Positions 1 through 64,000 of a DNA stretch of 64,000 nt are shown here, in pieces. Both the position numbers and the translations under genes were made by a program. The stretch is from NCBI GenBank assembly GCA_044227045.1, contig JBGAFW010000002.1, positions 131,457 to 195,456 on the forward strand, written 5' to 3'. How positions within the stretch are numbered: the first letter of the stretch is position 1; the number at the start of each line of letters is the position of its first letter. The DNA is from Labilithrix sp. (lineage in GTDB: Bacteria > Myxococcota_A > Polyangia > Polyangiales > Polyangiaceae). The notes under the pieces are model-generated. The model did no database searches. It saw nothing but the letters and a program-made list of their open reading frames with translations, and was not told the DNA's origin.

Positions 1-272
1 TGTGTTGAAACGACCAAGGACTCATGCCGCCGCGCCTAGCATTTCGGATGCCAACGCCACCACCCCCGCCACCCCTCCGCCCACCAGGTCTAGGTGCAGG
101 GCTAGCCACACAATTTCTCCATGGGGTCGAGGGGCGCTTTTTGTGACCATATGGCCGGGCCATGGCACGGGGGTGGCCCGGGCCAGATCGGGCCACCTTG
201 GCGCGGGAATTTTTGTGGCGCTCGACCGTTCGCTTGGGACACGTCACGATCGCGTTTGCGCGAACGCGTGCG

Positions 273-1415
273 TTAGTTCACGCCGACGCGGGGGCAGCCG
301 AAGACGAGGTCGACGTGGCCGATGTCGTCGACTTTGACGGCGTCGCAGGTGGCGGCGCAGAGGATGACTTTTTTCGGGGCGGCTTCGTTGTCGAAGTACC
401 AGCCGTTGTTGGGGGCTTTGGCGCAGCCGGCTTCGTTGCCGACGAAGACGAGCTGGGAGGTCTGGCCGCTTGCTTGGGTGTACGTGACGTTCGTTTGCTT
501 GGCGTCGATCTGGCCTGTCGGGATGTCGTAGTCGCAGGGGATCGCTTTGCGTCGGATGCCGTCGAGCGCGGCGAGGAGGGACGCTTGCGCGTTGCCGCCC
601 GTGTCGATCAGCGTCGCGGTGCCGGTGCCGCCGGCGGCGGCGATGGCGTCGAGGGCTTTGAGCTCGCCGCCGACGCCGATGACGAACGTCGTGATCGAAG
701 GTGTGCCCTTGAACGCTAGGTCGGCGACGGCGACCGCGTTGTCGAGCGTGTTCGGCAGCGCGCCCGTCGCGGAGTCGCCGGCGAGGCAGGTGTCGTCGGG
801 GAAGCCGTCGGTGGCGAGGACGAGGACGGGCTTTCGGCCTGGGGTGAGGTTGGCGACGAGGTATTTCGAGAGGCCTTGGAGCAGCGGGACCATCGGCGTT
901 CCACCGGACATCTGCTGCAGATCGAGCGCGGCGCCGATCGGGCCGGAGGCTTGGGGCTGCAAGGTGAGCGGGACGGCGGGCGCTTGGTAGTCCGGGACGC
1001 TGCACTGCTTGCGGATCGGGAAGAATTGAAGACCGACCTTCAGCTCGGCGTAGGCGGGATTCGACACGAACGTCTTCAGCGCGTCGCGGACGTTCGGCCA
1101 CTTGCTGTCGAAGTCCATCGAGAAGCTCGTGTCGAGGCCGATGACCATGTCGACCGGTTGCTTCTCGGCTTTCTTCGTCGTCGTGGCGCAGCCTTCGCCG
1201 TCGAGGTTGTTGCCACCACCGTCATCGCCGATGAAGCCGCTCGTGCTTCCGCTCGATGACGAGGTGTTGTCGGTGGCTTCCGAGTCGGAGCCGCAGGCCG
1301 CGAGGCCGAGCGCTCCCGAGGTGGCGATCGCCACGCCGGCGATCGTGAGGAGGCTTGCGATGGTCTTCGCGTGGCCCGTTGCCTGAGCCGTTGCGTAGAG
1401 GTTGCTCTGTTTCAT
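273..1415 (-). CDS. Secreted lipoprotein with von Willebrand factor A (vWA) domain
   Basis: N-terminal signal peptide with lipobox LAACGS. MIDAS-like motif VDMVIGLDTSFSM (DxSxS) in the C-terminal half. Lies directly downstream of the Cys-rich repeat gene on the same strand. Confidence 0.75.
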   Translation of the reverse strand: MKQSNLYATAQATGHAKTIASLLTIAGVAIATSGALGLAACGSDSEATDNTSSSSGSTSGFIGDDGGGNNLDGEGCATTTKKAEKQPVDMVIGLDTSFSMDFDSKWPNVRDALKTFVSNPAYAELKVGLQFFPIRKQCSVPDYQAPAVPLTLQPQASGPIGAALDLQQMSGGTPMVPLLQGLSKYLVANLTPGRKPVLVLATDGFPDDTCLAGDSATGALPNTLDNAVAVADLAFKGTPSITTFVIGVGGELKALDAIAAAGGTGTATLIDTGGNAQASLLAALDGIRRKAIPCDYDIPTGQIDAKQTNVTYTQASGQTSQLVFVGNEAGCAKAPNNGWYFDNEAAPKKVILCAATCDAVKVDDIGHVDLVFGCPRVGVN

Positions 1416-1418
1416 GGC

Positions 1419-3788
1419 TCAACCTCCACACGAGAGAAGACCGCCGCAGCGATCGGGTGGCGTGCCTGTTCGACCCTTGCACGTGTCCTTCACGCACTGG
1501 CAGGTGCCTGCCGTGCACGTGAAGTTCTCGTTGCCTGCGCCGCTCGGGCAGCCGCAGTTGATCGTGCCGCCGCAGCCGTTCGTGAGGGCGCCGCACGCGC
1601 TGCCGATGCCTTGGGCAGGGCAGACCGCGGGCGTGCAGCAGACGTTCGGGTTTGCGGAGGTGTTGCACGTCTGGCCCCCAGGGCAGTTGCACGTGATGGT
1701 GCCGCCGCAGCCGTCGTTGAACGGACCGCACTTGTCGCCCGTCGGGCTCGACGGTCCGTTCGGGACGTTGCCGCAGTTGTAAGGAGCGCCCGTGCCGTTG
1801 TTGCACTGGCAGTCGCCGATCGCGCCAGGCGTCGCGGCGTCGCACGTCTTGCCCGTCGCGCAGCCGCAGTCGATCTTGCCGCCGATGCCGTTGTCGAGCT
1901 GCGTGCCACACTTGCCGGCGTACGGAGCGGTTCCGCACGTGAGGGCCGACTTGCAGACGCCAGCGCCGTCGACGCCCGGGACGCACGTGTGGTTGGCGCA
2001 CCAGCACGTGCGGCCGCCCTTGCAAGCGCAGTCGATCGACGAGCCACAACCTGGCGTGACTGGGTTGTGCGTCGTGTTGCACTCGCCACCCTCGCCGCCG
2101 TTCAGCGTGCACGCGGCCGCGGGCGTGCAGCAGTTGTTGTTGAAGCACGTCGTGCCGACCGTGCTGCAGTTGCCGTTGCAGCTCACGGTCGTGCCCGCGG
2201 GCCTGCACGAGTTCTGAACGGGGGCGCACTGTCCGGCCGTTTGCGTGCACGTGTCGGTACGCGTGCAGCACGAGCCGACGGTGCCTGGAGGCGGCGCGGG
2301 TCCCGGTTGACCGTTCGCGTTGTTCACGCACTCCTTGCCGCCGCCGCAGCTGGCGTTGATGTTGTTGAGGCCGCAGCCGTTCGGCAGGTTCGTGCCGCAC
2401 TGGCCTTGGCTCGTGTAGGACGTGGCTGTCTTTGGCGTGCAGCACATGCCCGTCCCGGTCGTCACCGGCGGGGCAGGGGAGACGCCGCCGTCGGCCGTGC
2501 ACGTCGCGGGGTTCGTGCACGTGCAGTCGATGACGTTTTGTCCGCAGCCATTCGGCAAGTCGAGGCCGCACTTGCCGGCGTACGTCGTGTTGCACGCGAA
2601 GCCCGCGCAGCACGTGTGCGTGGTGTTGTCGCACGGGCCATTCGGGCACGTCCCGCACGTCAGCGTGCCTCCGCACGAGTCGTCGAACGTTCCGCACTGG
2701 AACGCCGCGAAGTCCGCGCACGTCTTCGGCGTGCAAGGCGGACCGCAGACGCCGTTGGCGTTGCAGACCTGACCCGTCGCGCAGTCGCCGCAGTTGATCG
2801 TCGCGCCGGTGCACGCGCTCTTGATCGTGCCGCAGTTCTTGCCTTGCGCCTTGCACTCGTCGGGCGTCGACTTCGGGTCACAACGATTGGCGATGCCGTG
2901 CACGCCGCAGCTCTCCCCGTTCTTGCAGCCGAAGCCAGCGACGGTGTCGCAGTTCACGGTGCCGCCGCAGCCGTTCGAGATGACGCCGCATTCGACGCCC
3001 TTCGTCGAGGCCTTCGCCGCGTCGCAGAGCTCCTTGGCGGTCTTCACCGCCGTGCACGAGGGAGTACCGACGGTCGGCTCGCAGGTGTGGAACACGTTGT
3101 TGCACGTCTTGCCGGCGCCGCAGCTGCCGCAATCTGTGTAGTTTGCAGGTATGTCTTCGCCACAGCCAAGCCAGGCGTGACCGCACTCGATGCCGAGGTC
3201 CTTGCACGTGACCGCTTGGCAGTCGCGACACTTGTGCGTGTCGGGATCGCATTCCTTGCCTGCGCCGCAGCCCTTCGGGTTGCCGTCGGGGCAGTCGAGG
3301 TAGTCACCGCAGCTGTTCTTGATCGTCCCGCACTCGGCGCCGAGATCGGCGCACGTTCGCTTCGGCGCGGAGCACGAGTTCGTCGCGAGATCGCAGACGC
3401 GTGGACCGGCATCGCCGCCGTCGGCGGTCGTTCCGTTCGTGCAGCCGCCGCATTGCTTGATGACGCCCGTGCAGGGATCCTTCACCGGACCGCATTTGCC
3501 GGTGCAATCGATCGCCTCGGCGTCGGGTGTCGCGTCGAGGCAGGCGACGTCCGCGCCGGCGTCGCTGATCGACTCTCCGTCAGGGAGCGGCGTGATGTTG
3601 CTGTCCGTGGTGTTCCCACCCTCCTCACCGCCGTCGTTGGTCTGCGCGGCAGGAGTGTCTTCGTCGCTGCCACATGCCGCGAGACCTCCGCCAATCGCGG
3701 CCGCGAGCAACAGGACTCCAGAGAGCACAACCCACCGAGATCTCGTCAGGGCACGAGAGTTGGAAACCTGGGTCCGGTTCATCGACAT
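1419..3788 (-). CDS. Cysteine-rich repeat lipoprotein (myxococcal Cys-rich repeat family-like)
   Basis: 789 aa; signal peptide plus lipobox LAACGS. Dozens of degenerate CG..C.DG.C / C..G..C repeats throughout, resembling the myxococcal cysteine-rich repeat. The 811-aa Ala/Arg-rich ORF on the opposite strand is a GC-frame shadow. Confidence 0.8.
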   Translation of the reverse strand: MSMNRTQVSNSRALTRSRWVVLSGVLLLAAAIGGGLAACGSDEDTPAAQTNDGGEEGGNTTDSNITPLPDGESISDAGADVACLDATPDAEAIDCTGKCGPVKDPCTGVIKQCGGCTNGTTADGGDAGPRVCDLATNSCSAPKRTCADLGAECGTIKNSCGDYLDCPDGNPKGCGAGKECDPDTHKCRDCQAVTCKDLGIECGHAWLGCGEDIPANYTDCGSCGAGKTCNNVFHTCEPTVGTPSCTAVKTAKELCDAAKASTKGVECGVISNGCGGTVNCDTVAGFGCKNGESCGVHGIANRCDPKSTPDECKAQGKNCGTIKSACTGATINCGDCATGQVCNANGVCGPPCTPKTCADFAAFQCGTFDDSCGGTLTCGTCPNGPCDNTTHTCCAGFACNTTYAGKCGLDLPNGCGQNVIDCTCTNPATCTADGGVSPAPPVTTGTGMCCTPKTATSYTSQGQCGTNLPNGCGLNNINASCGGGKECVNNANGQPGPAPPPGTVGSCCTRTDTCTQTAGQCAPVQNSCRPAGTTVSCNGNCSTVGTTCFNNNCCTPAAACTLNGGEGGECNTTHNPVTPGCGSSIDCACKGGRTCWCANHTCVPGVDGAGVCKSALTCGTAPYAGKCGTQLDNGIGGKIDCGCATGKTCDAATPGAIGDCQCNNGTGAPYNCGNVPNGPSSPTGDKCGPFNDGCGGTITCNCPGGQTCNTSANPNVCCTPAVCPAQGIGSACGALTNGCGGTINCGCPSGAGNENFTCTAGTCQCVKDTCKGRTGTPPDRCGGLLSCGG

Positions 3789-3898
3789 CGGAAACCTCCA
3801 GCCTGATCGAAACTAACTGTTCGCGTTCCCCGAACAGAAGAGATTTGGCTGGTCATGGCCCATTTCAGTAGGAGCCGAGTGCACAGGGATCACCGAAG

Positions 3899-4537
3899 GT
3901 GCGCGAGACGCCGACGCGGAGCGCGAGCGCGCCGATTGCGTTAGCGGGCGCGAAACGTTGCGGTCGCGGGTGCCGTTCCCCTCGCGGTTCGTGCATGATG
4001 CACACGCATATGGATCTCTCGGGGCGTGGTGGAGGACATCAAGCGTACCGGGGCGCGATCGTTCGCTGCCCAGGGTGTGGTGAGGTGATGCGTGCCGAGC
4101 CCGTGCCCTCCGCGGAGGTCGACGTTTGCGATCAATGCGGCGGGCTGTGGATCGATTGGTTCGACGGCAACATCGAGACGCTCGCGACCGAGGCCGAGGC
4201 CGCGCGCGTGCACCGTGGGACGCCGCCACCCGGCGTCATCCCCGCCCACGCATCGCCGATGCGCGATCCGCGCATGCCTTCGAAGGGGAGCAACGCGTGC
4301 CCGCGCTGCATGCAGATGCTCATCCCCGAGCTTTACAAGTTCCAGGACGCGTCCGAGGCGGAGCTCTTGAACAGCGTCGAGCTGCTTCGATGCACCGACT
4401 GCGCGGGGTCCTTCGTTCCTCGACCAAGCGCGCACCTGCTCCTCGCGCGGGTCACCGAGCCGCGAACGGTGACGCTCTGGGAGGCGCTCGTCGCGATGCT
4501 GAAGAACCTCGTGCGCGGACCGAACCTCAAGGCGTAG
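3899..4537 (+). CDS. Tandem zinc-ribbon domain protein (zf-TFIIB-like); real start probably near 3995 (MMHTHM)
   Basis: Two CxxC...CxxC modules (CPGCGEVM...CDQCGGLWIDWFDG and CPRCMQ...CTDCAGSF), typical of the zinc-ribbon domain with the motif LWID. Confidence 0.5.
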   Translation: MRETPTRSASAPIALAGAKRCGRGCRSPRGSCMMHTHMDLSGRGGGHQAYRGAIVRCPGCGEVMRAEPVPSAEVDVCDQCGGLWIDWFDGNIETLATEAEAARVHRGTPPPGVIPAHASPMRDPRMPSKGSNACPRCMQMLIPELYKFQDASEAELLNSVELLRCTDCAGSFVPRPSAHLLLARVTEPRTVTLWEALVAMLKNLVRGPNLKA

Positions 4538-4550
4538 CGAGTCGTAGCGG

Positions 4551-5576
4551 CTATTTTGGCCGCGTCGCGCGGTAGATCTGGAACTTCACGTCGCGGTTCG
4601 AGAAGAGGTAGAGCACGCATCCGTCCGGTGAGATCCACGAGGGCTCGGTGCGGTTCGTCCCGGCGCTGACGTTCGGCACGGGCACGCCTTCCTTGAAGTC
4701 GGCGGTGGTCGACGGGCGCGTCGCGACGAACGTCGTCGTCTCCGCGGGTGTCGGTCCGGCGGCGAAGTAGAGCGTGAGCCGGTCGGCGCTGATGACGGGC
4801 GAGGCGCGATGCGCGGCGGTCGTCACGGTCGTGATCTCGGACGCGGTCGCGAAGTTGCCGGTCGGGTCGGGAAGCTTGGCGACGAACAGGCGCGCGGCGT
4901 TCGACACGCGGCGCGTGAAGAAGAGCTCTTCACCGTCCGGCGAGACGGACGGATCGGTGTTCGAGCTCGTGGTTCCGTCCTGGTTGACGGCGTTGCCGAG
5001 CACGAAGGGCGTCGCGAAGCCGCTCGACGGATCTTGCGGCGCGAGCAAGATGTCGTAGTCCGTTCCGGCGGAGGCGCGGTTGCGGTGAAAGTAGAGGCGC
5101 TTCCCATCCGCCGTCAGCGAGGGCTTGCCTTCTTCTTGCGCGGTCTTGAGGCTCGTCATCACGGTCGCGTCGGGGAATGCGGCGTCGATGTCGAGGCGCG
5201 TCGCGGTGTAGAGATCACGCGGACCGTCGTCGAGCGAACGTCCGAAGAACACCGTCAGCTCGTTCTGGGTGAGCCGGGCGGCGATGTTCTGGGCGCCGGT
5301 GCTGAGCTCGGGGACGACGATGGCAGGGCCGAAGTCCTTCGCCGGATCGCATCGCGCGGTCGTCGCGTCGCCGCCGGACGACGAGGCGCCTGTGTCGGTC
5401 GCCGAGGCGTCGCCGCTCGTCACGTCTGCCGCGGCGGTCGCGTCGGCGTCGGGGGAGCTCGCCGACGACGTCGGGCCGGCGTCCTCCCCGACGCAGGCGC
5501 TGCTGACCGCGGCGAGAAGGCCAAGCGCGGTGGCGCTAGTGAGCGCGGCGAGACGGAGCGACCTGCCTTGAAACAC
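4551..5576 (-). CDS. TolB-like / PD40 beta-propeller repeat lipoprotein
   Basis: Signal peptide with lipobox (AVSSACVGE). Repeated PD40-like blades (LYFHRNRASAGTDYDILLA, ELFFTRRVSNAARLFVA, LYLFSNRDVKFQIYRA). Confidence 0.7.
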   Translation of the reverse strand: MFQGRSLRLAALTSATALGLLAAVSSACVGEDAGPTSSASSPDADATAAADVTSGDASATDTGASSSGGDATTARCDPAKDFGPAIVVPELSTGAQNIAARLTQNELTVFFGRSLDDGPRDLYTATRLDIDAAFPDATVMTSLKTAQEEGKPSLTADGKRLYFHRNRASAGTDYDILLAPQDPSSGFATPFVLGNAVNQDGTTSSNTDPSVSPDGEELFFTRRVSNAARLFVAKLPDPTGNFATASEITTVTTAAHRASPVISADRLTLYFAAGPTPAETTTFVATRPSTTADFKEGVPVPNVSAGTNRTEPSWISPDGCVLYLFSNRDVKFQIYRATRPK

Positions 5577-5858
5577 CCGCCCATGATACGACGCTGTGCG
5601 CCGATGATGGATGAGACGCGGACGAGGCGGGCTGATTCTGGAATCGCGTTCTCCGGGCGCTGAAGAGCCCGAGAAATGACGGCATTTTCGAAGCCTGAAA
5701 CCGCGTCGTACGACGCCTTACGGATGGGCGTTTTTGAGCGGTCCGCACGGAATTTTCCGCTAAGCTCCCGCGGCTTTCAGACAGCCCAAACCCTCCGGCC
5801 TGTTCACGAAAAACAGACGTAGTCAGAGTCACGAGTCACGCGAGGAACCAGCAGCAAC

Positions 5859-8800
5859 ATGAATCCGACGATCGACATTGTGCGCGGTGAGCTCGAGCGC
5901 CTTTTCACGCTCGAAGAGATGACGAAGATGAGCGAGCGCCTCCTCGGCCTCGCGCCGGACGAGGTGGGTGGTGCAAGCGCGAAGGGGAGCTTCGCGCTCG
6001 CGTTGACCGAGCGTTGCTTCGACGGTGACCGCATCGACGCGCTCGTCGACGTGATCCTCCACTCGCGCAAAGAAGTCGACCCCCGCGTCCGCGACATCGT
6101 CGCGCTGCTCGGCAAAGAGGATCTGCCCGCAGGTCGCCAGCTCGGCGACTTCACGATCCAGAAGAAGATCGGCGAGAGCGACCTCGGCATCGTCTACCAG
6201 GCCGTGCGCAAGGACGGCGGCGCGTCGGCCACGTACTCGCTCAAGGTGCTTCGTCGCGAGGCCTCGCGCGATCGCCGCGCGGTGCATCGCTTCCTCACCG
6301 CGAATCGCCTGGTCGGCACCGTCGATCACCCCGGCCTCCCGCGGCACCTCGAGGCGGGCGAGATCGAGCCGGGCGTCTTCTACGTCGCCTACCAGTACAT
6401 CGACGCCCAGGCGCTCTCGGCACGCCTCGCGCGCACCGGGCCGGTCGCGTACGCAGAGCTCCGCCCGATCCTCCGCGGCATCCTCGAGCCCCTCGCGGCG
6501 GTCCACAAAGCGCATCTCGTCCACGGCGACCTGAAGACCGAGAACGTCCTCGTCTCCGTTCGCTCGGGCGACTCGAAGGACGTGAGCGTGTGCCTCATCG
6601 ACTTCGGCAGCGATCGCCTTCGCAACCGAAGCGTCGCCGCGAACGGTCACACCGGTCTCCTCGCGGTCTTCGGCTCGCCGAAGACGGTCGCGCCGGAGAT
6701 CGTGCGTGGTCGCTCGGCCGATCCGAAGAGTGATGTCTACGCGTTCGGCGCCGTGCTCTACGAGCTCCTCACCGGCAAGGCGGTGTTCCACGCCGAGAGC
6801 GCGACGGACGCGGCGTTTGCCCATCTCTCGCACGAGCCCGAGCCGCCGAGCCACCGCGCGCCGCGTGGGTGGGTCACGAAGGACGTCGACGCGTTCGTCC
6901 TCGCGCTCCTGCAGAAGGATCCCGCGCGCCGTCCGAAGGACGCGGGCGCCGTGCTCGACGCCCTCGACTCGATCGGGCGTGCGTCGGCCACGATGAAGGC
7001 GGCCGGCGGAATCGCGCCGGAGAAGGTCCAGCAGCTCATCGACAAGGTCCTTCAAGACCCGAGCGATCTCGAGGTCGCGCTGACGCTCGAGCACGCGGTC
7101 GATCAGGGCGCCGACGCGATCCGCGTCGGTGAGGCGTTCGCGGCGTCGGCGGCTCAGGTCCGCGGCGCGTCGGACGACGAGATCGAGACGAAGAAGACGC
7201 TGCTCTTCCGCGCGGCGCGCATCTTCGACGGCGCGGGCCGTGACAAGGCGAAGGCCGAGCAGATGTACGCTGCGATCGTCGAGCTCGATCCTCAAGACGA
7301 CATCGCGCTCGTCGCGCTCGAAGAGGCACGCAAGGCGCTCGGCAAGTACGAAGAGCTCGTCGAGATGCTCCTCGAGAAGAGCCAGTCGGCGCCCCCAGGC
7401 GAGGAGCGCGGCCGCGCGCTCGCCGAGATCGGTCGCCTCTACGCGACGGAGCTCGAGGACCCCGAGCAGGCCGCCCTCGCGTTCACGCAGGCGCTCTGCG
7501 AAGAGCCGTCGAACGACGAGTACGCCGCGGAGGTCGAGCGCCTCTGTGGATCGAACCACGCCACGTGGGGCGAGCACCTCGGCACGATCAACGAGACGCT
7601 GAAGAGCGGCGCGCTCGCGCCGGCGGACTACACCGCGCTGATGGCGCGCGCAGCCCGCTGGTACGAGACGAAGCTCGGTCGCGCCGACATGGCGCTCGCC
7701 GCCTACCAGCAGGTCCTCGCGGGAGACCCGGCGAACGAAGGCGCCGCCGAAGGCATGACGGGCATCTACCGCCGCGCGCAGCAGTGGCCCGAGCTCGTCT
7801 CGGTCCTCATGGCGCGCGCCGACGTCGCCGCGTCCGCCCCGAAGGCGCGCGACCTCCGCTCGGAGGCCGCCGAGATCCTCGAGACGCGCCTGAACGACAT
7901 GGCGCGTGCGCGCGACATCTTCATGACCGTCCTCTCGGACGATCCGGGTCACGCGAAGGCGTGCGACGCGATGGCACGCATCGCGGAGCGCACGGGTGAC
8001 TTCATGACGCTCGCGCAGGTGCTCGAGCGACGCGCCGAGGCACGCCGCGGCATGGAGAAGGCCGAGGCGCTCGCGAAGGTCGCCGAGGTCTACGAAGATC
8101 ACTTGAACGATCTCAACGAGGCGACGCGTCGCTTCGAGGCCGTCCTCGCGATCGATCCGTCGAACCTCAACGCGCTGAAGGGCCTCGACCGCATCTTCAA
8201 CCGCACCGGCAAATACCGTGAGCTCCTCGAAGTGCTCGAGCGGCAGATCGAGGTCGCCGCGACGCCTCGCCAGAAGATCAACCTCTACGAGCGCGTGGCC
8301 GGCCTTCACGACGAAGAGTTCCTCAACCACGAGGCCGCCGCCGAGGCGCTCGAGCAGATCCTCACGATCGACGGCTCGCACGACGGCGCGCTCTCGGCGC
8401 TCGCTCGTCACTACCGCGCCCTCGAGAAGTGGGAGCCGGTCGCCGCGCTCTACGAGAAGCACGCGTCGGTCACCTCCGACCCGAGCCGCCGCATCGACCT
8501 CCTCCTCGCGCGCGCACGCACGCTGGCCGAGCAGATCGGCTCGCCGGATCGCGCGACGAAGACCTACGAGCAGGTGCTCGCGATCAACCCGTCGCACGCC
8601 GGCGCGCTCGAAGCCCTCGCGCAGCTCCGCGAGATGAGCGGCGACTCGCACGCCGCGCTCAGCGCGATCGAAGCGCTCGCGATGAAGGCGGCCACGCCCG
8701 AGGCGAAATGCGAGCAGTGGATGCGCGCCGCTCGTCTCCTCGAGTCGCGTGGTGACAAGGACGGCGCGATCGAGCGCTACAAGCTGGCGCTCGACGCGAA

Positions 8801-11363
8801 CCCTCGCGATCCCGCGTCGAGCTCGGCGCTCCGCAAGGCCTATGCGAACCGCGGCGACTGGCTCAGCGTCGTCGGCCTGATCGAGCGCGAGCTCCACACC
8901 GCCGAGAGCGATCTCGCGCGCGCACGCCTCTGGGCGGAGCTCGCGAAGGTGCACCACTCGCGCCTCGTCGATCCGCAGAAGGCGGAGACGGCCGCGAAGA
9001 AGGCGGGCGAGCTCGATCCTTCGAACGCCGACGCCGCGATGGTCATGGGCGATCTCGCCTTCGAGGGCGGTCGCATGATCGAAGCGTCGAAGTACTACGA
9101 GTCGCTCGTGTCACGCACGGCCGTGCTCGACAAGGAAGACGCCACGCGCGTGCTCGTCCGCTTCATCGAGGCGTTCGGCAAGACGCAGCCGCGTCCGTCG
9201 TCGGGTCAGCTCCCGTCGGGTCCGCTCTCGCAAGCGGGCGGTCTCGGCGACAGCGGTCCGGCGAGCGGGCAATGGGTCGGGGGAGGGCCGGCGAGCCAAG
9301 GACGCATCTCGGTCGTCCCGAGCTCGCCAGGCACCGTCCCGCCGCCGCCCGTCACGAACCCGCGCATGATGGCCGCGGTCGACGCGCTGAAGCAGCTCGC
9401 GCCGCAAGACGTCGACGCGCTCGCGCGCGCGGCCAACGCCCTCTTCGAGTTCGGTGATCCGAAGAGCGCCTACAGCATGCACGAGGACCTCTTCAAGAAG
9501 TACGGGTCCGTGCTCGCAGGCTCCGAGCGCGCCGAGGCGCTCTACCACCTCGGCGAGAGCGCGCGCCGCTCGGGCCACCTCGACGTCGCGATCGCTCCGC
9601 TCAAGGAAGCGACCGACCTCGATCCGTCGAACCCACGTCCGTATCGCTCGCTCGCGAAGGTGTACGACGAGAAGGGCGAGTGGCAGAGCGCCATCGCCGT
9701 GCGTCGCTCGCGCCTCCAGCTCGCGACTGGCAACGAGCGCTTCGAGCTCCTCCTCGAGATCGGCGACGTGCTCTTCGGCAAGATGAACGACCGCACGGCG
9801 GCGTCGAAGGCGTACACGCAGGCCCTCGAAGAGAAGCCGGACGACCGCAAGCTCCTCACGAAGCTGATGCAGCTCTACTCGGAGGAGAAGGACTGGGCGA
9901 AGCTCATCGACGTCGTGCTCCGCCTCGCCGACTTCGTCGAAGATCCCAAGCAGCGTGCAAAGTACATGCATACCGCGGCGACGATCGCGGCCAAGCACAC
10001 GAACGAGATCGACAAGGCGCTCGGCTTCTACAAGCGCGCCCTCGAGCTCGAGCCATCGAACGACAAGGCGCTCAACGAGGCGATCGAGCTCTATCGCCAG
10101 AAGGGTCGCCACGACGAGGTCGAGCATCTCCTCAAGACGCAGCTCGATCAGGCGAAGGTCGCGCAGGACCGTGACAAGATCGTCCGCGTCCTCGACAAGC
10201 TCGGCGAGCTCTACCAGAAGTTCCTGAACGAGCCCGATCTCGCGGTGGACGCGTTCGAGGCCGCGCAGGCCTTCGATCCGGAGGACCGCGCCCGCGCCGA
10301 GAAGCTCGCGGAGATCTACGCGAGCGATCCGAAGCAGTACCTCGACAAGGCGGTGCAAGCGCAGGCCGTCATCCTCCGCAAGAACCCGTACCGCGTGGAG
10401 AGCTACAAGCTCCTTCGCAAGCTCTTCACCGACGCCAAGCGCGCCGACCCGGCGTGGTGCTTGTGCCAGGCGCTCGCGATCCTTCGCCTGGCCGAGCCCG
10501 ACGAGGAGCGCTTCTACCGTAAGCACCGCAGCGAGAACGCGGCGCCTGCGCAGGCCACGTTCGACGACGACTGCTGGTCGAAGGTCGCGCACTGGGATCT
10601 CGACCCGCTCCTCACGCGCATCTTCGCGATGATCCAGCCCACGATCATGCGCACGCGCACGCAGCCGATCGAGCAGCTCGGCTACGACCCGCGCTACGCG
10701 CTCGACACGTCGATGCACCCGTACCCGGTGTCGCAGACGCTCTACTACGTGCAAGGCGTCCTCGCGATGCCGCCTCCGCTGGTCTTCCAGAACCCGAACG
10801 ACCCAGGCTCACTCGGCATCGTTCACGCACGCACGCCCGCGATCGTCCTCGGTCAGGCGGCGTTCGACAACACGATCCCGAACCAGTCGCTCGCGTTCAT
10901 CGCGGGCCGTCACCTCACGTCCTTCCGCCCGGGCTTCTACGTCCGTCACCTCGTGCCCACCGGCACGGGCCTCAAGGCGTGGATCTTCGCGGCGATCAAG
11001 CTGTGCGTCCCGCAGTTCCCCGTCTCGCCCGACCTCATGGGTCAGGTGAACGAGGCGATGCAGGCGCTCGCGCAGGACTTCCAAGGCGGCGAGAAGGACA
11101 AGCTCGCGAGCGCGGTCTCGAAGCTCCTTCAGGCGGGCGGCGCGCTCGACCTCAAGAAGTGGGTCGCCGCGATCGACCTCACCGCCGATCGCGTCGGCTT
11201 CCTCCTCGCGCACGATCTCCAGCTCACCACCGAGGTCATTCGCTCGACCGAAGAGGCGACCAGCGTCGCCGTCAAAGAACGCATGAAGGACATCGTCCTC
11301 TTCTCGGTGAGCGAGGAGTACTTCGCGCTTCGCCAGAAGCTGTCGATCACCGTCGACGCGTGA
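5859..11363 (+). CDS. Serine/threonine protein kinase with very long C-terminal TPR-repeat region (1834 aa)
   Basis: Hanks kinase motifs HGDLKTENVLV, DFGS and APE, with a Lys in VYQAVRK context. About 90 aa of N-terminal non-kinase domain. More than 1000 aa of TPR-like helical repeats (A..Y..AL..DP.N...). Confidence 0.9.
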   Translation: MNPTIDIVRGELERLFTLEEMTKMSERLLGLAPDEVGGASAKGSFALALTERCFDGDRIDALVDVILHSRKEVDPRVRDIVALLGKEDLPAGRQLGDFTIQKKIGESDLGIVYQAVRKDGGASATYSLKVLRREASRDRRAVHRFLTANRLVGTVDHPGLPRHLEAGEIEPGVFYVAYQYIDAQALSARLARTGPVAYAELRPILRGILEPLAAVHKAHLVHGDLKTENVLVSVRSGDSKDVSVCLIDFGSDRLRNRSVAANGHTGLLAVFGSPKTVAPEIVRGRSADPKSDVYAFGAVLYELLTGKAVFHAESATDAAFAHLSHEPEPPSHRAPRGWVTKDVDAFVLALLQKDPARRPKDAGAVLDALDSIGRASATMKAAGGIAPEKVQQLIDKVLQDPSDLEVALTLEHAVDQGADAIRVGEAFAASAAQVRGASDDEIETKKTLLFRAARIFDGAGRDKAKAEQMYAAIVELDPQDDIALVALEEARKALGKYEELVEMLLEKSQSAPPGEERGRALAEIGRLYATELEDPEQAALAFTQALCEEPSNDEYAAEVERLCGSNHATWGEHLGTINETLKSGALAPADYTALMARAARWYETKLGRADMALAAYQQVLAGDPANEGAAEGMTGIYRRAQQWPELVSVLMARADVAASAPKARDLRSEAAEILETRLNDMARARDIFMTVLSDDPGHAKACDAMARIAERTGDFMTLAQVLERRAEARRGMEKAEALAKVAEVYEDHLNDLNEATRRFEAVLAIDPSNLNALKGLDRIFNRTGKYRELLEVLERQIEVAATPRQKINLYERVAGLHDEEFLNHEAAAEALEQILTIDGSHDGALSALARHYRALEKWEPVAALYEKHASVTSDPSRRIDLLLARARTLAEQIGSPDRATKTYEQVLAINPSHAGALEALAQLREMSGDSHAALSAIEALAMKAATPEAKCEQWMRAARLLESRGDKDGAIERYKLALDANPRDPASSSALRKAYANRGDWLSVVGLIERELHTAESDLARARLWAELAKVHHSRLVDPQKAETAAKKAGELDPSNADAAMVMGDLAFEGGRMIEASKYYESLVSRTAVLDKEDATRVLVRFIEAFGKTQPRPSSGQLPSGPLSQAGGLGDSGPASGQWVGGGPASQGRISVVPSSPGTVPPPPVTNPRMMAAVDALKQLAPQDVDALARAANALFEFGDPKSAYSMHEDLFKKYGSVLAGSERAEALYHLGESARRSGHLDVAIAPLKEATDLDPSNPRPYRSLAKVYDEKGEWQSAIAVRRSRLQLATGNERFELLLEIGDVLFGKMNDRTAASKAYTQALEEKPDDRKLLTKLMQLYSEEKDWAKLIDVVLRLADFVEDPKQRAKYMHTAATIAAKHTNEIDKALGFYKRALELEPSNDKALNEAIELYRQKGRHDEVEHLLKTQLDQAKVAQDRDKIVRVLDKLGELYQKFLNEPDLAVDAFEAAQAFDPEDRARAEKLAEIYASDPKQYLDKAVQAQAVILRKNPYRVESYKLLRKLFTDAKRADPAWCLCQALAILRLAEPDEERFYRKHRSENAAPAQATFDDDCWSKVAHWDLDPLLTRIFAMIQPTIMRTRTQPIEQLGYDPRYALDTSMHPYPVSQTLYYVQGVLAMPPPLVFQNPNDPGSLGIVHARTPAIVLGQAAFDNTIPNQSLAFIAGRHLTSFRPGFYVRHLVPTGTGLKAWIFAAIKLCVPQFPVSPDLMGQVNEAMQALAQDFQGGEKDKLASAVSKLLQAGGALDLKKWVAAIDLTADRVGFLLAHDLQLTTEVIRSTEEATSVAVKERMKDIVLFSVSEEYFALRQKLSITVDA

Positions 11364-12431
11364 TCACGAGAAGGGCCGCTCGCCGCGGTAGCGCGCGGCG
11401 ACGGCCTCTTTCAGCTCACGAACGTTGCCAGGCCAGGCGTATCCGTCGAAGCGGGGCATGAAGTCCGGCAAGAGATCGGCCGCGCCTGCGATCGGCTCCT
11501 TCTCGTAGTGCGCCGCCCAGAACGCGTGCGCGAGCACCTCGACGTCGCCCAGGCGCTCGCGAAGCGGCGGGATCGTCACGTAGCCCGGCAGCAAGCGCTG
11601 GAGGACCTCGTCGTCGAGGCGACCCTTCTCGACCTCGCGATCGAGGTTGCGTGACGTCGCGAAGACGAAGCGCGGCTGATCGGGCAGATCGAACGCGAGG
11701 ATGACGAGCTTCTGGACGAGCGACGAGAGCGACGCGATCTCGTCGATGAAGAGGGTGCCGCCTGCGGCCTTCGCCACCGCGCCGTTCTTGCCGAACAGCC
11801 GCTCTTCTTGTGCGTCGGCGGGCATGCCGTTCATCTGAACGCCCACGAAGGGTCGCAGCGCGCGTGGTCCAAGCGCGTGGAGCTCTTCGGCGAAGAGGTG
11901 CTTGCCGACGCCGGTCTCGCCTTCGACGAGGATCGGCGTGTCGCTCGAGGCGAGCCGGGCCAGCGTCGCGTACAGCCGGCGCATCACGGGGCTCTCGCCG
12001 AGCATGCGACCGAACGACATGTCTGCGTCGGCGTCCGAGCGCTCGAGCCGGCGGTCGGCGCGCCGGCGATCGCGCGTGACCGAGATGACCGTGCTCTTGC
12101 CGATCTTGATCTTCTCGCCCCCGCGGAGGATCGCCTCGCGGACGGAGACGTCGTTCACGATGGTCTCGCTCGCGCTGAGGCTCGTCACGAGGAGCTGCCC
12201 GTCCACGACGCGAAACGCGCAGTGCCGGCGCGCGAGGGTCGGGTCGGCGAGCTTCAGGTTGCAGAGCGTGCCCGTGCCGACCAGCACCGGCTCGAGCGGA
12301 TCGATCTCGAGGGAGACACCGACCTTTCGGTTCTCGACCACCGAGAGCGTGTAGGTGTCGATCAGCTCACCGCCCGTTGAGCCTCCACCCACGCGGATCG
12401 ACGATGCAGAAGGCGCTTCTTTCGGATTCAT
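11364..12431 (-). CDS. FHA-domain plus sigma-54-interaction-type AAA+ protein (EBP-like). No C-terminal HTH and degenerate GAFTGA. Start probably MNPKEAP at ~12431 (ORF extends to 12509)
   Basis: N-terminal FHA features (GR...C.L.D..VSR.H). Walker A GETGVGK, Walker B TLFIDEI, and the WPGNVREL motif close to the C-terminus. The GAFTGA position reads GKNGAVAKA. The stop codon abuts the kinase stop codon (tga/tca at 11361-11366). Confidence 0.85.
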   Translation of the reverse strand: MNPKEAPSASSIRVGGGSTGGELIDTYTLSVVENRKVGVSLEIDPLEPVLVGTGTLCNLKLADPTLARRHCAFRVVDGQLLVTSLSASETIVNDVSVREAILRGGEKIKIGKSTVISVTRDRRRADRRLERSDADADMSFGRMLGESPVMRRLYATLARLASSDTPILVEGETGVGKHLFAEELHALGPRALRPFVGVQMNGMPADAQEERLFGKNGAVAKAAGGTLFIDEIASLSSLVQKLVILAFDLPDQPRFVFATSRNLDREVEKGRLDDEVLQRLLPGYVTIPPLRERLGDVEVLAHAFWAAHYEKEPIAGAADLLPDFMPRFDGYAWPGNVRELKEAVAARYRGERPFS

Positions 12432-12446
12432 GGCACCGGGGCTGCG
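12431..12446 (+). promoter_or_regulatory. Candidate sigma-54 (-24/-12) promoter element TGGCAC-N5-CTGC
   Basis: Sequence tggcaccggggctgcg has GG and GC spaced as in the TGGCACG-N4-TTGCW consensus. It lies ~200 bp upstream of the + strand gene at 12647 and overlaps the start codon of the divergent FHA-AAA+ gene. Confidence 0.25.
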
Positions 12447-12646
12447 ATTCGTAGCATGACGATGCCCACCCTGGGACTGAGTCCCGTGGGCAGCAAGTCC
12501 AAGCGCCAAGACGAGATGGACGACCGAGATACCAGGTGTTGCGCAATTCGAGCGACTCCAAGCGGTGATGGCCAGGAGACGCGGAAAAGATCCGTCTTCT
12601 TATTTTTGTCTGAAGAGCTGAGCCATGTCATCCGTCCGAGTGACCG

Positions 12647-13294
12647 ATGATGAAGCGCCCACTCTCATCGATTCCCGCTCCCGAAAGTGCCCCCGCGAGC
12701 CGAGCCCGGCTCCACGACCTCTCGAGCGAGATCGTCGAGATCCGCCGGGCGATGCCGTCGTCCTCCGTCGCCGTCGCGAGCGATGCGCTCGACGACGAGA
12801 TCGTGCCGTCCACGATGCCGACCGGTGGGTGGGCACGGATGGCGGGTGTGCTGACCGAGATGGCGCTTCACCATGTCGTCGTCGGAGAGCGTGATGCGGC
12901 GCGGCGCGCAGCCGTCGACGCGCTCCTCCTCATCGACATGATCGAAGAAGAGGTCGCGCGCGCCGAGCTCTGTCTTACGCTCGGCGAGGTCCTCCTCGAG
13001 ATCCACGAGGCGCATCGCGCGCGGGAGCGCTTCGAGGCCGCGATCGCGACGTTCGACGAGCGAAAGCTCCTCGCGTCGGCGGCGCAGGCGCGCGTCGGGC
13101 TCGCGCGCGCGCTCACGATGCTGAAGGATCCGGTCGCGCGCGCCATCCTCGAAGACGCCGGGACGGCGTTCGAGGAGCTCGGCAACGACGCCGCCGCCCG
13201 CGCGATCGACGTCGAGCTTCGCGAGGTCGAAGCGGAGCTCGAAGAGTCGCCGAGGTCGTTCCAAGCGACATCCGCGACCTACCGTCGCCGCTGA
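12647..13294 (+). CDS. Hypothetical protein (helical, TPR-like?)
   Basis: 215-aa ORF with GC-typical codon usage; no recognisable motif. Confidence 0.45.
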   Translation: MMKRPLSSIPAPESAPASRARLHDLSSEIVEIRRAMPSSSVAVASDALDDEIVPSTMPTGGWARMAGVLTEMALHHVVVGERDAARRAAVDALLLIDMIEEEVARAELCLTLGEVLLEIHEAHRARERFEAAIATFDERKLLASAAQARVGLARALTMLKDPVARAILEDAGTAFEELGNDAAARAIDVELREVEAELEESPRSFQATSATYRRR

Positions 13295-13322
13295 CGTATC
13301 GCCAAGCTCCGCTAACGCGCCG

Positions 13323-13721
13323 TCAGCACTTGTACGCGGTGACCCGGCACGCGCCGTCGCGGCACACCGGCGCATGCTCACCGTCTTTGCACGGCTTGAA
13401 CTTCTTGCCGCGCATGTTCTTCGGTCGCGCGATCGGCTGCCGGTCTTCGCCGACCCAGCAGTCCTCCACCGAGGTGCACGCGATGTCCGGCGCCGCGGAC
13501 GCGGACGCTACCGGCGGAGGAGGAGGCGAGGGCGGAGCGGACGCCGGCGTCATGGGCGCTGCCGCTGCGGACGCCGGCGCGATCGGAGGCACGTCGAGGA
13601 TCGCCGCCGACGCCGAGGGCGCGGGCGTGCTCTGCGGCGCGCGCGACGACGAGCAAGCGCCCGCCATCGCGATCGCGACGAGCGCGAGGCCCGCGCCGAG
13701 GATTCTTCGCGCCGCAGGCAT
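13323..13721 (-). CDS. Small secreted lipoprotein with Cys-rich C-terminal module (start at MPAARR)
   Basis: Signal peptide with lipobox (IAMAGACSSS), a Pro/Ala-rich linker, and C-terminal DCWVGED...CKDGEHAPVCRDGACRVTAYKC. The last gene of the fadL-lipase operon. Confidence 0.55.
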   Translation of the reverse strand: MPAARRILGAGLALVAIAMAGACSSSRAPQSTPAPSASAAILDVPPIAPASAAAAPMTPASAPPSPPPPPVASASAAPDIACTSVEDCWVGEDRQPIARPKNMRGKKFKPCKDGEHAPVCRDGACRVTAYKC

Positions 13722-13726
13722 CGCGA

Positions 13727-15256
13727 TCAGTCGTTCGGAGGCGGCGTCGAGCAGGTCGTCGCGACGGCCGTCTCGTTCGCGGGGCATGCCCCGGGCGCTG
13801 CGCCGCCGAGCGTGAGGCTCGCGATCCAATCGCCGACGCGCTCACCCTGGTAGTCGATGATCGATCCGTGGCCGGCCTCGGGCTCGACGCAGACGGTGAG
13901 GTTGACCGCGTCCGACTTGAGTCGCTCGAGCGCGCACGCCATGCGACCCGGATCGATCGTCGTGTCCTTGCCTCCGTAGAGGAGATAGATCGGGATCTTC
14001 GCGGCGCTGCCCGTGAGGTGCGGGCGGTCGGCGGAGTAACGCGCGATCCACTTCTTGCAGACCTCGTCGGTGGCGGGGCATGCCTGCCCGAGCGCCGAGG
14101 GGTTGCCGATCGACGTCGGGAAGGTGTCGACGAAGAGCTCGTACGCGAACTTCGTGCTCGCCGCGAGATCGGTGAACTCGCCCCAGCACTGCTCGTCGAC
14201 GAACTTCTTCACGACAGCCTGCTTGTCGGCCTTGAACAGCTTGATGCCTTCGCCCGGGCCATCGAGCAGCTCGGCCTGCGTGTAGTGGTACCAAACGCTG
14301 ATGCCGCTCGGGTAATCGAGCTTCGCGATCGTGTAGTCGCGATCGTTGGCGATGCCAGGCTCGAGCAATGCGCCCCACGAGCGCTGGCTGAGCCAGAGCG
14401 GCGCGTACGTCGCGACGCCGACCACGGTGCCCTGCGCGCCGTAGGTGTCGACGAGCGAGAGCGCGGCGAGCGCGCTGTGACCACCTTGCGAGTGCCCGAC
14501 GATGACCGTCTTGTCGTCGAGCTGCGGGTAGAGCTGCTTCAGCGCGCGGCTGCCGTCGAGCGTGGACTTGCCGACGTCGGCGGCTTGCGCGTACGCGCTC
14601 GGCGGGTTGTTCGCGGCTCCGAAATTCGCGTAGCCGGCGAGGTCGGGGACGATCACGGCGTAGCCGTTGCCGACGAGCGTGTACGTCAAGCGGTACGCGT
14701 CGTCGTTGATGCCGCTGAGGGCCGGATCGAATTTCGACACCGCGCAGCGAGCGGCCTGTCCTCGGCTGCCGCGCGCCGCGACGACGATCGGGAGCTTCTC
14801 TGCGCGCTGCACGAGCGGGACGTAGACGAGCGCGCTCGAGTAGCCGGGCGTGTTCTTCGTGTCACCGCGCGTCGTGCGGTAGACGACTTTGTACACGTGC
14901 GCGCCGCTCGTGAGCGGCTTGCCCTTGTAGCCGATGCGCGTGAGCTCGGCTTGCATCGCCTCCTTCGTGAGGTCCGCGCCTTTGCTGCACTTCAGGATCT
15001 TGCCGCGCGAGGCGTCGTCGGTGGGCACGGCGCCAGGGTCGCCGTAGATCGCGGCGTCGGCGTCGGCGCAGGCGACGGCCGGATCACCAAGCGGCGCGGC
15101 CCCCGTCGGGCTGTCGCTGCCGGTCCCCGTGTCGGTGCCGCCGTCGGTGCCCGGCGTCGTGTTGTTCGTGCCGTCGTCGTCGTCTCCACAACCTGGAGCG
15201 AACGCCGCGAGCGAAGCCACCGCGAGAGCAGAAGCGATCCCAAGAATGCGTTTCAT
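13727..15256 (-). CDS. Secreted lipase/esterase lipoprotein (alpha/beta hydrolase, secretory-lipase-like)
   Basis: Signal peptide with lipobox (FAPGCGDD). Nucleophile elbow GHSQGG. 509 aa. Confidence 0.8.
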   Translation of the reverse strand: MKRILGIASALAVASLAAFAPGCGDDDDGTNNTTPGTDGGTDTGTGSDSPTGAAPLGDPAVACADADAAIYGDPGAVPTDDASRGKILKCSKGADLTKEAMQAELTRIGYKGKPLTSGAHVYKVVYRTTRGDTKNTPGYSSALVYVPLVQRAEKLPIVVAARGSRGQAARCAVSKFDPALSGINDDAYRLTYTLVGNGYAVIVPDLAGYANFGAANNPPSAYAQAADVGKSTLDGSRALKQLYPQLDDKTVIVGHSQGGHSALAALSLVDTYGAQGTVVGVATYAPLWLSQRSWGALLEPGIANDRDYTIAKLDYPSGISVWYHYTQAELLDGPGEGIKLFKADKQAVVKKFVDEQCWGEFTDLAASTKFAYELFVDTFPTSIGNPSALGQACPATDEVCKKWIARYSADRPHLTGSAAKIPIYLLYGGKDTTIDPGRMACALERLKSDAVNLTVCVEPEAGHGSIIDYQGERVGDWIASLTLGGAAPGACPANETAVATTCSTPPPND

Positions 15257-15336
15257 GGCAATACCTCGTAAAGAGCCTGCAGAATTTTGCAGGTGTCGCG
15301 ATCGGTCGGTCGGTCGAAGACCAGCGATCGAGCCGC

Positions 15337-16776
15337 TCAGAAAGTATAGGCGACGTTCAGGTTCAGGAAGCCAATCTGCGAGGTGTACTTGCCGTCGGAG
15401 CTTGGCGATTGCGACGGCTTGGCGAGCTCGTCAAAGCGGTTCGCGCCCTTGGTGTCGACCGGGAGAAAGTAAATGTGGGTGTAGTTCGCGCCCAGCGCGA
15501 GGTGCTTCGACACGTTGTAGCGCGCGCCGAGGTTGAAATAGAGCCGGAAGCTGTCGATCGTCGACGCGTCGATCTGCGCCTTCGGCACAGCCGATGTCGT
15601 GAAGGCCAAGCTTCCGCCAACCTCGAGCTGCTCGTTCAGGAAGTACCCGACGCCGGCGCGGTAACCCCAGGCGTTGTTCCAGTTGCGGGGGATGTTGATG
15701 ACGACGTCGGTGTTCCCGTTGAGCGCGCTCCCGTCGTCGTTGACGGCGCAGTTGGCGCCCTTGACGACCACGCACTGGCGCTCGAACACGCTCCACCGAA
15801 CGAACTCGCCGTCGGTCCGCACCTCCAGCTTGTCGTTCATGAGCCGGAAGGCCGCACCAAGCCGAATGATGTCGGGGTAGGCCTGGAGGAAGTCGATGTC
15901 TTGCGTGACGTCGTTCGTGCCCGAGCGACCTTCGAGCTTTCCCGTCATGCGTGTGGTCCCGAAGCCCGGCTGGCTGAGATACGCCGCGCCGACGCGCACA
16001 CCGCCGTCTTTCGTCTGCCAGTACACACCGCCGGTCGCTTGAAGGTTGAAGCCGGTGCCGTCGAGGTACGAGCGACCTTCCTTGAGCGAGCCGTTGGCGA
16101 ACTCGATCTCGTCGCTGTCGTCGGCGGTTCGCGCGCGGACGGTCGCGACGTGATGGATGACTGGGCTGATGCTCGCGCCGAGGGAGAGGCCGGTGTCTCC
16201 AACGACGTACGCGAACGCGAAGGTGTTGTAGACGGCGAGGATCTGACCGCTGATGTTGTGCCAGCGCTGAACGCCGTCCGACGAGCCGATCGCCTCGGGG
16301 ATGCCGCGCTTGCGGTCCCAGTTCGCGAGACCACCGAACGGGATGTACACGGCGTATCCGGCGCGAAGGCTCTTCGTCCCGAAGTCGGTGTTCACCCCTG
16401 CAAAGGGCAACGCAAGGAGGTTCAGGAGGTTCGCGTCACCAGTGTTTGCTTTGACGTACTTCTCATCCGCAAGCAGGCGTTCTCGCGCGCCTGGTGTGGG
16501 GGAGAGCGCGTCGGCTGTGCGCTTGTAATGAGCCTGACGGAGGGCGAGGGAAAGGTCGCCGGTGATCGTCGTCCCGGTGGTCCCTCCGAGCGCGGCCGGG
16601 TTGAAGTAGACCGCATACCCGTTCGGCATCATCGGCGCGCCTTGATCGCCGCCAAACCGAGCCGTCAGGTAGCCGCTCGCTTCGGCGTCACCATGCGCGA
16701 GCATGGCGCCACCAAAGGCGAGGCTAGGAACGAGAAAGCGAAAGAGCTTGAGGGAAAGGTTCGTCGAAGTGGGCAT
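15337..16776 (-). CDS. FadL/TodX-family outer-membrane long-chain fatty acid / hydrophobic compound transporter (start MPTSTN)
   Basis: Signal peptide, N-terminal hatch motif YFNPAAL (NPA), alternating beta-strand pattern, C-terminal ...NVAYTF ending in Phe. Confidence 0.75.
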   Translation of the reverse strand: MPTSTNLSLKLFRFLVPSLAFGGAMLAHGDAEASGYLTARFGGDQGAPMMPNGYAVYFNPAALGGTTGTTITGDLSLALRQAHYKRTADALSPTPGARERLLADEKYVKANTGDANLLNLLALPFAGVNTDFGTKSLRAGYAVYIPFGGLANWDRKRGIPEAIGSSDGVQRWHNISGQILAVYNTFAFAYVVGDTGLSLGASISPVIHHVATVRARTADDSDEIEFANGSLKEGRSYLDGTGFNLQATGGVYWQTKDGGVRVGAAYLSQPGFGTTRMTGKLEGRSGTNDVTQDIDFLQAYPDIIRLGAAFRLMNDKLEVRTDGEFVRWSVFERQCVVVKGANCAVNDDGSALNGNTDVVINIPRNWNNAWGYRAGVGYFLNEQLEVGGSLAFTTSAVPKAQIDASTIDSFRLYFNLGARYNVSKHLALGANYTHIYFLPVDTKGANRFDELAKPSQSPSSDGKYTSQIGFLNLNVAYTF

Positions 16777-17046
16777 CGATGGCGGGCCGAGACTACAACG
16801 CGAACGCTGGCGAGCGCACGCAAAACACCGCTCTCCAGACGGTCTCAACGAGCGGCCTGTCGTCCTGCGTCAAACGATGCCGCTCGCGCTCGTGACGCAT
16901 GCGACTTCCCTTCGTTGGCATGCGGGACTGGTGCAAACCCCAACACGGTGGAACGCGAGGCGGCCCCGCCTCCGCCGGAGCGTCTCCTCGCCAACTCCGC
17001 GCAGTGCTTGCTTGCGTCTTTTCGGACCGCTGTCTATGCCTACGCT

Positions 17047-17805
17047 ATGGCTTTTGCACTTCGCCGGTCCAAGCAACACACGCTCGTTCGCGGCATCTTG
17101 ATCACGGTCGCTCTGGGCAGCTTAGGCCTGATCTCGCTCGCCACGGGCAGCACGGCGTGCATCCCGGATCCGAAGGGCGACTTCCAAGACTTCAAGGACC
17201 GCACAGCAAACCTCGGCACCGCGCCGACGGACACCGCGTCACCGAGCGACGCGGCGCCGATCGACTCGAAGCCACCGGAGACCGCAGTCGAAGGTCTGTA
17301 CGCCGGCATCTGCGTGACCTCGCTCGCGGCGGGCGATCCGGAACAAGCGCTGCGCTTCTACACCGAGACCAAGTACACGCCCAACAGCGCCAATCCAAAC
17401 ACGGGAACTCTCATCCTCACCGTGACACCGCTGGTTGGCTGGGACGTCGCCACGGGCGCCTACCTGGTGCCAACGACGTTCTCGAAGTCTCAGACGCGAG
17501 GCAACCCGATCGCCGTACCGGAGATCAACGTGGAGGCGACGGGTCGCTTCACGGCAAAGCTCGGGACCGTGAACTTGGCTGCTGAAGCCAACAGCGTGAG
17601 CGGCCGGACCGCGGTCATCGAGAACACCGTCTTGGACGGTCTCTTCAGCGCTGGCGATCGGTTCTGCTCAACCCTTGCAGGTGAGCTGACCGTGCCCTAT
17701 CGCTCCCCTTTCGATCCGAAGCAGAACACATGCCTCTTCGTTCGCGCGAAGGAAGGGGATGCCTTCCCAAAGATTCCTGCGAACGAATTCACCTGTAAGT
17801 TTTGA
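17047..17805 (+). CDS. Hypothetical lipoprotein
   Basis: MAFALRR... signal peptide with lipobox LATGSTAC. The 5' 1.6 kb of the ORF-track entry 15409..17805 is antisense to fadL and was rejected. Confidence 0.6.
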   Translation: MAFALRRSKQHTLVRGILITVALGSLGLISLATGSTACIPDPKGDFQDFKDRTANLGTAPTDTASPSDAAPIDSKPPETAVEGLYAGICVTSLAAGDPEQALRFYTETKYTPNSANPNTGTLILTVTPLVGWDVATGAYLVPTTFSKSQTRGNPIAVPEINVEATGRFTAKLGTVNLAAEANSVSGRTAVIENTVLDGLFSAGDRFCSTLAGELTVPYRSPFDPKQNTCLFVRAKEGDAFPKIPANEFTCKF

Positions 17806-17910
17806 CGATCATGGTTCGAGCGGATGCAGCCGCGAACGGCGGCATGTTGTGTCTATGCCGCGTCCGCGCGCAGAGCGGGAACCTCTCGGTTCAGAAGACG
17901 ACTGACGACT

Positions 17911-19335
17911 TCACCTGTACTCCGTTGAGTTTGGCTTAACCCAGTTGAGCCAAACCCACTGATCCATCACTCGCCCGGTGTTTGAAGAGAAATAGTGGTT
18001 GTTGGGAACGCCGAGACCGGGGTCGGAGGTGTTGGCACCCGTGCAGTAAAGCGTTGGGTCTCCTACCGAGCTGAACAGCTTGAGCATGATGCAGGCGCCG
18101 CTCGACCCTTTGGTGGTGTCCAGATAGTGGTTCATCGAATAGCGGTATGTGTAGTCGAGTCCAACCTGTGCAGCTCCCAGAGTGCGACCTACCTCAGAAC
18201 GAAAGTTGTAAACTCGACCATTCGGGTTCGTCGGCTGGCTTGGGGATGGTTCGTTGATGTAGTCACCGTCGTAACCAATCATTCGCGCCTGGGATGCCGT
18301 CGGATAGTCATTGAGAGTTCCATATGCGGGAGCGACGTATTGGCCTCCCCATGTGGGGCTACCTGGCCAAGCACCACAACTAGCGAAATCGATAACCGCG
18401 AAGTCGTCGGAGTCGTTCCCGGAAACCTTCCATGCGCTGGGAACCCAAATCGAGAGACACGTGCTGTACGGTCCGAGCCAATTATCCACGTAGCGTGTCG
18501 CACCGATGTTGTAGTCGAAGTGACCCGTGTAAAGAGGCAGTGCCGTCGAAATAAAAGTGCTGTTGGCCCGTGCATAGAAGCAATGAGCTGCCGAGATCGC
18601 CGTGTAGTAACCAATCATCGTGAACGAACATATTGGTGTGTAGCCTTGCGCTGCGTTCGGCCAGACTGTGCGGTCGTCGATTCGCGTCCACACACGACCC
18701 CCACTCGTACCCGGCCCCCAGAACACGTGTTTTGATTCAGACGGGGCTATGTTGATTTGTGGTGGAGGAAGTTCGAGCAGCGGACCGAGAGCGATCGGTT
18801 TCTCGGCATTCAACTCGGGTAGAAGTCTTTTCGATCGTGAAACCTCAAAGGCGAGGCGCTTGATGGGTATCGGCTCCGCCGTCTCAACCACGCCATTCGG
18901 CGTCTGGTGGCTTTCAATTACCCTGCGATCTGGCCCGACACGCATACGATTCGTCCGTGAGGCACGCGCTTGCCGAACTCTGGCTGTATCGAGCACGGGG
19001 TGAAAGATCTGTTCGTACTCCGTGATGGTACCATCGGCGTTTGGAACCACGCGTGTCATGAGCGCTGTTCGAGCCAAGTCATCGTCCGACATCGAATCAA
19101 GCTCGGCAGATGTCGGGCCTCGATGGGCGGCAGCGATATTCTGTGAGACTCCGGGGGTGACCGTTCGAACGAGCCACTCGCGTCCGTCATTGTCGACGAA
19201 GTGCTTCGGTACTTCGTCTCGCCCGGATGGCAAACCTGGAATGTCCGTTGAGGGCTCCTGCAGAGTGTCTCCGTGGTTTGCATCGAAGGAGCATCCTGTC
19301 GACCCGAGCAGCACTAGAAACAGTGAAGCTTTCAT
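17911..19335 (-). CDS. Secreted trypsin-like (S1 family) serine peptidase with N-terminal extension, encoded in a low-GC island
   Basis: Signal peptide with lipobox (LLGSTGCS). Catalytic His context TAISAAHCF, Asp in DFAVIDF, Ser in KGSSGACIM. The region is ~55% GC with A/T-ending codons, versus ~70% in the flanks. Confidence 0.75.
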   Translation of the reverse strand: MKASLFLVLLGSTGCSFDANHGDTLQEPSTDIPGLPSGRDEVPKHFVDNDGREWLVRTVTPGVSQNIAAAHRGPTSAELDSMSDDDLARTALMTRVVPNADGTITEYEQIFHPVLDTARVRQARASRTNRMRVGPDRRVIESHQTPNGVVETAEPIPIKRLAFEVSRSKRLLPELNAEKPIALGPLLELPPPQINIAPSESKHVFWGPGTSGGRVWTRIDDRTVWPNAAQGYTPICSFTMIGYYTAISAAHCFYARANSTFISTALPLYTGHFDYNIGATRYVDNWLGPYSTCLSIWVPSAWKVSGNDSDDFAVIDFASCGAWPGSPTWGGQYVAPAYGTLNDYPTASQARMIGYDGDYINEPSPSQPTNPNGRVYNFRSEVGRTLGAAQVGLDYTYRYSMNHYLDTTKGSSGACIMLKLFSSVGDPTLYCTGANTSDPGLGVPNNHYFSSNTGRVMDQWVWLNWVKPNSTEYR

Positions 19336-19396
19336 TCGTCACCTCCTCCCATAGAAGACAGAACGAGTCGTGCGTTTGCCGAGGTTGGAGTCACAA

Positions 19397-19429
19397 CAAG
19401 AAAACGGCGTCGCTCGTGAGAGCGACGCC
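19397..19429 (-). terminator. Rho-independent terminator downstream of the 19459..20769 gene
   Basis: Perfect 10-bp GC stem ggcgtcgctc/gagcgacgcc with a 4-nt loop, followed on the minus strand by GTTTTCTTG. Confidence 0.5.
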
Positions 19430-19458
19430 GTGTTCCATGGCTTTACGATGTCGTCAGA

Positions 19459-20769
19459 TCAGGGCTGCGCGTTCGGGAAGCCGAGGTAGTGCAGGGCGCG
19501 TCCACCCGATCCGCCGGGGAGTCCGACGAGCATGAACGTGTAGGCCTTGCCGTTCACGTAGAGCTGCGCCGCGTCGGGCGATCCGGTGGAGAGGAACTGA
19601 ACGGTCGCGGGCGGCGTGCCGCCAGAGTTGTTGAGCGGGACCGGACCGATCGGGGCGCCGGTGGCGGGGTTGTTCGGATTGAGGGCGAGGTAGCCGTTGG
19701 AGGTCACGAGGCCCTTCACCTTCACGAGCGGCGACGCCGACGTGGCGTTGCGGTTGTATGGGAGCTCCGCGCTGCTCGACGTGACCGGGAACTCGCCGCC
19801 AGCGGCGTCCGCACCGTTGCCGCCGTCCAAGAACTCGGCGTTCAAGAGGGTCGGCTTGTAGAGACCAACGCCCGCCTTGAGCGCCTCGTGTTGCGGCGAG
19901 AGGTTGATCGCCTGCGCGCCGAACTCGTCGGTCGCGACGGGGTTCGTGGTGTCGATCTCGATGATCAAGATCTTCAGGTTGCCCGCGCCGGGTGTTGCGT
20001 TGGGGATGAAAGGCGCGTTCGCGTTGTCGTTGCCACAGGAGCCGGCTGCGGCGCTGGCGTTGCCGGTGCAGCCCGTGACGGCGAGCACGTAAGTGTGGTT
20101 CTTCTTGAGCGTGCCTGCCGGGATGTCGGCGAGCTGCCAGTAGTCGACGTTCGGCGTGAGACCGCCGTCGATGCCGCCGCCCAGACCGCCGTCACCCTTC
20201 TGCAGCAGCTTGGTGCAGCGCGGGATGCTCGGATCCTGTCCCTGGATACCTCGGGCGGCGAGCGTCTTCGCGTTCATCATGTACGGACGAATGGTGATCG
20301 TCTCGAGGTCCGCACCCGAGCCTGGGAACGGTCCACCCGTGCCGATGAAGAGACCGGGGTAGGGCTGCGTCGCGCCAGCGTCGGAGGGAAGCGCGGGAAA
20401 CGGCGTCGCGACGAAGTCGGTGTCGACAGGCGTGGGGACGGCCGCGGTCGCAAAGCAGACGCGAACGCCGCCGAGGTAGTTGCCTGCCTGGTCGGTGTCG
20501 GGGCCGAGGTCCGTCGCCGCGTGGACGAGGATGATCTTTGCCGGGACGGCCGGCGGACCCGAGTCCGTGCTCGTCTCGTTGCCCGTGCCGCTGTCGGTCA
20601 CGCCGGTGTCGTTGCCCGTGCCGCTGTCCGTGCCCGTGCCGCTGTCCGTCTTCGGGTTCGCGACGGTATCGTCGTCGTCACCGCACGCTGCGAGGAAGGT
20701 ACCGAGGGCCGAGCCCACAACGATCGTCGACAGAAGACCATAACGAAGCCATTTCTTGTTTCGCATCAC
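19459..20769 (-). CDS. Hypothetical secreted lipoprotein (Thr/Gly/Ser/Asp-rich linker, then globular domain)
   Basis: Signal peptide with lipobox FLAACGDDDD; DSGTGxD repeats; 436 aa. Confidence 0.65.
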   Translation of the reverse strand: MMRNKKWLRYGLLSTIVVGSALGTFLAACGDDDDTVANPKTDSGTGTDSGTGNDTGVTDSGTGNETSTDSGPPAVPAKIILVHAATDLGPDTDQAGNYLGGVRVCFATAAVPTPVDTDFVATPFPALPSDAGATQPYPGLFIGTGGPFPGSGADLETITIRPYMMNAKTLAARGIQGQDPSIPRCTKLLQKGDGGLGGGIDGGLTPNVDYWQLADIPAGTLKKNHTYVLAVTGCTGNASAAAGSCGNDNANAPFIPNATPGAGNLKILIIEIDTTNPVATDEFGAQAINLSPQHEALKAGVGLYKPTLLNAEFLDGGNGADAAGGEFPVTSSSAELPYNRNATSASPLVKVKGLVTSNGYLALNPNNPATGAPIGPVPLNNSGGTPPATVQFLSTGSPDAAQLYVNGKAYTFMLVGLPGGSGGRALHYLGFPNAQP

Positions 20770-21044
20770 CGCTCTCCTTTAGTTTCGTAAGCCCGAACGA
20801 ATACTGCCCTCGGGCTGCGCCCTCGGTGCAAAACGCATAGGAAACGTAGAGAGAACCAAGCATCATCGCAAGGAAAGACTGGCGTCTGTGATTGCTGGCA
20901 ACAGGCTCACACCGGGGCGTCCTTGGACCACGATCGCGATGTCATAGGTCAGAGGTGCCGCCTTGGCCGCCTATCGAAGTGGGCTCGCGAGCGTCGAGCG
21001 CGTCGCATCTTGCACCTGCAGGCATCCTCTGAGATGAACCTTAC

Positions 21045-22517
21045 GTGAAGTTTCCGGCAGTTCGAGCAAGCGAACGAAGCCTGCAGAGGCTCGCATCCGC
21101 TGGTCTTCTCACGCTCGCGTTCGGCGCTTTGGGTGGATGCGACCGCACGCAGAAGCCGTCCGGGACGATGGGCTCCGCAGGCGCAAACGGAGCGCTCGCG
21201 GCCTCGTCATCCGCATCCGCACTTGCGAGCAACAACGCGTCCGTCGCAGCGACAGGGGCGTCATCCGCTGCGCCGTTGGCAGACGCGGCGGCTCGAGGCG
21301 GCGTCGCCTCCGCGATGCCGCAGGACCTCAACGTCATCGTGCTCTCGATCGACAGCTTGCGCGCCGACATGCCGTGGAACGGCTACGCGCGACAGATCGC
21401 GCCGCGTCTCACGGAGCTCGAGAAGCGCGCCGTCAGCTACACGCACGCGTACGCGATCTCGTCGTACACCTCGATGAGCCTCGGCGGGTTGCTCGGTGGA
21501 CGCCTCCCGAGCGGGATGAAGCGCAGCGGCTTCTTCTTCGGCAAGTACTCGGCGGACAACGTCCTCTTTCCGGAGGTGTTGCAGGCCGCCGACGTGCGCA
21601 CGATCTCGGCGCACGCGCACGGCTACTTCAAGGACGCCGGCTTCGAGCAAGGCTTCGACGTCTTCGAGATCGTGCCTGGGATCATCTTCAAGAACGAGAC
21701 GGATCCGAACGTCACGAGCCCGCAGCACGAGGCGATCGCGGAGCGGCAGCTCGGTGACCCCGCGCTCGACACGAAGCGCTTCTTCGCCTGGTACCACTTC
21801 CTCGATCCGCACGATCAGTACGTCGCGCACGACAAAGACGGCATCCCGCCGTACGGACCGAAGCTGCGTGACAAGTACGACGTCGAGGTCACGTACACCG
21901 ATCGCTACCTCGGAAAGCTCCTCGACTTCATCGAGGCGAAGCCGTGGGGCAAGCGGACGGCGATCATCGTCACCGCCGATCACGGTGAAGCGTTCGGCGA
22001 GCACGGGATGTTCGCGCACGGCTTCGAGCTCTGGGAGAACCTCGTCCGGGTGCCGATGTTCTTCGTCATCCCTGGCGTCGCGCCGAAGCGCATCGACACG
22101 CCGCGCAGCGCGATCGATCTCGCTCCCACGATCCTCGAGCTCTTGCACGTGGACAAGGCGGCGAAGGACAAGTCCGGCGGCGCGCTCGAGCTCGAAGGCA
22201 AGAGCCTCGTCGACGAGATGACCGGCAAGGAGGCGCCCGCCGAGCGCGACGTCATCGTCGACTTGCCGATGACGAGCGACAACGACAAGCGTCGCGCGCT
22301 CGTGCGCGGCAACAAGAAGATCATCGCGTACGGAAAAGAAGAGGCGCTTCGTTTCTACGATCTCGCCGCGGATCCGACGGAAGAGCACCCGATCACGAAA
22401 GGCGAGGCTTTCGACGACATCGCCAAGCCGTACCGCACCCTCTCGAAGAACATCAAAGAGGTGGCCCCCTTCGCGTGCGGCGAAAAATGCCTGAATCGAG
22501 CGTATGCCAAGCCCTGA
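21045..22517 (+). CDS. Sulfatase / alkaline-phosphatase superfamily enzyme (sulfatase-like hydrolase or transferase)
   Basis: Signal peptide with lipobox-like LGGCD. N-terminal LNVIVLSIDSLRAD(M) metal/FGly region and IVTADHGEAFGEHG, characteristic of sulfatases. Confidence 0.8.
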   Translation: MKFPAVRASERSLQRLASAGLLTLAFGALGGCDRTQKPSGTMGSAGANGALAASSSASALASNNASVAATGASSAAPLADAAARGGVASAMPQDLNVIVLSIDSLRADMPWNGYARQIAPRLTELEKRAVSYTHAYAISSYTSMSLGGLLGGRLPSGMKRSGFFFGKYSADNVLFPEVLQAADVRTISAHAHGYFKDAGFEQGFDVFEIVPGIIFKNETDPNVTSPQHEAIAERQLGDPALDTKRFFAWYHFLDPHDQYVAHDKDGIPPYGPKLRDKYDVEVTYTDRYLGKLLDFIEAKPWGKRTAIIVTADHGEAFGEHGMFAHGFELWENLVRVPMFFVIPGVAPKRIDTPRSAIDLAPTILELLHVDKAAKDKSGGALELEGKSLVDEMTGKEAPAERDVIVDLPMTSDNDKRRALVRGNKKIIAYGKEEALRFYDLAADPTEEHPITKGEAFDDIAKPYRTLSKNIKEVAPFACGEKCLNRAYAKP

Positions 22518-22634
22518 ACGCGATCCTGGCGGGCGTCCGAGAGGTTAGGGGAGCGCGAAGAACCCGATTTTTTAGTAGGCTACTCGGCTCTCTCCTCGAG
22601 AGAGAAGACGCGACTAGGACCAACTGGAGAACTG

Positions 22635-23480
22635 ATGCGCATCGTCCCGATCCCCTGTCTCTCGGACAACTACGCCTACCTGCTCGTATGCCGCGAGACG
22701 AAGGAGGCTGCGATCGTCGACGTGTCCGAGGCCGGACCCGTGCTCGCGGCGATCGATCAAGGGGCGGGGACGCAGGATAGCCGTCGTGACCTGAGCCAGC
22801 TCGTCAATCACAACCGCGAGGACGTCCGCATCGCGGCGATCTTGAGCACGCACCACCATCACGATCACGTCGGCGGCAACGAAGAGGTTCGGTCGAAGCT
22901 CGGCATCGACCGCGTCTATGGTCACGCGAGCGATCGCGGTCGCATCCCCGGGCAGACGCAGTACCTGCAGGAGAACGACACGTTCGAGATCGGGCGCCTC
23001 TCCGTGCGTGCGCTTCACATCCCTGGGCACACGCTCGGCGCCGTCGCGTATGTCGTCACGCATGCGCACGATGATCCGGCCGTCTTCACCGGAGACACGC
23101 TCTTCGTCGGCGGATGCGGCCGCCTCTTCGAAGGCGATCCGCCGATGATGCACGCGTCGCTTCAGAAGCTCGCCGCGCTCGATCCGCGCACGAAGGTGTA
23201 CTGCGGTCACGAGTACACCGAGTCGAACCTCCGCTTCGCGGCGCACGTGGAGCCCTCGAACGCGGCGGTCGTGACCGCTCGCGCGAAGGCCGCCCAACTC
23301 CGCAAAGAAGGACGGCCGACGATGGGTTCGACGATCGCGGAGGAGCTCTCGTACAATCCGTTCTTGCGAACGACGTCCGCCGAGATTCGGAAGACGCTGG
23401 GGATCTCGGCGGATGCGTCTCAACAAGACGCGCTAGGCGCGATTCGCAAGGCGAAGGACGAATTCAAGATCGGCGCGTGA
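22635..23480 (+). CDS. gloB: Hydroxyacylglutathione hydrolase (glyoxalase II)
   Basis: MRIVPIPCLSDNYAYLL... start. MBL-fold motif THHHHDHVGGN. Length 281 aa. Confidence 0.85.
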   Translation: MRIVPIPCLSDNYAYLLVCRETKEAAIVDVSEAGPVLAAIDQGAGTQDSRRDLSQLVNHNREDVRIAAILSTHHHHDHVGGNEEVRSKLGIDRVYGHASDRGRIPGQTQYLQENDTFEIGRLSVRALHIPGHTLGAVAYVVTHAHDDPAVFTGDTLFVGGCGRLFEGDPPMMHASLQKLAALDPRTKVYCGHEYTESNLRFAAHVEPSNAAVVTARAKAAQLRKEGRPTMGSTIAEELSYNPFLRTTSAEIRKTLGISADASQQDALGAIRKAKDEFKIGA

Positions 23481-23582
23481 GGGATCGCGGGGCGATGCTC
23501 GCGTGAGCCAGCCTGAGTGAGGGGCAGACAAGCCCAGCTCGACATCGACGACCGCCCAACGACGCATCACGTGCCGAGCGGC

Positions 23583-24152
23583 TCAGTTGCCGCCCTGCTG
23601 CGCGCCGAAGCACTGGCTCGCGCACTGGTCGATCGCGTCACACGCGGCGGTGTTCTGCTGGCAGATCTGGTCCGCTTGCTGGCTGCACTTCTGATCGCAC
23701 TGCTGATCTTGGCACTGGTTGAAGCACGCCGAGATCTGATCGTCGATCTGCTTGGCTTGCGGGTTCGGCGCGATGCAGGTCTGGAAGCACGCCTCGGGGT
23801 CGCCACCAGGCGGAGGCGTCGCGCCGGAGGACGAGGACGACGAGGACGAGGACGACGTCGTCTGCACGCCACCAGTCGACGAGCTGCTGCTGCTCGTGTT
23901 CGTTCCACCCGAGCTCGTGTTCGCGCCGGACGAGGAGGAGGACGACGAGGACGCGCCGTTCTTCGAGTTGCTGCCGCTGCTGCCGCCGCTGCTGCTCGAG
24001 GAGGAGCTGCTCGTGGTCTTCTTCCCGCTCGTGTTGTCGTCTTCGCCGTCTCCGATCTGCTGCCCAGGCGAGGGTGAGCTGCATCCGATGGCCGCCGACA
24101 GGCTGGCGAGTGCGAGAATCGTCGTGAGCGAGAGGAGCGTCGTGGTCTTCAT
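23583..24152 (-). CDS. Ser-rich low-complexity lipoprotein with Cys/Gln-rich C-terminal domain (start MKTTTLL)
   Basis: Signal peptide with lipobox AAIGCSS, poly-Ser/Gly tracts, C-terminal CFQTC...CFNQCQDQQCDQKCSQQADQICQQNTAACDAIDQCASQCF. Confidence 0.5.
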   Translation of the reverse strand: MKTTTLLSLTTILALASLSAAIGCSSPSPGQQIGDGEDDNTSGKKTTSSSSSSSSGGSSGSNSKNGASSSSSSSSGANTSSGGTNTSSSSSSTGGVQTTSSSSSSSSSSGATPPPGGDPEACFQTCIAPNPQAKQIDDQISACFNQCQDQQCDQKCSQQADQICQQNTAACDAIDQCASQCFGAQQGGN

Positions 24153-24369
24153 GGCGGTCTTCCGATCCCTTCTTGTCGCTGCTGCCCCGCAGCGTTCGGG
24201 AGGAGACAACTGCACCCCTTGGACCAACCCTCCTTCCATGTGGGATCATGTCTGCAAACGTGCCTTTCGGCTGGAATTTGCGGCTGATCTGGATCCTTCA
24301 AAACCCTCTCGGTGGGGATGGTTGGGTGTCCAACAGCGCATGATCCCGAGAGGTTCGGGCGTTTGGAAC

Positions 24370-24630
24370 GACGGAGATGCCGTGCTCTGCCGAAGTCCGC
24401 GACGACATCGGCAGAGCGGAAATGCCGGGCTCTGCCGAAGTCCACGACGACATCGGCAGAGCGGAAATGCCGGGCTCTGCCGAAGTCCGCGACGACATCG
24501 GCAGAGCGGAGATGCCCGGCTCTGCCGAAGTTCGCGACGACTTCGGCAGAGCGGAGATGCCGGGCTCTGCCGAAGTCGCGACGACTTCGGCAGAGCGGAG
24601 ATGCCGGCCCTGCCGAAGTCCGCGACGTCA
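24370..24630. repeat. Tandem array (~5.5 copies) of a 45-bp unit containing a 9-12 bp inverted repeat CTCTGCCGAAG...CTTCGGCAGAG
   Basis: Unit gctctgccgaagtccgcgacgacatcggcagagcggaaatgccgg repeated head-to-tail from 24384. The whole unit is repeated, so there are no unique spacers. The array lies between two minus-strand genes. Confidence 0.85.
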
Positions 24631-25779
24631 GGGCTCGTCGTCGTCGCCGCCGCTCGCGACGTAGTCCGCGATCGCCCGCCGCTCACGCTCGAGGAACGAC
24701 CCGATGACGCCTCGAAAGCGCGCGTCCTCGACGTGATGCGCCGAGTGCGTCATCGTCGGGACGAAGCCGCGGACGCGTTTGTGCTCGCCGCCGGCGCCTG
24801 GGTTGAACGTCGCGAGGCCGTGGCGGATCGCTTCGTCGATGCCGTGGTAGTAGCAGACGTTGAAGTGGAGGAAGGGGAGGTCGACGGTCGTTCCCCAGTA
24901 GCGACCGTAGAGGATCTTGTCCTTCTGGATGTTGAACGCGCTCGCGACGATGTGGCCTTTCGCGTCGCGCGCGACGACCCAGGCGAGGCGGTGCGCGAAG
25001 CGCTGGCGAACGAGGTCGAAGAATTTCTTCTTCAGGTAGCGACGGCCGTAGAAGTACTTGTCGACCGTCGTGGTGTAGAGGTCGAACATCGTCTCGGCGA
25101 TCGCTTCACCGCGCTTGCCTTCGAGATCCTTCGGGCCGAGCGTCTCGATCGTGAGGCCGTCCATCGCTGGCTGCTTTCGTTCGCGACGGATCTGCGTGCG
25201 CTTCTTCTGCGGAAGCGTCTTCAAGAAATCCTCGAACGTCGCGAAGCCGTCATTCGACCAGTGGTACTGCACGCCGCTTCGCATCATGAAGCCGGAGGCG
25301 CCCCACATCTCGGCTTCGGCGCGCTCGGGAAAGAGGACGTGCGCGCTCGACAGCTCCATCTCCTTCGTGATCGTCGTGATCGCCTTGGCGAAGATCGCGA
25401 CCGTCTCTGCGCGGTCGCGCGAGGGATGCCAGAGGACGCGATGCCCCGTCGCGGGAGTGAAGGGGACCGCGAGGATGAGCTTCGGGTAATAGGCGATGCC
25501 CATGCGGTTCGCGAGATCGGCCCAGCTCCAGTCGAAGACGAACTCGCCCTCACTGTTCATCTTCAAGTACGCGGGCGCGGCGCCGACGACCTTGTCGTTG
25601 TCGTAGAGGACGAGGTGGCGCGGCATCCATCCGGTGCGCCCGCCGACGCAGCCGGCCTCCTCGAGGCAGTCGAGCCAGGCGTGCTCCACGAACGGCGAAG
25701 CGTCCTCGCGAACGAGGGCGTTCCACGCGTCTGCGGGTACCTCACGAATGCGCTCGAGGACGCGTAATTCGAATGCCAA
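24628..25779 (-). CDS. GNAT-fold FemAB-like acyltransferase family protein (conserved hypothetical, DUF482-like)
   Basis: 383 aa. Resembles the FemAB-like/GNAT family recalled from other proteobacterial genomes. Motifs LYGRYWG, FNPGAGGEHK. Confidence 0.6.
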   Translation of the reverse strand: MAFELRVLERIREVPADAWNALVREDASPFVEHAWLDCLEEAGCVGGRTGWMPRHLVLYDNDKVVGAAPAYLKMNSEGEFVFDWSWADLANRMGIAYYPKLILAVPFTPATGHRVLWHPSRDRAETVAIFAKAITTITKEMELSSAHVLFPERAEAEMWGASGFMMRSGVQYHWSNDGFATFEDFLKTLPQKKRTQIRRERKQPAMDGLTIETLGPKDLEGKRGEAIAETMFDLYTTTVDKYFYGRRYLKKKFFDLVRQRFAHRLAWVVARDAKGHIVASAFNIQKDKILYGRYWGTTVDLPFLHFNVCYYHGIDEAIRHGLATFNPGAGGEHKRVRGFVPTMTHSAHHVEDARFRGVIGSFLERERRAIADYVASGGDDDEP

Positions 25780-25782
25780 GCG

Positions 25783-26379
25783 TCAGTTCGGATCCCGGCG
25801 CACGAGCGCGAACCACTGGTTGCGATGCTTGCCGTTCTTGTACGCGACACCGATCGACACGTGCGTGGAGATGCCGCGGAGGTAGTCGACCATTCCGCCG
25901 TTGACGATGCCTGCGATGCCGCCTTCGTTCGTCTTGATCTCGGGCCAGCTCGGCGCCTTCACCTTCGGGATGAGGGAGTAGTCGATGACGAGCTCACCTT
26001 CATGATCGCCTTCGCCCTTCGTGACGCCGAAGTATCCGGGGCCGGTGAACGGCTCCATCGACTGGCGGTTGAAGCCCGCGATCGTGAAGCGCGGATCGGA
26101 GCCTTCTTCGAGCTTCACGAAACGCTTCTGGAACTGCGAAAACAGCGGCAGCGTGTTGTGACCGTCGTGGATGACCTCGACGAGTGGACCTACGGAGGAG
26201 GGGACGAGGAAGTCGAGGTCGAGCGGACGGAAGCCCTTGGCGGCTTCGTAGAGCGCCTCGTGGTGATGCTTCGTCCACTGGCGAATCGTGTGGTAGCGGC
26301 CTTCGTGCCCGAGCCCGTCGAGGACTTCGGAGATGCGCTGGAGGTTGATCGTCGGCTCGAGGAAGGTGGTGATGTCCAT
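25783..26379 (-). CDS. Hypothetical protein (198 aa, start MDITTFLEP)
   Basis: GC-typical codon usage. The 5' Arg-rich extension of the ORF-track entry and the antisense ORF 25825..26451 were rejected. Confidence 0.5.
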   Translation of the reverse strand: MDITTFLEPTINLQRISEVLDGLGHEGRYHTIRQWTKHHHEALYEAAKGFRPLDLDFLVPSSVGPLVEVIHDGHNTLPLFSQFQKRFVKLEEGSDPRFTIAGFNRQSMEPFTGPGYFGVTKGEGDHEGELVIDYSLIPKVKAPSWPEIKTNEGGIAGIVNGGMVDYLRGISTHVSIGVAYKNGKHRNQWFALVRRDPN

Positions 26380-26505
26380 CGTGGTCTCGCTCTGCTCGGC
26401 TCTGCTGTCGCGCCGGTCGCGCCAGCGTCTCTCTCGGGAGAGATCTTCTAACACGACACCCTCGAACTTGGCCTTGAGCGGCCGCTCCTGGTTCGATTCC
26501 GCACC

Positions 26506-27111
26506 ATGGCACACCGTCTCGCTCCCCGAGCCCTCTTTGTCGTTTTCTCCGCCCTCGCTCTGGCCGCGCTCTCCGGATGCGATACGCCAGGCCTGAAATC
26601 CAAGGTCAAATCTCCCGGTCAGCTCGCGCAGCAGCCGATCGGGCAGGCGACCACGACCTCGGCCGACGCGATGTCGGGCGTTCGGTCGATGGGTCCGCAG
26701 ACGCCCGCGGTCTACACGCCGGGGCTGTCCGTCTCGGATTTGATCGCGCAGGCGTGCGGAATCAAACCGCGCGCCGAGGGTCAGAAGTCCTCGCCGAGCT
26801 TCGAGTACGACTCGGCCGCGCTCGGCGAAGCCGATCGCCAGATGCTCGCCGAGGTGGCGAAGTGCCTGACCGAAGGCGCGCTCAAAGGAAAGAGCGTCAC
26901 GTTCATCGGTCGCGCCGACGCGCGCGGCGAAGCCGAGTACAACATGACGCTCGGCGGCAGCCGGTCGGACACGGTGAAGCGCTACATGATCGACCTCGGC
27001 GTCGGCAAAGACCGCATGCGCGCCACCTCGCGCGGCGAGATGGACGCGACCGGGACGAACGAGCAGGGCTGGGCCCAAGACCGCCGCGTCGACATCGAGC
27101 TCGTGCTCTGA
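26506..27111 (+). CDS. OmpA-family peptidoglycan-associated lipoprotein (Pal-like)
   Basis: Signal peptide with lipobox LAALSGCD. OmpA_C motifs FEYDSAAL, TFIGRADARGEAEYNMTLGGSRSDTVKRYM and RRVDIELV. Confidence 0.8.
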   Translation: MAHRLAPRALFVVFSALALAALSGCDTPGLKSKVKSPGQLAQQPIGQATTTSADAMSGVRSMGPQTPAVYTPGLSVSDLIAQACGIKPRAEGQKSSPSFEYDSAALGEADRQMLAEVAKCLTEGALKGKSVTFIGRADARGEAEYNMTLGGSRSDTVKRYMIDLGVGKDRMRATSRGEMDATGTNEQGWAQDRRVDIELVL

Positions 27112-27146
27112 ATTGATCCGAGCGCCGCGCCGACTAGAGTAACGGC

Positions 27147-27845
27147 GTGGCCCGCGCCAAGCGCAGCAGTGTCGGCAGCATCGACGAGACGCCCGTCCTC
27201 ACGCCGCTTCCACGCTCCTTCTACGAACGCGACGCGCTCGTGCTCGCGCGCGAGCTCATTGGAACGAGGCTCGTCGTCAAGGCACCTCGCGCGTCGTCGA
27301 TGCGCGTCGCGCGGATCGTCGAGACCGAGGCGTATTGTGGCCCCGAGGATCTCGCCTGCCACGCGCGGGTAGGGATCACCGAGCGAACGAAGACGATGTA
27401 CGGGCCGGCCGGCCATGCGTACGTGTTCCTCATCTACGGCATGTATGACTGCTTCAACATCGTCACCTTCGGCGATGGCAAGGGGCACGCGGTGCTCGTG
27501 CGCGCGGTCGAGCCGATCGCGGGCATCGCCGACGGCGTCTCGACGGACGGCCCCGGCAAGCTGACCCGCGCGCTCGGCATCACGAGGAGCGACAACGCCG
27601 CCGACCTCGTCGGCCGATCAGGGGCCCTCGGATCGAGGCTCTTCGTCGCCGCGCGCGATCCGGAGCGCTCACCTCCGAAGATCGGCGTTAGCGCGCGCGT
27701 CGGCGTCGCGTACGCAGGCGAGTGGGCCGACCGGCCTTGGCGCTTCTTCGATCGCGAGAGCGAGCACGTCTCGAGGCCGCCGGCGCGTTCGATCGGCCGC
27801 CCGGTCACCCCGGCCGCGTCTTCGTCGAAGACGAAGACCAGGTGA
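27147..27845 (+). CDS. DNA-3-methyladenine glycosylase (AAG/Mpg family)
   Basis: FYERDALVLARELIG..., VETEAYCGPEDLACHA, HAYVFLIYGMYDCFNIV, which is the Mpg family signature. Confidence 0.8.
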   Translation: MARAKRSSVGSIDETPVLTPLPRSFYERDALVLARELIGTRLVVKAPRASSMRVARIVETEAYCGPEDLACHARVGITERTKTMYGPAGHAYVFLIYGMYDCFNIVTFGDGKGHAVLVRAVEPIAGIADGVSTDGPGKLTRALGITRSDNAADLVGRSGALGSRLFVAARDPERSPPKIGVSARVGVAYAGEWADRPWRFFDRESEHVSRPPARSIGRPVTPAASSSKTKTR

Positions 27846-27965
27846 GGCTGTGCCGAAGTCGGCGCGGATCTCGGCAGAGGCCGGGGATCCGACGCCGGAG
27901 CTTTCTCTGCCGAAGTCGGCGCGGATTTCGGCAGAGCCCGTCCTCTGCCGAAGGCGGCGCGCGAG
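27846..27965. repeat. Second locus of the CTCTGCCGAAG...CTTCGGCAGAG palindromic repeat family (about 3 units)
   Basis: ctgtgccgaagtcggcgcggatctcggcagagg then ctctgccgaagtcggcgcggatttcggcagagcc then cctctgccgaaggcggcgcg. In a convergent intergenic region. Confidence 0.7.
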
Positions 27966-28065
27966 GGTGACCGGACCGGGGCGAACCGAGGCGCTGCGCG
28001 GCGTATCGTGAAATACACCCGCGGCTCGTCGTGATCTCGGTGGGGTGTCGAGAGAGAGAGACCTC

Positions 28066-28623
28066 TCAGTGTGTCTCGATGAGCGCCTTCACGTCTTTGA
28101 AGCGCTCGTTCGGGATCGGCACCGACAAGTTGTATTGTGCAATCTTCCAGGTGCCGTGGTCGGTCTTGACGAGGACGCCGGTGCCGCGCGCGGGGCCGAG
28201 GTTGGGCGTGTCGAGGTCTTCGTCGAACCACGCGGTGTCGTTGACGAACGTGATCTCGCGGCGCGTCGCGCGAAACGACCACGCCTTGCCCTTGGCGAAG
28301 TGCGGATGTGCGTACGCGCGAAACTCGGGGACCGTCCATCGCTCCTTGCCGTCGGTGCCGAGGAACACGCCGCCTTCGGCGAAGTGGGAGAAGTAGCGCG
28401 GCTCGTCGGCCTTCGCGGCGGCGTCGTGGAAGTCGTCGAGCACGCGGCCGACCTCGGCGTCCGTCGCGCCGCCTTTGCCGATCACGGCGTTGCTCGGGGC
28501 TGCGATCGCCGGCGGACCGCCCGCGGCGGGGCTCGGGCACGTTGGCTTCGCGCCCTGGCCTGCGCATCCGAGGAGCAGGGTGAGGACGATCACGGAGTGC
28601 TTCGTGGTGCAGAGGGGATTCAT
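28066..28623 (-). CDS. NTF2-like / SnoaL-like fold lipoprotein (DUF4440-like)
   Basis: Signal peptide with lipobox LLLGCAG. About 150 aa globular region with a W..E/Y pattern typical of the NTF2-like fold. Confidence 0.5.
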   Translation of the reverse strand: MNPLCTTKHSVIVLTLLLGCAGQGAKPTCPSPAAGGPPAIAAPSNAVIGKGGATDAEVGRVLDDFHDAAAKADEPRYFSHFAEGGVFLGTDGKERWTVPEFRAYAHPHFAKGKAWSFRATRREITFVNDTAWFDEDLDTPNLGPARGTGVLVKTDHGTWKIAQYNLSVPIPNERFKDVKALIETH

Positions 28624-28635
28624 GGGACGTCCTCG

Positions 28636-29145
28636 TCAGGGCGACTGCCAGATCACGGCGTGCGTCGTGGTCGATGACGCAGGCTCCACGACGAGCCTCA
28701 AGACTTCACCTTTGCGCGTGCACGCAGGTCCGCGCGGAGGGACGAGGCTGGTCGCGCCGGCTCCGCTGGCGATGGCGACCTCTCCGCGCGGCGCGTGCGC
28801 TTCGTCTTCGAGCCAGGCACGGACCGGCGCGCTCGAGGCGACGATCGCGCGGACGCACACGTCGGACGTCGCCGCCTTGATCTCGGCCGGCAGCTTCGAG
28901 GCGTCGCTCACGCGGAGCACCTCGCGCATCTGCGGCGCGTCGGACGGGCCGCGCGAGGCGAGCACCTCGACGCTCGGCACCTCGGGACCCGAGGACGAAG
29001 GCGCCGCGGGAGCTCCAGCGTCCGTGTCCGCGCGGACGACGCTCTTCGTCGCGGGACGTGCGGCGTCGCGTGACGATGCGCCGCACGCGGAGAGGGCGAT
29101 CGCGAAGGTGAGGAGGCCGAGCGCGCGCGCTTGACCGATGATCAC
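28636..29145 (-). CDS. Hypothetical lipoprotein (start uncertain, likely an internal GTG before LLTFAIALSACG)
   Basis: Lipobox LSACGAS. Overlaps the bactofilin stop by ~4 nt, consistent with translational coupling. Confidence 0.45.
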   Translation of the reverse strand: MIIGQARALGLLTFAIALSACGASSRDAARPATKSVVRADTDAGAPAAPSSSGPEVPSVEVLASRGPSDAPQMREVLRVSDASKLPAEIKAATSDVCVRAIVASSAPVRAWLEDEAHAPRGEVAIASGAGATSLVPPRGPACTRKGEVLRLVVEPASSTTTHAVIWQSP

Positions 29146-29567
29146 GCGCGCGGCTGCGCCGACGTCTCGCGAGCCGACGTCGTGCTGCGCTTCTCGTCGG
29201 CGGCCGCGGGAGGCGCGTCGGCGTCCATCCGGCACGAGCCTTGGAACTCGACGCCGCGCTCGATGTAGAGCGAAGGCGAGCTGATGTTTCCGACGAGCTT
29301 GCCGGGCGAGTGGATCTCGATGGCCTGGCTCGCGCGGACGTTGCCATGCACGGTGCCGCCGCGGACGATCACGGTCGCGACGTCGATCTCGGCATGCACC
29401 TCGGCGCCGTCACCGATGATGAGCGTGTCGTCGCTCTTGATCTCACCCTTGAAGGCGCCGTCGATCCTCACGCGACCTTCGAAGAAGAGCTTTCCTTCGA
29501 AGCGGGTGCCTCGACCGAGAAGGGCCGTGATTTCCGTGGCGGGGAGTGCGGAGTCGCCGTGAGACAT
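29142..29567 (-). CDS. Bactofilin (polymer-forming cytoskeletal protein, DUF583)
   Basis: Beta-helical bactofilin core G.L..GTRFEGKLFFEGRVRIDGAFKGEIKSDD.LIIGDGAEVHAEIDVATVIVRGGTVHGNV.A...EIHS.GKLVGNISS.SL.IE.GV.F.G.C, plus an Ala/Pro-rich C-terminal tail. Confidence 0.85.
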   Translation of the reverse strand: MSHGDSALPATEITALLGRGTRFEGKLFFEGRVRIDGAFKGEIKSDDTLIIGDGAEVHAEIDVATVIVRGGTVHGNVRASQAIEIHSPGKLVGNISSPSLYIERGVEFQGSCRMDADAPPAAADEKRSTTSARETSAQPRA

Positions 29568-29707
29568 GGTGGCCTCCGGGTAGCAGTGCCTCGGGGCCGC
29601 GGCAACCGGATCTCGCGGCTCAAGGACAGGTCTCGACGCGGCCTACCGAAGGGCCGTTTCTTTTTTCGGCCTCGCCAGCCGAGGGAGCCTCGGGTTAGGG
29701 TTCGCGC

Positions 29708-30187
29708 ATGATTGACGTTGGAACAGAGGCCCCCGACTTCGAGCTTCCATCGAGCGAGCTCACCCCCGAGGGAAAGCCGGGCAAGAAGATCAAGCTGAGC
29801 GACTACCGCGGGAAGAAGAACGTCGTTCTCGCGTTCTACCCGCTCGATTTCAGCCCTGTCTGCTCGCAGGAGCACGGCTGCTTTCGCGAGGACATCTCGA
29901 GCCTCGACGCGGCGAACGCGCAGGTCCTCGGGATCAGCGTGGACAGCGCGTGGACGCACCAAGCCTTCGCGAAGTCGATGGGCATCACGTATCCGCTCCT
30001 CGCAGACTTCCATCCGAAGGGCGCGATCGCGGACAAATTCGGTCTCTACGAGGCCGACAAAGGATTCACGTCGCGCGCGACCGTGATCGTCGACAAGAAC
30101 GGCAAGGTCGCCTGGACGCAGAACCACGGCCTCGGAAATGCGCGGGATGACAAGGCCATCCTCGAGGCGTTGAAGAAGCTCGGCTGA
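29708..30187 (+). CDS. Peroxiredoxin (AhpC/TSA family, Bcp/PrxQ- or AhpE-like)
   Basis: APDFELP...[21 protein letters not shown] places the peroxidatic Cys in the conserved FTPVC-like context. Confidence 0.85.
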
Positions 30188-30301
30188 GCCGAGAGGTCAG
30201 CCGTCCTCGCCACGCGTCAACGCAGCGAATCAATACGTGTAGAGCGCACTTATTGATGCGACGGGCACCCGTTTGTCGTCGTGCCGCGGCGTGCTCTACT
30301 C

Positions 30302-31087
30302 ATGAGCATGAAGTCGCGATCCGTCTTTGCGTCGTCTGCTCTCCTCCTTGGCTTGATGGCGGTCTCGTTCCCCAGCGAGGCACAACCTCGCGCCGGCACA
30401 CCGGAGGTCCTTCCTCCACCGAGCGGCGGCGCAGGGCCCGCCGCGGACGCGCCTTCGGGATCCGGATCGGGATCGCAGCAGCAAGGCGCGGCAGGTGAGG
30501 GCAAGGCGTCGCCGAAGTCGTCGTCGAACCTCGGCGGCTACGCCTACGACGACAAGCCGGCGCGCAAGACGACCGCAGGCGCCGCTCCGCGCGGTCGCTA
30601 CCGCCACTCGGGGCCGGTCGTGAACATCCCTGGCTTCGAGCAGACGACCGACGGTGGCTCACGCCTCTTCGTGCAGCTCTCGCAGAGTGTCCCGGTGGAG
30701 GAGCGCAAGGCGCAGGGCACGATCACGTACGTGCTGAAGGGCGCGAGCCCGCGCGTGTGGAACAACACGAACGCGCTCGTCACCGTGCACTTCAACACGC
30801 CGGTCGCACGCGCGCGTCTCGTCCCGTCGGGGCAAGACCTCCAGTTCATCGTCGAGCTCCGTTCGAACGCATCTCCGACCTGGAAGATGAGCGACATGCC
30901 GGACAAGAGCACGATGCTCACGATCGACTTCCCGAAGGGCGACTACCTGACGGGCGCGCCGATGGACGTGCCCGCCGCGCAGCCGCAGGGAAAGCCGGCG
31001 AAGCGTGGCGGCAAGCCGGCCAAGCCCGCCCCGAACACGAACGGCGCCGCGAAGCCGGACGAAGTCGCGCCGCCGGCCACGAACTGA
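30302..31087 (+). CDS. Secreted protein, possibly AMIN-like domain (start MSMKSRS)
   Basis: Signal peptide AVSFPSEAQP, Gly/Ser/Pro-rich linker, beta-rich domain LFVQLSQSVPVEE...ITYVLKGASP, Lys/Pro-rich tail. Confidence 0.45.
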   Translation: MSMKSRSVFASSALLLGLMAVSFPSEAQPRAGTPEVLPPPSGGAGPAADAPSGSGSGSQQQGAAGEGKASPKSSSNLGGYAYDDKPARKTTAGAAPRGRYRHSGPVVNIPGFEQTTDGGSRLFVQLSQSVPVEERKAQGTITYVLKGASPRVWNNTNALVTVHFNTPVARARLVPSGQDLQFIVELRSNASPTWKMSDMPDKSTMLTIDFPKGDYLTGAPMDVPAAQPQGKPAKRGGKPAKPAPNTNGAAKPDEVAPPATN

Positions 31088-31146
31088 CCGCTGGCGACGT
31101 CTGCATGCAGGCACCATGACCTGGTGCCCGGTGTATAAGGAGCGAG

Positions 31147-33240
31147 GTGCTCCTCGGGCAGACGCCGCAACGACGAAACGTCGCAAGGGCCGCGCGGCGA
31201 GCTGCGTTCGGCATCTCGATTGTTGTCCTGTCGACGCTTGCGGCAGGCATCGCGAGCCCGCGGTTGGCGTATGCGCGCGAGGCGCCGTCGGTCGACGACC
31301 AGCGTGACGAGGATCCCGAGCTCGGCGATCTCGAGCAAGAAGCGCTCGGCACACGTGGGCTCCTGCGAACGCGCGCCGAGTCGGTCAGCTTCGACGCCGA
31401 GCAGAAGATCCTCGAGCTGTCGGGCAACGTGCGGGTCGACGCGCCGCCGTTTCATCTTCGTTCGCAGCACATCAAGCTCTCGCGAACGCGCTACGGCATC
31501 GAGGTCGACGGCACCGGACGCCTCGCGTTCTGTCCGTGCCTCGGGACGCCGCTCACCGTGGAGTTCGAGAAGGCGATCGTCGCGCCGCCTGGCGAGCTGT
31601 TCATCAAGAGCCCGAAGCTCGAGCTGTATGGCGTGCCCGTCTTCTATTTGCCGTGGTTCTGGCTTCGCTCGGACGAGAAGGTCGGCTTGCTCCCGCCCGA
31701 CATCGCCTACCGCGGGCAAGACGGCTTCTACGCGGGCGCTGGCGTGCACTTGCCGTGGAAGGATCCACCGAAGGGCGGCCTTCGCCAGTCGATCGATCTA
31801 CGCGGCGGAGCCTATTTTCTAGGCGGATTCGCCTTTGACGCGCGACTTCGGTCGCCGAACGCGACGACGAAGATTCGTTACGATCGCCTCCCAGGCGCGC
31901 GCGCGCCGGTGCTGCTCGTCCCCGGCTCGGGCGCGGACACGAAGGTCGACGATGGGCTCCTCGTCGACGCGCGCGGCGCCGCGAACGACTCGCTGACGAC
32001 CATCGCGTGGGACGCGGACGTGCTTCGCGGACGGCGCGGCGTCGCGGCGACGACCGATCTCGACGCCGCGAGCAAGCCGTGGGACCGCGCCGCCGCGTCC
32101 GCGTCGGTGCGTGTCGGGCCGATCATCGGCGAGACGGGCGCGCGCGCGGTCACGAGACGGGGCGGCGATCTCGTCGCGGTCGAAGCCGCGGGACCGTTCG
32201 CGGCGTTTCGATCGTCGGGCGGCACGAGCGGCATCACGTACGACGCGACGGTGGAGGGCGGTACGCTTCGCACGTCCGGCGCGGCCGCGAGCGCCGCCGC
32301 GCTGGCGTCGCCCGCGATCACGCCCGACGCCGTGTCGTATGCACGCACGGAGATCGGCGCGCTCGCCGCGACCACGTTCGGCCCGATCGCGGCGTCGCTT
32401 CATGCGCGAGGGGCCGCGGACGTCGCCTCCGAAGGACGTCGCTACGGCTTCGATCGCGCCGGGCTCGTGCGCCTCCGCGTCGCGTCGCCGCTCGCGCGTT
32501 CCTTCGCGACGGGCGACGACGACGATCGCAACGATCCGCTCGTCCACGTCGTCGAGCCGTTCGTCGAGGCCGCGGCTCTCCATACGAAGAGCGACGCCAT
32601 CCTCGAGTCACTTCCGGGTCGCGGCCTCGCGTCGCTCTCGGGGACGGCGCCTGTCGTCGATGGTGGCCTCTCGACGACGCTGGGTCGCTGGGGCAAACGC
32701 GAGGCGATCGAGCTCATGGCGTCGAGCGGCGCCGCGCTCGATCACGTCTCGGACGGTGCACGCGGCGTTCCGCTCGCGCGTGCGCGGCTCTCCGCGACGT
32801 TCGTGCCGATCGGTGCGCAGCTCGAGACAGGTCACGTCATGTCGTCGCGCAAGACGGAGACGGGCAGCGCCGTCGTCGCGCGCCTTCGTCTCGGACGCGT
32901 CGACGGCCCGCGCGTCCTCGCGAACATCGCGACGCGCGAAGGCATCGATCCGATCCTCGCACGCGCGATCACCGAGGCGCCGATCGAGTCGCCGGCAGGC
33001 TTTCTCGCCGCCGAAGGCACGACCGGCGGCGCGATGCTGTTCATCCCGTGGGCGCGCGCGATCGCGACCTCCGTCGGCGCCGACGGTGACGCGACGGCCG
33101 CCGAGATCGTCGCGGCGCGCGCAGGGCTCGAGCTTCGTGACCGATGCGGATGCGTCACGCTCCGCGCGAACGGCGCGCATCGTATCGGTCGAAGCGGCGT
33201 CGACGTCTGGATCGGGATCGACTTCGCCGCCGACCGCTGA
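31147..33240 (+). CDS. LptD/OstA-family-like outer membrane protein (divergent)
   Basis: Signal peptide. OstA_N-like region AESVSFDAEQKILELSGNVRVDA...HLRSQHIKL. LptD-like YLPWFWLRSD...GLLPPDIAYRGQDGFYAG. C-terminal half has an alternating pattern compatible with a beta-barrel. Confidence 0.4.
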   Translation: MLLGQTPQRRNVARAARRAAFGISIVVLSTLAAGIASPRLAYAREAPSVDDQRDEDPELGDLEQEALGTRGLLRTRAESVSFDAEQKILELSGNVRVDAPPFHLRSQHIKLSRTRYGIEVDGTGRLAFCPCLGTPLTVEFEKAIVAPPGELFIKSPKLELYGVPVFYLPWFWLRSDEKVGLLPPDIAYRGQDGFYAGAGVHLPWKDPPKGGLRQSIDLRGGAYFLGGFAFDARLRSPNATTKIRYDRLPGARAPVLLVPGSGADTKVDDGLLVDARGAANDSLTTIAWDADVLRGRRGVAATTDLDAASKPWDRAAASASVRVGPIIGETGARAVTRRGGDLVAVEAAGPFAAFRSSGGTSGITYDATVEGGTLRTSGAAASAAALASPAITPDAVSYARTEIGALAATTFGPIAASLHARGAADVASEGRRYGFDRAGLVRLRVASPLARSFATGDDDDRNDPLVHVVEPFVEAAALHTKSDAILESLPGRGLASLSGTAPVVDGGLSTTLGRWGKREAIELMASSGAALDHVSDGARGVPLARARLSATFVPIGAQLETGHVMSSRKTETGSAVVARLRLGRVDGPRVLANIATREGIDPILARAITEAPIESPAGFLAAEGTTGGAMLFIPWARAIATSVGADGDATAAEIVAARAGLELRDRCGCVTLRANGAHRIGRSGVDVWIGIDFAADR

Positions 33241-33258
33241 CCCGACGCTGGGGCGCGC

Positions 33259-33996
33259 TCAGTCGATCGTCAACGCGCCGCGCTCGGCTTCTTCACGACG
33301 CGCCAGGATCCAGTCGCGATGCCCGACAGCGTCGCCGACCCACTCGAGGCCGAGCCCGTCGCCCTTCACCGTGGCGACGATCTCCGAAGACGTGCCGCGG
33401 AAGTAGGGGCCTCCCGAGTCGCCCGGGCACGTCGTGGCCTTCACCCACGGGAAGCTCGGAGGCACGGTGGTCTTGCGCTTCGTCATCTCGGTGTTGGCGT
33501 TCTTGCAGCCGGCGCCGTAACGACCGTAGCCGTAGACGGTCAGCCGCTCCGATGGCCAGTCGGCGGCGATCGAGGCGGGCACGGCGACGTCGGGCGTGAC
33601 GGCGACGTCGAGCTGCGCGACGGCGAGGTCGAACTTCACGTTGATCACGGTCGCGTCGGCGCGGAAGCGATGGATGCCGTAGGCGATCGTGCGGCCGTCG
33701 GCGCGCTCGATCGTGAAGGTCGCGAGCGGAGGCAGATGCGCGGCGCCGATGCTCGAGGAGAAGCCAAAGCAGTGCGCGGCGGTGAGCACGGTGCGCGGGC
33801 CGATGAGCGTCGCCGTGCAGTAGCTCCCGTCACGACGAAGCACGCCCACCTCCGGACGCTCGCGGTTCGCGTCTTCGTAGCGACGGAGCTCCGACGAGTC
33901 GGCCTCGACGCCCTCGTCTTCGCCCGCGATCGACGTCGAGCACGCCATGAGGAGCGAGAGCGCGGGGAGGGCGAAGCGGGCAGGCAGGGCAGACAT
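33259..33996 (-). CDS. Secreted trypsin-like (S1) serine protease
   Basis: Signal peptide with lipobox-like LLMACSTS. His in TAAHCF, Ser in GDSGGP. 245 aa. Confidence 0.8.
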   Translation of the reverse strand: MSALPARFALPALSLLMACSTSIAGEDEGVEADSSELRRYEDANRERPEVGVLRRDGSYCTATLIGPRTVLTAAHCFGFSSSIGAAHLPPLATFTIERADGRTIAYGIHRFRADATVINVKFDLAVAQLDVAVTPDVAVPASIAADWPSERLTVYGYGRYGAGCKNANTEMTKRKTTVPPSFPWVKATTCPGDSGGPYFRGTSSEIVATVKGDGLGLEWVGDAVGHRDWILARREEAERGALTID

Positions 33997-34447
33997 GCGC
34001 TCGCTCCAGCAAGACGTGCGCCTCGACCCGCAGCTTTACGGTGTAAAGCAATTATGCACACTTCCGCCTACACCACCGAGGACGGCCTGAGGCGACGCGG
34101 ATCCAGCGCTGGATCTCCGAACAAAAGGCCCAGTGGGTTACGCCCATCGTCGAGGACGGAAGGTCGTGCGCGCGTCGTGCTCACGACACAGCGGAGCATC
34201 GTGTCGCGACGATGAATTTTCTTTCGCGCGTCGGCTGCGCGCCGCGCGCGGAGCGCCCATGTTTTTCGAGTCGCGCGCGCGCGTCGCTTGTTGAGATCGA
34301 TTCTCAACATCGCTTTCACGTTTTCTCTTTGCACCATCGAGTGGCAGGTGCTCGATTGACCGAGATAGACGCAGCGATTGCGTGCCATGCGTGCCGCGTC
34401 CCAGGTGCTGTTGACTGGGTGAACAGAGAAGGGAGACCACGTCCGTC

Positions 34448-34918
34448 ATGAAAGGCGATCCGAAAGTCATCGATCTCTTGAACGAGATCCTCACGGGCGA
34501 GCTCACCGCCATCAACCAGTACTTCTTGCACGCGAAGATGTGCCAGAACTGGGGCTACAAGCGGCTCTACGATTACATCCGCAAAGAGTCGATCGACGAG
34601 ATGAAGCATGCGGACATGCTCATCGAGCGCATCCTCTACCTCGAAGGCCTGCCCAACCTGCAGAAGCTCGGCAAGCTCAACATCGGGCAGACGGTCGTCG
34701 AGATGCTGAAGAACGATCTCGGGATCGAGGTCGTGGCCATCCCGCTCCTCAACCGATCGATCGAAGAGTGCCGCAAGGTCGGCGACAACGGCTCCGAGGC
34801 CCTCCTCATCGGCATCTTGCGCAGCGAGGAAGAGCACGTCGACTGGCTCGAGGCGCAGCTCGAGCTCGTCAAGCAAGTCGGCGAAGCCCACTACCTCGCG
34901 CAGCAAATCCGCGAGTAG
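34448..34918 (+). CDS. bfr: Bacterioferritin
   Basis: [31 protein letters not shown]...[17 protein letters not shown]. Ferroxidase residues, heme-binding Met and 156-aa length match Bfr. Confidence 0.9.
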
Positions 34919-35066
34919 GCGCCGGCTGCAAAAGGCGCGTCGTGAGGCTGCAATCGGTGCGTGCGGGCGCAGTCGTTGCGTTGCGGCGGGATGTTGCGCG
35001 TGAAAGGCCTGCGCATTCTCTCGCGCAGGCGGGCCGGCATCCTTCGTGCTCCTTTGGACATCCATC

Positions 35067-35555
35067 ATGTCGAAGGACTTGCACTGCTATGAGTACGTAA
35101 ATCGGCCGTACGAGAGCGTTCGCGACGCGCTCACGATCGACGCCATTGGGGTCTTCGAGCGGGCGACGCAGTCGGCGACGGGGCGCGCGCAGTCGCTCGT
35201 CAGCAACTTGAAGGTGTCGATCGCCGGGCTCGAGGTCGGGAAGAACGTCGTCATTCGCGTCACGAAGGTGGAGCCGACGAAGGCGCCCGGGCACGTGGCG
35301 GCGGACGCCGTTCGCGTCGATCTCGAGTGGGCAGCGGAGACGAACGCCGCGCTCTTCCCGTCGATGAAGGCATCGCTCTTCGTGTACCCGCTCTCACCGA
35401 CCGAGACGCAGCTCGATCTTCGCGCGACCTACGCCCCACCGGGCGGGGTGCTGGGAGATGCGGCCGACAAGCTCGTTGGCCATCGCATCGCGGAGGCGGC
35501 CGTGCATCGCTTCCTTCAAGACATCGCCAACCGGCTCGGTCAGGAGCTCGCCTAA
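35067..35555 (+). CDS. Hypothetical protein (start MSKDLH, ORF from 35046)
   Basis: 163-aa ORF between bfr and bfd with GC-typical codons. Confidence 0.45.
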   Translation: MSKDLHCYEYVNRPYESVRDALTIDAIGVFERATQSATGRAQSLVSNLKVSIAGLEVGKNVVIRVTKVEPTKAPGHVAADAVRVDLEWAAETNAALFPSMKASLFVYPLSPTETQLDLRATYAPPGGVLGDAADKLVGHRIAEAAVHRFLQDIANRLGQELA

Positions 35556-35599
35556 CCATCCGGTCGTTCGTGAAACGTCGCAAAATGCCGTGAAACCAA

Positions 35600-35650
35600 C
35601 CCTCGAAGTAACGTTCGATATTTGCTGGTAAATATTCGAAGTTACGAGGG
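35600..35650. promoter_or_regulatory. AT-rich imperfect palindrome (candidate operator) upstream of bfd
   Basis: ccctcgaagtaacgttcgATATTTgctggtAAATATtcgaagttacgaggg. A perfect inverted 6-mer ATATTT/AAATAT with 6-nt spacer sits inside ~20-bp imperfect inverted arms. This is an AT-rich island in 70% GC DNA, ~80 bp upstream of the bfd ATG. Confidence 0.35.
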
Positions 35651-35727
35651 TTAATTCGGGGAATGCGAGCGAAGGCTCGGAAACGTCCTTGAAATGAAAA
35701 CGGCTTTCATTATCTTGATGAGGAGAG

Positions 35728-35991
35728 ATGTACGTCTGCGTTTGCCTGGCAGTCACCGAGAGCGAGGTCCGAGAGGCGATCGACGATGGCGCGATGACGC
35801 GCGAGGCAGTGACGCGCGCCTGCAGGGCGGGCGGCGACTGCGGCGCCTGTCACGGCATGATCGGCGAGATGATCGAAGACAAGCTCGAAGCGGTGCATGC
35901 ACAGACCGCGTGTCCGATGTCATCGTCTTCTCCTGACTCGCAGGAGCAGCTCGTCCCCGAGACCGCGCTCGTTCGCAAGAGCGCCGCTTAA
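35728..35991 (+). CDS. bfd: Bacterioferritin-associated ferredoxin (BFD-like [2Fe-2S] domain)
   Basis: MYVCVCLAVTESEVREAIDDGA...ACRAGGDCGAC. Confidence 0.8.
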   Translation: MYVCVCLAVTESEVREAIDDGAMTREAVTRACRAGGDCGACHGMIGEMIEDKLEAVHAQTACPMSSSSPDSQEQLVPETALVRKSAA

Positions 35992-36001
35992 GGCCGCTCG
36001 C

Positions 36002-36769
36002 TCACGACGTCATCACGGCTTTGTCGCGGTCGCCGCAGAGCCACTCGACGAGGAACGAGGCGACGTCGCCAGGCTTCGTGCCGGGGCCAAAGCCTGCGTC
36101 GAAGCCGAGCTCGAGGGCGAGTTTGTGGTCGATGCGCGGTCCGCCGAGGAGGAGGACGACCTTGTTTCGCCAGCCTTCGCGCTTCGCGAGATCGACGAGC
36201 GCCGCGGCGTTCTCCTTGTGGCAGTTGCGTTGGGTGATGATCTGGCTGACGAGCACGGCGTCGGCGTTCAGCGCGAGGGCGCGCTCGGCGAGGGTGGCGT
36301 TGTCGACCTGGGCGCCGAGGTTGTACGCCTCGAAGCACTTGTAGCTCTCGAGGCCTTTGTCGCCCGCGTAGCCCTTGTAGTTGAGGATCGCGTCGATGCC
36401 GACGGTGTGCGCGTCCGACCCGGTGCAGGCTCCGACGACGACGATCTTCCGGCCCAGGCGGGTATCGACGCGATGGTGGATGTCCTCGCGCGAGAGCGCT
36501 TCAGTGCGGACCTCCGGGACGTCGATCGTCGACGGATCCACCGCGTGCGACGAGTGACCGTAGACGACGAAATACGTGTAGCCCTCGGCGCACGTCTCCA
36601 TCGTCGAGACGAGCGGCTCGTGGAGACCGTGAAGCTCGGCGAACTTCTTCGCCGCCTCACGCGCGCGCGCCGACGGCGGCATCTCGAGGACGAACGACAT
36701 CTGAACCATGCCGTCGCCCTGGCGGTCGCCATAGGCGCGGAGCATTTTTGCGGGCGCGGTCGGATGCAT
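36002..36769 (-). CDS. kamE: Lysine 5,6-aminomutase beta subunit (B12-binding) - start probably MHPTAPAK at ~36769 (ORF to 36925)
   Basis: B12-binding DxHxxG motif in GACTGSDAHTVGIDAIL. LLLGGPRI...LGFDAGFGPG. Confidence 0.8.
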   Translation of the reverse strand: MHPTAPAKMLRAYGDRQGDGMVQMSFVLEMPPSARAREAAKKFAELHGLHEPLVSTMETCAEGYTYFVVYGHSSHAVDPSTIDVPEVRTEALSREDIHHRVDTRLGRKIVVVGACTGSDAHTVGIDAILNYKGYAGDKGLESYKCFEAYNLGAQVDNATLAERALALNADAVLVSQIITQRNCHKENAAALVDLAKREGWRNKVVLLLGGPRIDHKLALELGFDAGFGPGTKPGDVASFLVEWLCGDRDKAVMTS

Positions 36770-36914
36770 AGGAGGGTTATGGCGAACCCCCTCGCGAGTT
36801 GCAAGCGCAGCGCTTAATTCGGATTCCCAACGCCCTTCGACTGGCGATAGCCTGCCTGTCCTTTCTCGAAATCCAATCGACAAACTCAACTTCTGTAAGA
36901 GAAGACGGAGGCTC

Positions 36915-37109
36915 ATGATGGCCAAGTTCGAATACGACCTTTACGTCTGCGCGTGGGGTCACGGCGGGAAGACGGACGACATCAAGAAGGAGCTCAATCG
37001 CCGCGGTGCCGAGGGCTGGGAGCTCGTGGGGATGACCCGTGACGAGAGCCCAGACGACGAGCACGACGAGGAAGAGGTCCTCTTCGCCTTCAAGCGCGCG
37101 AAGGCCTGA
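36915..37109 (+). CDS. Small (64 aa) acidic protein, possibly DUF4177-like; function unknown
   Basis: Strong SD (GGAGG 3 nt before ATG), GC3-rich codons, motif LN..G..GWELVGM. Inserted on the opposite strand between kamD and kamE. Confidence 0.5.
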   Translation: MMAKFEYDLYVCAWGHGGKTDDIKKELNRRGAEGWELVGMTRDESPDDEHDEEEVLFAFKRAKA

Positions 37110-37166
37110 GACCCACTCTCCACTCAGCGACTGGCCTCTTTCGGTTCGCCGGAAGAGGCCTTTTCT

Positions 37167-38726
37167 TTAGGAGGCCTTACGTCCCTCGAGGACGTTGAGG
37201 ATCGGGTTCACGTAGCTCGGCTTTCGCGCGCAGACGCCCGCGTAGCCCTTGCCGCCGGTGCGCGTTCGTTTGACGTCGGCGAACGCGCCTTTCTCGATCG
37301 CCTTCCAGATCGTGTCGCGCTCGACCTCTTCGAGTAGCTCGTGCGCTTCGTCGAGCACCTCGACGGCGCGCTTGCCCATCACGCCGTCGGGGTTGATCGA
37401 GATCTCGTCGCCGAGCGCCTTCGCGGCGCCGAAGATGTACTTCGTCGACTTCAGCGACAGGAAACGATCCATGAGCATCGGGTTGTGGATCGCTTCGCTG
37501 AACATACCGAGGAGCTCGATCGACTGGTGCGTCATCACGCCGACGAGGTTGAACATCGCGTCGTGGACGTGGCTCTGGAAGACGTCGCCGGTCTTGTGCT
37601 TCGTGGGCGGCATCCACTTGATCGGATGCTTGTCGAACACCTGGCGCACGAGCTGAGCTTGCGCGAGCTCGAGGAGGAAGCTGTTCTCGATCCAGGGGTC
37701 AATCTCGTACGCGTGGCCGAGGCCCATCTGCTCTTCACGCACGCCCGCGCGCTTCGCGAAGGCCTCGTTGATGAACTGGCTCGACAAGACGGTGTGCGCC
37801 TTCTCGACGGCGTCGGCGGTCGTGAGGTAGTTGTCCTCGCCGGTGTTGATGATGATCCCCGAGCGCGCGATGAAGCGGCGTGACACGTACTGATCGATGA
37901 AGTTGCGGCACGGGTTGATGTCACGGAACAAGATGCCGTACATCGCGTCGTTGAGGAGCATGTCGAGCCGCTCGACGGCGCCCATCCACGCGATCTCCGA
38001 CATGCAGAGACCCGAGGAGTAGTTCGTCTGGTGAATGTAGCGGCCGTAGTCGAGCGCGGCTTCGTCGGTCGCGCGGCGGATGATCTTGAAGTTCTCCTGC
38101 GTCGCGAATGTGCCGCCGTAGCCCTCGGTCGTCGCGCCGTGTGGGACGTAGTCGAGGAGCGACTGCGCGGTGGCGCGGATGACCGCGACGATGTCGGCGC
38201 CCGCGAACGCGGCGGCCTTGGCTTGCACGGCGTCGTCGTAGATGTTGCCCGTGGCCACGATGACGTACTTGAGCGGCGTGCCGCCCGGCGGCGTCTTTGC
38301 TTTGTTCTCCTCGCGCTCGGTGCGTGCGCGATCGATCCGATCGAGCGCGGCCTTCGTCGGCCCGGCGAGCGCCTTCAGCGCCTCCTCGAGCTTCAGGTCG
38401 GGCTCGTCGACCGCGACGAGCTCGGGGCCGTACGCGAGGCGCTCGGCGGCGTCTTGGACGTCGCTCGCGCCGCTCGCGATGGAGCGGCCCAAGAAGTACG
38501 AGATGCCGTGGCCGAGCAGGCCAGCCTTCTGGTAGCGGTCGACCACGAGGTTCACCAGCGGAGCGCCCTGGTCGTCGACGCCGTCGACGCCGAACGCGCG
38601 GAGGAACGTCCGCTCGGAGCCGACCGACGTGTGGCCGTCGATGTACGTTTGAACGTCATCGGCGATGCGCGCAGCGAGCTCGCGGCAGCGCGCCACCTTC
38701 TTCTCGTCCATGGGTACGCGCAACAT
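37167..38726 (-). CDS. kamD: Lysine 5,6-aminomutase alpha subunit (PLP-binding, KamD family) - start MLRVPMDEKK
   Basis: About 520 aa. Family signature stretches YVIVATGNIYDD and NTGEDNYLTTADA. Confidence 0.8.
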   Translation of the reverse strand: MLRVPMDEKKVARCRELAARIADDVQTYIDGHTSVGSERTFLRAFGVDGVDDQGAPLVNLVVDRYQKAGLLGHGISYFLGRSIASGASDVQDAAERLAYGPELVAVDEPDLKLEEALKALAGPTKAALDRIDRARTEREENKAKTPPGGTPLKYVIVATGNIYDDAVQAKAAAFAGADIVAVIRATAQSLLDYVPHGATTEGYGGTFATQENFKIIRRATDEAALDYGRYIHQTNYSSGLCMSEIAWMGAVERLDMLLNDAMYGILFRDINPCRNFIDQYVSRRFIARSGIIINTGEDNYLTTADAVEKAHTVLSSQFINEAFAKRAGVREEQMGLGHAYEIDPWIENSFLLELAQAQLVRQVFDKHPIKWMPPTKHKTGDVFQSHVHDAMFNLVGVMTHQSIELLGMFSEAIHNPMLMDRFLSLKSTKYIFGAAKALGDEISINPDGVMGKRAVEVLDEAHELLEEVERDTIWKAIEKGAFADVKRTRTGGKGYAGVCARKPSYVNPILNVLEGRKAS

Positions 38727-38787
38727 GATCGTGCCCCCGTCTTTGCCACGGGGCGCGCTCTGAAACAACCCCACGCCTTCGCGCGAG

Positions 38788-39474
38788 CTAGAAGAGCAGG
38801 GCAGAGGCGACAGCGAGGCCGATGCCCGCGACGGAAATGCCAAGAGGGGTGAGGTTCTTGCTCGGTGACGAAGGCGAGCGTTGGACGAACCGCGCGGCGC
38901 CGACCAAGAAGAGCACGCCGCCGATCGACAGCATCACGAACACCATGCTCGAGGGCATCGTGTCTCGCATGAGCGCTTCACGAAGCTTTTCCTCGGAGGC
39001 CGCGGGTGAGGACGTGCTGCCGCCCGCGGCGGCGACGGCGGTCGCGTCGATCCGATGCTCGAGACGCGCGATCTCCGCGTCGGCGCGATCCCGGCGCTCG
39101 GGCGACCCGCCGGTCGCGATCGTCCCGAGCGCGGCCGCGCGAGCCGCGCGCCATGCCGCGACCGCCGTCGCGTCATCGGCGCGTCCTTCGGCGTCCTTCG
39201 CGATCGTGGCGAGCCGGGTGTAGCCGATCTCGGGAGAGTCGCAGAGCGGGCATCGCGCCTGGGCGGCCGCGCGTGCCTGGACGATCGCCTCGATTCGATC
39301 GCCACGCGCGAGCGCCGCGTCACACGAAGCGATCGATCGGCGCCCTTCGCTGACGCGCGTGATCCATGCCGTGACGAGGACGACGAAGGCGAGCCCGAAC
39401 GCCATCGCGAGCTGCTTCGACGCGCTCTTGCCGGCTTTGACCGACGGGTTCACGCTCGGGCCCGCCGTGCTCAC
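38788..39474 (-). CDS. Hypothetical membrane protein (two TM segments, periplasmic Ala-rich region with CPLC)
   Basis: TM LAMAFGLAFVVLVTAWI near the N-terminus and VFVMLSIGGVLFLVGA near the C-terminus. Confidence 0.45.
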   Translation of the reverse strand: MSTAGPSVNPSVKAGKSASKQLAMAFGLAFVVLVTAWITRVSEGRRSIASCDAALARGDRIEAIVQARAAAQARCPLCDSPEIGYTRLATIAKDAEGRADDATAVAAWRAARAAALGTIATGGSPERRDRADAEIARLEHRIDATAVAAAGGSTSSPAASEEKLREALMRDTMPSSMVFVMLSIGGVLFLVGAARFVQRSPSSPSKNLTPLGISVAGIGLAVASALLF

Positions 39475-40403
39475 GTGAAGTCGCGCCGGCGGAAAACGAG
39501 CGACGAGACGACGAGCAGGAGCACCGCGTAGAGGAGCGCGTTTCCCCAGGCTGACAGCACGTAGGTGGGGAGGGGGACGCTCGGGACCTCGCCGAGCAAG
39601 ATGGCGCGCGGAGGGACGTAGACGTTCAGGTTGGGGAAGATCTTCGCCAGCACGATGCCGATCGATCTGATCGTCTCACCGAACACCTTCGCGGGGAGAT
39701 TGGCGAGCGTGTCGGACGACCGGCCGATCATGAACACCATCACGGTGAAGATCGCGGTCAAGAACGGCGACGAGAAGGAGGAGAACAGCGTCGCGATCGC
39801 CGTCACGATCGCGACCTCGGCCAAGGTCAGGATCGCCGAGACGACCACGACCTGACGCTCGCCGCCGGCGCCCGTCGACAGAAACGCGAGCACCACGAAC
39901 GCGATCAGCGACCACGGCAAGAGGAGAAACACGCGCGTGAGCTTCGCGCGCCAGAGCCCGACGCCGAGCCCGACGAGGAGCGCGGCGACGACGCCGAGCG
40001 TGGTGCCGAGCGCCTGCCCCGATTGAATCGCCATGATCGTGAGCACGGAGGCGCCGTCGATCGCGACGAACGTGAGGAGGACGGCGAGGATGCCCAAGTA
40101 CTTTCCGATGAGGTACTCGTGGCGGCGCAGCTTGCGGGTGAGGATCGGAAAGACCGTCTTCAGCTCGAGCTCGCGGTAGAGCGACGTGGCGCCGAGGATG
40201 ATCGCGACGAGCACCGCAAAGAGCGACGTCGACGACGCGCCGATGTCCGCCACGATGCGCATCTCCTGGCGGACGCTCATCGTGGCGAGCACGAGCGAGT
40301 ACGCGCTCGCGGCGAGCGCTGCTGCGAGAAGGCCGATGAGCACACGCGCGCGCACCGCCTCTCGGTACGTGTTCATCGTGATGGCCAGAATGCGGGCGAG
40401 CAT
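39471..40403 (-). CDS. ABC-2-type transporter permease-like polytopic membrane protein
   Basis: About 6 TM helices. N-terminus MLARILAITMNTYREAVRARVLIGLL is typical of ABC-2 permeases. No ATPase gene adjacent. Confidence 0.5.
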   Translation of the reverse strand: MLARILAITMNTYREAVRARVLIGLLAAALAASAYSLVLATMSVRQEMRIVADIGASSTSLFAVLVAIILGATSLYRELELKTVFPILTRKLRRHEYLIGKYLGILAVLLTFVAIDGASVLTIMAIQSGQALGTTLGVVAALLVGLGVGLWRAKLTRVFLLLPWSLIAFVVLAFLSTGAGGERQVVVVSAILTLAEVAIVTAIATLFSSFSSPFLTAIFTVMVFMIGRSSDTLANLPAKVFGETIRSIGIVLAKIFPNLNVYVPPRAILLGEVPSVPLPTYVLSAWGNALLYAVLLLVVSSLVFRRRDFT

Positions 40404-40508
40404 CTCGTCAGACCCGCGAACAATACGCGAGAACGGTTCGTCCGCGAATCTAATCTCGGACGATTTCCGGCCGAATCACGAGCGAAGACGACCGAAGACG
40501 ACGCGCCG

Positions 40509-41264
40509 TCAGCGACGGATCACGGTGGGCGTCGCGCTCGTCGAGACGTCGCGTACGCCCAGCATCCGCCGCTCGGCGACCTGGCGTCGAATGAGCTGCG
40601 GCACCGAGAGAAGCGCCGCGCGGAGGCGCTCTTCGAACAGATCGCGCACGATGCCTGGACCGACATCGACGAGGACGCCATACGTCAGGAGGACGCGCTC
40701 CTCGCCGTTTGGTCCGACGAACGGGCTGTAGCGGAAGAAGCCCCATGCGTCGTCGATGCCGTGCGGGCGGGAAGGGTCGAGCCAGAAGCGGATCTCGGTC
40801 TCGTTCTTGGCGGACGGGTGAGGCGCCTCGCGGCGAACCCGCAACGTGTACTCCGCCTCCATCACCGCGTTGCCCGTCGCGATCTCGAGCAGCTGATCGC
40901 CGTCGCTCGTGGTCCCGACGAGCCGCGCGCGCTTCGTTCGCGGCAGGATCCGTCGAAGCGACTCCACGTTGTCGAGCACCGCGGCGACGTCCGCCGCCGA
41001 CGCGTCCATCACCGCGTACGTGACGCCGCCGATGAAGCGGTGATCGCCGCGCTCGAACGTCTGCTCGCGCACGACCGTCTCGCCGCGACGAAGCAGCCGC
41101 GCGGTCTCATCGGCCGTGAGCGCGTCGGCCCGCGCGGTGGAGGTGGTGCCGGGGATCACGCCGCTCAGCGCGAGCGCACATGCACACGCGGAGATGAGCT
41201 TCGTTGGGATGATTCGAGGCATGACGCGACGACCCAGCTTAAGTGGCAGGGACATGACACGCAA
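40509..41264 (-). CDS. Hypothetical secreted protein (SRPBCC-like fold?)
   Basis: Signal peptide (ISACACALALSG). No strong motif. Confidence 0.45.
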   Translation of the reverse strand: MRVMSLPLKLGRRVMPRIIPTKLISACACALALSGVIPGTTSTARADALTADETARLLRRGETVVREQTFERGDHRFIGGVTYAVMDASAADVAAVLDNVESLRRILPRTKRARLVGTTSDGDQLLEIATGNAVMEAEYTLRVRREAPHPSAKNETEIRFWLDPSRPHGIDDAWGFFRYSPFVGPNGEERVLLTYGVLVDVGPGIVRDLFEERLRAALLSVPQLIRRQVAERRMLGVRDVSTSATPTVIRR

Positions 41265-41426
41265 GAAGCCCAGCAGCTTTGTTGGGAGTGCTCGTCCACG
41301 GGTTTGTTCGGATCGTCATTCGCCGATTCCAAGAACGCTCGGCCCGACCGATCGCTTTCCTCGCGCTCCGCCCGCACGAAGGGCGAAACGCGACCGGCGC
41401 AGGATGTGCTTCCGATCGCTCGGGAT

Positions 41427-42494
41427 TCAGGTGAGGACGATGCGGACCCGCGGGCCGATCGAGACGTGGAGGGCGCCCTCGCACTCGTGCAAATCGCCGT
41501 CGATCATGTAACGAAGCGGCTCGTTCGCGCGGCCGCGGATGGTCGCGCGATCGGTGACGGCTTCGTACGTGCGACCAGGTTGCATGGGCGCGGCACGCCA
41601 GATCCGCGGCAGTTGGCGCACGAATCCCATCGGAGAGGTGTGGATGCCGAGCAAGTGGAAGGTGTTTGGCTGCTCCGCGTACCGGTAGAACGGACGGAAG
41701 TTGAGGCCGATCTGGTCGACAGTGCCCCCTGCGATCGCGAGGTAGTCACGTTCGGGCCACGTCTGCCCATCGCCGGTCTCCACCGAGCCGTGAAAGGGCT
41801 GCGCCATGCGCTTGATCATGTCGCCGCCGACCGCGGCGCTGCCGACACCACGAAGGAGCGTCTTCGCCGCGACGACGGGGTTCGGAGGCTGACCGTACGC
41901 GTAGTACTCGGAGAGGAACCCGCAGACGACGCCCGTGCCGAAGTTGAAGCCGTACTTCGTCGCGAGGACCTCCGTGGGCCCGGTGCGACCCGGTCGGATC
42001 GACGCGGGCCCGTCGCTGTCCGTGTTCTTCTTGCGCGAAGCGCTGGCGTGGGCCTTGAGCGGCCGTGCGCCTTCCGCGCGAATGCACATCACGTGGCGCT
42101 CGACGTCGGCGAGCGGCGCTGCGGCGCGCTGGACGTACGCACGGCAAAGCCGATCGAGCAGTCCCTCCGGAGGACCGCGCCGAACGCCGACGGAGTTCGC
42201 GACGGTGTTCATCGTGCCGCCGCGGAGGAACGCGATTTGAGGGAGCGCGTTGCCTTGGTAGACGTCGAGGAAGCCCGTGATCGTGGTGCCGTTCGTTCCG
42301 TCGCCGCCGCTGATGCCGAGGACGTCGATCTCGAGCTTTCGAAAATCTTCCGCGACGCGGTAAAGCTCGTCGATCGATCCGGCTTCCCGGATGACGCCGC
42401 GATCTCCGAGCGTGCGTGCCAGGCGTCGTGCGGCGCGAGGGTCGCGGAGGTTGCGACCGCTTCGCGGATTGAAAATCACACCAATGCCGGGCAT
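41427..42494 (-). CDS. Diacylglycerol/lipid kinase catalytic-domain protein (DAGK_cat; YegS/sphingosine-kinase-like)
   Basis: MPGIGVIFNPRSG...DVLGISGGDGTNG is the GGDGT ATP-binding signature. 355 aa. Confidence 0.75.
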   Translation of the reverse strand: MPGIGVIFNPRSGRNLRDPRAARRLARTLGDRGVIREAGSIDELYRVAEDFRKLEIDVLGISGGDGTNGTTITGFLDVYQGNALPQIAFLRGGTMNTVANSVGVRRGPPEGLLDRLCRAYVQRAAAPLADVERHVMCIRAEGARPLKAHASASRKKNTDSDGPASIRPGRTGPTEVLATKYGFNFGTGVVCGFLSEYYAYGQPPNPVVAAKTLLRGVGSAAVGGDMIKRMAQPFHGSVETGDGQTWPERDYLAIAGGTVDQIGLNFRPFYRYAEQPNTFHLLGIHTSPMGFVRQLPRIWRAAPMQPGRTYEAVTDRATIRGRANEPLRYMIDGDLHECEGALHVSIGPRVRIVLT

Positions 42495-42612
42495 GTGCAG
42501 CTGCTTCTTCCGTGAGAACGTGGCTCAGCTACGACGCTGACCCCCCCAACCTGACCCCGCAAAGGGCGATCCGTCAAGCGAACGGCTGGTTTTTTCCCGC
42601 TCGAGGTGCCAA

Positions 42613-43581
42613 ATGCAGGATGTGCCCATGACCCATGTTTCAGATTCGTCCCTGACGGCAACCCCGAGCGCAGGCGAAGCGATGCGCGCGGCGCGTGAGT
42701 CGGTCCTCGTGGTTCGGCTCGCCGATCGCGCGGGCATTCGGCTTCGAGGAAAAGAACGCACGAGCTGGCTCAATGGACTCGTCACGTGCGATCTGGCCAA
42801 GCTCGGTGAGCACGACGCCGCCTACGGGCTGCTCGTCGAGAAGAAGGGGCGCATCCAAACGGACTTCTTCGTCGTACGGGGCAAAGACGACCTCGTGCTC
42901 GCGGTGCCCGCCAGCTTGCGCGACCAACTCCAAGAGACGCTCGACCACTACCTGATCATGGAAGACGTCGAGATCGAGCCGGCCGACGTCGCGTTCTGGC
43001 AGCTCCACGGACCGTCCTCCGCGCAGGTCCTCGACGCGATCGCCTCCGAAGCGTCAGGCATTCGTCGCGGTGGAAAGCTCGACCCGCTCGGCGTGGGTGG
43101 AGGCGGCATCCTTGCTGCGCCTCTCGACGATGCCACGGAGGTGGAAGGGAAGATCGCGGCCGCGGTCACCGCCGCGTCGGGCCACCTCGCCGACGAGCCG
43201 ACGTGGGAGGTCGTTCGCATCGCGCACGCGCTTCCGCGATTCGGCGTCGAGGTCGACGCCACGCTCTACCCGCAGGAGGCATCGCTCGAGAAGCTGGCGG
43301 TGTCGTTCGAGAAGGGGTGTTACCTCGGGCAAGAGGTCGTCTACATGCTCGAGAACCGCGGTCACGTGAAGCGCAAGCTCGTCGGGCTCGACATCGACGC
43401 GACGAGCGCCGAGCCAAGCGGCGCGGCCATCTCCACGCCCGAGGGCGCGGCGGTCGGTGACGTGAAGAGCTCGGTCGTGGGCCCCAACGGAAAAGCCGTC
43501 GCCATCGCGATGGTGAAGTGGGCGCAAGCCAAACCGGGCACCGAGCTCCGCGTCGGAGAGCATCTCGCCCGCGTTCGCTAA
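42613..43581 (+). CDS. ygfZ: Folate-binding YgfZ/GcvT-like protein (Fe-S cluster repair/tRNA-modification family)
   Basis: C-terminal signature KGCYLGQE. GcvT-like N-terminal fold. Start may be the internal MTHVSD. Confidence 0.65.
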   Translation: MQDVPMTHVSDSSLTATPSAGEAMRAARESVLVVRLADRAGIRLRGKERTSWLNGLVTCDLAKLGEHDAAYGLLVEKKGRIQTDFFVVRGKDDLVLAVPASLRDQLQETLDHYLIMEDVEIEPADVAFWQLHGPSSAQVLDAIASEASGIRRGGKLDPLGVGGGGILAAPLDDATEVEGKIAAAVTAASGHLADEPTWEVVRIAHALPRFGVEVDATLYPQEASLEKLAVSFEKGCYLGQEVVYMLENRGHVKRKLVGLDIDATSAEPSGAAISTPEGAAVGDVKSSVVGPNGKAVAIAMVKWAQAKPGTELRVGEHLARVR

Positions 43582-43628
43582 GGCGTTTTTAGATCGCAGT
43601 ATCCGTTAGCGATTTCAAGCGTTTGGCC

Positions 43629-43730
43629 TGTGGACAAGCGGTGGATAACCGCACGGCGACTGGCAAGCGCTAGGGTAGGTGCTAGTCCTACTCGGCTCGG
43701 GTTGACCCGTTTTCCACAGGGTTATCCACA
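43629..43730. promoter_or_regulatory. Cluster of four DnaA-box-like 9-mers in two facing pairs
   Basis: tgtggacaa (43629-37, the reverse complement of TTGTCCACA). gtggataac (43641-49, complement strand TTATCCACC). ttttccaca (43710-18). ttatccaca (43722-30, perfect TTATCCACA). All within a 208-bp convergent intergenic region. Confidence 0.35.
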
Positions 43731-43789
43731 CGCACGAGACGAGAGGCTCGTACCACCATGAAGCTCGGACTGATGACCCAGCTAATGCC

Positions 43790-44641
43790 TCAGAGCTTTC
43801 GATCGAGCTTGAAGTGCTTGCCGGAGGTCCCTTCGACAGGAGGCAGCGGCGTCACTTTGAGCATCTCGAGCGCGATCTCTTTGATGCGTCCGTCTTTCCC
43901 GAGGCGGAGGTGGAGGCGGTCACCGTCGCTCTTCACGACCTCGCACCTTCCAAACGCGAAGTGCTCCACGACGTCGCCCGCGTCCGGGTAGACCTGCTCT
44001 TCTTCTTCCGCCTGGCGAGGCTTGACCGGCTTCGGCGGCATCGCGGCGCTCATGAACGTCGGCGAGGGCTTCGGCGCCGCGGCCGCGGCCGGCTTGTTTA
44101 GCTCGGGATCGCTCGCGGGCGCGGAGGGCGCAGGGCTCGGAACGATCGGCGCAGACGGGGCAGGCGCGGGCTGAGCCGGCGCAGCGGCGATGGGTGCAGG
44201 CGCCTTTTGCGAGCTGCTCACCGGATCGAGAAGCCAGACGCCGAGAGGACCGGCCTGGCGCGTGGCGGTGACGTCGTCGAAGGCTGTCACGAAGACCTCG
44301 AGCGCGCCGACGCGTGCTTCGACGATCTCGCCCGCGATGGTCTCGAGGCCCGAGTCGGTCTCGCGCGAGAGCACGACGCGCATGCCGCACGTCACGTCGC
44401 CTTGTGAGAGACCGATGCTGCCTTCGAGCGTGACGGCGTGCACGGCGCCTGCGAGGAGGCGCGGACCCGACCCGCCGAGCGCGCGGATGCGCACGTCGTG
44501 GAGGACTCCGCTCGCGCGCACGTACCCGGACAGCACGATCTCGTCGCGGAGCTTTCCGAGCAGCGCGTCGGGCAGTCGAGCGGGTTCGGCGAGCTTGAAG
44601 AGAACGTGGCGTGCGCTCGATGTCGTCACCGTCATCGTCAT
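43790..44641 (-). CDS. PPC (DUF296)-like domain protein with Pro/Ala-rich linker and small C-terminal domain (start MTMTVTT)
   Basis: Compare the PPC domain: HVLFKL..P.ARLPDALLG...EIVLSGYVRASGVLHDVRIRA. 4-nt ATGA overlap with the upstream gene. The rest of ORF 43790..45379 was rejected because it overlaps the neighbouring gene in another frame. Confidence 0.5.
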   Translation of the reverse strand: MTMTVTTSSARHVLFKLAEPARLPDALLGKLRDEIVLSGYVRASGVLHDVRIRALGGSGPRLLAGAVHAVTLEGSIGLSQGDVTCGMRVVLSRETDSGLETIAGEIVEARVGALEVFVTAFDDVTATRQAGPLGVWLLDPVSSSQKAPAPIAAAPAQPAPAPSAPIVPSPAPSAPASDPELNKPAAAAAPKPSPTFMSAAMPPKPVKPRQAEEEEQVYPDAGDVVEHFAFGRCEVVKSDGDRLHLRLGKDGRIKEIALEMLKVTPLPPVEGTSGKHFKLDRKL

Positions 44642-45954
44642 GGCGAATTCCCCGGGGTGGTCGATGAGCTCGGTGGAGTGGTCGGCGCGTCCGCTGGAGG
44701 AGGAGGAGGCTGCTCCGGTGCGGGCGGCGTCGTCACCGGTGGCTCGACCGGAGGCGGCACGGGCTCGCTCGGCGGCGGCGGCGGCGGACAACCGGGGCGC
44801 TCGCTCGATTTCTCGCCCGCTTGCGAAGGACAGCGATCGATCGCGTCCGGCACGCCGTCGCCGTCGGCGTCGAGCCCGAGCGGCGCGTACGTCACGCCGA
44901 GCGTGAAGCGAAAGCGCGGGACGGTGATCGCGGCGTCGGTGATCGGGATGGGTCCGCCGCCGCCGAGATAGAACGAGATGTCCCCGCCGAGCAGCGGCGC
45001 CGATCGCACGCCGAGCATCCACTCCGACGGGACGATCGATTTTCCGTTCGCGTTGCTCGTGATGCCGAACGCCGACTGTTGTGTGTCGTGCTGCTCGGCG
45101 AAATTGACGTAGGCGCGGCCTTCGGCGAGGACCGCGAGCATGTCCTTCTTGAGGATGTCGAAGCCCGCGCCGAGCGCGGTCGTGAGCTGCGTGCCGACGC
45201 GTGCCCCCGCGAACTCCGTGATCGGACGGATGCGCGCGCCGATGTCCGCGCCGAAGAAGAAGCGATCGATGCGGTAGTCGGCCGAGATGCTCGGGTAGAA
45301 GACGACGGTGCGCTCGCCCGCGAAGGACGTGTTGTCTCCGACGGGCGCGGAGAGGGTGAGCCGTCCGGTGAGCGACCAAGCCTTGCCCGCGCCGCCTTGC
45401 TCGGCCGCGACCTGCGGGTCGATGCGCTCGCGCGGGACGATCGCGTAGGCGAGGCCGAAGCGGAAATCACGGACCGCCGTGTCGCGAATCGGCTCGCCGC
45501 CCGTGAGCGGGCTCGTGCCTGCGCCCGTCTGCACGAGCGTGACGGGCACCGCGACGTCGAGCTGGAGCGCGTTCGTGACGCCGTAAGCGAAGAGGAAGTT
45601 CGAGTTGACCTGGTTGTCGATCACGAACTGATCGCTGCCGCCAGGTCCTGGCGAGGCCACGCGCAAGACGACCGGACGCGAGAGGTAGGTCGTGACGAGA
45701 CCAAACGCGATGTGCCGGCTCTGCACGGTCTCCGTCCCGGCGACCGCGGCGAAGCGCTGCGGACCGGGTTGGGGCCAGTACGAATCGCTGTTGATGCACG
45801 TGCTGATGAGCGGATTGGCGCACGCTTGCGCGCGTGCCTCTCTCAACCCAAGCCACGAAACGAGGCCGGCAAAGACAATCGAGGAAACTGCTCGGGCAGC
45901 TGCCCTTCGCATGAGCTGCGGCGCACCATACCAGAGTTGACTCTTCGGCTTCAT
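44638..45954 (-). CDS. Secreted/outer-membrane protein with thrombospondin-type-3-like Ca-binding motif and Pro-rich C-terminal tail (start MKPKSQ)
   Basis: Signal peptide ...GLREARAQA. DADGDGVPDAIDRCP (TSP3-like, as in OmpA-family proteins). C-terminal PPPPPSEPVPPPVEPPVTTPPAPEQPPPPP. Confidence 0.55.
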   Translation of the reverse strand: MKPKSQLWYGAPQLMRRAAARAVSSIVFAGLVSWLGLREARAQACANPLISTCINSDSYWPQPGPQRFAAVAGTETVQSRHIAFGLVTTYLSRPVVLRVASPGPGGSDQFVIDNQVNSNFLFAYGVTNALQLDVAVPVTLVQTGAGTSPLTGGEPIRDTAVRDFRFGLAYAIVPRERIDPQVAAEQGGAGKAWSLTGRLTLSAPVGDNTSFAGERTVVFYPSISADYRIDRFFFGADIGARIRPITEFAGARVGTQLTTALGAGFDILKKDMLAVLAEGRAYVNFAEQHDTQQSAFGITSNANGKSIVPSEWMLGVRSAPLLGGDISFYLGGGGPIPITDAAITVPRFRFTLGVTYAPLGLDADGDGVPDAIDRCPSQAGEKSSERPGCPPPPPPSEPVPPPVEPPVTTPPAPEQPPPPPADAPTTPPSSSTTPGNSP

Positions 45955-46025
45955 TGGGAAAACGCCAGCGGTGTCTCCAAACGCCCAAAAACGCGAGGGA
46001 CGTAGTAAATGGGCCGTCGAACCTA

Positions 46026-46694
46026 ATGGCAAGCCCGCAGCTTCTTTCGGAGGCCGAGCCTCTCTTGCTCGCGAGCGGGTCTCCCCGCAGAAGAGAGATC
46101 CTCGCCCATCTCGGCATCCCAACCCTCGTCACCTCGGTCGACATCGACGAGTCGGTCGCACACGGCGAGCCTGCGGACGCCTACCTGGTTCGCATCGTCG
46201 CGTCGAAGCTCGCGGCGGCGAGCCGTCTCTTCCTGAAGTCCGTCAACAAAGGCGGGCTTCGCGGCGACACGCTCCAGGGCGCGAACATCGCCACGGCTTC
46301 CTGCGCAATCCTCGTCGCCGATACCTCCGTCATCGACGGCGACGCGATCCTCGGCAAGCCCGCCTCCGATGACGAGGCCGAGGCGATGATCGGTCAGCTC
46401 GCCGGCAAGACCCACGAGGTGTGGACGCGCTTCGCGATCGGCGCGCCGGAGGCCCCTGCGCGCTCCCTCCACGAAGAGACCGTCGTGACCAAGGTGACGT
46501 TTCGCGCGCTGACCGCCCCGCGCATTCGCGCGTACGTGGCGAGCGGCGAGGGGAAAGACAAGGCGGGCGCGTACGCCGTGCAAGGCCGCGGCGCAGGCCT
46601 CGTCGCGCGCATCGAGGGCTCGTACTCGAACGTCGTCGGTCTTCCTGCCTGCGAAGTGGTGGTCGCGCTCGAGCGGCTCGGCTTCTTGGCTTGA
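46026..46694 (+). CDS. maf: Maf-like nucleoside triphosphate pyrophosphatase (septum formation protein Maf)
   Basis: LLLASGSPRRREIL..., family signature. Start taken at MASPQ. Confidence 0.85.
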   Translation: MASPQLLSEAEPLLLASGSPRRREILAHLGIPTLVTSVDIDESVAHGEPADAYLVRIVASKLAAASRLFLKSVNKGGLRGDTLQGANIATASCAILVADTSVIDGDAILGKPASDDEAEAMIGQLAGKTHEVWTRFAIGAPEAPARSLHEETVVTKVTFRALTAPRIRAYVASGEGKDKAGAYAVQGRGAGLVARIEGSYSNVVGLPACEVVVALERLGFLA

Positions 46695-46696
46695 GC

Positions 46697-48202
46697 GTGA
46701 CCGCGGCAGAGAGCAGCGTGGCGAGCGTCGGGCGTCGCCATCGTCGTCGCGACGGCATCGTCGTGTTCGGCGTCGCGCTCGCGATGCGGCTCCTCGTCGT
46801 GGCGTGGGCCGGCTCGTCGTTCCCGCCCTCTGCCGATGGGACCTATTACAACAAGCTCGCGATGCGCATCGCCGAGGGCCACGGCTACACGTGGCTCTGG
46901 GACGACGGCGCCGTGACGTATGCGGCGCATTACCCCGTCGGCTACCCCGCGATGATCGCCTTCGGGTATGTCCTCTTCGGCGCAAAGCCGATCGTCGCGA
47001 TGATCTTCAACGCCCTGATCGGCGCGCTCGCGTCCGTGTCGCTGTGGTCCGTCGTCGCTCGGCAGGGCAGCCTTGCGCCGCCCGAAGGCCGCGCGCGCTG
47101 GTCGGTCTCACGGGAGACGCTCGCGCTCCTCGCAGGCCTCGCGCTCGCGATCCATCCGGTCTTCGTCCCGTACACCGCGGCGATCATGACCGAAGGCGTC
47201 ACGGCGTCTCTCCTCGTCATCGCGACGGCGCTCGCGGCGCGCGCACGCGACGAGGCGTCCACCTCGAGGCGTCGCGGGCTCATCGTCGCGACCGGCCTCG
47301 TCATGGGCGCAGCCACGCTTGTGCGGCCGCAGTCGCTCGCGCTCGCGCCGATCCTCGGCTGGCTCGCGCTGTCGTCTTCTTCGACGATGAAGCACCGCGC
47401 GCTCGCGGCGGTCCTCGTGCTGATGACCACGCTGGCCGTCTGCGCGCCGTGGACGGCCCGCAACTGCGTACGGATGGAGAAGTGCGCGCTCGTCAGCGTC
47501 AACGGCGGATGGAACCTCGCGATCGGCACGCAGACCGACAACGGTGGGTGGCACGAGATCGCCGTGCCGGCGGCATGTCGCGAAGTCTTCCAAGAAGCCG
47601 CGAAGGACGAGTGCTTTGGTCGCGAGGCGATGAAGGTGATCGCGGCCCATCCGATCGCGTGGCTCGCGCGCGCTCCAGCGAAGCTGCGCGTGACCTTCGA
47701 CTATTTCGGCGCCGCGCCGTGGTACTTGCATGATGCAAACAAAGAGCGTTTCCCGTACCGCGCGAAGGTCGCGCTCGGCGCGATCGAGACGCTCGCGTCG
47801 AGGCTGCTCCTCGCCGCGGCGCTCGTGACGGTCTTTCGAATGCGGCTCGCGTCGTCGACGGCGCTCGATCGCGCGCGCAAGATCGCGTGCGTGGTGGGGC
47901 TCGTCGCGTGCGTGGCGGTGCCTGGCGTCATCGGCTACCTCGCGCTCGCGGTCGGCATCCTCTTGCTCGGCCGGCGCGCGCTCGCCGAGGTGCCCCTCGT
48001 GGTGCCCTTCACGTCGGCGATCATCCTGGTGACGGCCGCGACGCATGCCGCCTTCTTCGGCGCCGGCAGGTACGGCATGGTCGTGGTCCCGTTCGTCACC
48101 GCGGTCGCGTTCGTCCGGTTCTCGACGCGAGAAGGGCTTGCGAAAACGACCGAGCGAGCCCATCCTTCCGCTGTCGGCGCCGTACAGGCGATCGTCGGTT
48201 GA
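46697..48202 (+). CDS. Polytopic membrane glycosyltransferase (ArnT/PMT, GT39/GT83-like)
   Basis: In-frame GTG start right after the maf stop. More than 10 TM helices. N-terminal loop GSSFPPSADGTYYNKLAMRIAEGHGYTW is typical of ArnT/PMT-family dolichyl- or undecaprenyl-phosphate sugar transferases. The upstream part of ORF 46421.. overlapping maf was rejected. Confidence 0.6.
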   Translation: MTAAESSVASVGRRHRRRDGIVVFGVALAMRLLVVAWAGSSFPPSADGTYYNKLAMRIAEGHGYTWLWDDGAVTYAAHYPVGYPAMIAFGYVLFGAKPIVAMIFNALIGALASVSLWSVVARQGSLAPPEGRARWSVSRETLALLAGLALAIHPVFVPYTAAIMTEGVTASLLVIATALAARARDEASTSRRRGLIVATGLVMGAATLVRPQSLALAPILGWLALSSSSTMKHRALAAVLVLMTTLAVCAPWTARNCVRMEKCALVSVNGGWNLAIGTQTDNGGWHEIAVPAACREVFQEAAKDECFGREAMKVIAAHPIAWLARAPAKLRVTFDYFGAAPWYLHDANKERFPYRAKVALGAIETLASRLLLAAALVTVFRMRLASSTALDRARKIACVVGLVACVAVPGVIGYLALAVGILLLGRRALAEVPLVVPFTSAIILVTAATHAAFFGAGRYGMVVVPFVTAVAFVRFSTREGLAKTTERAHPSAVGAVQAIVG

Positions 48203-48626
48203 CGCGATCTTCCGCAAGGGGGACCACGTGAACGGGAGGAAAGTCCGAGCTCCAAAGAGCGCGATGCCGGGTAACGCCCGGTGGCGGGAACGCCAAGGAA
48301 AGTGCAACAGAGAATAGACCGCCCAGCCAGGCTTCACGGCTTCGCTGGGTAAGGGTGAAACGGCGGGGTAAAAGCCCACCGCATCTCCAGCAATGGAGAT
48401 GGCGAGGCAGACCCCATCGGGAGCAAGGCCACATAGGCGGGTGCGCTCTGGAGGATCGAGGTCCGCGAGGATCGAGGTCCGTCGAAGGAGCAAAGGACGG
48501 CTCGTCCGAGCCCGCGGGTAGGCTGCTCGAGACGGCTGGCAACAGACGTCCTAGAGGAATGATACGCCGCCGCTCCCCAGGCGACTGGATGCGGAACAGA
48601 ACTCGGCTTACGGACGACGTCGACCA
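48195..48626 (+). ncRNA. rnpB: RNase P RNA, bacterial type A
   Basis: Conserved blocks GGAGGAAAGTCCGAGCTCC (P4 5' strand), GGGTAACGCC, GTGCAACAGAGAATAGACCGCC, GGTAAGGGTGAAACGGCGGGGTAAAAGCCCACCGC, GGAGCAAGGCCACATAGG, GGGTAGGCTGCTCGAG, GATGATACGCC...ACAGAACTCGGCTTA (P4 3' strand). Ends are uncertain by ±15 nt; the 5' end likely overlaps the last codons of the upstream CDS. Confidence 0.85.
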
Positions 48627-48646
48627 CGGAGCCCTCGCGTGTCACA

Positions 48647-48670
48647 GCGCGGGGGCTTCGCGCTTTCTTG
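48647..48670 (+). terminator. Possible terminator hairpin after rnpB
   Basis: gcgcg-ggggctt-cgcgc followed by tttcttgggg. Short 5-bp stem, so weak. Confidence 0.3.
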
Positions 48671-48718
48671 GGGACACACGCGAGGGCTTCGCGCTTTCTG
48701 ACACACGTCCGCGACGAG

Positions 48719-49285
48719 CTACCTCACCTGCGTGTAGACCTGGTCGTGTCCAGAATGCATCGCGTCACTTCCGGCTCCTGCGTGGCAGCCGACGCAGATC
48801 GATTTTGCCGTACCGGTGTCGCCCATCCCGTTCGCCGCCTCGGTCCCGTTCATGTCTTCCCACCAGTAGAACGACGCACCGCCGCCCGGCGCGACCTTGC
48901 GGTAAATGGCGTGGCCGATGATCTTTCCGTCGTCGCCAAACAGCTCCTTGACCGCCGCCGATCCCACCGGGAACTCTCCCTCACCGTGGGCGCTCAGCGT
49001 CGCGTTCGAGCAGATGCGGTTCATCCCGTGTGGGGATGGTGAACGCGCGGCGTGAGGCGCCGGCTCACACTTCCACGTGCCGGTCTTGTAGTCACCCTTC
49101 GCGAGCCACGCCCGAACCTCGGCGGTCGCTCCGGTCGCGGGCAGGTCGGCCGTTCCGTTGCCGTCAGGGTTCTTGGCCGGATCGGTCGAGCCTGACGTAG
49201 CGCTGGGGGTCGCGGGCGCGTCGTCGCTGCTCGAGCAGGCGGCCCCGCCTGCAAAGAGCCAACAGGAGAGGGCAATGAAGGTCAT
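48719..49285 (-). CDS. Monoheme c-type cytochrome lipoprotein (start MTFIALSC; ORF to 49315)
   Basis: Signal peptide with lipobox FAGGAACSSS. A single CVGCH heme-binding motif near the C-terminus. Confidence 0.6.
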   Translation of the reverse strand: MTFIALSCWLFAGGAACSSSDDAPATPSATSGSTDPAKNPDGNGTADLPATGATAEVRAWLAKGDYKTGTWKCEPAPHAARSPSPHGMNRICSNATLSAHGEGEFPVGSAAVKELFGDDGKIIGHAIYRKVAPGGGASFYWWEDMNGTEAANGMGDTGTAKSICVGCHAGAGSDAMHSGHDQVYTQVR

Positions 49286-49484
49286 CGGTACGTTCGTGCT
49301 CGTCGTGTTCGCCATCGGGTATGTCTCCTTGAGGTGTGGGCGACATACGGCTCCGAAGCGGGTGCGTTTCGATCGAAGGTGTTCGACAGATTAGACCCCC
49401 CCCATCGAACGAATCGCTGTGGCCGGACCCGAGACGTCGGCGGATCGCGGCACACGAGATCGTCGTGCCCGGAACGCTCTTTCC

Positions 49485-50432
49485 TCACCTATCGTCGGCG
49501 AGCTTGCGGAGCGCGATCAGGAACAGGTCCTCGATCGACGTTTCGGTGCTCGGCTCCCCCTCGCCGACACGGACGGGGCGCCGCGTGATCGCGATGACCG
49601 AGTCTTCGAAGAGCGCGGACGGAGCGTGAGGGCGAAAGGGTGGCGTCGCCAGCGACCGGGGCAGCAGCGCGAGAAACGAAGCCTCGCGCGCGAGCGTTTC
49701 GACGGCGTCGATGGATGCACAGACGGCGGCGACGCGGAGGTGACCGAGCTCGACGGTGATCGCGTCGCGGCTGTGCTCTTCGAGGATCACGATCGATCGT
49801 CGGGCGTCGACGGAAACGCCGGGCTCGTTGGCAACGTGCGAGGGATCATGGATCGCAAAGGCGAGGCCCCCTATTTTCGTGGAGATCAGGTCTCGTGAGA
49901 CGGGAGACGCGTCGAGCGAGCGGCCAAGGGCGAGCGCGACGTCGATGTTTCCGCGAAGAAGCTCGCCCTCGAGGGTGTCGCAGTCCACCGCCATCAGTCG
50001 GACGTCTTTCTCGATCGGCATCTTCGCGGCGGCACGAGCCGCAAAACGCATGAGCACGGATCCTTCCGCCGCGATCCGAAGCCGTTCGCTCGACCCATGG
50101 GCGTGGGCTTTCTCGAGGACATCGTCCATTCGGCGCATCGCATCGCGCGTCCCCTTGAGTAGCTCGACGCCCTCGGCGGTCACGGTCAAGCCCGTCGCGC
50201 TTCGCAAGAACAGGGGCGCGCCGACGTTCTCTTCGAGGAGGCGGATGGTGCGCGAGAGCGCCGACGGGCTCACGTGGAGCACGAGCGCGGCGCGCTGGAT
50301 GCTTCCATACTCGGCCACCACGCGGAACGCCGGCAGCCAGTTCCAAAGCTCGGCGACGCGCTGGGCTCGGTCCATCGCGGCATTCATAGCAGCGCTCGAG
50401 GGGCGCTTGCTCTCCCGCGACTTTTGAGCCAA
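49485..50432 (-). CDS. LysR-family transcriptional regulator (MetR-like by position; start maybe MNAAM ~50387)
   Basis: N-terminal HTH ([41 protein letters not shown]) followed by a LysR substrate-binding domain. Divergent from metH. Confidence 0.8.
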
Positions 50433-50587
50433 GCTTGCCTGGCTCGAAAGGGCCGCGCGGCGTTTCGCCCACCTTGAGTGACGCGCGTAAGAAGTGTCAC
50501 CCTAAGCGGTTGGGACGGATCTTCGAGCTTTCCGCCGAGATCCCACTCAAAAGCCGAAGCGTGGTGGGCGAGAGAAAGCTCCTCCCC

Positions 50588-54325
<3,738 letters not shown>

Positions 54326-54347
54326 TCACGAGCTCGAGGCCGCGCGC

Positions 54348-55256
54348 TCAGCTCCGGAGAAGCTTCGCGGCGTGGCCAAACGCGATCGCCTTGGCGAGAT
54401 GCGCGTCGGTCATGCCGGGGATCGCGCGGGCGCGCCGGTACTCTTCACGCGCGTCCACGGCCGAGAGCAGCGTGTTGTCGGTGTTGACGCAGGCCCGAAC
54501 GCCGAGATCCAACCAACGCGGCAGCGGATGCGCCTCGACGGAGGGGATGACGCCGGTGTGCACGTTGGACGTCGGGCACGCCTCGATCGTGACGCCGCGC
54601 GCGAGCACGAGCTCGACCACGGATGGGTCATCGAGCAGCGTCGTGCCATGGCCGATGCGCTGCGCGTGAAGCTGCTCGATCGCCACGCGGATCTCGCTCG
54701 GCGGCCGGCCTTCTCCCGCGTGCACAGTGCGGCCGATCCCGAGGTCGGCGGCGCGCGCGAACGCCGGCGCGTAGTCGGCGAGGCGAACCTCGTGCGAAGC
54801 GGACGGCCCGCCCGCGAGATCGATCCCGACGACGCCGGTGCGCGATCGCGCGATCGTCACGAGCGAGTCGACGAGCGCGATCGGATCGCCGTAGAGACCG
54901 CACAAGATCAGTCCGGCGCGGCCGCCGATGCCTTCGAGCGCGGCGTCGACGATCGCCTCCATCGAGGCGCCGTGGTGGAGCTGCGGAGCGAAGCGGATCT
55001 CGAGCGTCGAGACGTCCTCCGCCGCCGCGTCTTCGCAGATCTCCGAGGCGATCCGGCGCACCTCGTGAGGTCCTTGAAGGAGCGAGAGCGTGAACGCGAA
55101 GCGTGAGAGCGCCTCGGCGAGGCCCATCCCCGGATGAAACGCGAGATCCGCCGGGACAGCCTTGCCCATGCGCGCGGCGAGCTCGTCGAGCGTCACGCGT
55201 CGCAGCGATCCATCGAGGTGACGATGCAGATCGGAGAGCGGCGGTAGCGAGGTCAT
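54348..55256 (-). CDS. add: Adenosine/adenine deaminase family protein
   Basis: LHRHLDGSL near the N-terminus. HAGE motif (TVHAGEGRP). C-terminal Asp for metal binding (NTDN). Confidence 0.75.
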   Translation of the reverse strand: MTSLPPLSDLHRHLDGSLRRVTLDELAARMGKAVPADLAFHPGMGLAEALSRFAFTLSLLQGPHEVRRIASEICEDAAAEDVSTLEIRFAPQLHHGASMEAIVDAALEGIGGRAGLILCGLYGDPIALVDSLVTIARSRTGVVGIDLAGGPSASHEVRLADYAPAFARAADLGIGRTVHAGEGRPPSEIRVAIEQLHAQRIGHGTTLLDDPSVVELVLARGVTIEACPTSNVHTGVIPSVEAHPLPRWLDLGVRACVNTDNTLLSAVDAREEYRRARAIPGMTDAHLAKAIAFGHAAKLLRS

Positions 55257-56170
55257 CCGTGCGCGTTCCTCTCGAGGGTGCGCGTCACCTCGTCTTCGAA
55301 GCGCGGGCTCGTCTTGCCTGGATAGAGTCGATGAAAGAGCGTCGTGTCGAGCGAAAGATCGCGCGGTCGCGGCTCACCGGGGACCGTCGTGCGCGACGCT
55401 CGTTCGATGTGAGCCTCGATCTCCGTCTCCGAGAGGCCGAGGACACGCGCGACGCGCGAGCCCATCTCGTAGCGGCTCATGCGCTCCGGTCCGCCGAGGT
55501 GGAGGACCCGCCCGGCAGGCGCAGGCACGGGCGACGCGGCGAGCGTCACGAGCCACTCCGCGGCGACGCGAAGCGACAACGGCGTGCGCCACTCGTCGTC
55601 GAAGAGACGCATCGTCTTCTTCTCACGAAGGGACGCGAGCTGATGGTCGAAGAACCCAAGCCGCGCGTTCCGCGTCGGCCCGAAGAGGAGCGGCATCCGC
55701 GCGACGATCGCGTCGGGCGATCGAGCGAGCACCGCGTCCTCTGCCTCGGCCTTCGTCCGTCCGTACACCGACGTGGGTGACCTCGCGGCGCGCTCGTCGT
55801 AAGGCGCTGCCTCCCCGTCGAAGACTTGATCGGTCGACACGTGCACGAGCCGAGCGCCGACCTCGACGCACGCCTTGGCGATGTTCGCCGAGCCCGTCAC
55901 GTTGACGAGCGCCGCCCGCGCGGGATCGCGGGCGCAATCGGCCGCGTTGAAGACCGCGGCATGGATCACAGCGTCAGGGCGAACGTCACCGAACACCTTC
56001 GCGACCGACGCAGGGTCTGTGACGTCGACCGGGTGGAGGTCGGCGCCCGCCGGCCGGTCGCGCGTGGGGCCGCTGCAGGCGGCGAACCGAACCCCACGCG
56101 CACGAAGCTCGGCGCAAAGGAATCCACCCAGCAGCCCCGTCGCTCCGGTGACCAGAATCACGGCGTGCAT
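55253..56170 (-). CDS. NAD(P)-dependent sugar-nucleotide reductase/epimerase (RmlD-like dTDP-4-dehydrorhamnose reductase family)
   Basis: Rossmann VTGATGLLGG and catalytic YGRTK. 4-nt overlap with add. Confidence 0.7.
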   Translation of the reverse strand: MHAVILVTGATGLLGGFLCAELRARGVRFAACSGPTRDRPAGADLHPVDVTDPASVAKVFGDVRPDAVIHAAVFNAADCARDPARAALVNVTGSANIAKACVEVGARLVHVSTDQVFDGEAAPYDERAARSPTSVYGRTKAEAEDAVLARSPDAIVARMPLLFGPTRNARLGFFDHQLASLREKKTMRLFDDEWRTPLSLRVAAEWLVTLAASPVPAPAGRVLHLGGPERMSRYEMGSRVARVLGLSETEIEAHIERASRTTVPGEPRPRDLSLDTTLFHRLYPGKTSPRFEDEVTRTLERNAHG

Positions 56171-56233
56171 TCTAGAGAATTGCCGCGCCAGCAGCTATCC
56201 ATGTTCCATGCGCTCTGGCGCTCGGAGAGACCA

Positions 56234-57133
56234 ATGATCGGGAAGCCGACTGTCGTGGGGTGCTGCTTCGTGTTGGGTGCTGCGGTCGCCGCGTTTGCGT
56301 GCAGCGGGGGCTCGGACGTCGCCGACACGAGCAGCAGCGGCTCGAGCGGAAGCAGCGGCTCGAGCGGCTCGAGCGGGAGCAGCGGCTCGAGCGGGAGCAG
56401 CGGGGATGGTGGAGCGCAGGGGAAGACGCGCTTCATCGAGGAGAGCGTCACGAGAGAAGACGCCGCGGAGTGGGACGGGAGCCCGATCGAGATCGTCGCG
56501 ACAGGCGTCTCGGTCGCCGTGAACGGTGGGCTTGTCGTCAACGCCGACGCGAACGCCACGAAGGTCAAGGCGACCGCACGCATGCTCGCGACCGCGTCGA
56601 GCGCCGACAAGGCCGCGGCCGACCAGACGCTGACGGACGCCAAGGCCACGTTCACGATCGCGAACGTCGGCGGCACCATCAAGATCACGTGCGGCCACGG
56701 CAACGCGCACGGGACGTCGAGCGCCGCGGAGTCTGGCTGCGAGAAGCTCACCGTGACGGTTCCACAGGGCAGCGCCGCGAAGCCGCTCGACATCAAGATG
56801 ACGTCCGGCAACGGCAACCTCGAGATCGGGTTTGCCGCCGCCTCGATCAAGTCGCTCAGCGCCAGCCAGGCGGGCGGCGATATCACCGCCTCGCTCGCCG
56901 CGACCAAGGGCGGAAAAATCACGCTCGTCGCGGAGTCGGGTGGGGACGTCACCGCGAAGATGCCGGCGGCTTGGTCTGCAGACCTCGTCGTGCTCGAGGC
57001 CGACGCCGCGCAAATTCAAAGCGGCGGCGTCGCGAACAACCAGCCCCATGGCACGATCGGTGAAGGGCTCGCGTCGCTCGAGATCACGAGCGCGGAGTTC
57101 GCCGGCACGACCGGCGCGATCACGCTCGAGTAA
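56234..57133 (+). CDS. Lipoprotein with (GSS)n linker and beta-rich repeat domain (DUF4097/adhesin-like?)
   Basis: MIGKPTVVGCCFVLGAAVAAFACSGG lipobox, then SSSGSSGSSGSSGSSGSSGSSG. Upstream part of ORF 55826.. rejected. Confidence 0.55.
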   Translation: MIGKPTVVGCCFVLGAAVAAFACSGGSDVADTSSSGSSGSSGSSGSSGSSGSSGSSGDGGAQGKTRFIEESVTREDAAEWDGSPIEIVATGVSVAVNGGLVVNADANATKVKATARMLATASSADKAAADQTLTDAKATFTIANVGGTIKITCGHGNAHGTSSAAESGCEKLTVTVPQGSAAKPLDIKMTSGNGNLEIGFAAASIKSLSASQAGGDITASLAATKGGKITLVAESGGDVTAKMPAAWSADLVVLEADAAQIQSGGVANNQPHGTIGEGLASLEITSAEFAGTTGAITLE

Positions 57134-57290
57134 GCGAACGGCGTGGCGCTTCGTGCGCCTTTCGTCGCAATTTGCGATTGCGCCAGGGTGGCGCAACGTT
57201 CACGCGACCGCGAATTTTCTCACTGTTTCTCGCGTAGATGGGGCGGCTCGAGCGAGGCACTCTTCTTGTACACGCGCGGGCATCGTGACC

Positions 57291-57968
57291 ATGGCGCCAC
57301 TCAACCTTCGTCGTCTCTTCGCCCCCCACGCCTCTTCTGCTTCGTCGCTCGTGATCGGGTTCGCATTCATCGTGGCCTCGATCGGCGCCGCCGGATGCAA
57401 CGCCGACGTCATTGGAACGGGACACGACGGCGTCCCCATTCAGAACCCTTCGACGTCCTCCGGAGGGCAGGGCTCTCCGAGCACCGATCCGAGCGGGACG
57501 GCGACCGGCTCCCAAGATCCGCCCGCCGTCGGCGCGTCCGGCGCTCCGCTCGACATCGAGGCGCTCTTCGCTCCTCCGACAAGCAACCAGCTGACACCAG
57601 GATCCATCTTCGGCGTCTGGGCGGGCAGTGAAGGGGACGGCGGCAACGAGGGACGACTTCGCGTTCGCGGCGACGACCTCACGCTCGCGAAGCGTTGCAA
57701 GAGCGACGGCAAGATCGCGTTCGTCTACGTGAAGGTTCGCGCCAGCGAGGACAAGATCACGATCCTCGAGAGCAAGACCGCGCGTCTCAGCTACACGCAG
57801 GGCGCTTGCTCGTTCAGCGTCGAGCTCGATGTCGGCGAGTGGGTGAGCTGCCGCACGGGCGCCGACTACGACTGCTACCAGGTCGATGGGACGAAGCTCC
57901 AAGGCCTCCAATCGAAGCTCCTTCAGTCCGGCGTCAGCGTGGGCACCTGGCTGAAGCTCTCGGACTAG
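57291..57968 (+). CDS. Hypothetical lipoprotein
   Basis: MAPLNLRR... signal peptide with lipobox GAAGCNAD. 225 aa. Confidence 0.5.
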   Translation: MAPLNLRRLFAPHASSASSLVIGFAFIVASIGAAGCNADVIGTGHDGVPIQNPSTSSGGQGSPSTDPSGTATGSQDPPAVGASGAPLDIEALFAPPTSNQLTPGSIFGVWAGSEGDGGNEGRLRVRGDDLTLAKRCKSDGKIAFVYVKVRASEDKITILESKTARLSYTQGACSFSVELDVGEWVSCRTGADYDCYQVDGTKLQGLQSKLLQSGVSVGTWLKLSD

Positions 57969-58007
57969 GATCGGGATCGTTCTGGGCGGCCGCGTCGTCG
58001 TGTCATC

Positions 58008-58409
58008 ATGGCGGGTATGGGGATCCCGACCGTCACCGCTCTCTACGGCTCGCTCAACGCCATCCTGAATGTCTACCTCGCCAACCGCGTCTCGACGGTC
58101 CGGCGAAAAGAGAAGGTCGGGTTGGGTGACGGCGAGTCGAAGGAGCTCCTGACTGCGATCCGGATCCACGGAAACAACGCCGAGTTCGTCCCGCTCGCGA
58201 TCGTGATGATGCTCCTCGCCGAGCTCTGCAACGGCTCGAGCATCGTCTTGCACGTCTACGGCGGCCTCCTCTTCGTCGCGAGGCTGGCGCACGCGTTCGG
58301 CATGCCAAAGCGCGCACCCAACCCATTCCGCTTTGGAGGCACCGCGATCACGTGGGTCGGCATCGTCGCGATCTCCGCCTGGGTCCTCTGGCTACGCGGT
58401 CACCCGTAG
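58008..58409 (+). CDS. MAPEG-family membrane protein (microsomal GST-like)
   Basis: 133 aa, 3-4 TM helices. Motif R.HGNNAEFVPLAIVMMLLAEL matches the MAPEG consensus R.H.N..E..... Confidence 0.7.
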   Translation: MAGMGIPTVTALYGSLNAILNVYLANRVSTVRRKEKVGLGDGESKELLTAIRIHGNNAEFVPLAIVMMLLAELCNGSSIVLHVYGGLLFVARLAHAFGMPKRAPNPFRFGGTAITWVGIVAISAWVLWLRGHP

Positions 58410-58429
58410 ACTCCGGTCGCCACGCGGCG

Positions 58430-58565
58430 CTCCGCTCTGCCGAAGTGGCCCGCGCATTCGGCAGAGCCCAGAATCGCGGCTCTGCCGAAGTGGTCGCGCG
58501 TTCGGCAGAGGCCAGAATCGCGCCTCTGCCGAAGTGGTCGCGCATTCGGCAGAGCCGAGCGTCGC
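58430..58565. repeat. Third locus of the CTCTGCCGAAG...CTTCGGCAGAG palindromic repeat family (3 tandem ~45-bp units)
   Basis: gctctgccgaagtggcccgcgcattcggcagagcccagaatcgcg repeated three times with small variations. In a convergent intergenic region. Confidence 0.75.
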
Positions 58566-58570
58566 TGGCG

Positions 58571-59605
58571 TCAGTGGGCGGGCTCTTTGAGGACCTTGAC
58601 CGTGTCGCCGCGGACCTCGAGGACCTCGATGGGGCCGCCGTAGAATTTCGAGAGCCCGATGTCGATGCGCCACGCCTTGTCGTCGCAGGCTGGGCTGATG
58701 TCCGGCTTCTGCACGGTGTGACCCATGATCATGCGCTTCGCGTTGAGGAGCTTCAGCGCTTCGTCGAGCTGCGCGCAGTCTTCGCGGCTCGGCGCGGCCG
58801 AGTACATGCGCGTCCAGAGCGGGCCGTCTTCGGCGGTGAGCGCGCTTGGGGGATCGCGGCGCTCGCCGAGCAGCCACGACTTCGTGTCGCTGTTGATGTC
58901 GTCGAGGCCGGCTTTGACGTGCTTCGGGAGCACGCCGCCGTGGACGAAGATCGAGTCGCCGACGCGCGCGACGACAGGACGCGTCGCGATCATCTTCGCG
59001 ACAGGGCCGCCTGGAAGAAACGCACAGGCACGACCACGCTGCTCGCTCTCGACGTGCGACGCGGCGGCGGCCATGCGGTCGTCTTTCGGATTCACGTCGA
59101 CGAAGCTCGAGAAGGCGCCGCGCGTGACGTAGCGGAAGTCGAGCTGCGCGTTCATGATCTCGTGGTTGCCCACGAGCGCGACGACCTGGCCGCCAGCGAG
59201 CTTGGCGCTCTCTTTGAGCTTCTCGAAGAGGTCGAGGATCTTGCGGTCGTCGTCGCCGCGGTCGACCTCGTCGCCGGTCTGGACGACGACGAGCCTGCCG
59301 CCGACCCAGCCGTCCTTGTCGTCGATCGCGCCGGCGAGCTTCAGCGCGCGGCGCGTCGACTCGAGGTCACCGTGCAGATCGCCGATCGCCACGAGGCGCT
59401 CGGGCACGGGCGTCGACACACCAAGCGAGCCCACCGGTCGCGCGGGCGGCGGGGCCGTTCGCGTCGGCGCGGGCGGAGGTGTCGGCTCGGGCTTGGACTT
59501 CTCACAGGCGAGGAGCGCGACCACCGCGAGCGACGTCACGCTCACGCACACCGATCGCCCGAGCGGACGCGAGCGCTGCGAACGTCGAGCCTTCGTGAGG
59601 TTCAC
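58571..59605 (-). CDS. Calcineurin-like metallophosphoesterase lipoprotein (PPP-family / Ser-Thr phosphatase-like)
   Basis: Lipobox LLACEKS. Motifs GDLHGD, GDEVDRG, GNHE, HGG. Confidence 0.75.
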   Translation of the reverse strand: MNLTKARRSQRSRPLGRSVCVSVTSLAVVALLACEKSKPEPTPPPAPTRTAPPPARPVGSLGVSTPVPERLVAIGDLHGDLESTRRALKLAGAIDDKDGWVGGRLVVVQTGDEVDRGDDDRKILDLFEKLKESAKLAGGQVVALVGNHEIMNAQLDFRYVTRGAFSSFVDVNPKDDRMAAAASHVESEQRGRACAFLPGGPVAKMIATRPVVARVGDSIFVHGGVLPKHVKAGLDDINSDTKSWLLGERRDPPSALTAEDGPLWTRMYSAAPSREDCAQLDEALKLLNAKRMIMGHTVQKPDISPACDDKAWRIDIGLSKFYGGPIEVLEVRGDTVKVLKEPAH

Positions 59606-59636
59606 GCGAAGCTGCCCATGCCCGTCGGCGCGGCCG

Positions 59637-60083
59637 TTAGCCCGCCAAGGCCCGCAAGATCACGAGCCCGATCCCGATCGAGAGCACGACGCCCATGTAG
59701 ATCGCGATCGCCTGCGTGTTCGACTTGCCCGTCTTCGAGTTGAAGCCATGTTGGCAGGAGCCGCAGACCGCGTGGTTCAGGAGCTTCGGGCCGATGAGCC
59801 CACCCCACCACGTGAAGCTCGGGTACGTGAGGTACGGGCTCGCGCAACGAGGGCAGTAGCCGCTCGTGTATTGCCCCGGAACCGGCCCAAACTGCGGTCC
59901 GAACGGTTGCGCATACGGCTGCTGCCCAAACGACGACTGCTGTGCATACGGCTGCTGTCCGTACGGCTGCTGCATGTACGGCTGCTGTTGCTGCTGGGGA
60001 TACGGCTGCTGCGGTTGCTGCGCATAGCCCTGGCCGTAGGGCGGGCCTCCACCGAAACCACCGGGCGGCGGCGGTTGCTGCAT
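59637..60083 (-). CDS. Gln/Pro/Tyr-rich low-complexity protein with zinc-ribbon and C-terminal TM anchor
   Basis: N-terminal (QQPY)n prion-like region, CPRC...CGSC, and C-terminal helix AIAIYMGVVLSIGIGLVILRALAG. Confidence 0.55.
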   Translation of the reverse strand: MQQPPPPGGFGGGPPYGQGYAQQPQQPYPQQQQQPYMQQPYGQQPYAQQSSFGQQPYAQPFGPQFGPVPGQYTSGYCPRCASPYLTYPSFTWWGGLIGPKLLNHAVCGSCQHGFNSKTGKSNTQAIAIYMGVVLSIGIGLVILRALAG

Positions 60084-60085
60084 GA

Positions 60086-60409
60086 TCAGAACTTGACCGA
60101 AGAACCGCAGCCGCAGGAACCCGTGACGTTCGGGTTGTTGAACTTGAAGCCCGAGCCGTGCACGCCTTCGACGTAGTCGATCTCGGTGTCCTCGAGGTAC
60201 TGGAAGCTGAGCGGGTCGACGTAGAGCTTCACGCCCTTCGACTCGAACTCCTCATCCATGTCGGTCGTCTGATCCTCGAAGTAGAGATCGTACGTGAAGC
60301 CAGCGCATCCGCCGCCGACGACACGAAGACGAAGGCCTTGGTTGGCCAAGTCCTCTGCCGCTGCAATCTCTCGTACCTTCTCTGCAGCGCGGTCCGTAAT
60401 CGTGATCAT
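60086..60409 (-). CDS. erpA: Iron-sulfur cluster insertion/carrier protein (HesB/IscA/ErpA family)
   Basis: 107 aa. MITITDRAAEKV...GGGCAGF...SCGCGSSF has three conserved Cys, including the C-terminal CGCG. Confidence 0.8.
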   Translation of the reverse strand: MITITDRAAEKVREIAAAEDLANQGLRLRVVGGGCAGFTYDLYFEDQTTDMDEEFESKGVKLYVDPLSFQYLEDTEIDYVEGVHGSGFKFNNPNVTGSCGCGSSVKF

Positions 60410-60506
60410 GAGGTGACTATAGTGACATTTGCGGCGATTCGCCAGGGTCGGCGCAAGTCCTGCACGCGGTGGTTGTCGGGGGCCACGAGCTGGTCCCACG
60501 ACCTGA

Positions 60507-61916
60507 TCAGTTTCCGTCTTCGTCCGGATCGCGCGGTCCCCGCGGCTTGCTTGGGCCGAGCGGTGACGCGGACGACGAAGCGGCTGGGCGCAAAGGCTGA
60601 GATTCTGGCCCGGAGATCCGCGCGACGATGCCGCCGTCGCAGGTGACGGCGAACGCGCCGGCGCCGAACGGCGTGAGGCCGACAACACCCGAGCGAACGC
60701 CCTTCGTGCAGAGGATCTCGCCGATGGTGTCCACCGCGCCCTCGGGGCTGACGACCCCGATGTGCCCGTCGGTGGCGGCAAATGCGACCGCCCCGCGTGC
60801 GTCAACGAGCGGTCCGGTATGCGGTGGGGCCGCGAGCGGAGGGACGCCGCCGTCGGGCAACGTCGGTGGGGTGAACGACGCGATCGGCGCGCGGAGCAGC
60901 TCGGCGCCGGCCGCGTCGAGCGTGACGACGAAGCCGCGGCTGTGCGTCAGCGCCAACGTGGTCGCGATGGACGAGCTCCCCGCCGATCGAACCGAAGGCG
61001 GACCGAGGTAGAGGCCCTGCGCCGCGATCGCGCGCGTCGATCGTCCGCCACGCACGATGTCGACCTCGGCGATCTGGTTGCCTTCGATCACGCCGACGAG
61101 CGTGTTTCCGTCGACCAAGGCGGCTCCGCCGTCGACCGGGGCGCCGAACGAGCCGAGACGAACAGGCTCACGACCCGGCGTCCACCCGAACACGGCGCCC
61201 GACGCCGTCACCGCGAGGATCTTGTCGCCCGCGGCGATGAGAGGAGCGGCCGGCTGCTCGGGGAGCGACACGCGCGAGCGCACGTTGCCCTCGGCGTCGA
61301 GCACGATGAGGTCGGTGAGCGTCGCGACGACGACGCCGCCGTCATCGAGCGCAAGCGGAGCCGCGCGCGTGTTGCGTTCGCCGCCGATGCGCGTCGAGAA
61401 GCGGAGGCTGCTCGTGCTGCCGCTGCTCGGTGAGACGGTGTTCGCGGTCACGCTTGGTCGACGAACGCCGATCGCGTTGCCGCTGCTCGTCATGTAGACG
61501 ATCGTGCCGTCGGAGGTCATCGTCGCGGGGCCGACCTGCGCCGCGCCGACCTTCACCGTCGCGCGCTCGTCGCCCGCTTCGTCGAGGAACGTGACATCGC
61601 CGCGCACCGAGACGACCGCGAGCGTTCCATCGCGGCCCGAGAGCGCAGGTTGCTCGATCGTGAGCCCGGTCGTCTTTCGCCATGCGATGCGAAGCGTCCC
61701 GCTCGGAAGCGGCGTCTTCGAGAGGCCGCTTCGTCGCGCGTCGACGCGCGCCATCGGTGCATTGCCGGGAGCGGGGCCGACGACGAACGCTGTGGGCCTT
61801 CGCGGATCGATCCGCTGCGCTTCGGCGCTGCGATCCTGGAGACCGAGCGCAAGGCCGGCCGCCGCGGCGATCGCGACGATGAAGGCGGTGCGTCGGGCGG
61901 TGAGGAACGTTGCCAA
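60507..61916 (-). CDS. Secreted beta-propeller repeat protein (PQQ/BamB-like repeats)
   Basis: Signal peptide. Repeated blades (DGTIVYMTSSGNAIGV, GGVVVATLTDLIVLDAEGNV, GDKILAVTASGAVFGW, NTLVGVIEGNQIAEVDI, DGHIGVVSPEGAV). Confidence 0.55.
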   Translation of the reverse strand: MATFLTARRTAFIVAIAAAAGLALGLQDRSAEAQRIDPRRPTAFVVGPAPGNAPMARVDARRSGLSKTPLPSGTLRIAWRKTTGLTIEQPALSGRDGTLAVVSVRGDVTFLDEAGDERATVKVGAAQVGPATMTSDGTIVYMTSSGNAIGVRRPSVTANTVSPSSGSTSSLRFSTRIGGERNTRAAPLALDDGGVVVATLTDLIVLDAEGNVRSRVSLPEQPAAPLIAAGDKILAVTASGAVFGWTPGREPVRLGSFGAPVDGGAALVDGNTLVGVIEGNQIAEVDIVRGGRSTRAIAAQGLYLGPPSVRSAGSSSIATTLALTHSRGFVVTLDAAGAELLRAPIASFTPPTLPDGGVPPLAAPPHTGPLVDARGAVAFAATDGHIGVVSPEGAVDTIGEILCTKGVRSGVVGLTPFGAGAFAVTCDGGIVARISGPESQPLRPAASSSASPLGPSKPRGPRDPDEDGN

Positions 61917-61926
61917 GGCGAGCCTG

Positions 61927-63963
61927 CTATTTCTTTCCGGCGCTCTTCACGACCGTGAGGAGCGAGCCTTCGATGTCAGGCACGGTCTTGCCGCCCGAGC
62001 TTACGGTCCCGATCACCGTGCCGTAGGCGTGAATCGTGTCGCCGCGCGCCACCTTCGCGAGGTCTTCTCCCTGAACGAGGCGGAGGATGCAGCCGCCGGC
62101 CGCGCACGCCTTCTTCTCTTCGATCAAGAGGACGGTGTGTCCCTGCGCGACGCGGGTCTCGAGCACCTCGCCGTCAATCACGACGCGCTGACCGAGCTTC
62201 GACGCGGGATCGGCGCCGTACACGTCGAAGGCGACAGGCGTCTTCGCGTCGAGCGCCTTGGCGCCCGCGTCGAGGGAGGCGACACGCGTGACGCGCGCTC
62301 GCATCGTGCGGGGCGCGAGCGGCGGGGCGTTCGCGGTGATCGTGAGGACCTTCTCGCCTTCGGCAGGGAGCTCGACGCGCACGCCGAAGTGCCCTTTTTC
62401 ATCGAGCGCGACGTTCTGGCCGTCGATCGTCAGCGTACCGCCGGGCTTCGTCTGACCGGCGACGTTCGCGGTGGTTCGATCGGTGTAGAGCTCGCGACCG
62501 GGCGCGTCGACATGCAACGGCACGACGCCCGTGTGCACGACGAGCTGACCCGCCTCGGGGGCGGCGGCGCCCTTCGGCTTGATCGAGAACGGGATCTTCT
62601 TGTCGAGCGCCTTCTGCTCGTCGCTCGGACCGTCGACCTCGGCGCTGACGTCGATCGGATGCGCCGCCTTGCCGTTCGCGTCGAGCGCGACGGGCTTGCC
62701 GTCGACGGAGATCTCGGTACCAGGGAGCGCCTCGACGCGCACGGTGATGACCGGTGGCGCGTTCGTGAGCGTCGTGAGGTCGGCCTTCACGCGATACGCG
62801 ACCGGCACGTGGATCTTCACCGACTCGTCGCGCCCCGAGGCAGGGCGATCGATCTGCATCGTGAGGTCGTTGTCGCCGATGGAGAGAGGCGCGGGGAGGG
62901 GAAGGACCGCGCCACCGGCCTGCACCGTCGCCGAGGACGCGCCGAGCGTGATCGTCGTGCCGTCGGGGCACGACTCGCAGCGGATCTTGAGCGACTCTTT
63001 TCCTGACTCGTCGAGCTGCGGCTGCGCGCTGAGCGGCGCACCGGAGCGCCAGATGAAGAGCCCGGCGCCGCCCGCGACGACCGCGACGAGGACGAACACG
63101 ATCGCGACGACGGCGATCGCGGGGATGCCTTTCTTTGCGGGCTTGCGCGGCGCTTCGGGGAGCGGCTCCATCACGAGCGGCGCAGGTGCTGGGACGATCG
63201 GCGGCGCGGCCTGACGCTGACGCGACGAGGACGGCGGCGGTCCGCCAAGATGCGGCTGCGAGCGGGGCGCGGCGGCGATGCGCTGGTCCGAAGCCGGGTG
63301 GCGAGGCTGCTCGGGCGGCGGCGCGTGGCCGGCCGGCGGCGCGTTGCCGAGCGGCGCGATGCCTGGCATGGCGACGCCGATCAGCGTGCCTGCGACTTGC
63401 GGAGGACCTGCGGGCGCCGGGTCGCGTGTCGGGGCGATGCCCGGAATGGCGACGCCCATCATCGTCTTCTGCGCCGTCGGAAACGCAGGAGGCGGCTGCT
63501 GCGTAGGTGCTTGCTGTTGCGCTCGCTGCGAGGCGGGCGGCAAGTCGACGGCGGGCATCCCCAACATCGTCCCCGCCGCGCCGAGCGAGACGGTCCCGCC
63601 CAGCGGGTGACCAGGTGGCTGCACCGGCGGCGTGGAGGCCGGGTTGTGCACGGGATTGGGTGCAGTCTGCACGGGATTGGGTGCAGTCTGCACGGGATTG
63701 GGTGCAGTCTGCACGGGATTGGGTGCAGTTTGCACGGGTTGCGCGGCGGCCTGCGCGGCGCTCGGAAGCGACGTGCCAGACGCTTTGGCCTGGAGCTTGG
63801 CCGCTTCGAGGACGTCGGACGCGGAGATCCCGCCGAGCATCAACGTCTTGCCAAACGTCGGCTCGGCCGCAGGCGGCGCAGGAGCAGGTGCCGGCGCAGG
63901 CGCGGCTGCGACGACGGGCGCCACCACGACGGGCGCCACCGCGACCGCCTTCTCCTCGAGCAT
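61927..63963 (-). CDS. Pro-rich repeat protein with single TM helix and C-terminal beta-sandwich (PEGA-like) repeats; N-terminus may extend beyond the window
   Basis: (PVQTAPN)x4 tandem repeat. TM IPAIAVVAIVFVLVAVVAGGAGLFIW. Repeated ...VDGKPVALDANG / IDGQNVALDEKG modules. Confidence 0.5.
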   Translation of the reverse strand: MLEEKAVAVAPVVVAPVVAAAPAPAPAPAPPAAEPTFGKTLMLGGISASDVLEAAKLQAKASGTSLPSAAQAAAQPVQTAPNPVQTAPNPVQTAPNPVQTAPNPVHNPASTPPVQPPGHPLGGTVSLGAAGTMLGMPAVDLPPASQRAQQQAPTQQPPPAFPTAQKTMMGVAIPGIAPTRDPAPAGPPQVAGTLIGVAMPGIAPLGNAPPAGHAPPPEQPRHPASDQRIAAAPRSQPHLGGPPPSSSRQRQAAPPIVPAPAPLVMEPLPEAPRKPAKKGIPAIAVVAIVFVLVAVVAGGAGLFIWRSGAPLSAQPQLDESGKESLKIRCESCPDGTTITLGASSATVQAGGAVLPLPAPLSIGDNDLTMQIDRPASGRDESVKIHVPVAYRVKADLTTLTNAPPVITVRVEALPGTEISVDGKPVALDANGKAAHPIDVSAEVDGPSDEQKALDKKIPFSIKPKGAAAPEAGQLVVHTGVVPLHVDAPGRELYTDRTTANVAGQTKPGGTLTIDGQNVALDEKGHFGVRVELPAEGEKVLTITANAPPLAPRTMRARVTRVASLDAGAKALDAKTPVAFDVYGADPASKLGQRVVIDGEVLETRVAQGHTVLLIEEKKACAAGGCILRLVQGEDLAKVARGDTIHAYGTVIGTVSSGGKTVPDIEGSLLTVVKSAGKK

Positions 63964-64000
63964 CGGCGGAGCTCCGCCAGGATTCGGCGCCGTCTTTGCC

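Follow-up and report, generated by a model that had tools for sequence, protein, structure and literature searches.

The window (the whole stretch of 64,000 nucleotides that was analyzed) contains a giant gene for a Ser/Thr-kinase-like protein, a convergent gene for an FHA-AAA+ protein whose stop codon abuts that of the giant gene, and a further gene divergent from the FHA-AAA+ gene. The features assigned to this locus were the following:

5859..11363, plus strand: gene for a giant Ser/Thr-kinase-like/TPR protein of 1834 aa (ORF and Pfam)
6153..6938, plus strand: kinase domain, aa 99-360 (Pkinase, 1.6e-30)
10359..11360, plus strand: aa 1501-1834 of the kinase protein, a conserved C-terminal domain
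11361..11366, no strand: abutting stop codons, tga (kinase) and tca = TGA (FHA-AAA+); probable rearrangement breakpoint
11364..12431, minus strand: FHA-AAA+ gene without a DNA-binding domain, 355 aa from ATG
11364..12602, no strand: lineage-specific segment that sibling Labilithrix genomes lack (the gene and 171 bp upstream)
11388..12014, minus strand: bEBP-type AAA+ domain and lid, aa 140-348, ATPase motifs intact
11673..11678, minus strand: site of the L2 (pre-sensor I) loop deletion, ~12 residues, between Q252 and P253
11781..11786, minus strand: site of the L1 (GAFTGA) loop deletion, 12 residues, between N216 and G217
12060..12365, minus strand: FHA-fold domain, aa 23-124, pThr pocket dismantled (Pfam FHA; AF2 beta-sandwich)
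12602..12631, minus strand: sigma-70-like promoter match, ATGACA-18-AAAAAT (consensus match only, which is no evidence of function)
12647..13294, plus strand: divergent gene, 215 aa, no Pfam match

The kinase-TPR ORF has a GC3 of 0.91, and the Pfam matches to its product comprise the Pkinase domain and, across residues ~450-1520, many repeats of TPR families. No match to the C-terminal domain was found in sequence searches against Pfam and PDB. In an alignment to PknB, the Lys (YSLK), HGD (HGDLKTEN), DFG and APE motifs of the kinase domain are kept, Ala lies opposite the alphaC Glu (E59 of PknB) and the Gly-loop reads GESDLG and not GxGxxG; given that neither the alphaC Glu nor GxGxxG is present, catalytic activity is not assured. 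Orthologues of the kinase occur in 357 species genomes and are conserved across Polyangia, and its dN/dS relative to L001 is 0.02. Versions of the C-terminal domain that seemed to stand as "500-aa" proteins on long contigs were dismissed as fragments of the giant gene: frameshifts break it up in long-read assemblies, where the neighboring nuo genes are likewise split.

Direct reading of the sequence bore out the preliminary description of this DNA in that the two ORFs converge with tga and tca adjacent at 11361-11366. The FHA-AAA+ ORF that it had extended to 12509 can indeed be read as 381 aa from a TTG (11364-12509, minus strand), but the ATG at 12431, giving 355 aa, is the likelier start. 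The same ATG is called as the start of this gene in three metagenome contigs, the 355 codons are unbroken in four independent assemblies, and the GC3 of 0.86 is a typical coding value here. No clear Shine-Dalgarno was found before the ATG, and the sequence at 12602..12631 is the sole sigma-70-like promoter match upstream of the gene. Pfam identified an FHA domain (PF00498) in the product at 31.1 bits (cut-off 20.7), together with Sigma54_activat (PF00158, 9.3e-22), Sigma54_activ_2 and AAA_lid_14 (PF25601); HTH_8 was absent. The AF2 model was confident between domains as well as within them (pLDDT 89, pTM 0.83), with the FHA strands of residues 23-124 at pLDDT ~90. NtrC1 and PspF were among its top Foldseek matches, and the closest solved folds were the AAA+ domains of NtrC1, NtrX, PspF, LuxO and VpsR.

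The Walker A (GETGVGK), Walker B (FIDE) and WPGNVREL motifs are present, as had been described, and alignment with relatives indicated that K177, D230/E231, R279 and R338 are kept. By this alignment the protein has the Walker A, Walker B, R-finger and sensor II elements of a clade-6 AAA+ domain; the motifs for ATP binding and hydrolysis are kept. R273 (the equivalent of PspF R162) is replaced by Asp, which weighs against the role proposed below, and ring formation and ATP hydrolysis by this protein are putative. The loops by which activators of this type contact sigma-54 have a different fate. It had been proposed that GAFTGA is merely degenerate and reads GKNGAVAKA; alignments to NifA, LuxO and canonical relatives showed instead that L1 is cleanly deleted, and the spacing between Walker A and Walker B is 49 in this protein versus 61 in the canonical relatives. 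The deletion of L2, which had been overlooked, was apparent in the alignments to the same proteins, and the spacing from Walker B to PPLR is 61 versus 73 in the canonical case. In addition, the protein stops 15 aa after WPGNVREL, about 5 codons past the AAA+ lid. When the HTH tails of nine relatives were compared with the whole window by tblastn only noise was obtained, and no HTH was found in the three frames translated downstream of the stop codon; these results ruled out an HTH hidden by a frameshift and agree with the earlier statement that there is none. Since L1, L2 and the entire C-terminal domain are absent, the protein as predicted can neither activate sigma-54 in the canonical way nor use an HTH to bind DNA, which the preliminary description had likewise considered probable.

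A further premise, that the FHA domain reads pThr, did not fare as well. In the FHA1 domain of Rad53 the pThr contacts are made by R70, S85, T106 and N107 ("GR...SxxH...TNG"; PMC2615620). The signature of the window protein reads G52-T53, A67-R-R-H70 and S86-A87-S88-E89, and it differs from 59-70 of 70 relatives by the substitutions S67A, D84S, T87A, N88S and G89E. A HMMER alignment set the equivalence of S67, T87 and N88 to the "VSRRH...STNGT" of GarA/FhaA. Ser at 67 and Asn at 88 are each found in 70/70 relatives and Thr at 87 in 59/70, and all three are replaced here. As these are the equivalents of pThr contacts of Rad53 FHA1, a loss that had been overlooked, the premise is weak, and the domain by alignment does not have the pThr-contact residues of an FHA module. 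All 70 relatives, however, already lack the Arg of the "GR" motif, and so phosphopeptide binding may be unconventional in the family as a whole and may not be lost with the residues replaced here.

At 11359-11365, where the kinase has its stop codon, nucleotide homology is lost in five sibling Labilithrix loci; in blastn with L014 and L015 it breaks off at 11363 and restarts at 12603-12604. In siblings the slot after the kinase holds a different secreted-protein gene, or other genes, including, in L026, one that is unrelated, convergent and 1 bp away from the stop of the kinase. Homologues of the 215-aa gene, 69-70% identical, are present in L014 and L015, which do not have the FHA-AAA+ gene. 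There were no direct or inverted repeats of note flanking the 1.24-kb lineage-specific segment, and a mobile-element origin was rejected on those grounds. No terminator was found at the stop-codon junction, the only terminator-like site being that at 12581-12595. An FHA-AAA+ homologue was found within 10 kb in none of the 80 kinase-orthologue loci examined (from among the orthologues known in 357 species genomes), including those of Labilithrix genomes at 90-93% identity, and conversely the relatives of the FHA-AAA+ protein do not adjoin this kinase in the loci examined. A convergent gene for a 356-aa protein in L011 was considered as a counterpart and discarded, as it had no Pfam match and tblastn with the FHA-AAA+ protein of the window identified no homologue in that locus. 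The arrangement is kept in four assemblies of the same species. As the adjacency is seen in one Labilithrix-like lineage only, the two genes are judged to be chance neighbors and not a conserved signaling pair; on the synteny evidence, their adjacency is an accident of genome rearrangement confined to this lineage.

The nearest sequence relatives of the FHA-AAA+ protein are FHA-EBP-type proteins from Polyangia metagenomes. Canonical loop spacing was found in 86 of the top 120 relatives, and both loop deletions are common to at least 25 distant protein clusters at 50% identity. This loop-less FHA-AAA+-HTH clade (P0002-P0017, P0241 and others) has the same two deletions and the same domain order as the window protein at 43-48% identity, but it keeps a Fis-type HTH and the FHA signature residues, which the window protein does not. 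All parsed loop-less members have an HTH tail of 61-100 aa versus the 15 aa of the window lineage, and within the doubly loop-less group HTH loss is, as far as these members indicate, limited to the window lineage, which forms the longest branch of the family tree and adjoins the loop-less clade. L006/L007 carry two adjacent loop-less paralogues. P0012, a loop-less relative, apparently shares an operon with a Ser/Thr kinase other than the giant one, which makes kinase control plausible for the family at large. No description of the clade was found in the literature searched. Its members are annotated as "sigma-54-interacting regulators", which they almost certainly are not, and the recognition of a sizeable clade of Polyangia FHA-type EBP-like proteins with both loops deleted and the HTH kept is perhaps the more useful result of this analysis.

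Substitutions in the truncated gene were counted relative to the sister strain. The dN/dS was 0.08 (Sd=24 versus Nd=6; P about 8e-10 under neutrality), an estimate that comprises 30 substitutions between two very close lineages. There were 17 synonymous changes versus 1 non-synonymous change in the AAA+ part, and the FHA part was the least constrained region (Sd 7, Nd 5), with 5 of the 6 amino-acid differences from the sister strain falling within residues 65-84. By this measure the gene is under purifying selection that is strong on the AAA+ core, and the retention of the AAA+ motifs together with this selection argues that the product is a working protein and not a pseudogene product.

We consider there to be about an even chance that the small gene derives from the loop-less EBPs as an offshoot that is lineage-specific and truncated at its 3' end, that its product would serve as a free AAA+ subunit through protein-protein contacts, and that the abutment of the stop codons is a scar. 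A branch of the myxobacterial FHA-EBP family lost L1 and L2 long ago and kept its Fis-type HTH, in which it resembles the sigma-54-independent atypical EBPs. In the species of the window, one gene of that branch occupies the hyper-variable slot that follows the conserved giant kinase gene immediately, and it ends exactly at the kinase stop. The abutting stops would be the mark of a deletion or rearrangement that was bounded by selection on the kinase gene, and would not reflect functional coupling. The product, most likely not bound to DNA, would most plausibly co-assemble with postulated full-length paralogous EBP-like regulators and so change their oligomerisation or output, a role that would resemble that of FleT or of a dominant-negative partner and would involve neither pThr reading nor sigma-54 contact. 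EBPs of M. xanthus reportedly act as hetero-oligomers, according to Volz et al. in 2012. An earlier suggestion that the protein is a modulator or anti-activator is still plausible, whereas a phospho-dependent partnership with this kinase is not.

In a model along the lines of the preliminary description, autophosphorylation of the giant kinase, or its phosphorylation of a target, would yield a pThr on which the adjacent FHA domain docks, and the convergent genes would form a dedicated phospho-dependent module. The physical adjacency in the four same-species assemblies, the kinase control that is generally assumed for myxobacterial FHA-type EBPs, the loop-less relative that is operonic with a kinase and the conserved Lys, HGD, DFG and APE of the kinase itself would all accord with such a module, but synteny is absent from all 80 orthologous kinase loci examined (an outcome that the preliminary description had itself named as refuting), homology breaks at the kinase stop codon in a hyper-variable slot, the FHA-AAA+ relatives lie elsewhere, and the pThr-contact residues have been replaced in the region of the protein that is under the least constraint. 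We therefore regard the module as very improbable, and the kinase and FHA genes should not be carried forward as a functional pair. Slightly less improbable, though still to be given a low probability, is that the convergence itself is regulatory, with overlapping 3' ends leading to antisense or transcriptional-interference control between the two genes: the stops abut with no intrinsic-terminator-like site at the junction, and the transcripts probably overlap if both genes are transcribed. Against this, the unrelated gene of L026 lies just as tightly, 1 bp away, and the neighbors in other siblings are quite different, from which it follows that the convergent arrangement is not conserved.

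The remaining alternatives concern the FHA-AAA+ gene alone. That it is a decaying, non-functional remnant left after deletion of its HTH-coding end would fit with its truncation exactly at the rearrangement junction, the loss of otherwise invariant FHA residues, its long branch, its restriction to one lineage and an ATG without a clear Shine-Dalgarno; this explanation is about as improbable as the regulatory overlap, however, in view of the unbroken ORF in four independent assemblies, the excess of synonymous changes, the complete set of ATPase motifs and a GC3 typical of coding sequence. A somewhat stronger possibility, albeit one that we still consider unlikely, is an autonomous function in which the FHA-like sandwich would bind a non-phosphorylated ligand or protein and the loop-less AAA+ ring would act on that client or as an ATP-dependent switch, with no connection to transcription factors. 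The strongly constrained AAA+ core with its intact motifs, the concentration of fast evolution in the FHA binding-loop region and the confident inter-domain model are consistent with this, but there is no conserved partner gene (the divergent 215-aa neighbor is also found in siblings that do not have the FHA-AAA+ gene), the deletion of L1 and L2 removes the pore-side, substrate-engaging loops of this AAA+ clade, and the architecture is found in one lineage only, leaving an autonomous function without comparative support.

If the preferred reading of a free AAA+ subunit is correct, the window would hold a natural case of an EBP-type ATPase put to new use once sigma-54 contact, DNA binding and phospho-reading had been lost, a state to which engineered mutants, for instance the HTH mutants of Caulobacter NtrC, have so far been the only approach. 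We speculate further, while holding it rather unlikely, that the doubly loop-less clade, apparently confined to Polyangia-type Myxococcota, represents undescribed sigma-54-independent regulators under Ser/Thr-kinase control, and that the pThr-blind member in the window, lacking a DNA-binding domain, is a FleT-like trans-acting subunit that tunes or poisons their oligomers.

EBP-class AAA+ proteins without a functional GAFTGA are known as sigma-54-independent EBP-like regulators (PMC6158489, PMC12421884), and in the GAFTGA-less NtrC of Caulobacter, HTH mutants gain activity at non-native sigma-54-dependent genes (PMC12421884). PexR was also considered as a related noncanonical myxobacterial EBP and was set aside as not relevant, being a GAF-type, GAFTGA-containing sigma-54 activator (PMC12754779). 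The atypical EBPs, which include E. coli TyrR, R. capsulatus HupR, M. xanthus HsfA, P. putida PhhR, Brucella NtrX, V. cholerae VpsR and Caulobacter NtrC, have a GAFTGA-less AAA+ domain, as does the protein described here, whose model has some of its best structural matches in NtrX and VpsR. These proteins keep the HTH, act at sigma-70 promoters and mostly have receiver or ACT/PAS domains at their N-termini, whereas the FHA-AAA+ protein has clean deletions of L1 and L2, an FHA fold at its N-terminus and no HTH.

The C-terminal HTH is absent from a minority of true bEBPs, and FleT, which is one of these, acts jointly with FleQ. H. pylori FlgR, Chlamydia CtcC and R. sphaeroides FleT are EBPs without a D domain that work in solution or through a partner (PMC7175178). 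The FHA-AAA+ protein resembles these three in having no C-terminal DNA-binding domain, but they keep GAFTGA and activate sigma-54, whereas it cannot reach sigma-54 by the known route. Closest in architecture are the myxobacterial FHA-domain EBPs, which were reportedly described by Jelsbak, Givskov and Kaiser in 2005. The canonical FHA-EBPs carry GAFTGA, L2, the HTH and the "SRRH...STNGT" signature, all four of which the window protein is without; what it shares with them is the architecture of an N-terminal FHA domain joined to an EBP-type AAA+ domain.

The two convergent genes lie in a high-GC window (about 67%) and were delimited as follows:

5859-11363, plus strand: kinase-TPR ORF, 1834 aa
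11364-12509, minus strand: FHA-AAA+ ORF, 381 aa when read from TTG
12431, minus strand: ATG, preferred start of the FHA-AAA+ gene (355 aa), the same ATG as called in three metagenome contigs

The 355-aa start was adopted because the 98%-identical gene in all three of those contigs was called from the equivalent ATG. The sequence at 11355-11369 (gac gcg tga tca cga) confirmed that the stop codons of the two genes touch, as the preliminary description had stated, and since no terminator-like site was found at the junction it is reasonable to infer that the transcripts overlap, a feature not specific to this pair. In the large protein, Pfam searches identified Pkinase at aa 99-360 and, over aa ~450-1520, many TPR families; the small one matched FHA (31.1 bits, cut-off 20.7), Sigma54_activat, Sigma54_activ_2 and AAA_lid_14 but not HTH_8, and to this point the preliminary description was right. 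No NCBIfam model was matched above threshold by the FHA-AAA+ protein; its weaker matches were to NtrC, NorR, NifA, PspF and models of that kind.

The preliminary description had considered the GAFTGA motif of the AAA+ domain to be degenerate. The Sigma54_activat match, however, covers 137 protein residues against 161 profile positions, and HMMER alignments to the solved enhancer-binding proteins (EBPs) NifA and LuxO revealed two clean gaps: 12 residues are missing between N216 and G217, so the L1/GAFTGA loop has been removed outright and not degraded, and a gap of about 12 residues between Q252 and P253 shows that the second loop, L2 (ERVGG...), is missing too. Contact with region I of sigma-54 and with the -12 DNA is made through these two loops (PMC7175178). 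Of the ATPase motifs, Walker A (K177), Walker B (D230/E231), the arginine finger (R279) and sensor II (R338) have all been kept; the exception is the R273 position, equivalent to PspF R162, which is Asp. A confident AlphaFold2 model derived from a 72-sequence alignment (pLDDT 89, pTM 0.83) placed an FHA-type beta-sandwich at aa 23-124, ahead of an alpha/beta AAA+ core with its lid, and its nearest solved folds were NtrC1, NtrX, PspF, LuxO and VpsR. The protein ends 15 residues past WPGNVREL, its frame closing five codons after a conserved 'GE' with the TGA abutting the kinase stop. The claim that it has no HTH held: nine HTH tails taken from relatives, used as tblastn queries, found none anywhere in the 64-kb window, and the three frames downstream of the stop are antisense to the kinase gene and noise-like.

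The FHA domain had been proposed as a phospho-Thr reader of the neighboring kinase. That of a canonical relative aligns with M. tuberculosis FhaA and GarA and has the usual 'G(R)...VSRRH...STNGT' signatures. In Rad53 FHA1, the pThr phosphate is held by R70, S85, N86 and T106 (PMC2615620). Of the equivalent positions in 70 relatives, S67, N88 and D84 are each conserved in 70, G89 in 65 and T87 in 59; at the 'GR' arginine the whole family already has K, Q or T. In the window protein and its near-identical cluster, P0001, these residues are replaced (S67 to A, N88 to S, D84 to S/N, T87 to A and G89 to E), indicating that the pThr pocket was dismantled specifically in this lineage, and its loss removes the main premise for the protein as a reader of the kinase's marks. 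The sequence shows the product to be an EBP-class AAA+ ATPase without sigma-54-contact loops, DNA-binding domain or canonical pThr pocket. The original sequence observation was largely right but needs two corrections, for the deletion of the loops, which are not degenerate, and for the loss of the FHA pocket.

A search of 5.8 billion proteins returned P0001 (98%) as the one near-identical cluster, with the next matches at no more than 47% identity, in agreement with an exhaustive phmmer search of 1.84 billion representatives (next best 43-45%; 279 representatives at E<=1e-30). With few exceptions the relatives are FHA-type EBPs, 400-460 aa long and of Polyangia/Myxococcota origin. Among the best 120, 86 have canonical spacing and GAFTGA and about 27 a shortened L1; of the clusters among the best 150 representatives, no fewer than 25 have lost both loops and no fewer than 17 only L1. 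The two deletions of the window protein are exactly those of a clade (P0002-P0017), so they are an old, shared feature. With the sole exception of the window lineage, each doubly loop-less member that could be parsed has kept a 61-100-aa tail with a Fis-type HTH ('ERRYV...RYFQLLRAR'), and the HTH loss is therefore private to this lineage. In a neighbor-joining tree the window lineage is on the longest branch, beside the doubly loop-less clade (43-48% identity to its members, which share 50-64% among themselves). The FHA-AAA+ gene is best described as a truncated member of this clade, of which no description was found in the searched literature, and whose members are mis-annotated as sigma-54-interacting; its recognition is a useful by-product of the analysis.

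Loss of so many functional elements could indicate a decaying gene. In order to weigh this, the window was compared with contig L001.

Substitutions between the window and L001 (96.7% nucleotide identity over 7.8 kb)
FHA-AAA+ gene, whole: 24 synonymous, 6 non-synonymous, dN/dS 0.08
N-terminus and FHA part (aa 1-125): 7 synonymous, 5 non-synonymous
Linker and AAA+ part (aa 126-355): 17 synonymous, 1 non-synonymous
215-aa neighbor: 20 synonymous, 4 non-synonymous, dN/dS 0.06
Alpha/beta-hydrolase neighbor: 29 synonymous, 5 non-synonymous, dN/dS 0.05
Kinase (3' 1063 codons): 64 synonymous, 4 non-synonymous, dN/dS 0.02

Under neutrality, non-synonymous changes would be this few with a probability of about 8e-10 over the whole gene, about 1e-9 in the AAA+ part and 0.02 in the N-terminus and FHA part, and five of the six amino-acid differences are at aa 65-84, in the FHA domain. 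Given these values, and an ORF that is intact in four independent assemblies, selection maintains the protein, chiefly its ATPase core, and a pure pseudogene is unlikely.

The idea that kinase and FHA-AAA+ protein constitute an undescribed signaling module was not supported. The C-terminal 334 aa of the kinase, which matched no sequence in Pfam or the PDB, show strong conservation (50-86% identity) and, used as a probe, identified relatives encoded in 357 species genomes; the 80 listed loci are all from Labilithrix, Polyangiaceae or other Myxococcota-type genomes, the closest orthologues being in Labilithrix MAGs (90-93%). No FHA-AAA+ homologue was detected by tblastn in these 80 loci, flanking DNA of up to 10 kb included. 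The loop-less relatives are in unrelated neighborhoods, none near the giant kinase, and in MAG GL85_DN_concoct_37 a relative and the kinase are on different contigs. The pairing is absent from the loci compared, the very observation that the preliminary description had named as counting against it, and a partnership conserved across these genomes was rejected.

A homologue of the window sulfatase gene (21045-22517), with HAGH/FemAB-like genes, directly follows the kinase in about 60 of the 80 loci. In the window the interval is about 9.7 kb (11364-21044), occupied by a block (215-aa protein, alpha/beta-hydrolase, FadL-like outer membrane protein and others) shared only with Labilithrix-type genomes; the kinase-proximal end of the block varies between species, and the other loci of the Labilithrix group have it without an FHA-AAA+ gene. 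Nucleotide homology to five sibling loci ends at 11359-11365, the kinase stop codon, and resumes at 12603-12604 in L014 and L015, so the 1.24-kb segment 11364-12602 is lineage-specific. The slot in these two loci has a different minus-strand gene (L014 ~11123-12000, L015 ~7300-8250) whose product, a secreted protein, starts with a signal-like segment and ends in a hydrophobic-basic tail (a Gly/Ala-rich stretch, then RRARRRPNA) similar by eye to MYXO-CTERM-type sorting tails. In L090 a small homologue of the 215-aa gene comes almost directly after the kinase, and in L016 and L083 the first high-GC3 ORF is a roughly 500-aa minus-strand gene. Tight convergent packing against the kinase stop recurs with unrelated genes: in L026 (Labilithrix sp. 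STL-MYX21, 11003-11009) an alpha/beta-hydrolase gene has the same tail-to-tail arrangement, with stop codons 1 bp apart. Such packing would be expected if deletions in the slot were tolerated up to, but not into, the strongly selected kinase gene.

The widely conserved giant kinase, with its uncharacterized C-terminal domain, is a second useful by-product. Its kinase domain (6153-6938) has kept Lys, HGD (non-RD), DFG and APE; its catalytic competence is not certain because Ala stands at the position of the alphaC Glu (PknB E59) and GESDLG forms the Gly-rich loop, and the L014 and L015 orthologues have the same residues. In the long-read metagenome contigs L010 and L012 gene calling has broken the kinase and neighboring nuo genes into several pieces each, which looks like frameshift error and gives the false impression that ~500-aa 'TPR proteins' with the kinase C-terminal domain exist in the database. 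Elsewhere in the window, at 1371-3806, are two overlapping antisense ORFs (811 aa, plus; 789 aa, minus), neither with a Pfam match; by GC3 (0.86 vs 0.53) the real gene is probably the minus-strand ORF (1419-3788), its predicted product being secreted and Cys-rich, with an N-terminus that resembles a signal peptide.

We are highly confident in this description of the FHA-AAA+ gene, which is confined to its lineage, is maintained by selection and has no conserved partnership with the kinase. We infer that the truncation arose at a rearrangement junction. The protein would most likely act via protein-protein contacts of its AAA+ core; it might enter the oligomers that full-length paralogous EBP-like regulators form, or perturb them, in the role of a modulator or a dominant-negative subunit. 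M. xanthus EBPs reportedly function as hetero-oligomers (Volz et al. 2012). A further precedent for this mode is L006 (10001-12600; also L007), where two FHA-AAA+-HTH paralogues (425 and 424 aa), both doubly loop-less and both with intact FHA signatures, converge 47 bp apart, an arrangement suggesting that such proteins may work in pairs. Precedents also exist in DBD-less EBPs, FleT being without both R and D domains (PMC7175178), and in the GAFTGA-less Caulobacter NtrC, HTH mutants of which gain effects on sigma-54 flagellar genes (PMC12421884). Even so, we regard the oligomer mechanism as tentative and rather doubtful, and description and mechanism taken together as evenly balanced. Kinase control of the clade at large is plausible, with a different kinase, because in L008 (7923-12795) the member P0012 is in an apparent operon of Pkinase (446 aa), a 245-aa unknown protein, FHA-AAA+-HTH and an FG-GAP protein.

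Compared with known systems, the FHA-AAA+ protein does not qualify as a sigma-54 activator, for which L1, L2 and the HTH, none of them present here, are defining. It resembles the atypical sigma-54-independent EBPs (TyrR, HupR, HsfA, PhhR, NtrX and VpsR; PMC6158489) in being without GAFTGA, but those proteins have an HTH. Conversely, it shares the absence of a D domain with FlgR, CtcC and FleT, which, unlike it, have GAFTGA.

Follow-up and report, generated by a model that had tools for sequence, protein, structure and literature searches.

Palindromic repeats in bacterial genomes

REP-type elements, which are well studied in gamma-proteobacteria, usually exceed 100 copies dispersed over the genome. 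The REP/BIME class, with PU/REP of E. coli, REP/REPIN of Pseudomonas and SMAG of Stenotrophomonas as examples, consists of extragenic, GC-rich, imperfect palindromes of 20–40 nt that lie at gene 3' ends, often a few nucleotides from a stop codon or overlapping it, and carry no U-tract; their sequences are lineage-specific and strain-variable, and they occur in tandem clusters of unit plus flank. Indeed, REP clusters in which singletons are reiterated in tandem together with flanking DNA have been described (PMC3733652), and one end of the palindrome bears the defining tag of the class, a conserved tetranucleotide that reads GTAG or CGTC (PMC3733652; PMC8266576). REPs owe their mobility or maintenance to RAYT Y1 transposases, which need the GTAG as a guide (PMC8266576). 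According to the summary of Liang et al. (2015) given in PMC12306157, REPs lower translation in E. coli when fewer than 16 nt separate them from a stop codon.

MIRUs and other intergenic VNTRs are direct intergenic repeats of 40–100 bp with polymorphic copy number. MIRUs lie inside operons, where their small ORFs overlap the flanking stop and start codons, and to our knowledge they are not built around a strong palindrome. In the DUS pairs, Correia elements and NIMEs of Neisseria, conserved arms of 10–12 nt are inverted around variable loops just downstream of genes; uptake sequences are very frequent as solitary copies as well, also inside genes.

Our literature searches returned no description of REP-type elements in Myxococcota. 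Here, we describe a family of tandem palindromic units in a 64-kb window (the whole stretch of DNA that was analysed). Among named organisms, Labilithrix sp. and "Myxococcales bacterium 68-20" MAGs provide the nearest homologues of the flanking proteins (approximately 80% identity), and the host is an uncultured, Labilithrix-like soil myxobacterium. With moderate confidence, we read the repeats as a lineage-restricted REP/BIME-like family whose arrays were probably expanded by slippage and whose units are predicted to serve as 3'-UTR hairpins.

Comparison with described families

Like the REP/BIME elements, the window family consists of short, GC-rich, imperfect palindromes that are extragenic, lie at gene 3' ends close to or over stop codons, have no U-tract, are lineage-specific in sequence and variable between strains, and form tandem clusters of unit plus flank. 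Unlike the GTAG- and CGTC-tagged REP superfamilies, the window units have neither tag at either end, and unlike the BIMEs and REPINs, in which orientation alternates, the units of the window arrays are all direct and head-to-tail. The family also departs from REPs in that only the arms are kept between loci, the loops being locus-specific, and in that no RAYT was present in the 64 kb searched. As for copy number, three loci with 10 full units were counted, within 64 kb only; the genome-wide abundance put forward in the preliminary description extrapolates from this stretch and finds no support in the present data.

With MIRUs and intergenic VNTRs, the family has in common direct intergenic repetition in the same size range and polymorphic copy number (one versus three units at locus 3); unlike MIRUs, two of the three window loci have convergent neighbours, the 44-bp period is not divisible by 3, and the ORFs of array 1 have no coding signature. 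The arms inverted around variable loops just downstream of genes are shared with the Neisseria elements, although solitary arms of the window family, unlike DUS, occur at chance level. We thus place the family as a lineage-restricted member of the known REP-like class, distinguished by direct-tandem growth and arm-only conservation. The preliminary description had called it REP/MITE-like: its assignment to a dispersed family of REP-type extragenic palindromes stands, whereas the MITE half finds no support, no TIR with target-site duplication, clean junction or transposase having been found.

Anatomy of the repeat units

Ten complete and two partial hairpin units are spread over three intergenic loci of the 64-kb window (Table 1), with neighbouring genes defined by codon-position GC and Pfam. 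The core stem of 9 bp, CTCTGCCGA/TCGGCAGAG, is unvarying in all units, and AAGT is kept 3' of the left arm. In an alignment of 12 units (the 10 of the window and two orthologous single units), the 21 invariant columns consist exclusively of the arms and AAGT; loops and spacers or flanks are near-identical inside one locus and differ between loci. Conservation is asymmetric in this alignment, AAGT extending beyond the core on one side only, and the asymmetry of loop, spacer and AAGT shows a uniform head-to-tail orientation. Stems measure 9–13 bp, loops about 9–13 nt and the basic hairpin 32–34 nt. The flanks of the units are variable, with G or C preceding CTCTGCC... and C or G following ...GGCAGAG, and none of the tetranucleotides GTAG, CTAC, CGTC and GACG is conserved beside the stem in the 12-unit alignment.

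Table 1. Positions of the repeat units, their neighbouring genes and related features in the 64-kb window.
Feature	Position	Strand	Details
Array 1	24372–24627	+	TRF period 45, 5.7 copies, 93% matches, score 435
Array 1, hairpin unit 1	24385–24416	+	Covariance-model scores of array 1 units, 56–58 bits
Array 1, hairpin units 2–5	24430–24461, 24475–24506, 24520–24551, 24565–24595	+	
Array 1, terminal degenerate unit	24608–24633	+	CCCTGCCGAAGTCCGCGACGTCAGGG; also in L042 and L066
Repeat-encoded ORF	24377–24664		
FemAB-like/GNAT gene	24628–25779	-	Pfam PF04339, 1.5e-132; GC3 0.88; stop codon 24628–24630
Methylpurine-DNA glycosylase (MPG) gene	27147–27845	+	Pfam PF02245; stop TGA 27843–27845
Locus 2, hairpin unit 1	27848–27879	+	Left arm CTGTGCCGAAGT, one uncompensated change
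Locus 2, hairpin unit 2	27905–27936	+	57 bp after unit 1; spacer 25–26 nt
Locus 2, solo left arm	27943–27954	+	CTCTGCCGAAGG; 38 bp further on
SnoaL-like gene	28066–28623	-	Convergent with MPG gene across locus 2
MAPEG gene	58008–58409	+	Stop 58407–58409, 5' side of array 3
Array 3	58434–58556	+	TRF period 44, 2.8 copies, 91% matches
Array 3, hairpins	58435–58466, 58480–58510, 58524–58554	+	Spacer CCCAGAATCGCGG, last copy degenerate
Metallophosphoesterase gene	58571–59605	-	Stop 58571–58573; convergent with MAPEG
Hairpin plus T-tract terminator	19400–19435		
Two hairpin plus T-tract terminators	48643–48706		After RNase P RNA
Next-best covariance-model matches	30503–30540, 26304–26339		Weak coding-region similarities

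The motif is strongly concentrated at these loci. The arm CTCTGCCGAAG, with at most one mismatch, was seen 25 times against 2.3 expected, with 21 of the 25 occurrences inside the three loci, and the exact 9-mer CTCTGCCGA 21 times against 1.4 expected, all but one (20/21) inside them. Full hairpins of the form TGCCGA-N8-22-TCGGCA numbered 10 against 0.22 expected. A covariance model of the unit detected no further copy in the 64-kb window; its next-best matches are listed in Table 1.

Much of what the preliminary description had said of the units was borne out: they form hairpins, the loop is kept within a locus and differs between loci, and locus 1 lies between co-oriented genes, loci 2 and 3 between convergent ones. 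Its stem of 9–12 bp around a loop of 10–14 nt holds as a hairpin, whereas the perfect 11-bp inverted repeat occurs in 2 of the 10 units. Similarly, tandem repetition of approximately 45 bp applies to loci 1 and 3 (45 and 44 bp), and not to locus 2, which has two hairpins and a solo arm.

As RNA, single units have folding energies of -21 to -25 kcal/mol, with z scores of -2.5 to -5.0 (below -3.4 in seven of eight folds). Two arm mutations were seen, C>G in locus 2 unit 1 and T>A in contig L062, and both are uncompensated; no compensatory stem substitution occurs among the aligned units. Since no such change is present in the stem, nothing in the stem changes points to selection on pairing itself, rather than on sequence or simple youth.

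Conservation of sequence rather than pairing, together with the uncompensated arm mutations and the one-sided AAGT, would suit duplex sites bound by a sequence-specific protein dimer, whether a nucleoid-associated protein, a regulator or a gyrase-like factor, with the arrays providing cooperative binding; E. coli BIMEs do bind IHF and gyrase (PMC2817692). The sites, however, lie at 3' ends between convergent genes, with none at promoters, and the spacing of the half-sites varies with the loops (9–11 nt), so that helical phasing changes. Presence and copy number moreover vary among near-identical strains, which argues against an indispensable site, and we judge duplex protein-binding sites quite unlikely as an explanation.

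Growth in place at locus 3

The clearest view of how an array arises comes from locus 3. Here, the window has three units of 44–45 bp, the array reaching about position 58569 when the degenerate last spacer is counted. Four contigs with 91–94% nucleotide identity (L060, L061, L063 and L064) carry exactly one unit, CTCTGCCGAAGTGGTCGCGGAGCTCGGCAGAG, at this locus, and L062 and L065 carry the same single unit with the T>A change in the left arm. The single-unit contigs derive from JGI and from several SRA samples. In the relatives, the unit follows the MAPEG stop codon by 2–3 nt, and the gap between the MAPEG and metallophosphoesterase genes is 49 nt with one unit versus 161 nt with three in the window. 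Contigs of a third lineage, L056–L059, end 29 nt into array 3; of these, L056 and L057 were aligned to the window, and L058 and L059, which were not aligned to it, end at the equivalent position. The array was reproduced base for base in the independent assemblies L054 and L055.

Since three units in the window correspond to a single one in lineages of 91–94% identity, array 3 grew in place, by tandem amplification of one ancestral hairpin. The loops invite a separate observation: short matches at loci 1 and 2 are suggestive of a loop derived from the target site, but the single-copy orthologue of locus 3 already has its loop.

The structure of the units indicates how such growth might proceed. 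All right arms are reverse-complementary to all left arms; thus, a right arm pairs equally well with the next left arm, and an array can misalign by whole units. Folded as DNA, the normal register reaches -14 kcal/mol and the alternative one, in which right arm n pairs with left arm n+1, -12.9 kcal/mol; array 1 as a whole has a folding energy of -170.7 kcal/mol (z -10), and its pairings cross registers. Because whole-unit misalignment is structurally favoured, we infer replication slippage or unequal recombination as the amplifying process. Single elements would first have been established at gene 3' ends, within 0–3 nt of the stop codon or overlapping it, and would then have grown in place into head-to-tail arrays, carrying along a piece of the flanking spacer.

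Array presence and absence at loci 1 and 2

Array 1 comprises five complete 45-bp units, each consisting of the spacer CGGAGATGCCGGG and a hairpin; units 4 and 5 have a perfect 13-bp stem, and units 1–3 an A/A mismatch at stem position 10. Both neighbouring genes are on the minus strand; in their direction of transcription, the locus follows the FemAB-like gene, whose 3' end the array overlaps, and precedes a Ser-rich lipoprotein gene. The right arm of its terminal degenerate unit holds the FemAB-like stop codon and the last Pro codon. Accordingly placed inside that unit is a new stop codon: relatives end the gene in ...GACGACGAG TGA and the window in ...GACGACGAG CCC TGA (...GAG TGA versus ...GAG CCC TGA).

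Array 1 was found in all close strains sampled (L032, L033, L042 and L066). No unit follows the FemAB-like stop codon in relatives with 82% identity in the FemAB-like protein, including GCA_001899635.1, and the gap at locus 1 is 475 bp in the window versus 192–224 bp in these relatives. We regard the array as the derived state at this locus. The four Logan contigs enter array 1 from either side and break inside it; thus, the copy number given for it is that of the window assembly.

At locus 2, the difference is one between strains. Unit 1 begins 2 nt 3' of the MPG stop codon, and the array is present in the window and in L052, an independent Logan assembly that reproduces it at 100%. It is absent from L042, at 96–98% identity, and from L051, a contig of the same run series (SRR2848038x) whose flanks are 99.4–99.7% identical. 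An alignment of the two alleles shows that the protein ends in ...KTKTR with the array versus ...KTKTKSRAR in the array-free allele. Instead of a clean insertion, 18 nt of the empty allele (CGCGCGCACGCTGATCGG) are swapped for about 103 nt, and nearby SNPs and a second 44-bp indel co-travel with the allele difference. The empty allele also contains the arm-like fragments AAGTCG..., TCGGCGAAG and CGAAGG, the last being the 3' half of the solo arm and common to the array-free allele of other strains, as well as a native 8-bp GC hairpin. Given the unclean junctions and the arm-like fragments, the difference at this locus may reflect any of gain of the array, loss or decay of an old unit, or recombinational import of a divergent allele.

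At loci 1 and 2, and at locus 3 where it has a single copy, the elements thus lie 0–3 nt from a stop codon or contain it; at two loci the stop codon is touched or replaced, and the elements have changed the C-termini of two proteins, the FemAB-like protein and MPG.

Searches elsewhere and arrays in relatives

The pattern CTCTGCCGAAG-N8-16-TCGGCAGAG occurred at 31 loci in 185,579 species-representative genomes, all of them single hairpins in unrelated taxa without a second arm nearby, which is about the chance rate. Two MAGs with a matching single hairpin, L017 and L022, showed no detectable close homology with the window. In JGI metagenome contigs, the two-unit pattern gave no match and the single-unit pattern seven unrelated ones, in low-GC contigs or coding sequence; IMG/VR viral contigs gave none to the motif. 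No genome or metagenome contig in these scans carried the motif more than once, the scans being non-exhaustive, since they missed JGI contig L060, in which a matching unit is present. In about 120 kb of the relatives' loci, the covariance model likewise detected no additional copy.

Relatives do possess arrays of their own. Contig L048 has a hairpin array of 39 bp repeated 5.6 times, GCGCACGCG-N12-CGCGTGCGC, between convergent genes, and L043 a tandem array of 36 bp repeated 3.2 times, for which hairpin and convergent setting were not established. In arm sequence, neither is related to the window family, and each array was seen once in 21 kb. The L048 array resembles the window arrays in its 9-bp GC-rich stem, loop of approximately 12 nt and position in a convergent-gene gap, and the periods of both arrays fall with those of the window in a common range of 36–45 bp. 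The recurrence of this architecture with a different arm sequence in L048 suggests a clade-wide habit.

Possible origin and spread of the family

Whether the hairpins travelled at all deserves consideration. They could instead be resident, native 3' hairpins, whose arms came to resemble one another through ectopic gene conversion or under convergent selection by a host factor that binds hairpins and whose arrays are minisatellite expansions. The single unit of locus 3 does occupy the same orthologous position over approximately 6–8% divergence, the empty allele of locus 2 has arm-like fragments and a native hairpin of its own, and the window combines unclean junctions with a lack of transposases. 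Such an origin must, however, account for a shared block of 21 arm nucleotides, identical at three loci that are unlinked (3 kb and 30 kb apart) and have unrelated loops; conversion would carry the loops along and so does not readily give this outcome. Moreover, the relatives of 82% identity have no hairpin of such sequence at locus 1, and arrays in relatives that keep the architecture with other arms look like family turnover. On balance, we find resident hairpins unlikely.

In the REP/BIME-like reading that we prefer, spread to new loci would involve a trans-acting factor, for which the RAYT-type Y1 transposases provide the precedent. Pfam identified neither a Y1/RAYT nor any other transposase among the approximately 50 proteins of the window. 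A RAYT is usually present in one copy per genome, so that one may lie beyond these 64 kb.

A more unusual possibility, to which we assign only a slim chance, is a self-propagating 3'-end element of a non-RAYT kind, in which a factor recognises the 12-nt arm CTCTGCCGAAGT and arms are placed on, or convert, hairpins beside stop codons. Such an element would spread by microhomology or template switching, which would account for the untidy junctions, for the arm-like fragments of the empty allele and for the locus-specific loops. If it exists, it would be embedded at stop codons in Myxococcota and would there regulate both the termination of translation and the decay of mRNA, and related lineages would have arm sequences of their own.

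Predicted roles at transcript ends

Stable GC-rich hairpins right after stop codons, at two of three loci between convergent genes, are what duplicated canonical intrinsic (Rho-independent) bidirectional terminators would look like, and the preliminary description had raised a terminator function. No T- or U-tract follows any unit on either strand, however, and a terminator consensus scan does not detect the units. The same genome uses hairpin plus T-tract terminators elsewhere in the window (Table 1). Because no unit has a U-tract, the canonical sense of a bidirectional terminator is improbable, and we consider duplicated terminators very unlikely as an explanation of the arrays.

For the REP/BIME-like family that we favour, the same lack of a U-tract points to other roles. 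By analogy with REPs, transcribed units would form very stable stem-loops, each in the 3' UTR of one gene or more, and would most likely shield transcripts from 3'-5' exonucleases and insulate converging or adjacent transcription units from each other in a factor-dependent way. They might possibly also act as brakes on terminating ribosomes, a role proposed because the units lie 0–3 nt from stop codons or contain them.

Coding and other readings of the arrays

Several further explanations (a coding repeat, a CRISPR-like array, DNA-uptake pairs or an assembly artefact) can jointly be given almost no credence. ORFs do cross array 1, where 45 bp corresponds to 15 codons, and the spacing is regular and partly palindromic; Neisseria uptake sequences likewise form inverted pairs after genes. 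The repeat-encoded ORF exists, as the preliminary description reported, and has atypical codon-position GC. GC3 in the ORFs through array 1 is 0.61–0.74 versus 0.83–0.93 in real genes, and these ORFs have no Pfam match. A concatenated six-frame translation returned nothing at E<=10 from 5.8 billion proteins, and the 131-aa array ORF returned eight weak matches from 1.84 billion representatives, all of them unrelated repeat proteins. With no Pfam match, no homologue, atypical GC3 and a period of 44 bp in array 3, a coding repeat or small protein was ruled out; the ORFs are spurious, as had been proposed, and the arrays do not lie within a conserved coding region.

A CRISPR array was rejected on the grounds that the 13-nt spacers are identical within an array and that the window contains no cas genes or domains. 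DNA uptake sequences were rejected because solitary arms occur at chance level, with one exact 9-mer core outside the loci versus 1.4 expected in the window. An assembly artefact was discarded since arrays 2 and 3 recur exactly in independent assemblies from other samples. No Rfam 15 family matched the arrays at its gathering score, the only hit being RNase P RNA elsewhere in the window; at a relaxed threshold, the arrays drew sub-threshold matches to eukaryotic miRNA-precursor models only, a generic hairpin similarity.

Implications for myxobacterial genomes

The arrays have practical consequences for genome reconstruction and annotation. They break short-read assemblies, with contigs from six samples (L032, L033, L042, L066, L056 and L057) ending inside arrays 1 or 3. 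They also give rise to spurious ORF calls and to altered C-termini in the annotation of adjacent genes; gene callers similarly place a spurious ORF on the L048-type array in L047 and on the array of L043.

For the biology of the family, the single unit versus the three-unit array of locus 3 across lineages forms a natural series that shows the birth of an array, and the presence or absence of locus 2 between strains of more than 99% identity shows array turnover. If proximity to the stop codon acts as it does in E. coli REPs, these elements would tune the expression of the upstream genes.

Haplotypes and Possible Regulatory Context of the Hairpin Loci

The intergenic region of locus 2, which separates the methylpurine-DNA glycosylase and SnoaL-like genes, includes a 44-bp segment, CCCGCGGCTCGTCGTGATCTCGGTGGGGTGTCGAGAGAGAGAGA, that adjoins the SnoaL-like stop codon and is present in the window and the comparison contig L052 and missing from the contigs L042 and L051. 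The segment and the locus 2 hairpins constitute one co-inherited haplotype; because the two travel together, the data suggest that the entire intergenic allele was swapped through recombination.

At array 1, blocks GGATCCAGATCAGCC and (G)ATGATCCCACAT are common to the window and to relatives with 82% FemAB-like protein identity. These blocks are located upstream of the Ser-rich lipoprotein gene, and the array was inserted upstream of them in turn. They may represent the promoter or regulatory region of the lipoprotein gene.

Window features. Positions are those of the window.
Feature	Position	Strand	Score or source
Cys-rich secreted repeat protein, 789 aa	1419-3788	-	
High-GC3 ORFs (several)	1402-3141	+	
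Lipoprotein gene, small, Ser-rich	23583-24152	-	
Region holding the conserved blocks	24160-24370		
44-bp segment	28024-28067		
RNase P RNA, bacterial class A	48176-48625	+	249.6 bits
31-bp x2.1 repeat	48643-48706		
In-frame 9/18/27-bp repeats (AGCGGCTCG...)	56336-56404		TRF
In-frame 15/33-bp repeats (CATACGGCTGCTGTC...)	59908-60022		TRF
21-bp x4.4 repeat	63647-63738		

Repeats and Mobile Elements in Other Genomes

A single hairpin with identical arms, CTCTGCCGAAGT-TGCCGGAA-TCGGCAGAG, was found at positions 3050-3086 of L022 (39.8 bits with the covariance model R2). L022 belongs to the metagenome-assembled genome of an uncultured delta proteobacterium with 69% GC. The hairpin sits in a large intergenic region with a second palindrome, AACTCGGTCCGGACCGAG, on either side. 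When the locus was compared with the window by tblastx, no similarity emerged; the hairpin could be a chance match or a distant relative of the window's family.

Related Labilithrix-like genomes contain tandem arrays whose sequences are unrelated to the window's repeats: a 39-bp x5.6 hairpin array, GCGCACGCG-N12-CGCGTGCGC, located where a B12-binding gene and a Fer2_BFD gene converge (L048, 1937-2155), and a 36-bp x3.2 array annotated as a 51-aa "gene" (L043, 2827-2938). The orthologous window gap (~35990-36002) is empty, with only ~11 nt. Directly upstream of the MAPEG gene, one related lineage encodes an IS630-like transposase (L062, 725-1692; HTH_Tnp_IS630 faint, DDE_3) that is missing from the window and from L060.

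In-frame Repeats, Shadow ORFs and Terminator-like Units

The 21-bp repeat, TGCACGGGATTGGGTGCAGTC, is near-perfect (98% matches), and every unit holds a small palindrome, CTGCAC...GTGCAG. A long ORF on the minus strand, spanning 61927 to past 63963, holds the repeat in its 5' portion, and the period of 7 codons is in frame. Among the other in-frame repeats, at least the 9/18/27-bp set overlaps a predicted gene (55826-57133). The high-GC3 ORFs are antisense shadows of the Cys-rich protein; thus, GC3 by itself miscalls genes in this genome.

Directly after the RNase P RNA, the 31-bp repeat comprises two terminator-like units, each with a hairpin and T-tract (GCGCG-GGGGCTT-CGCGC TTTCTT), showing that canonical terminators are in use elsewhere in the genome.
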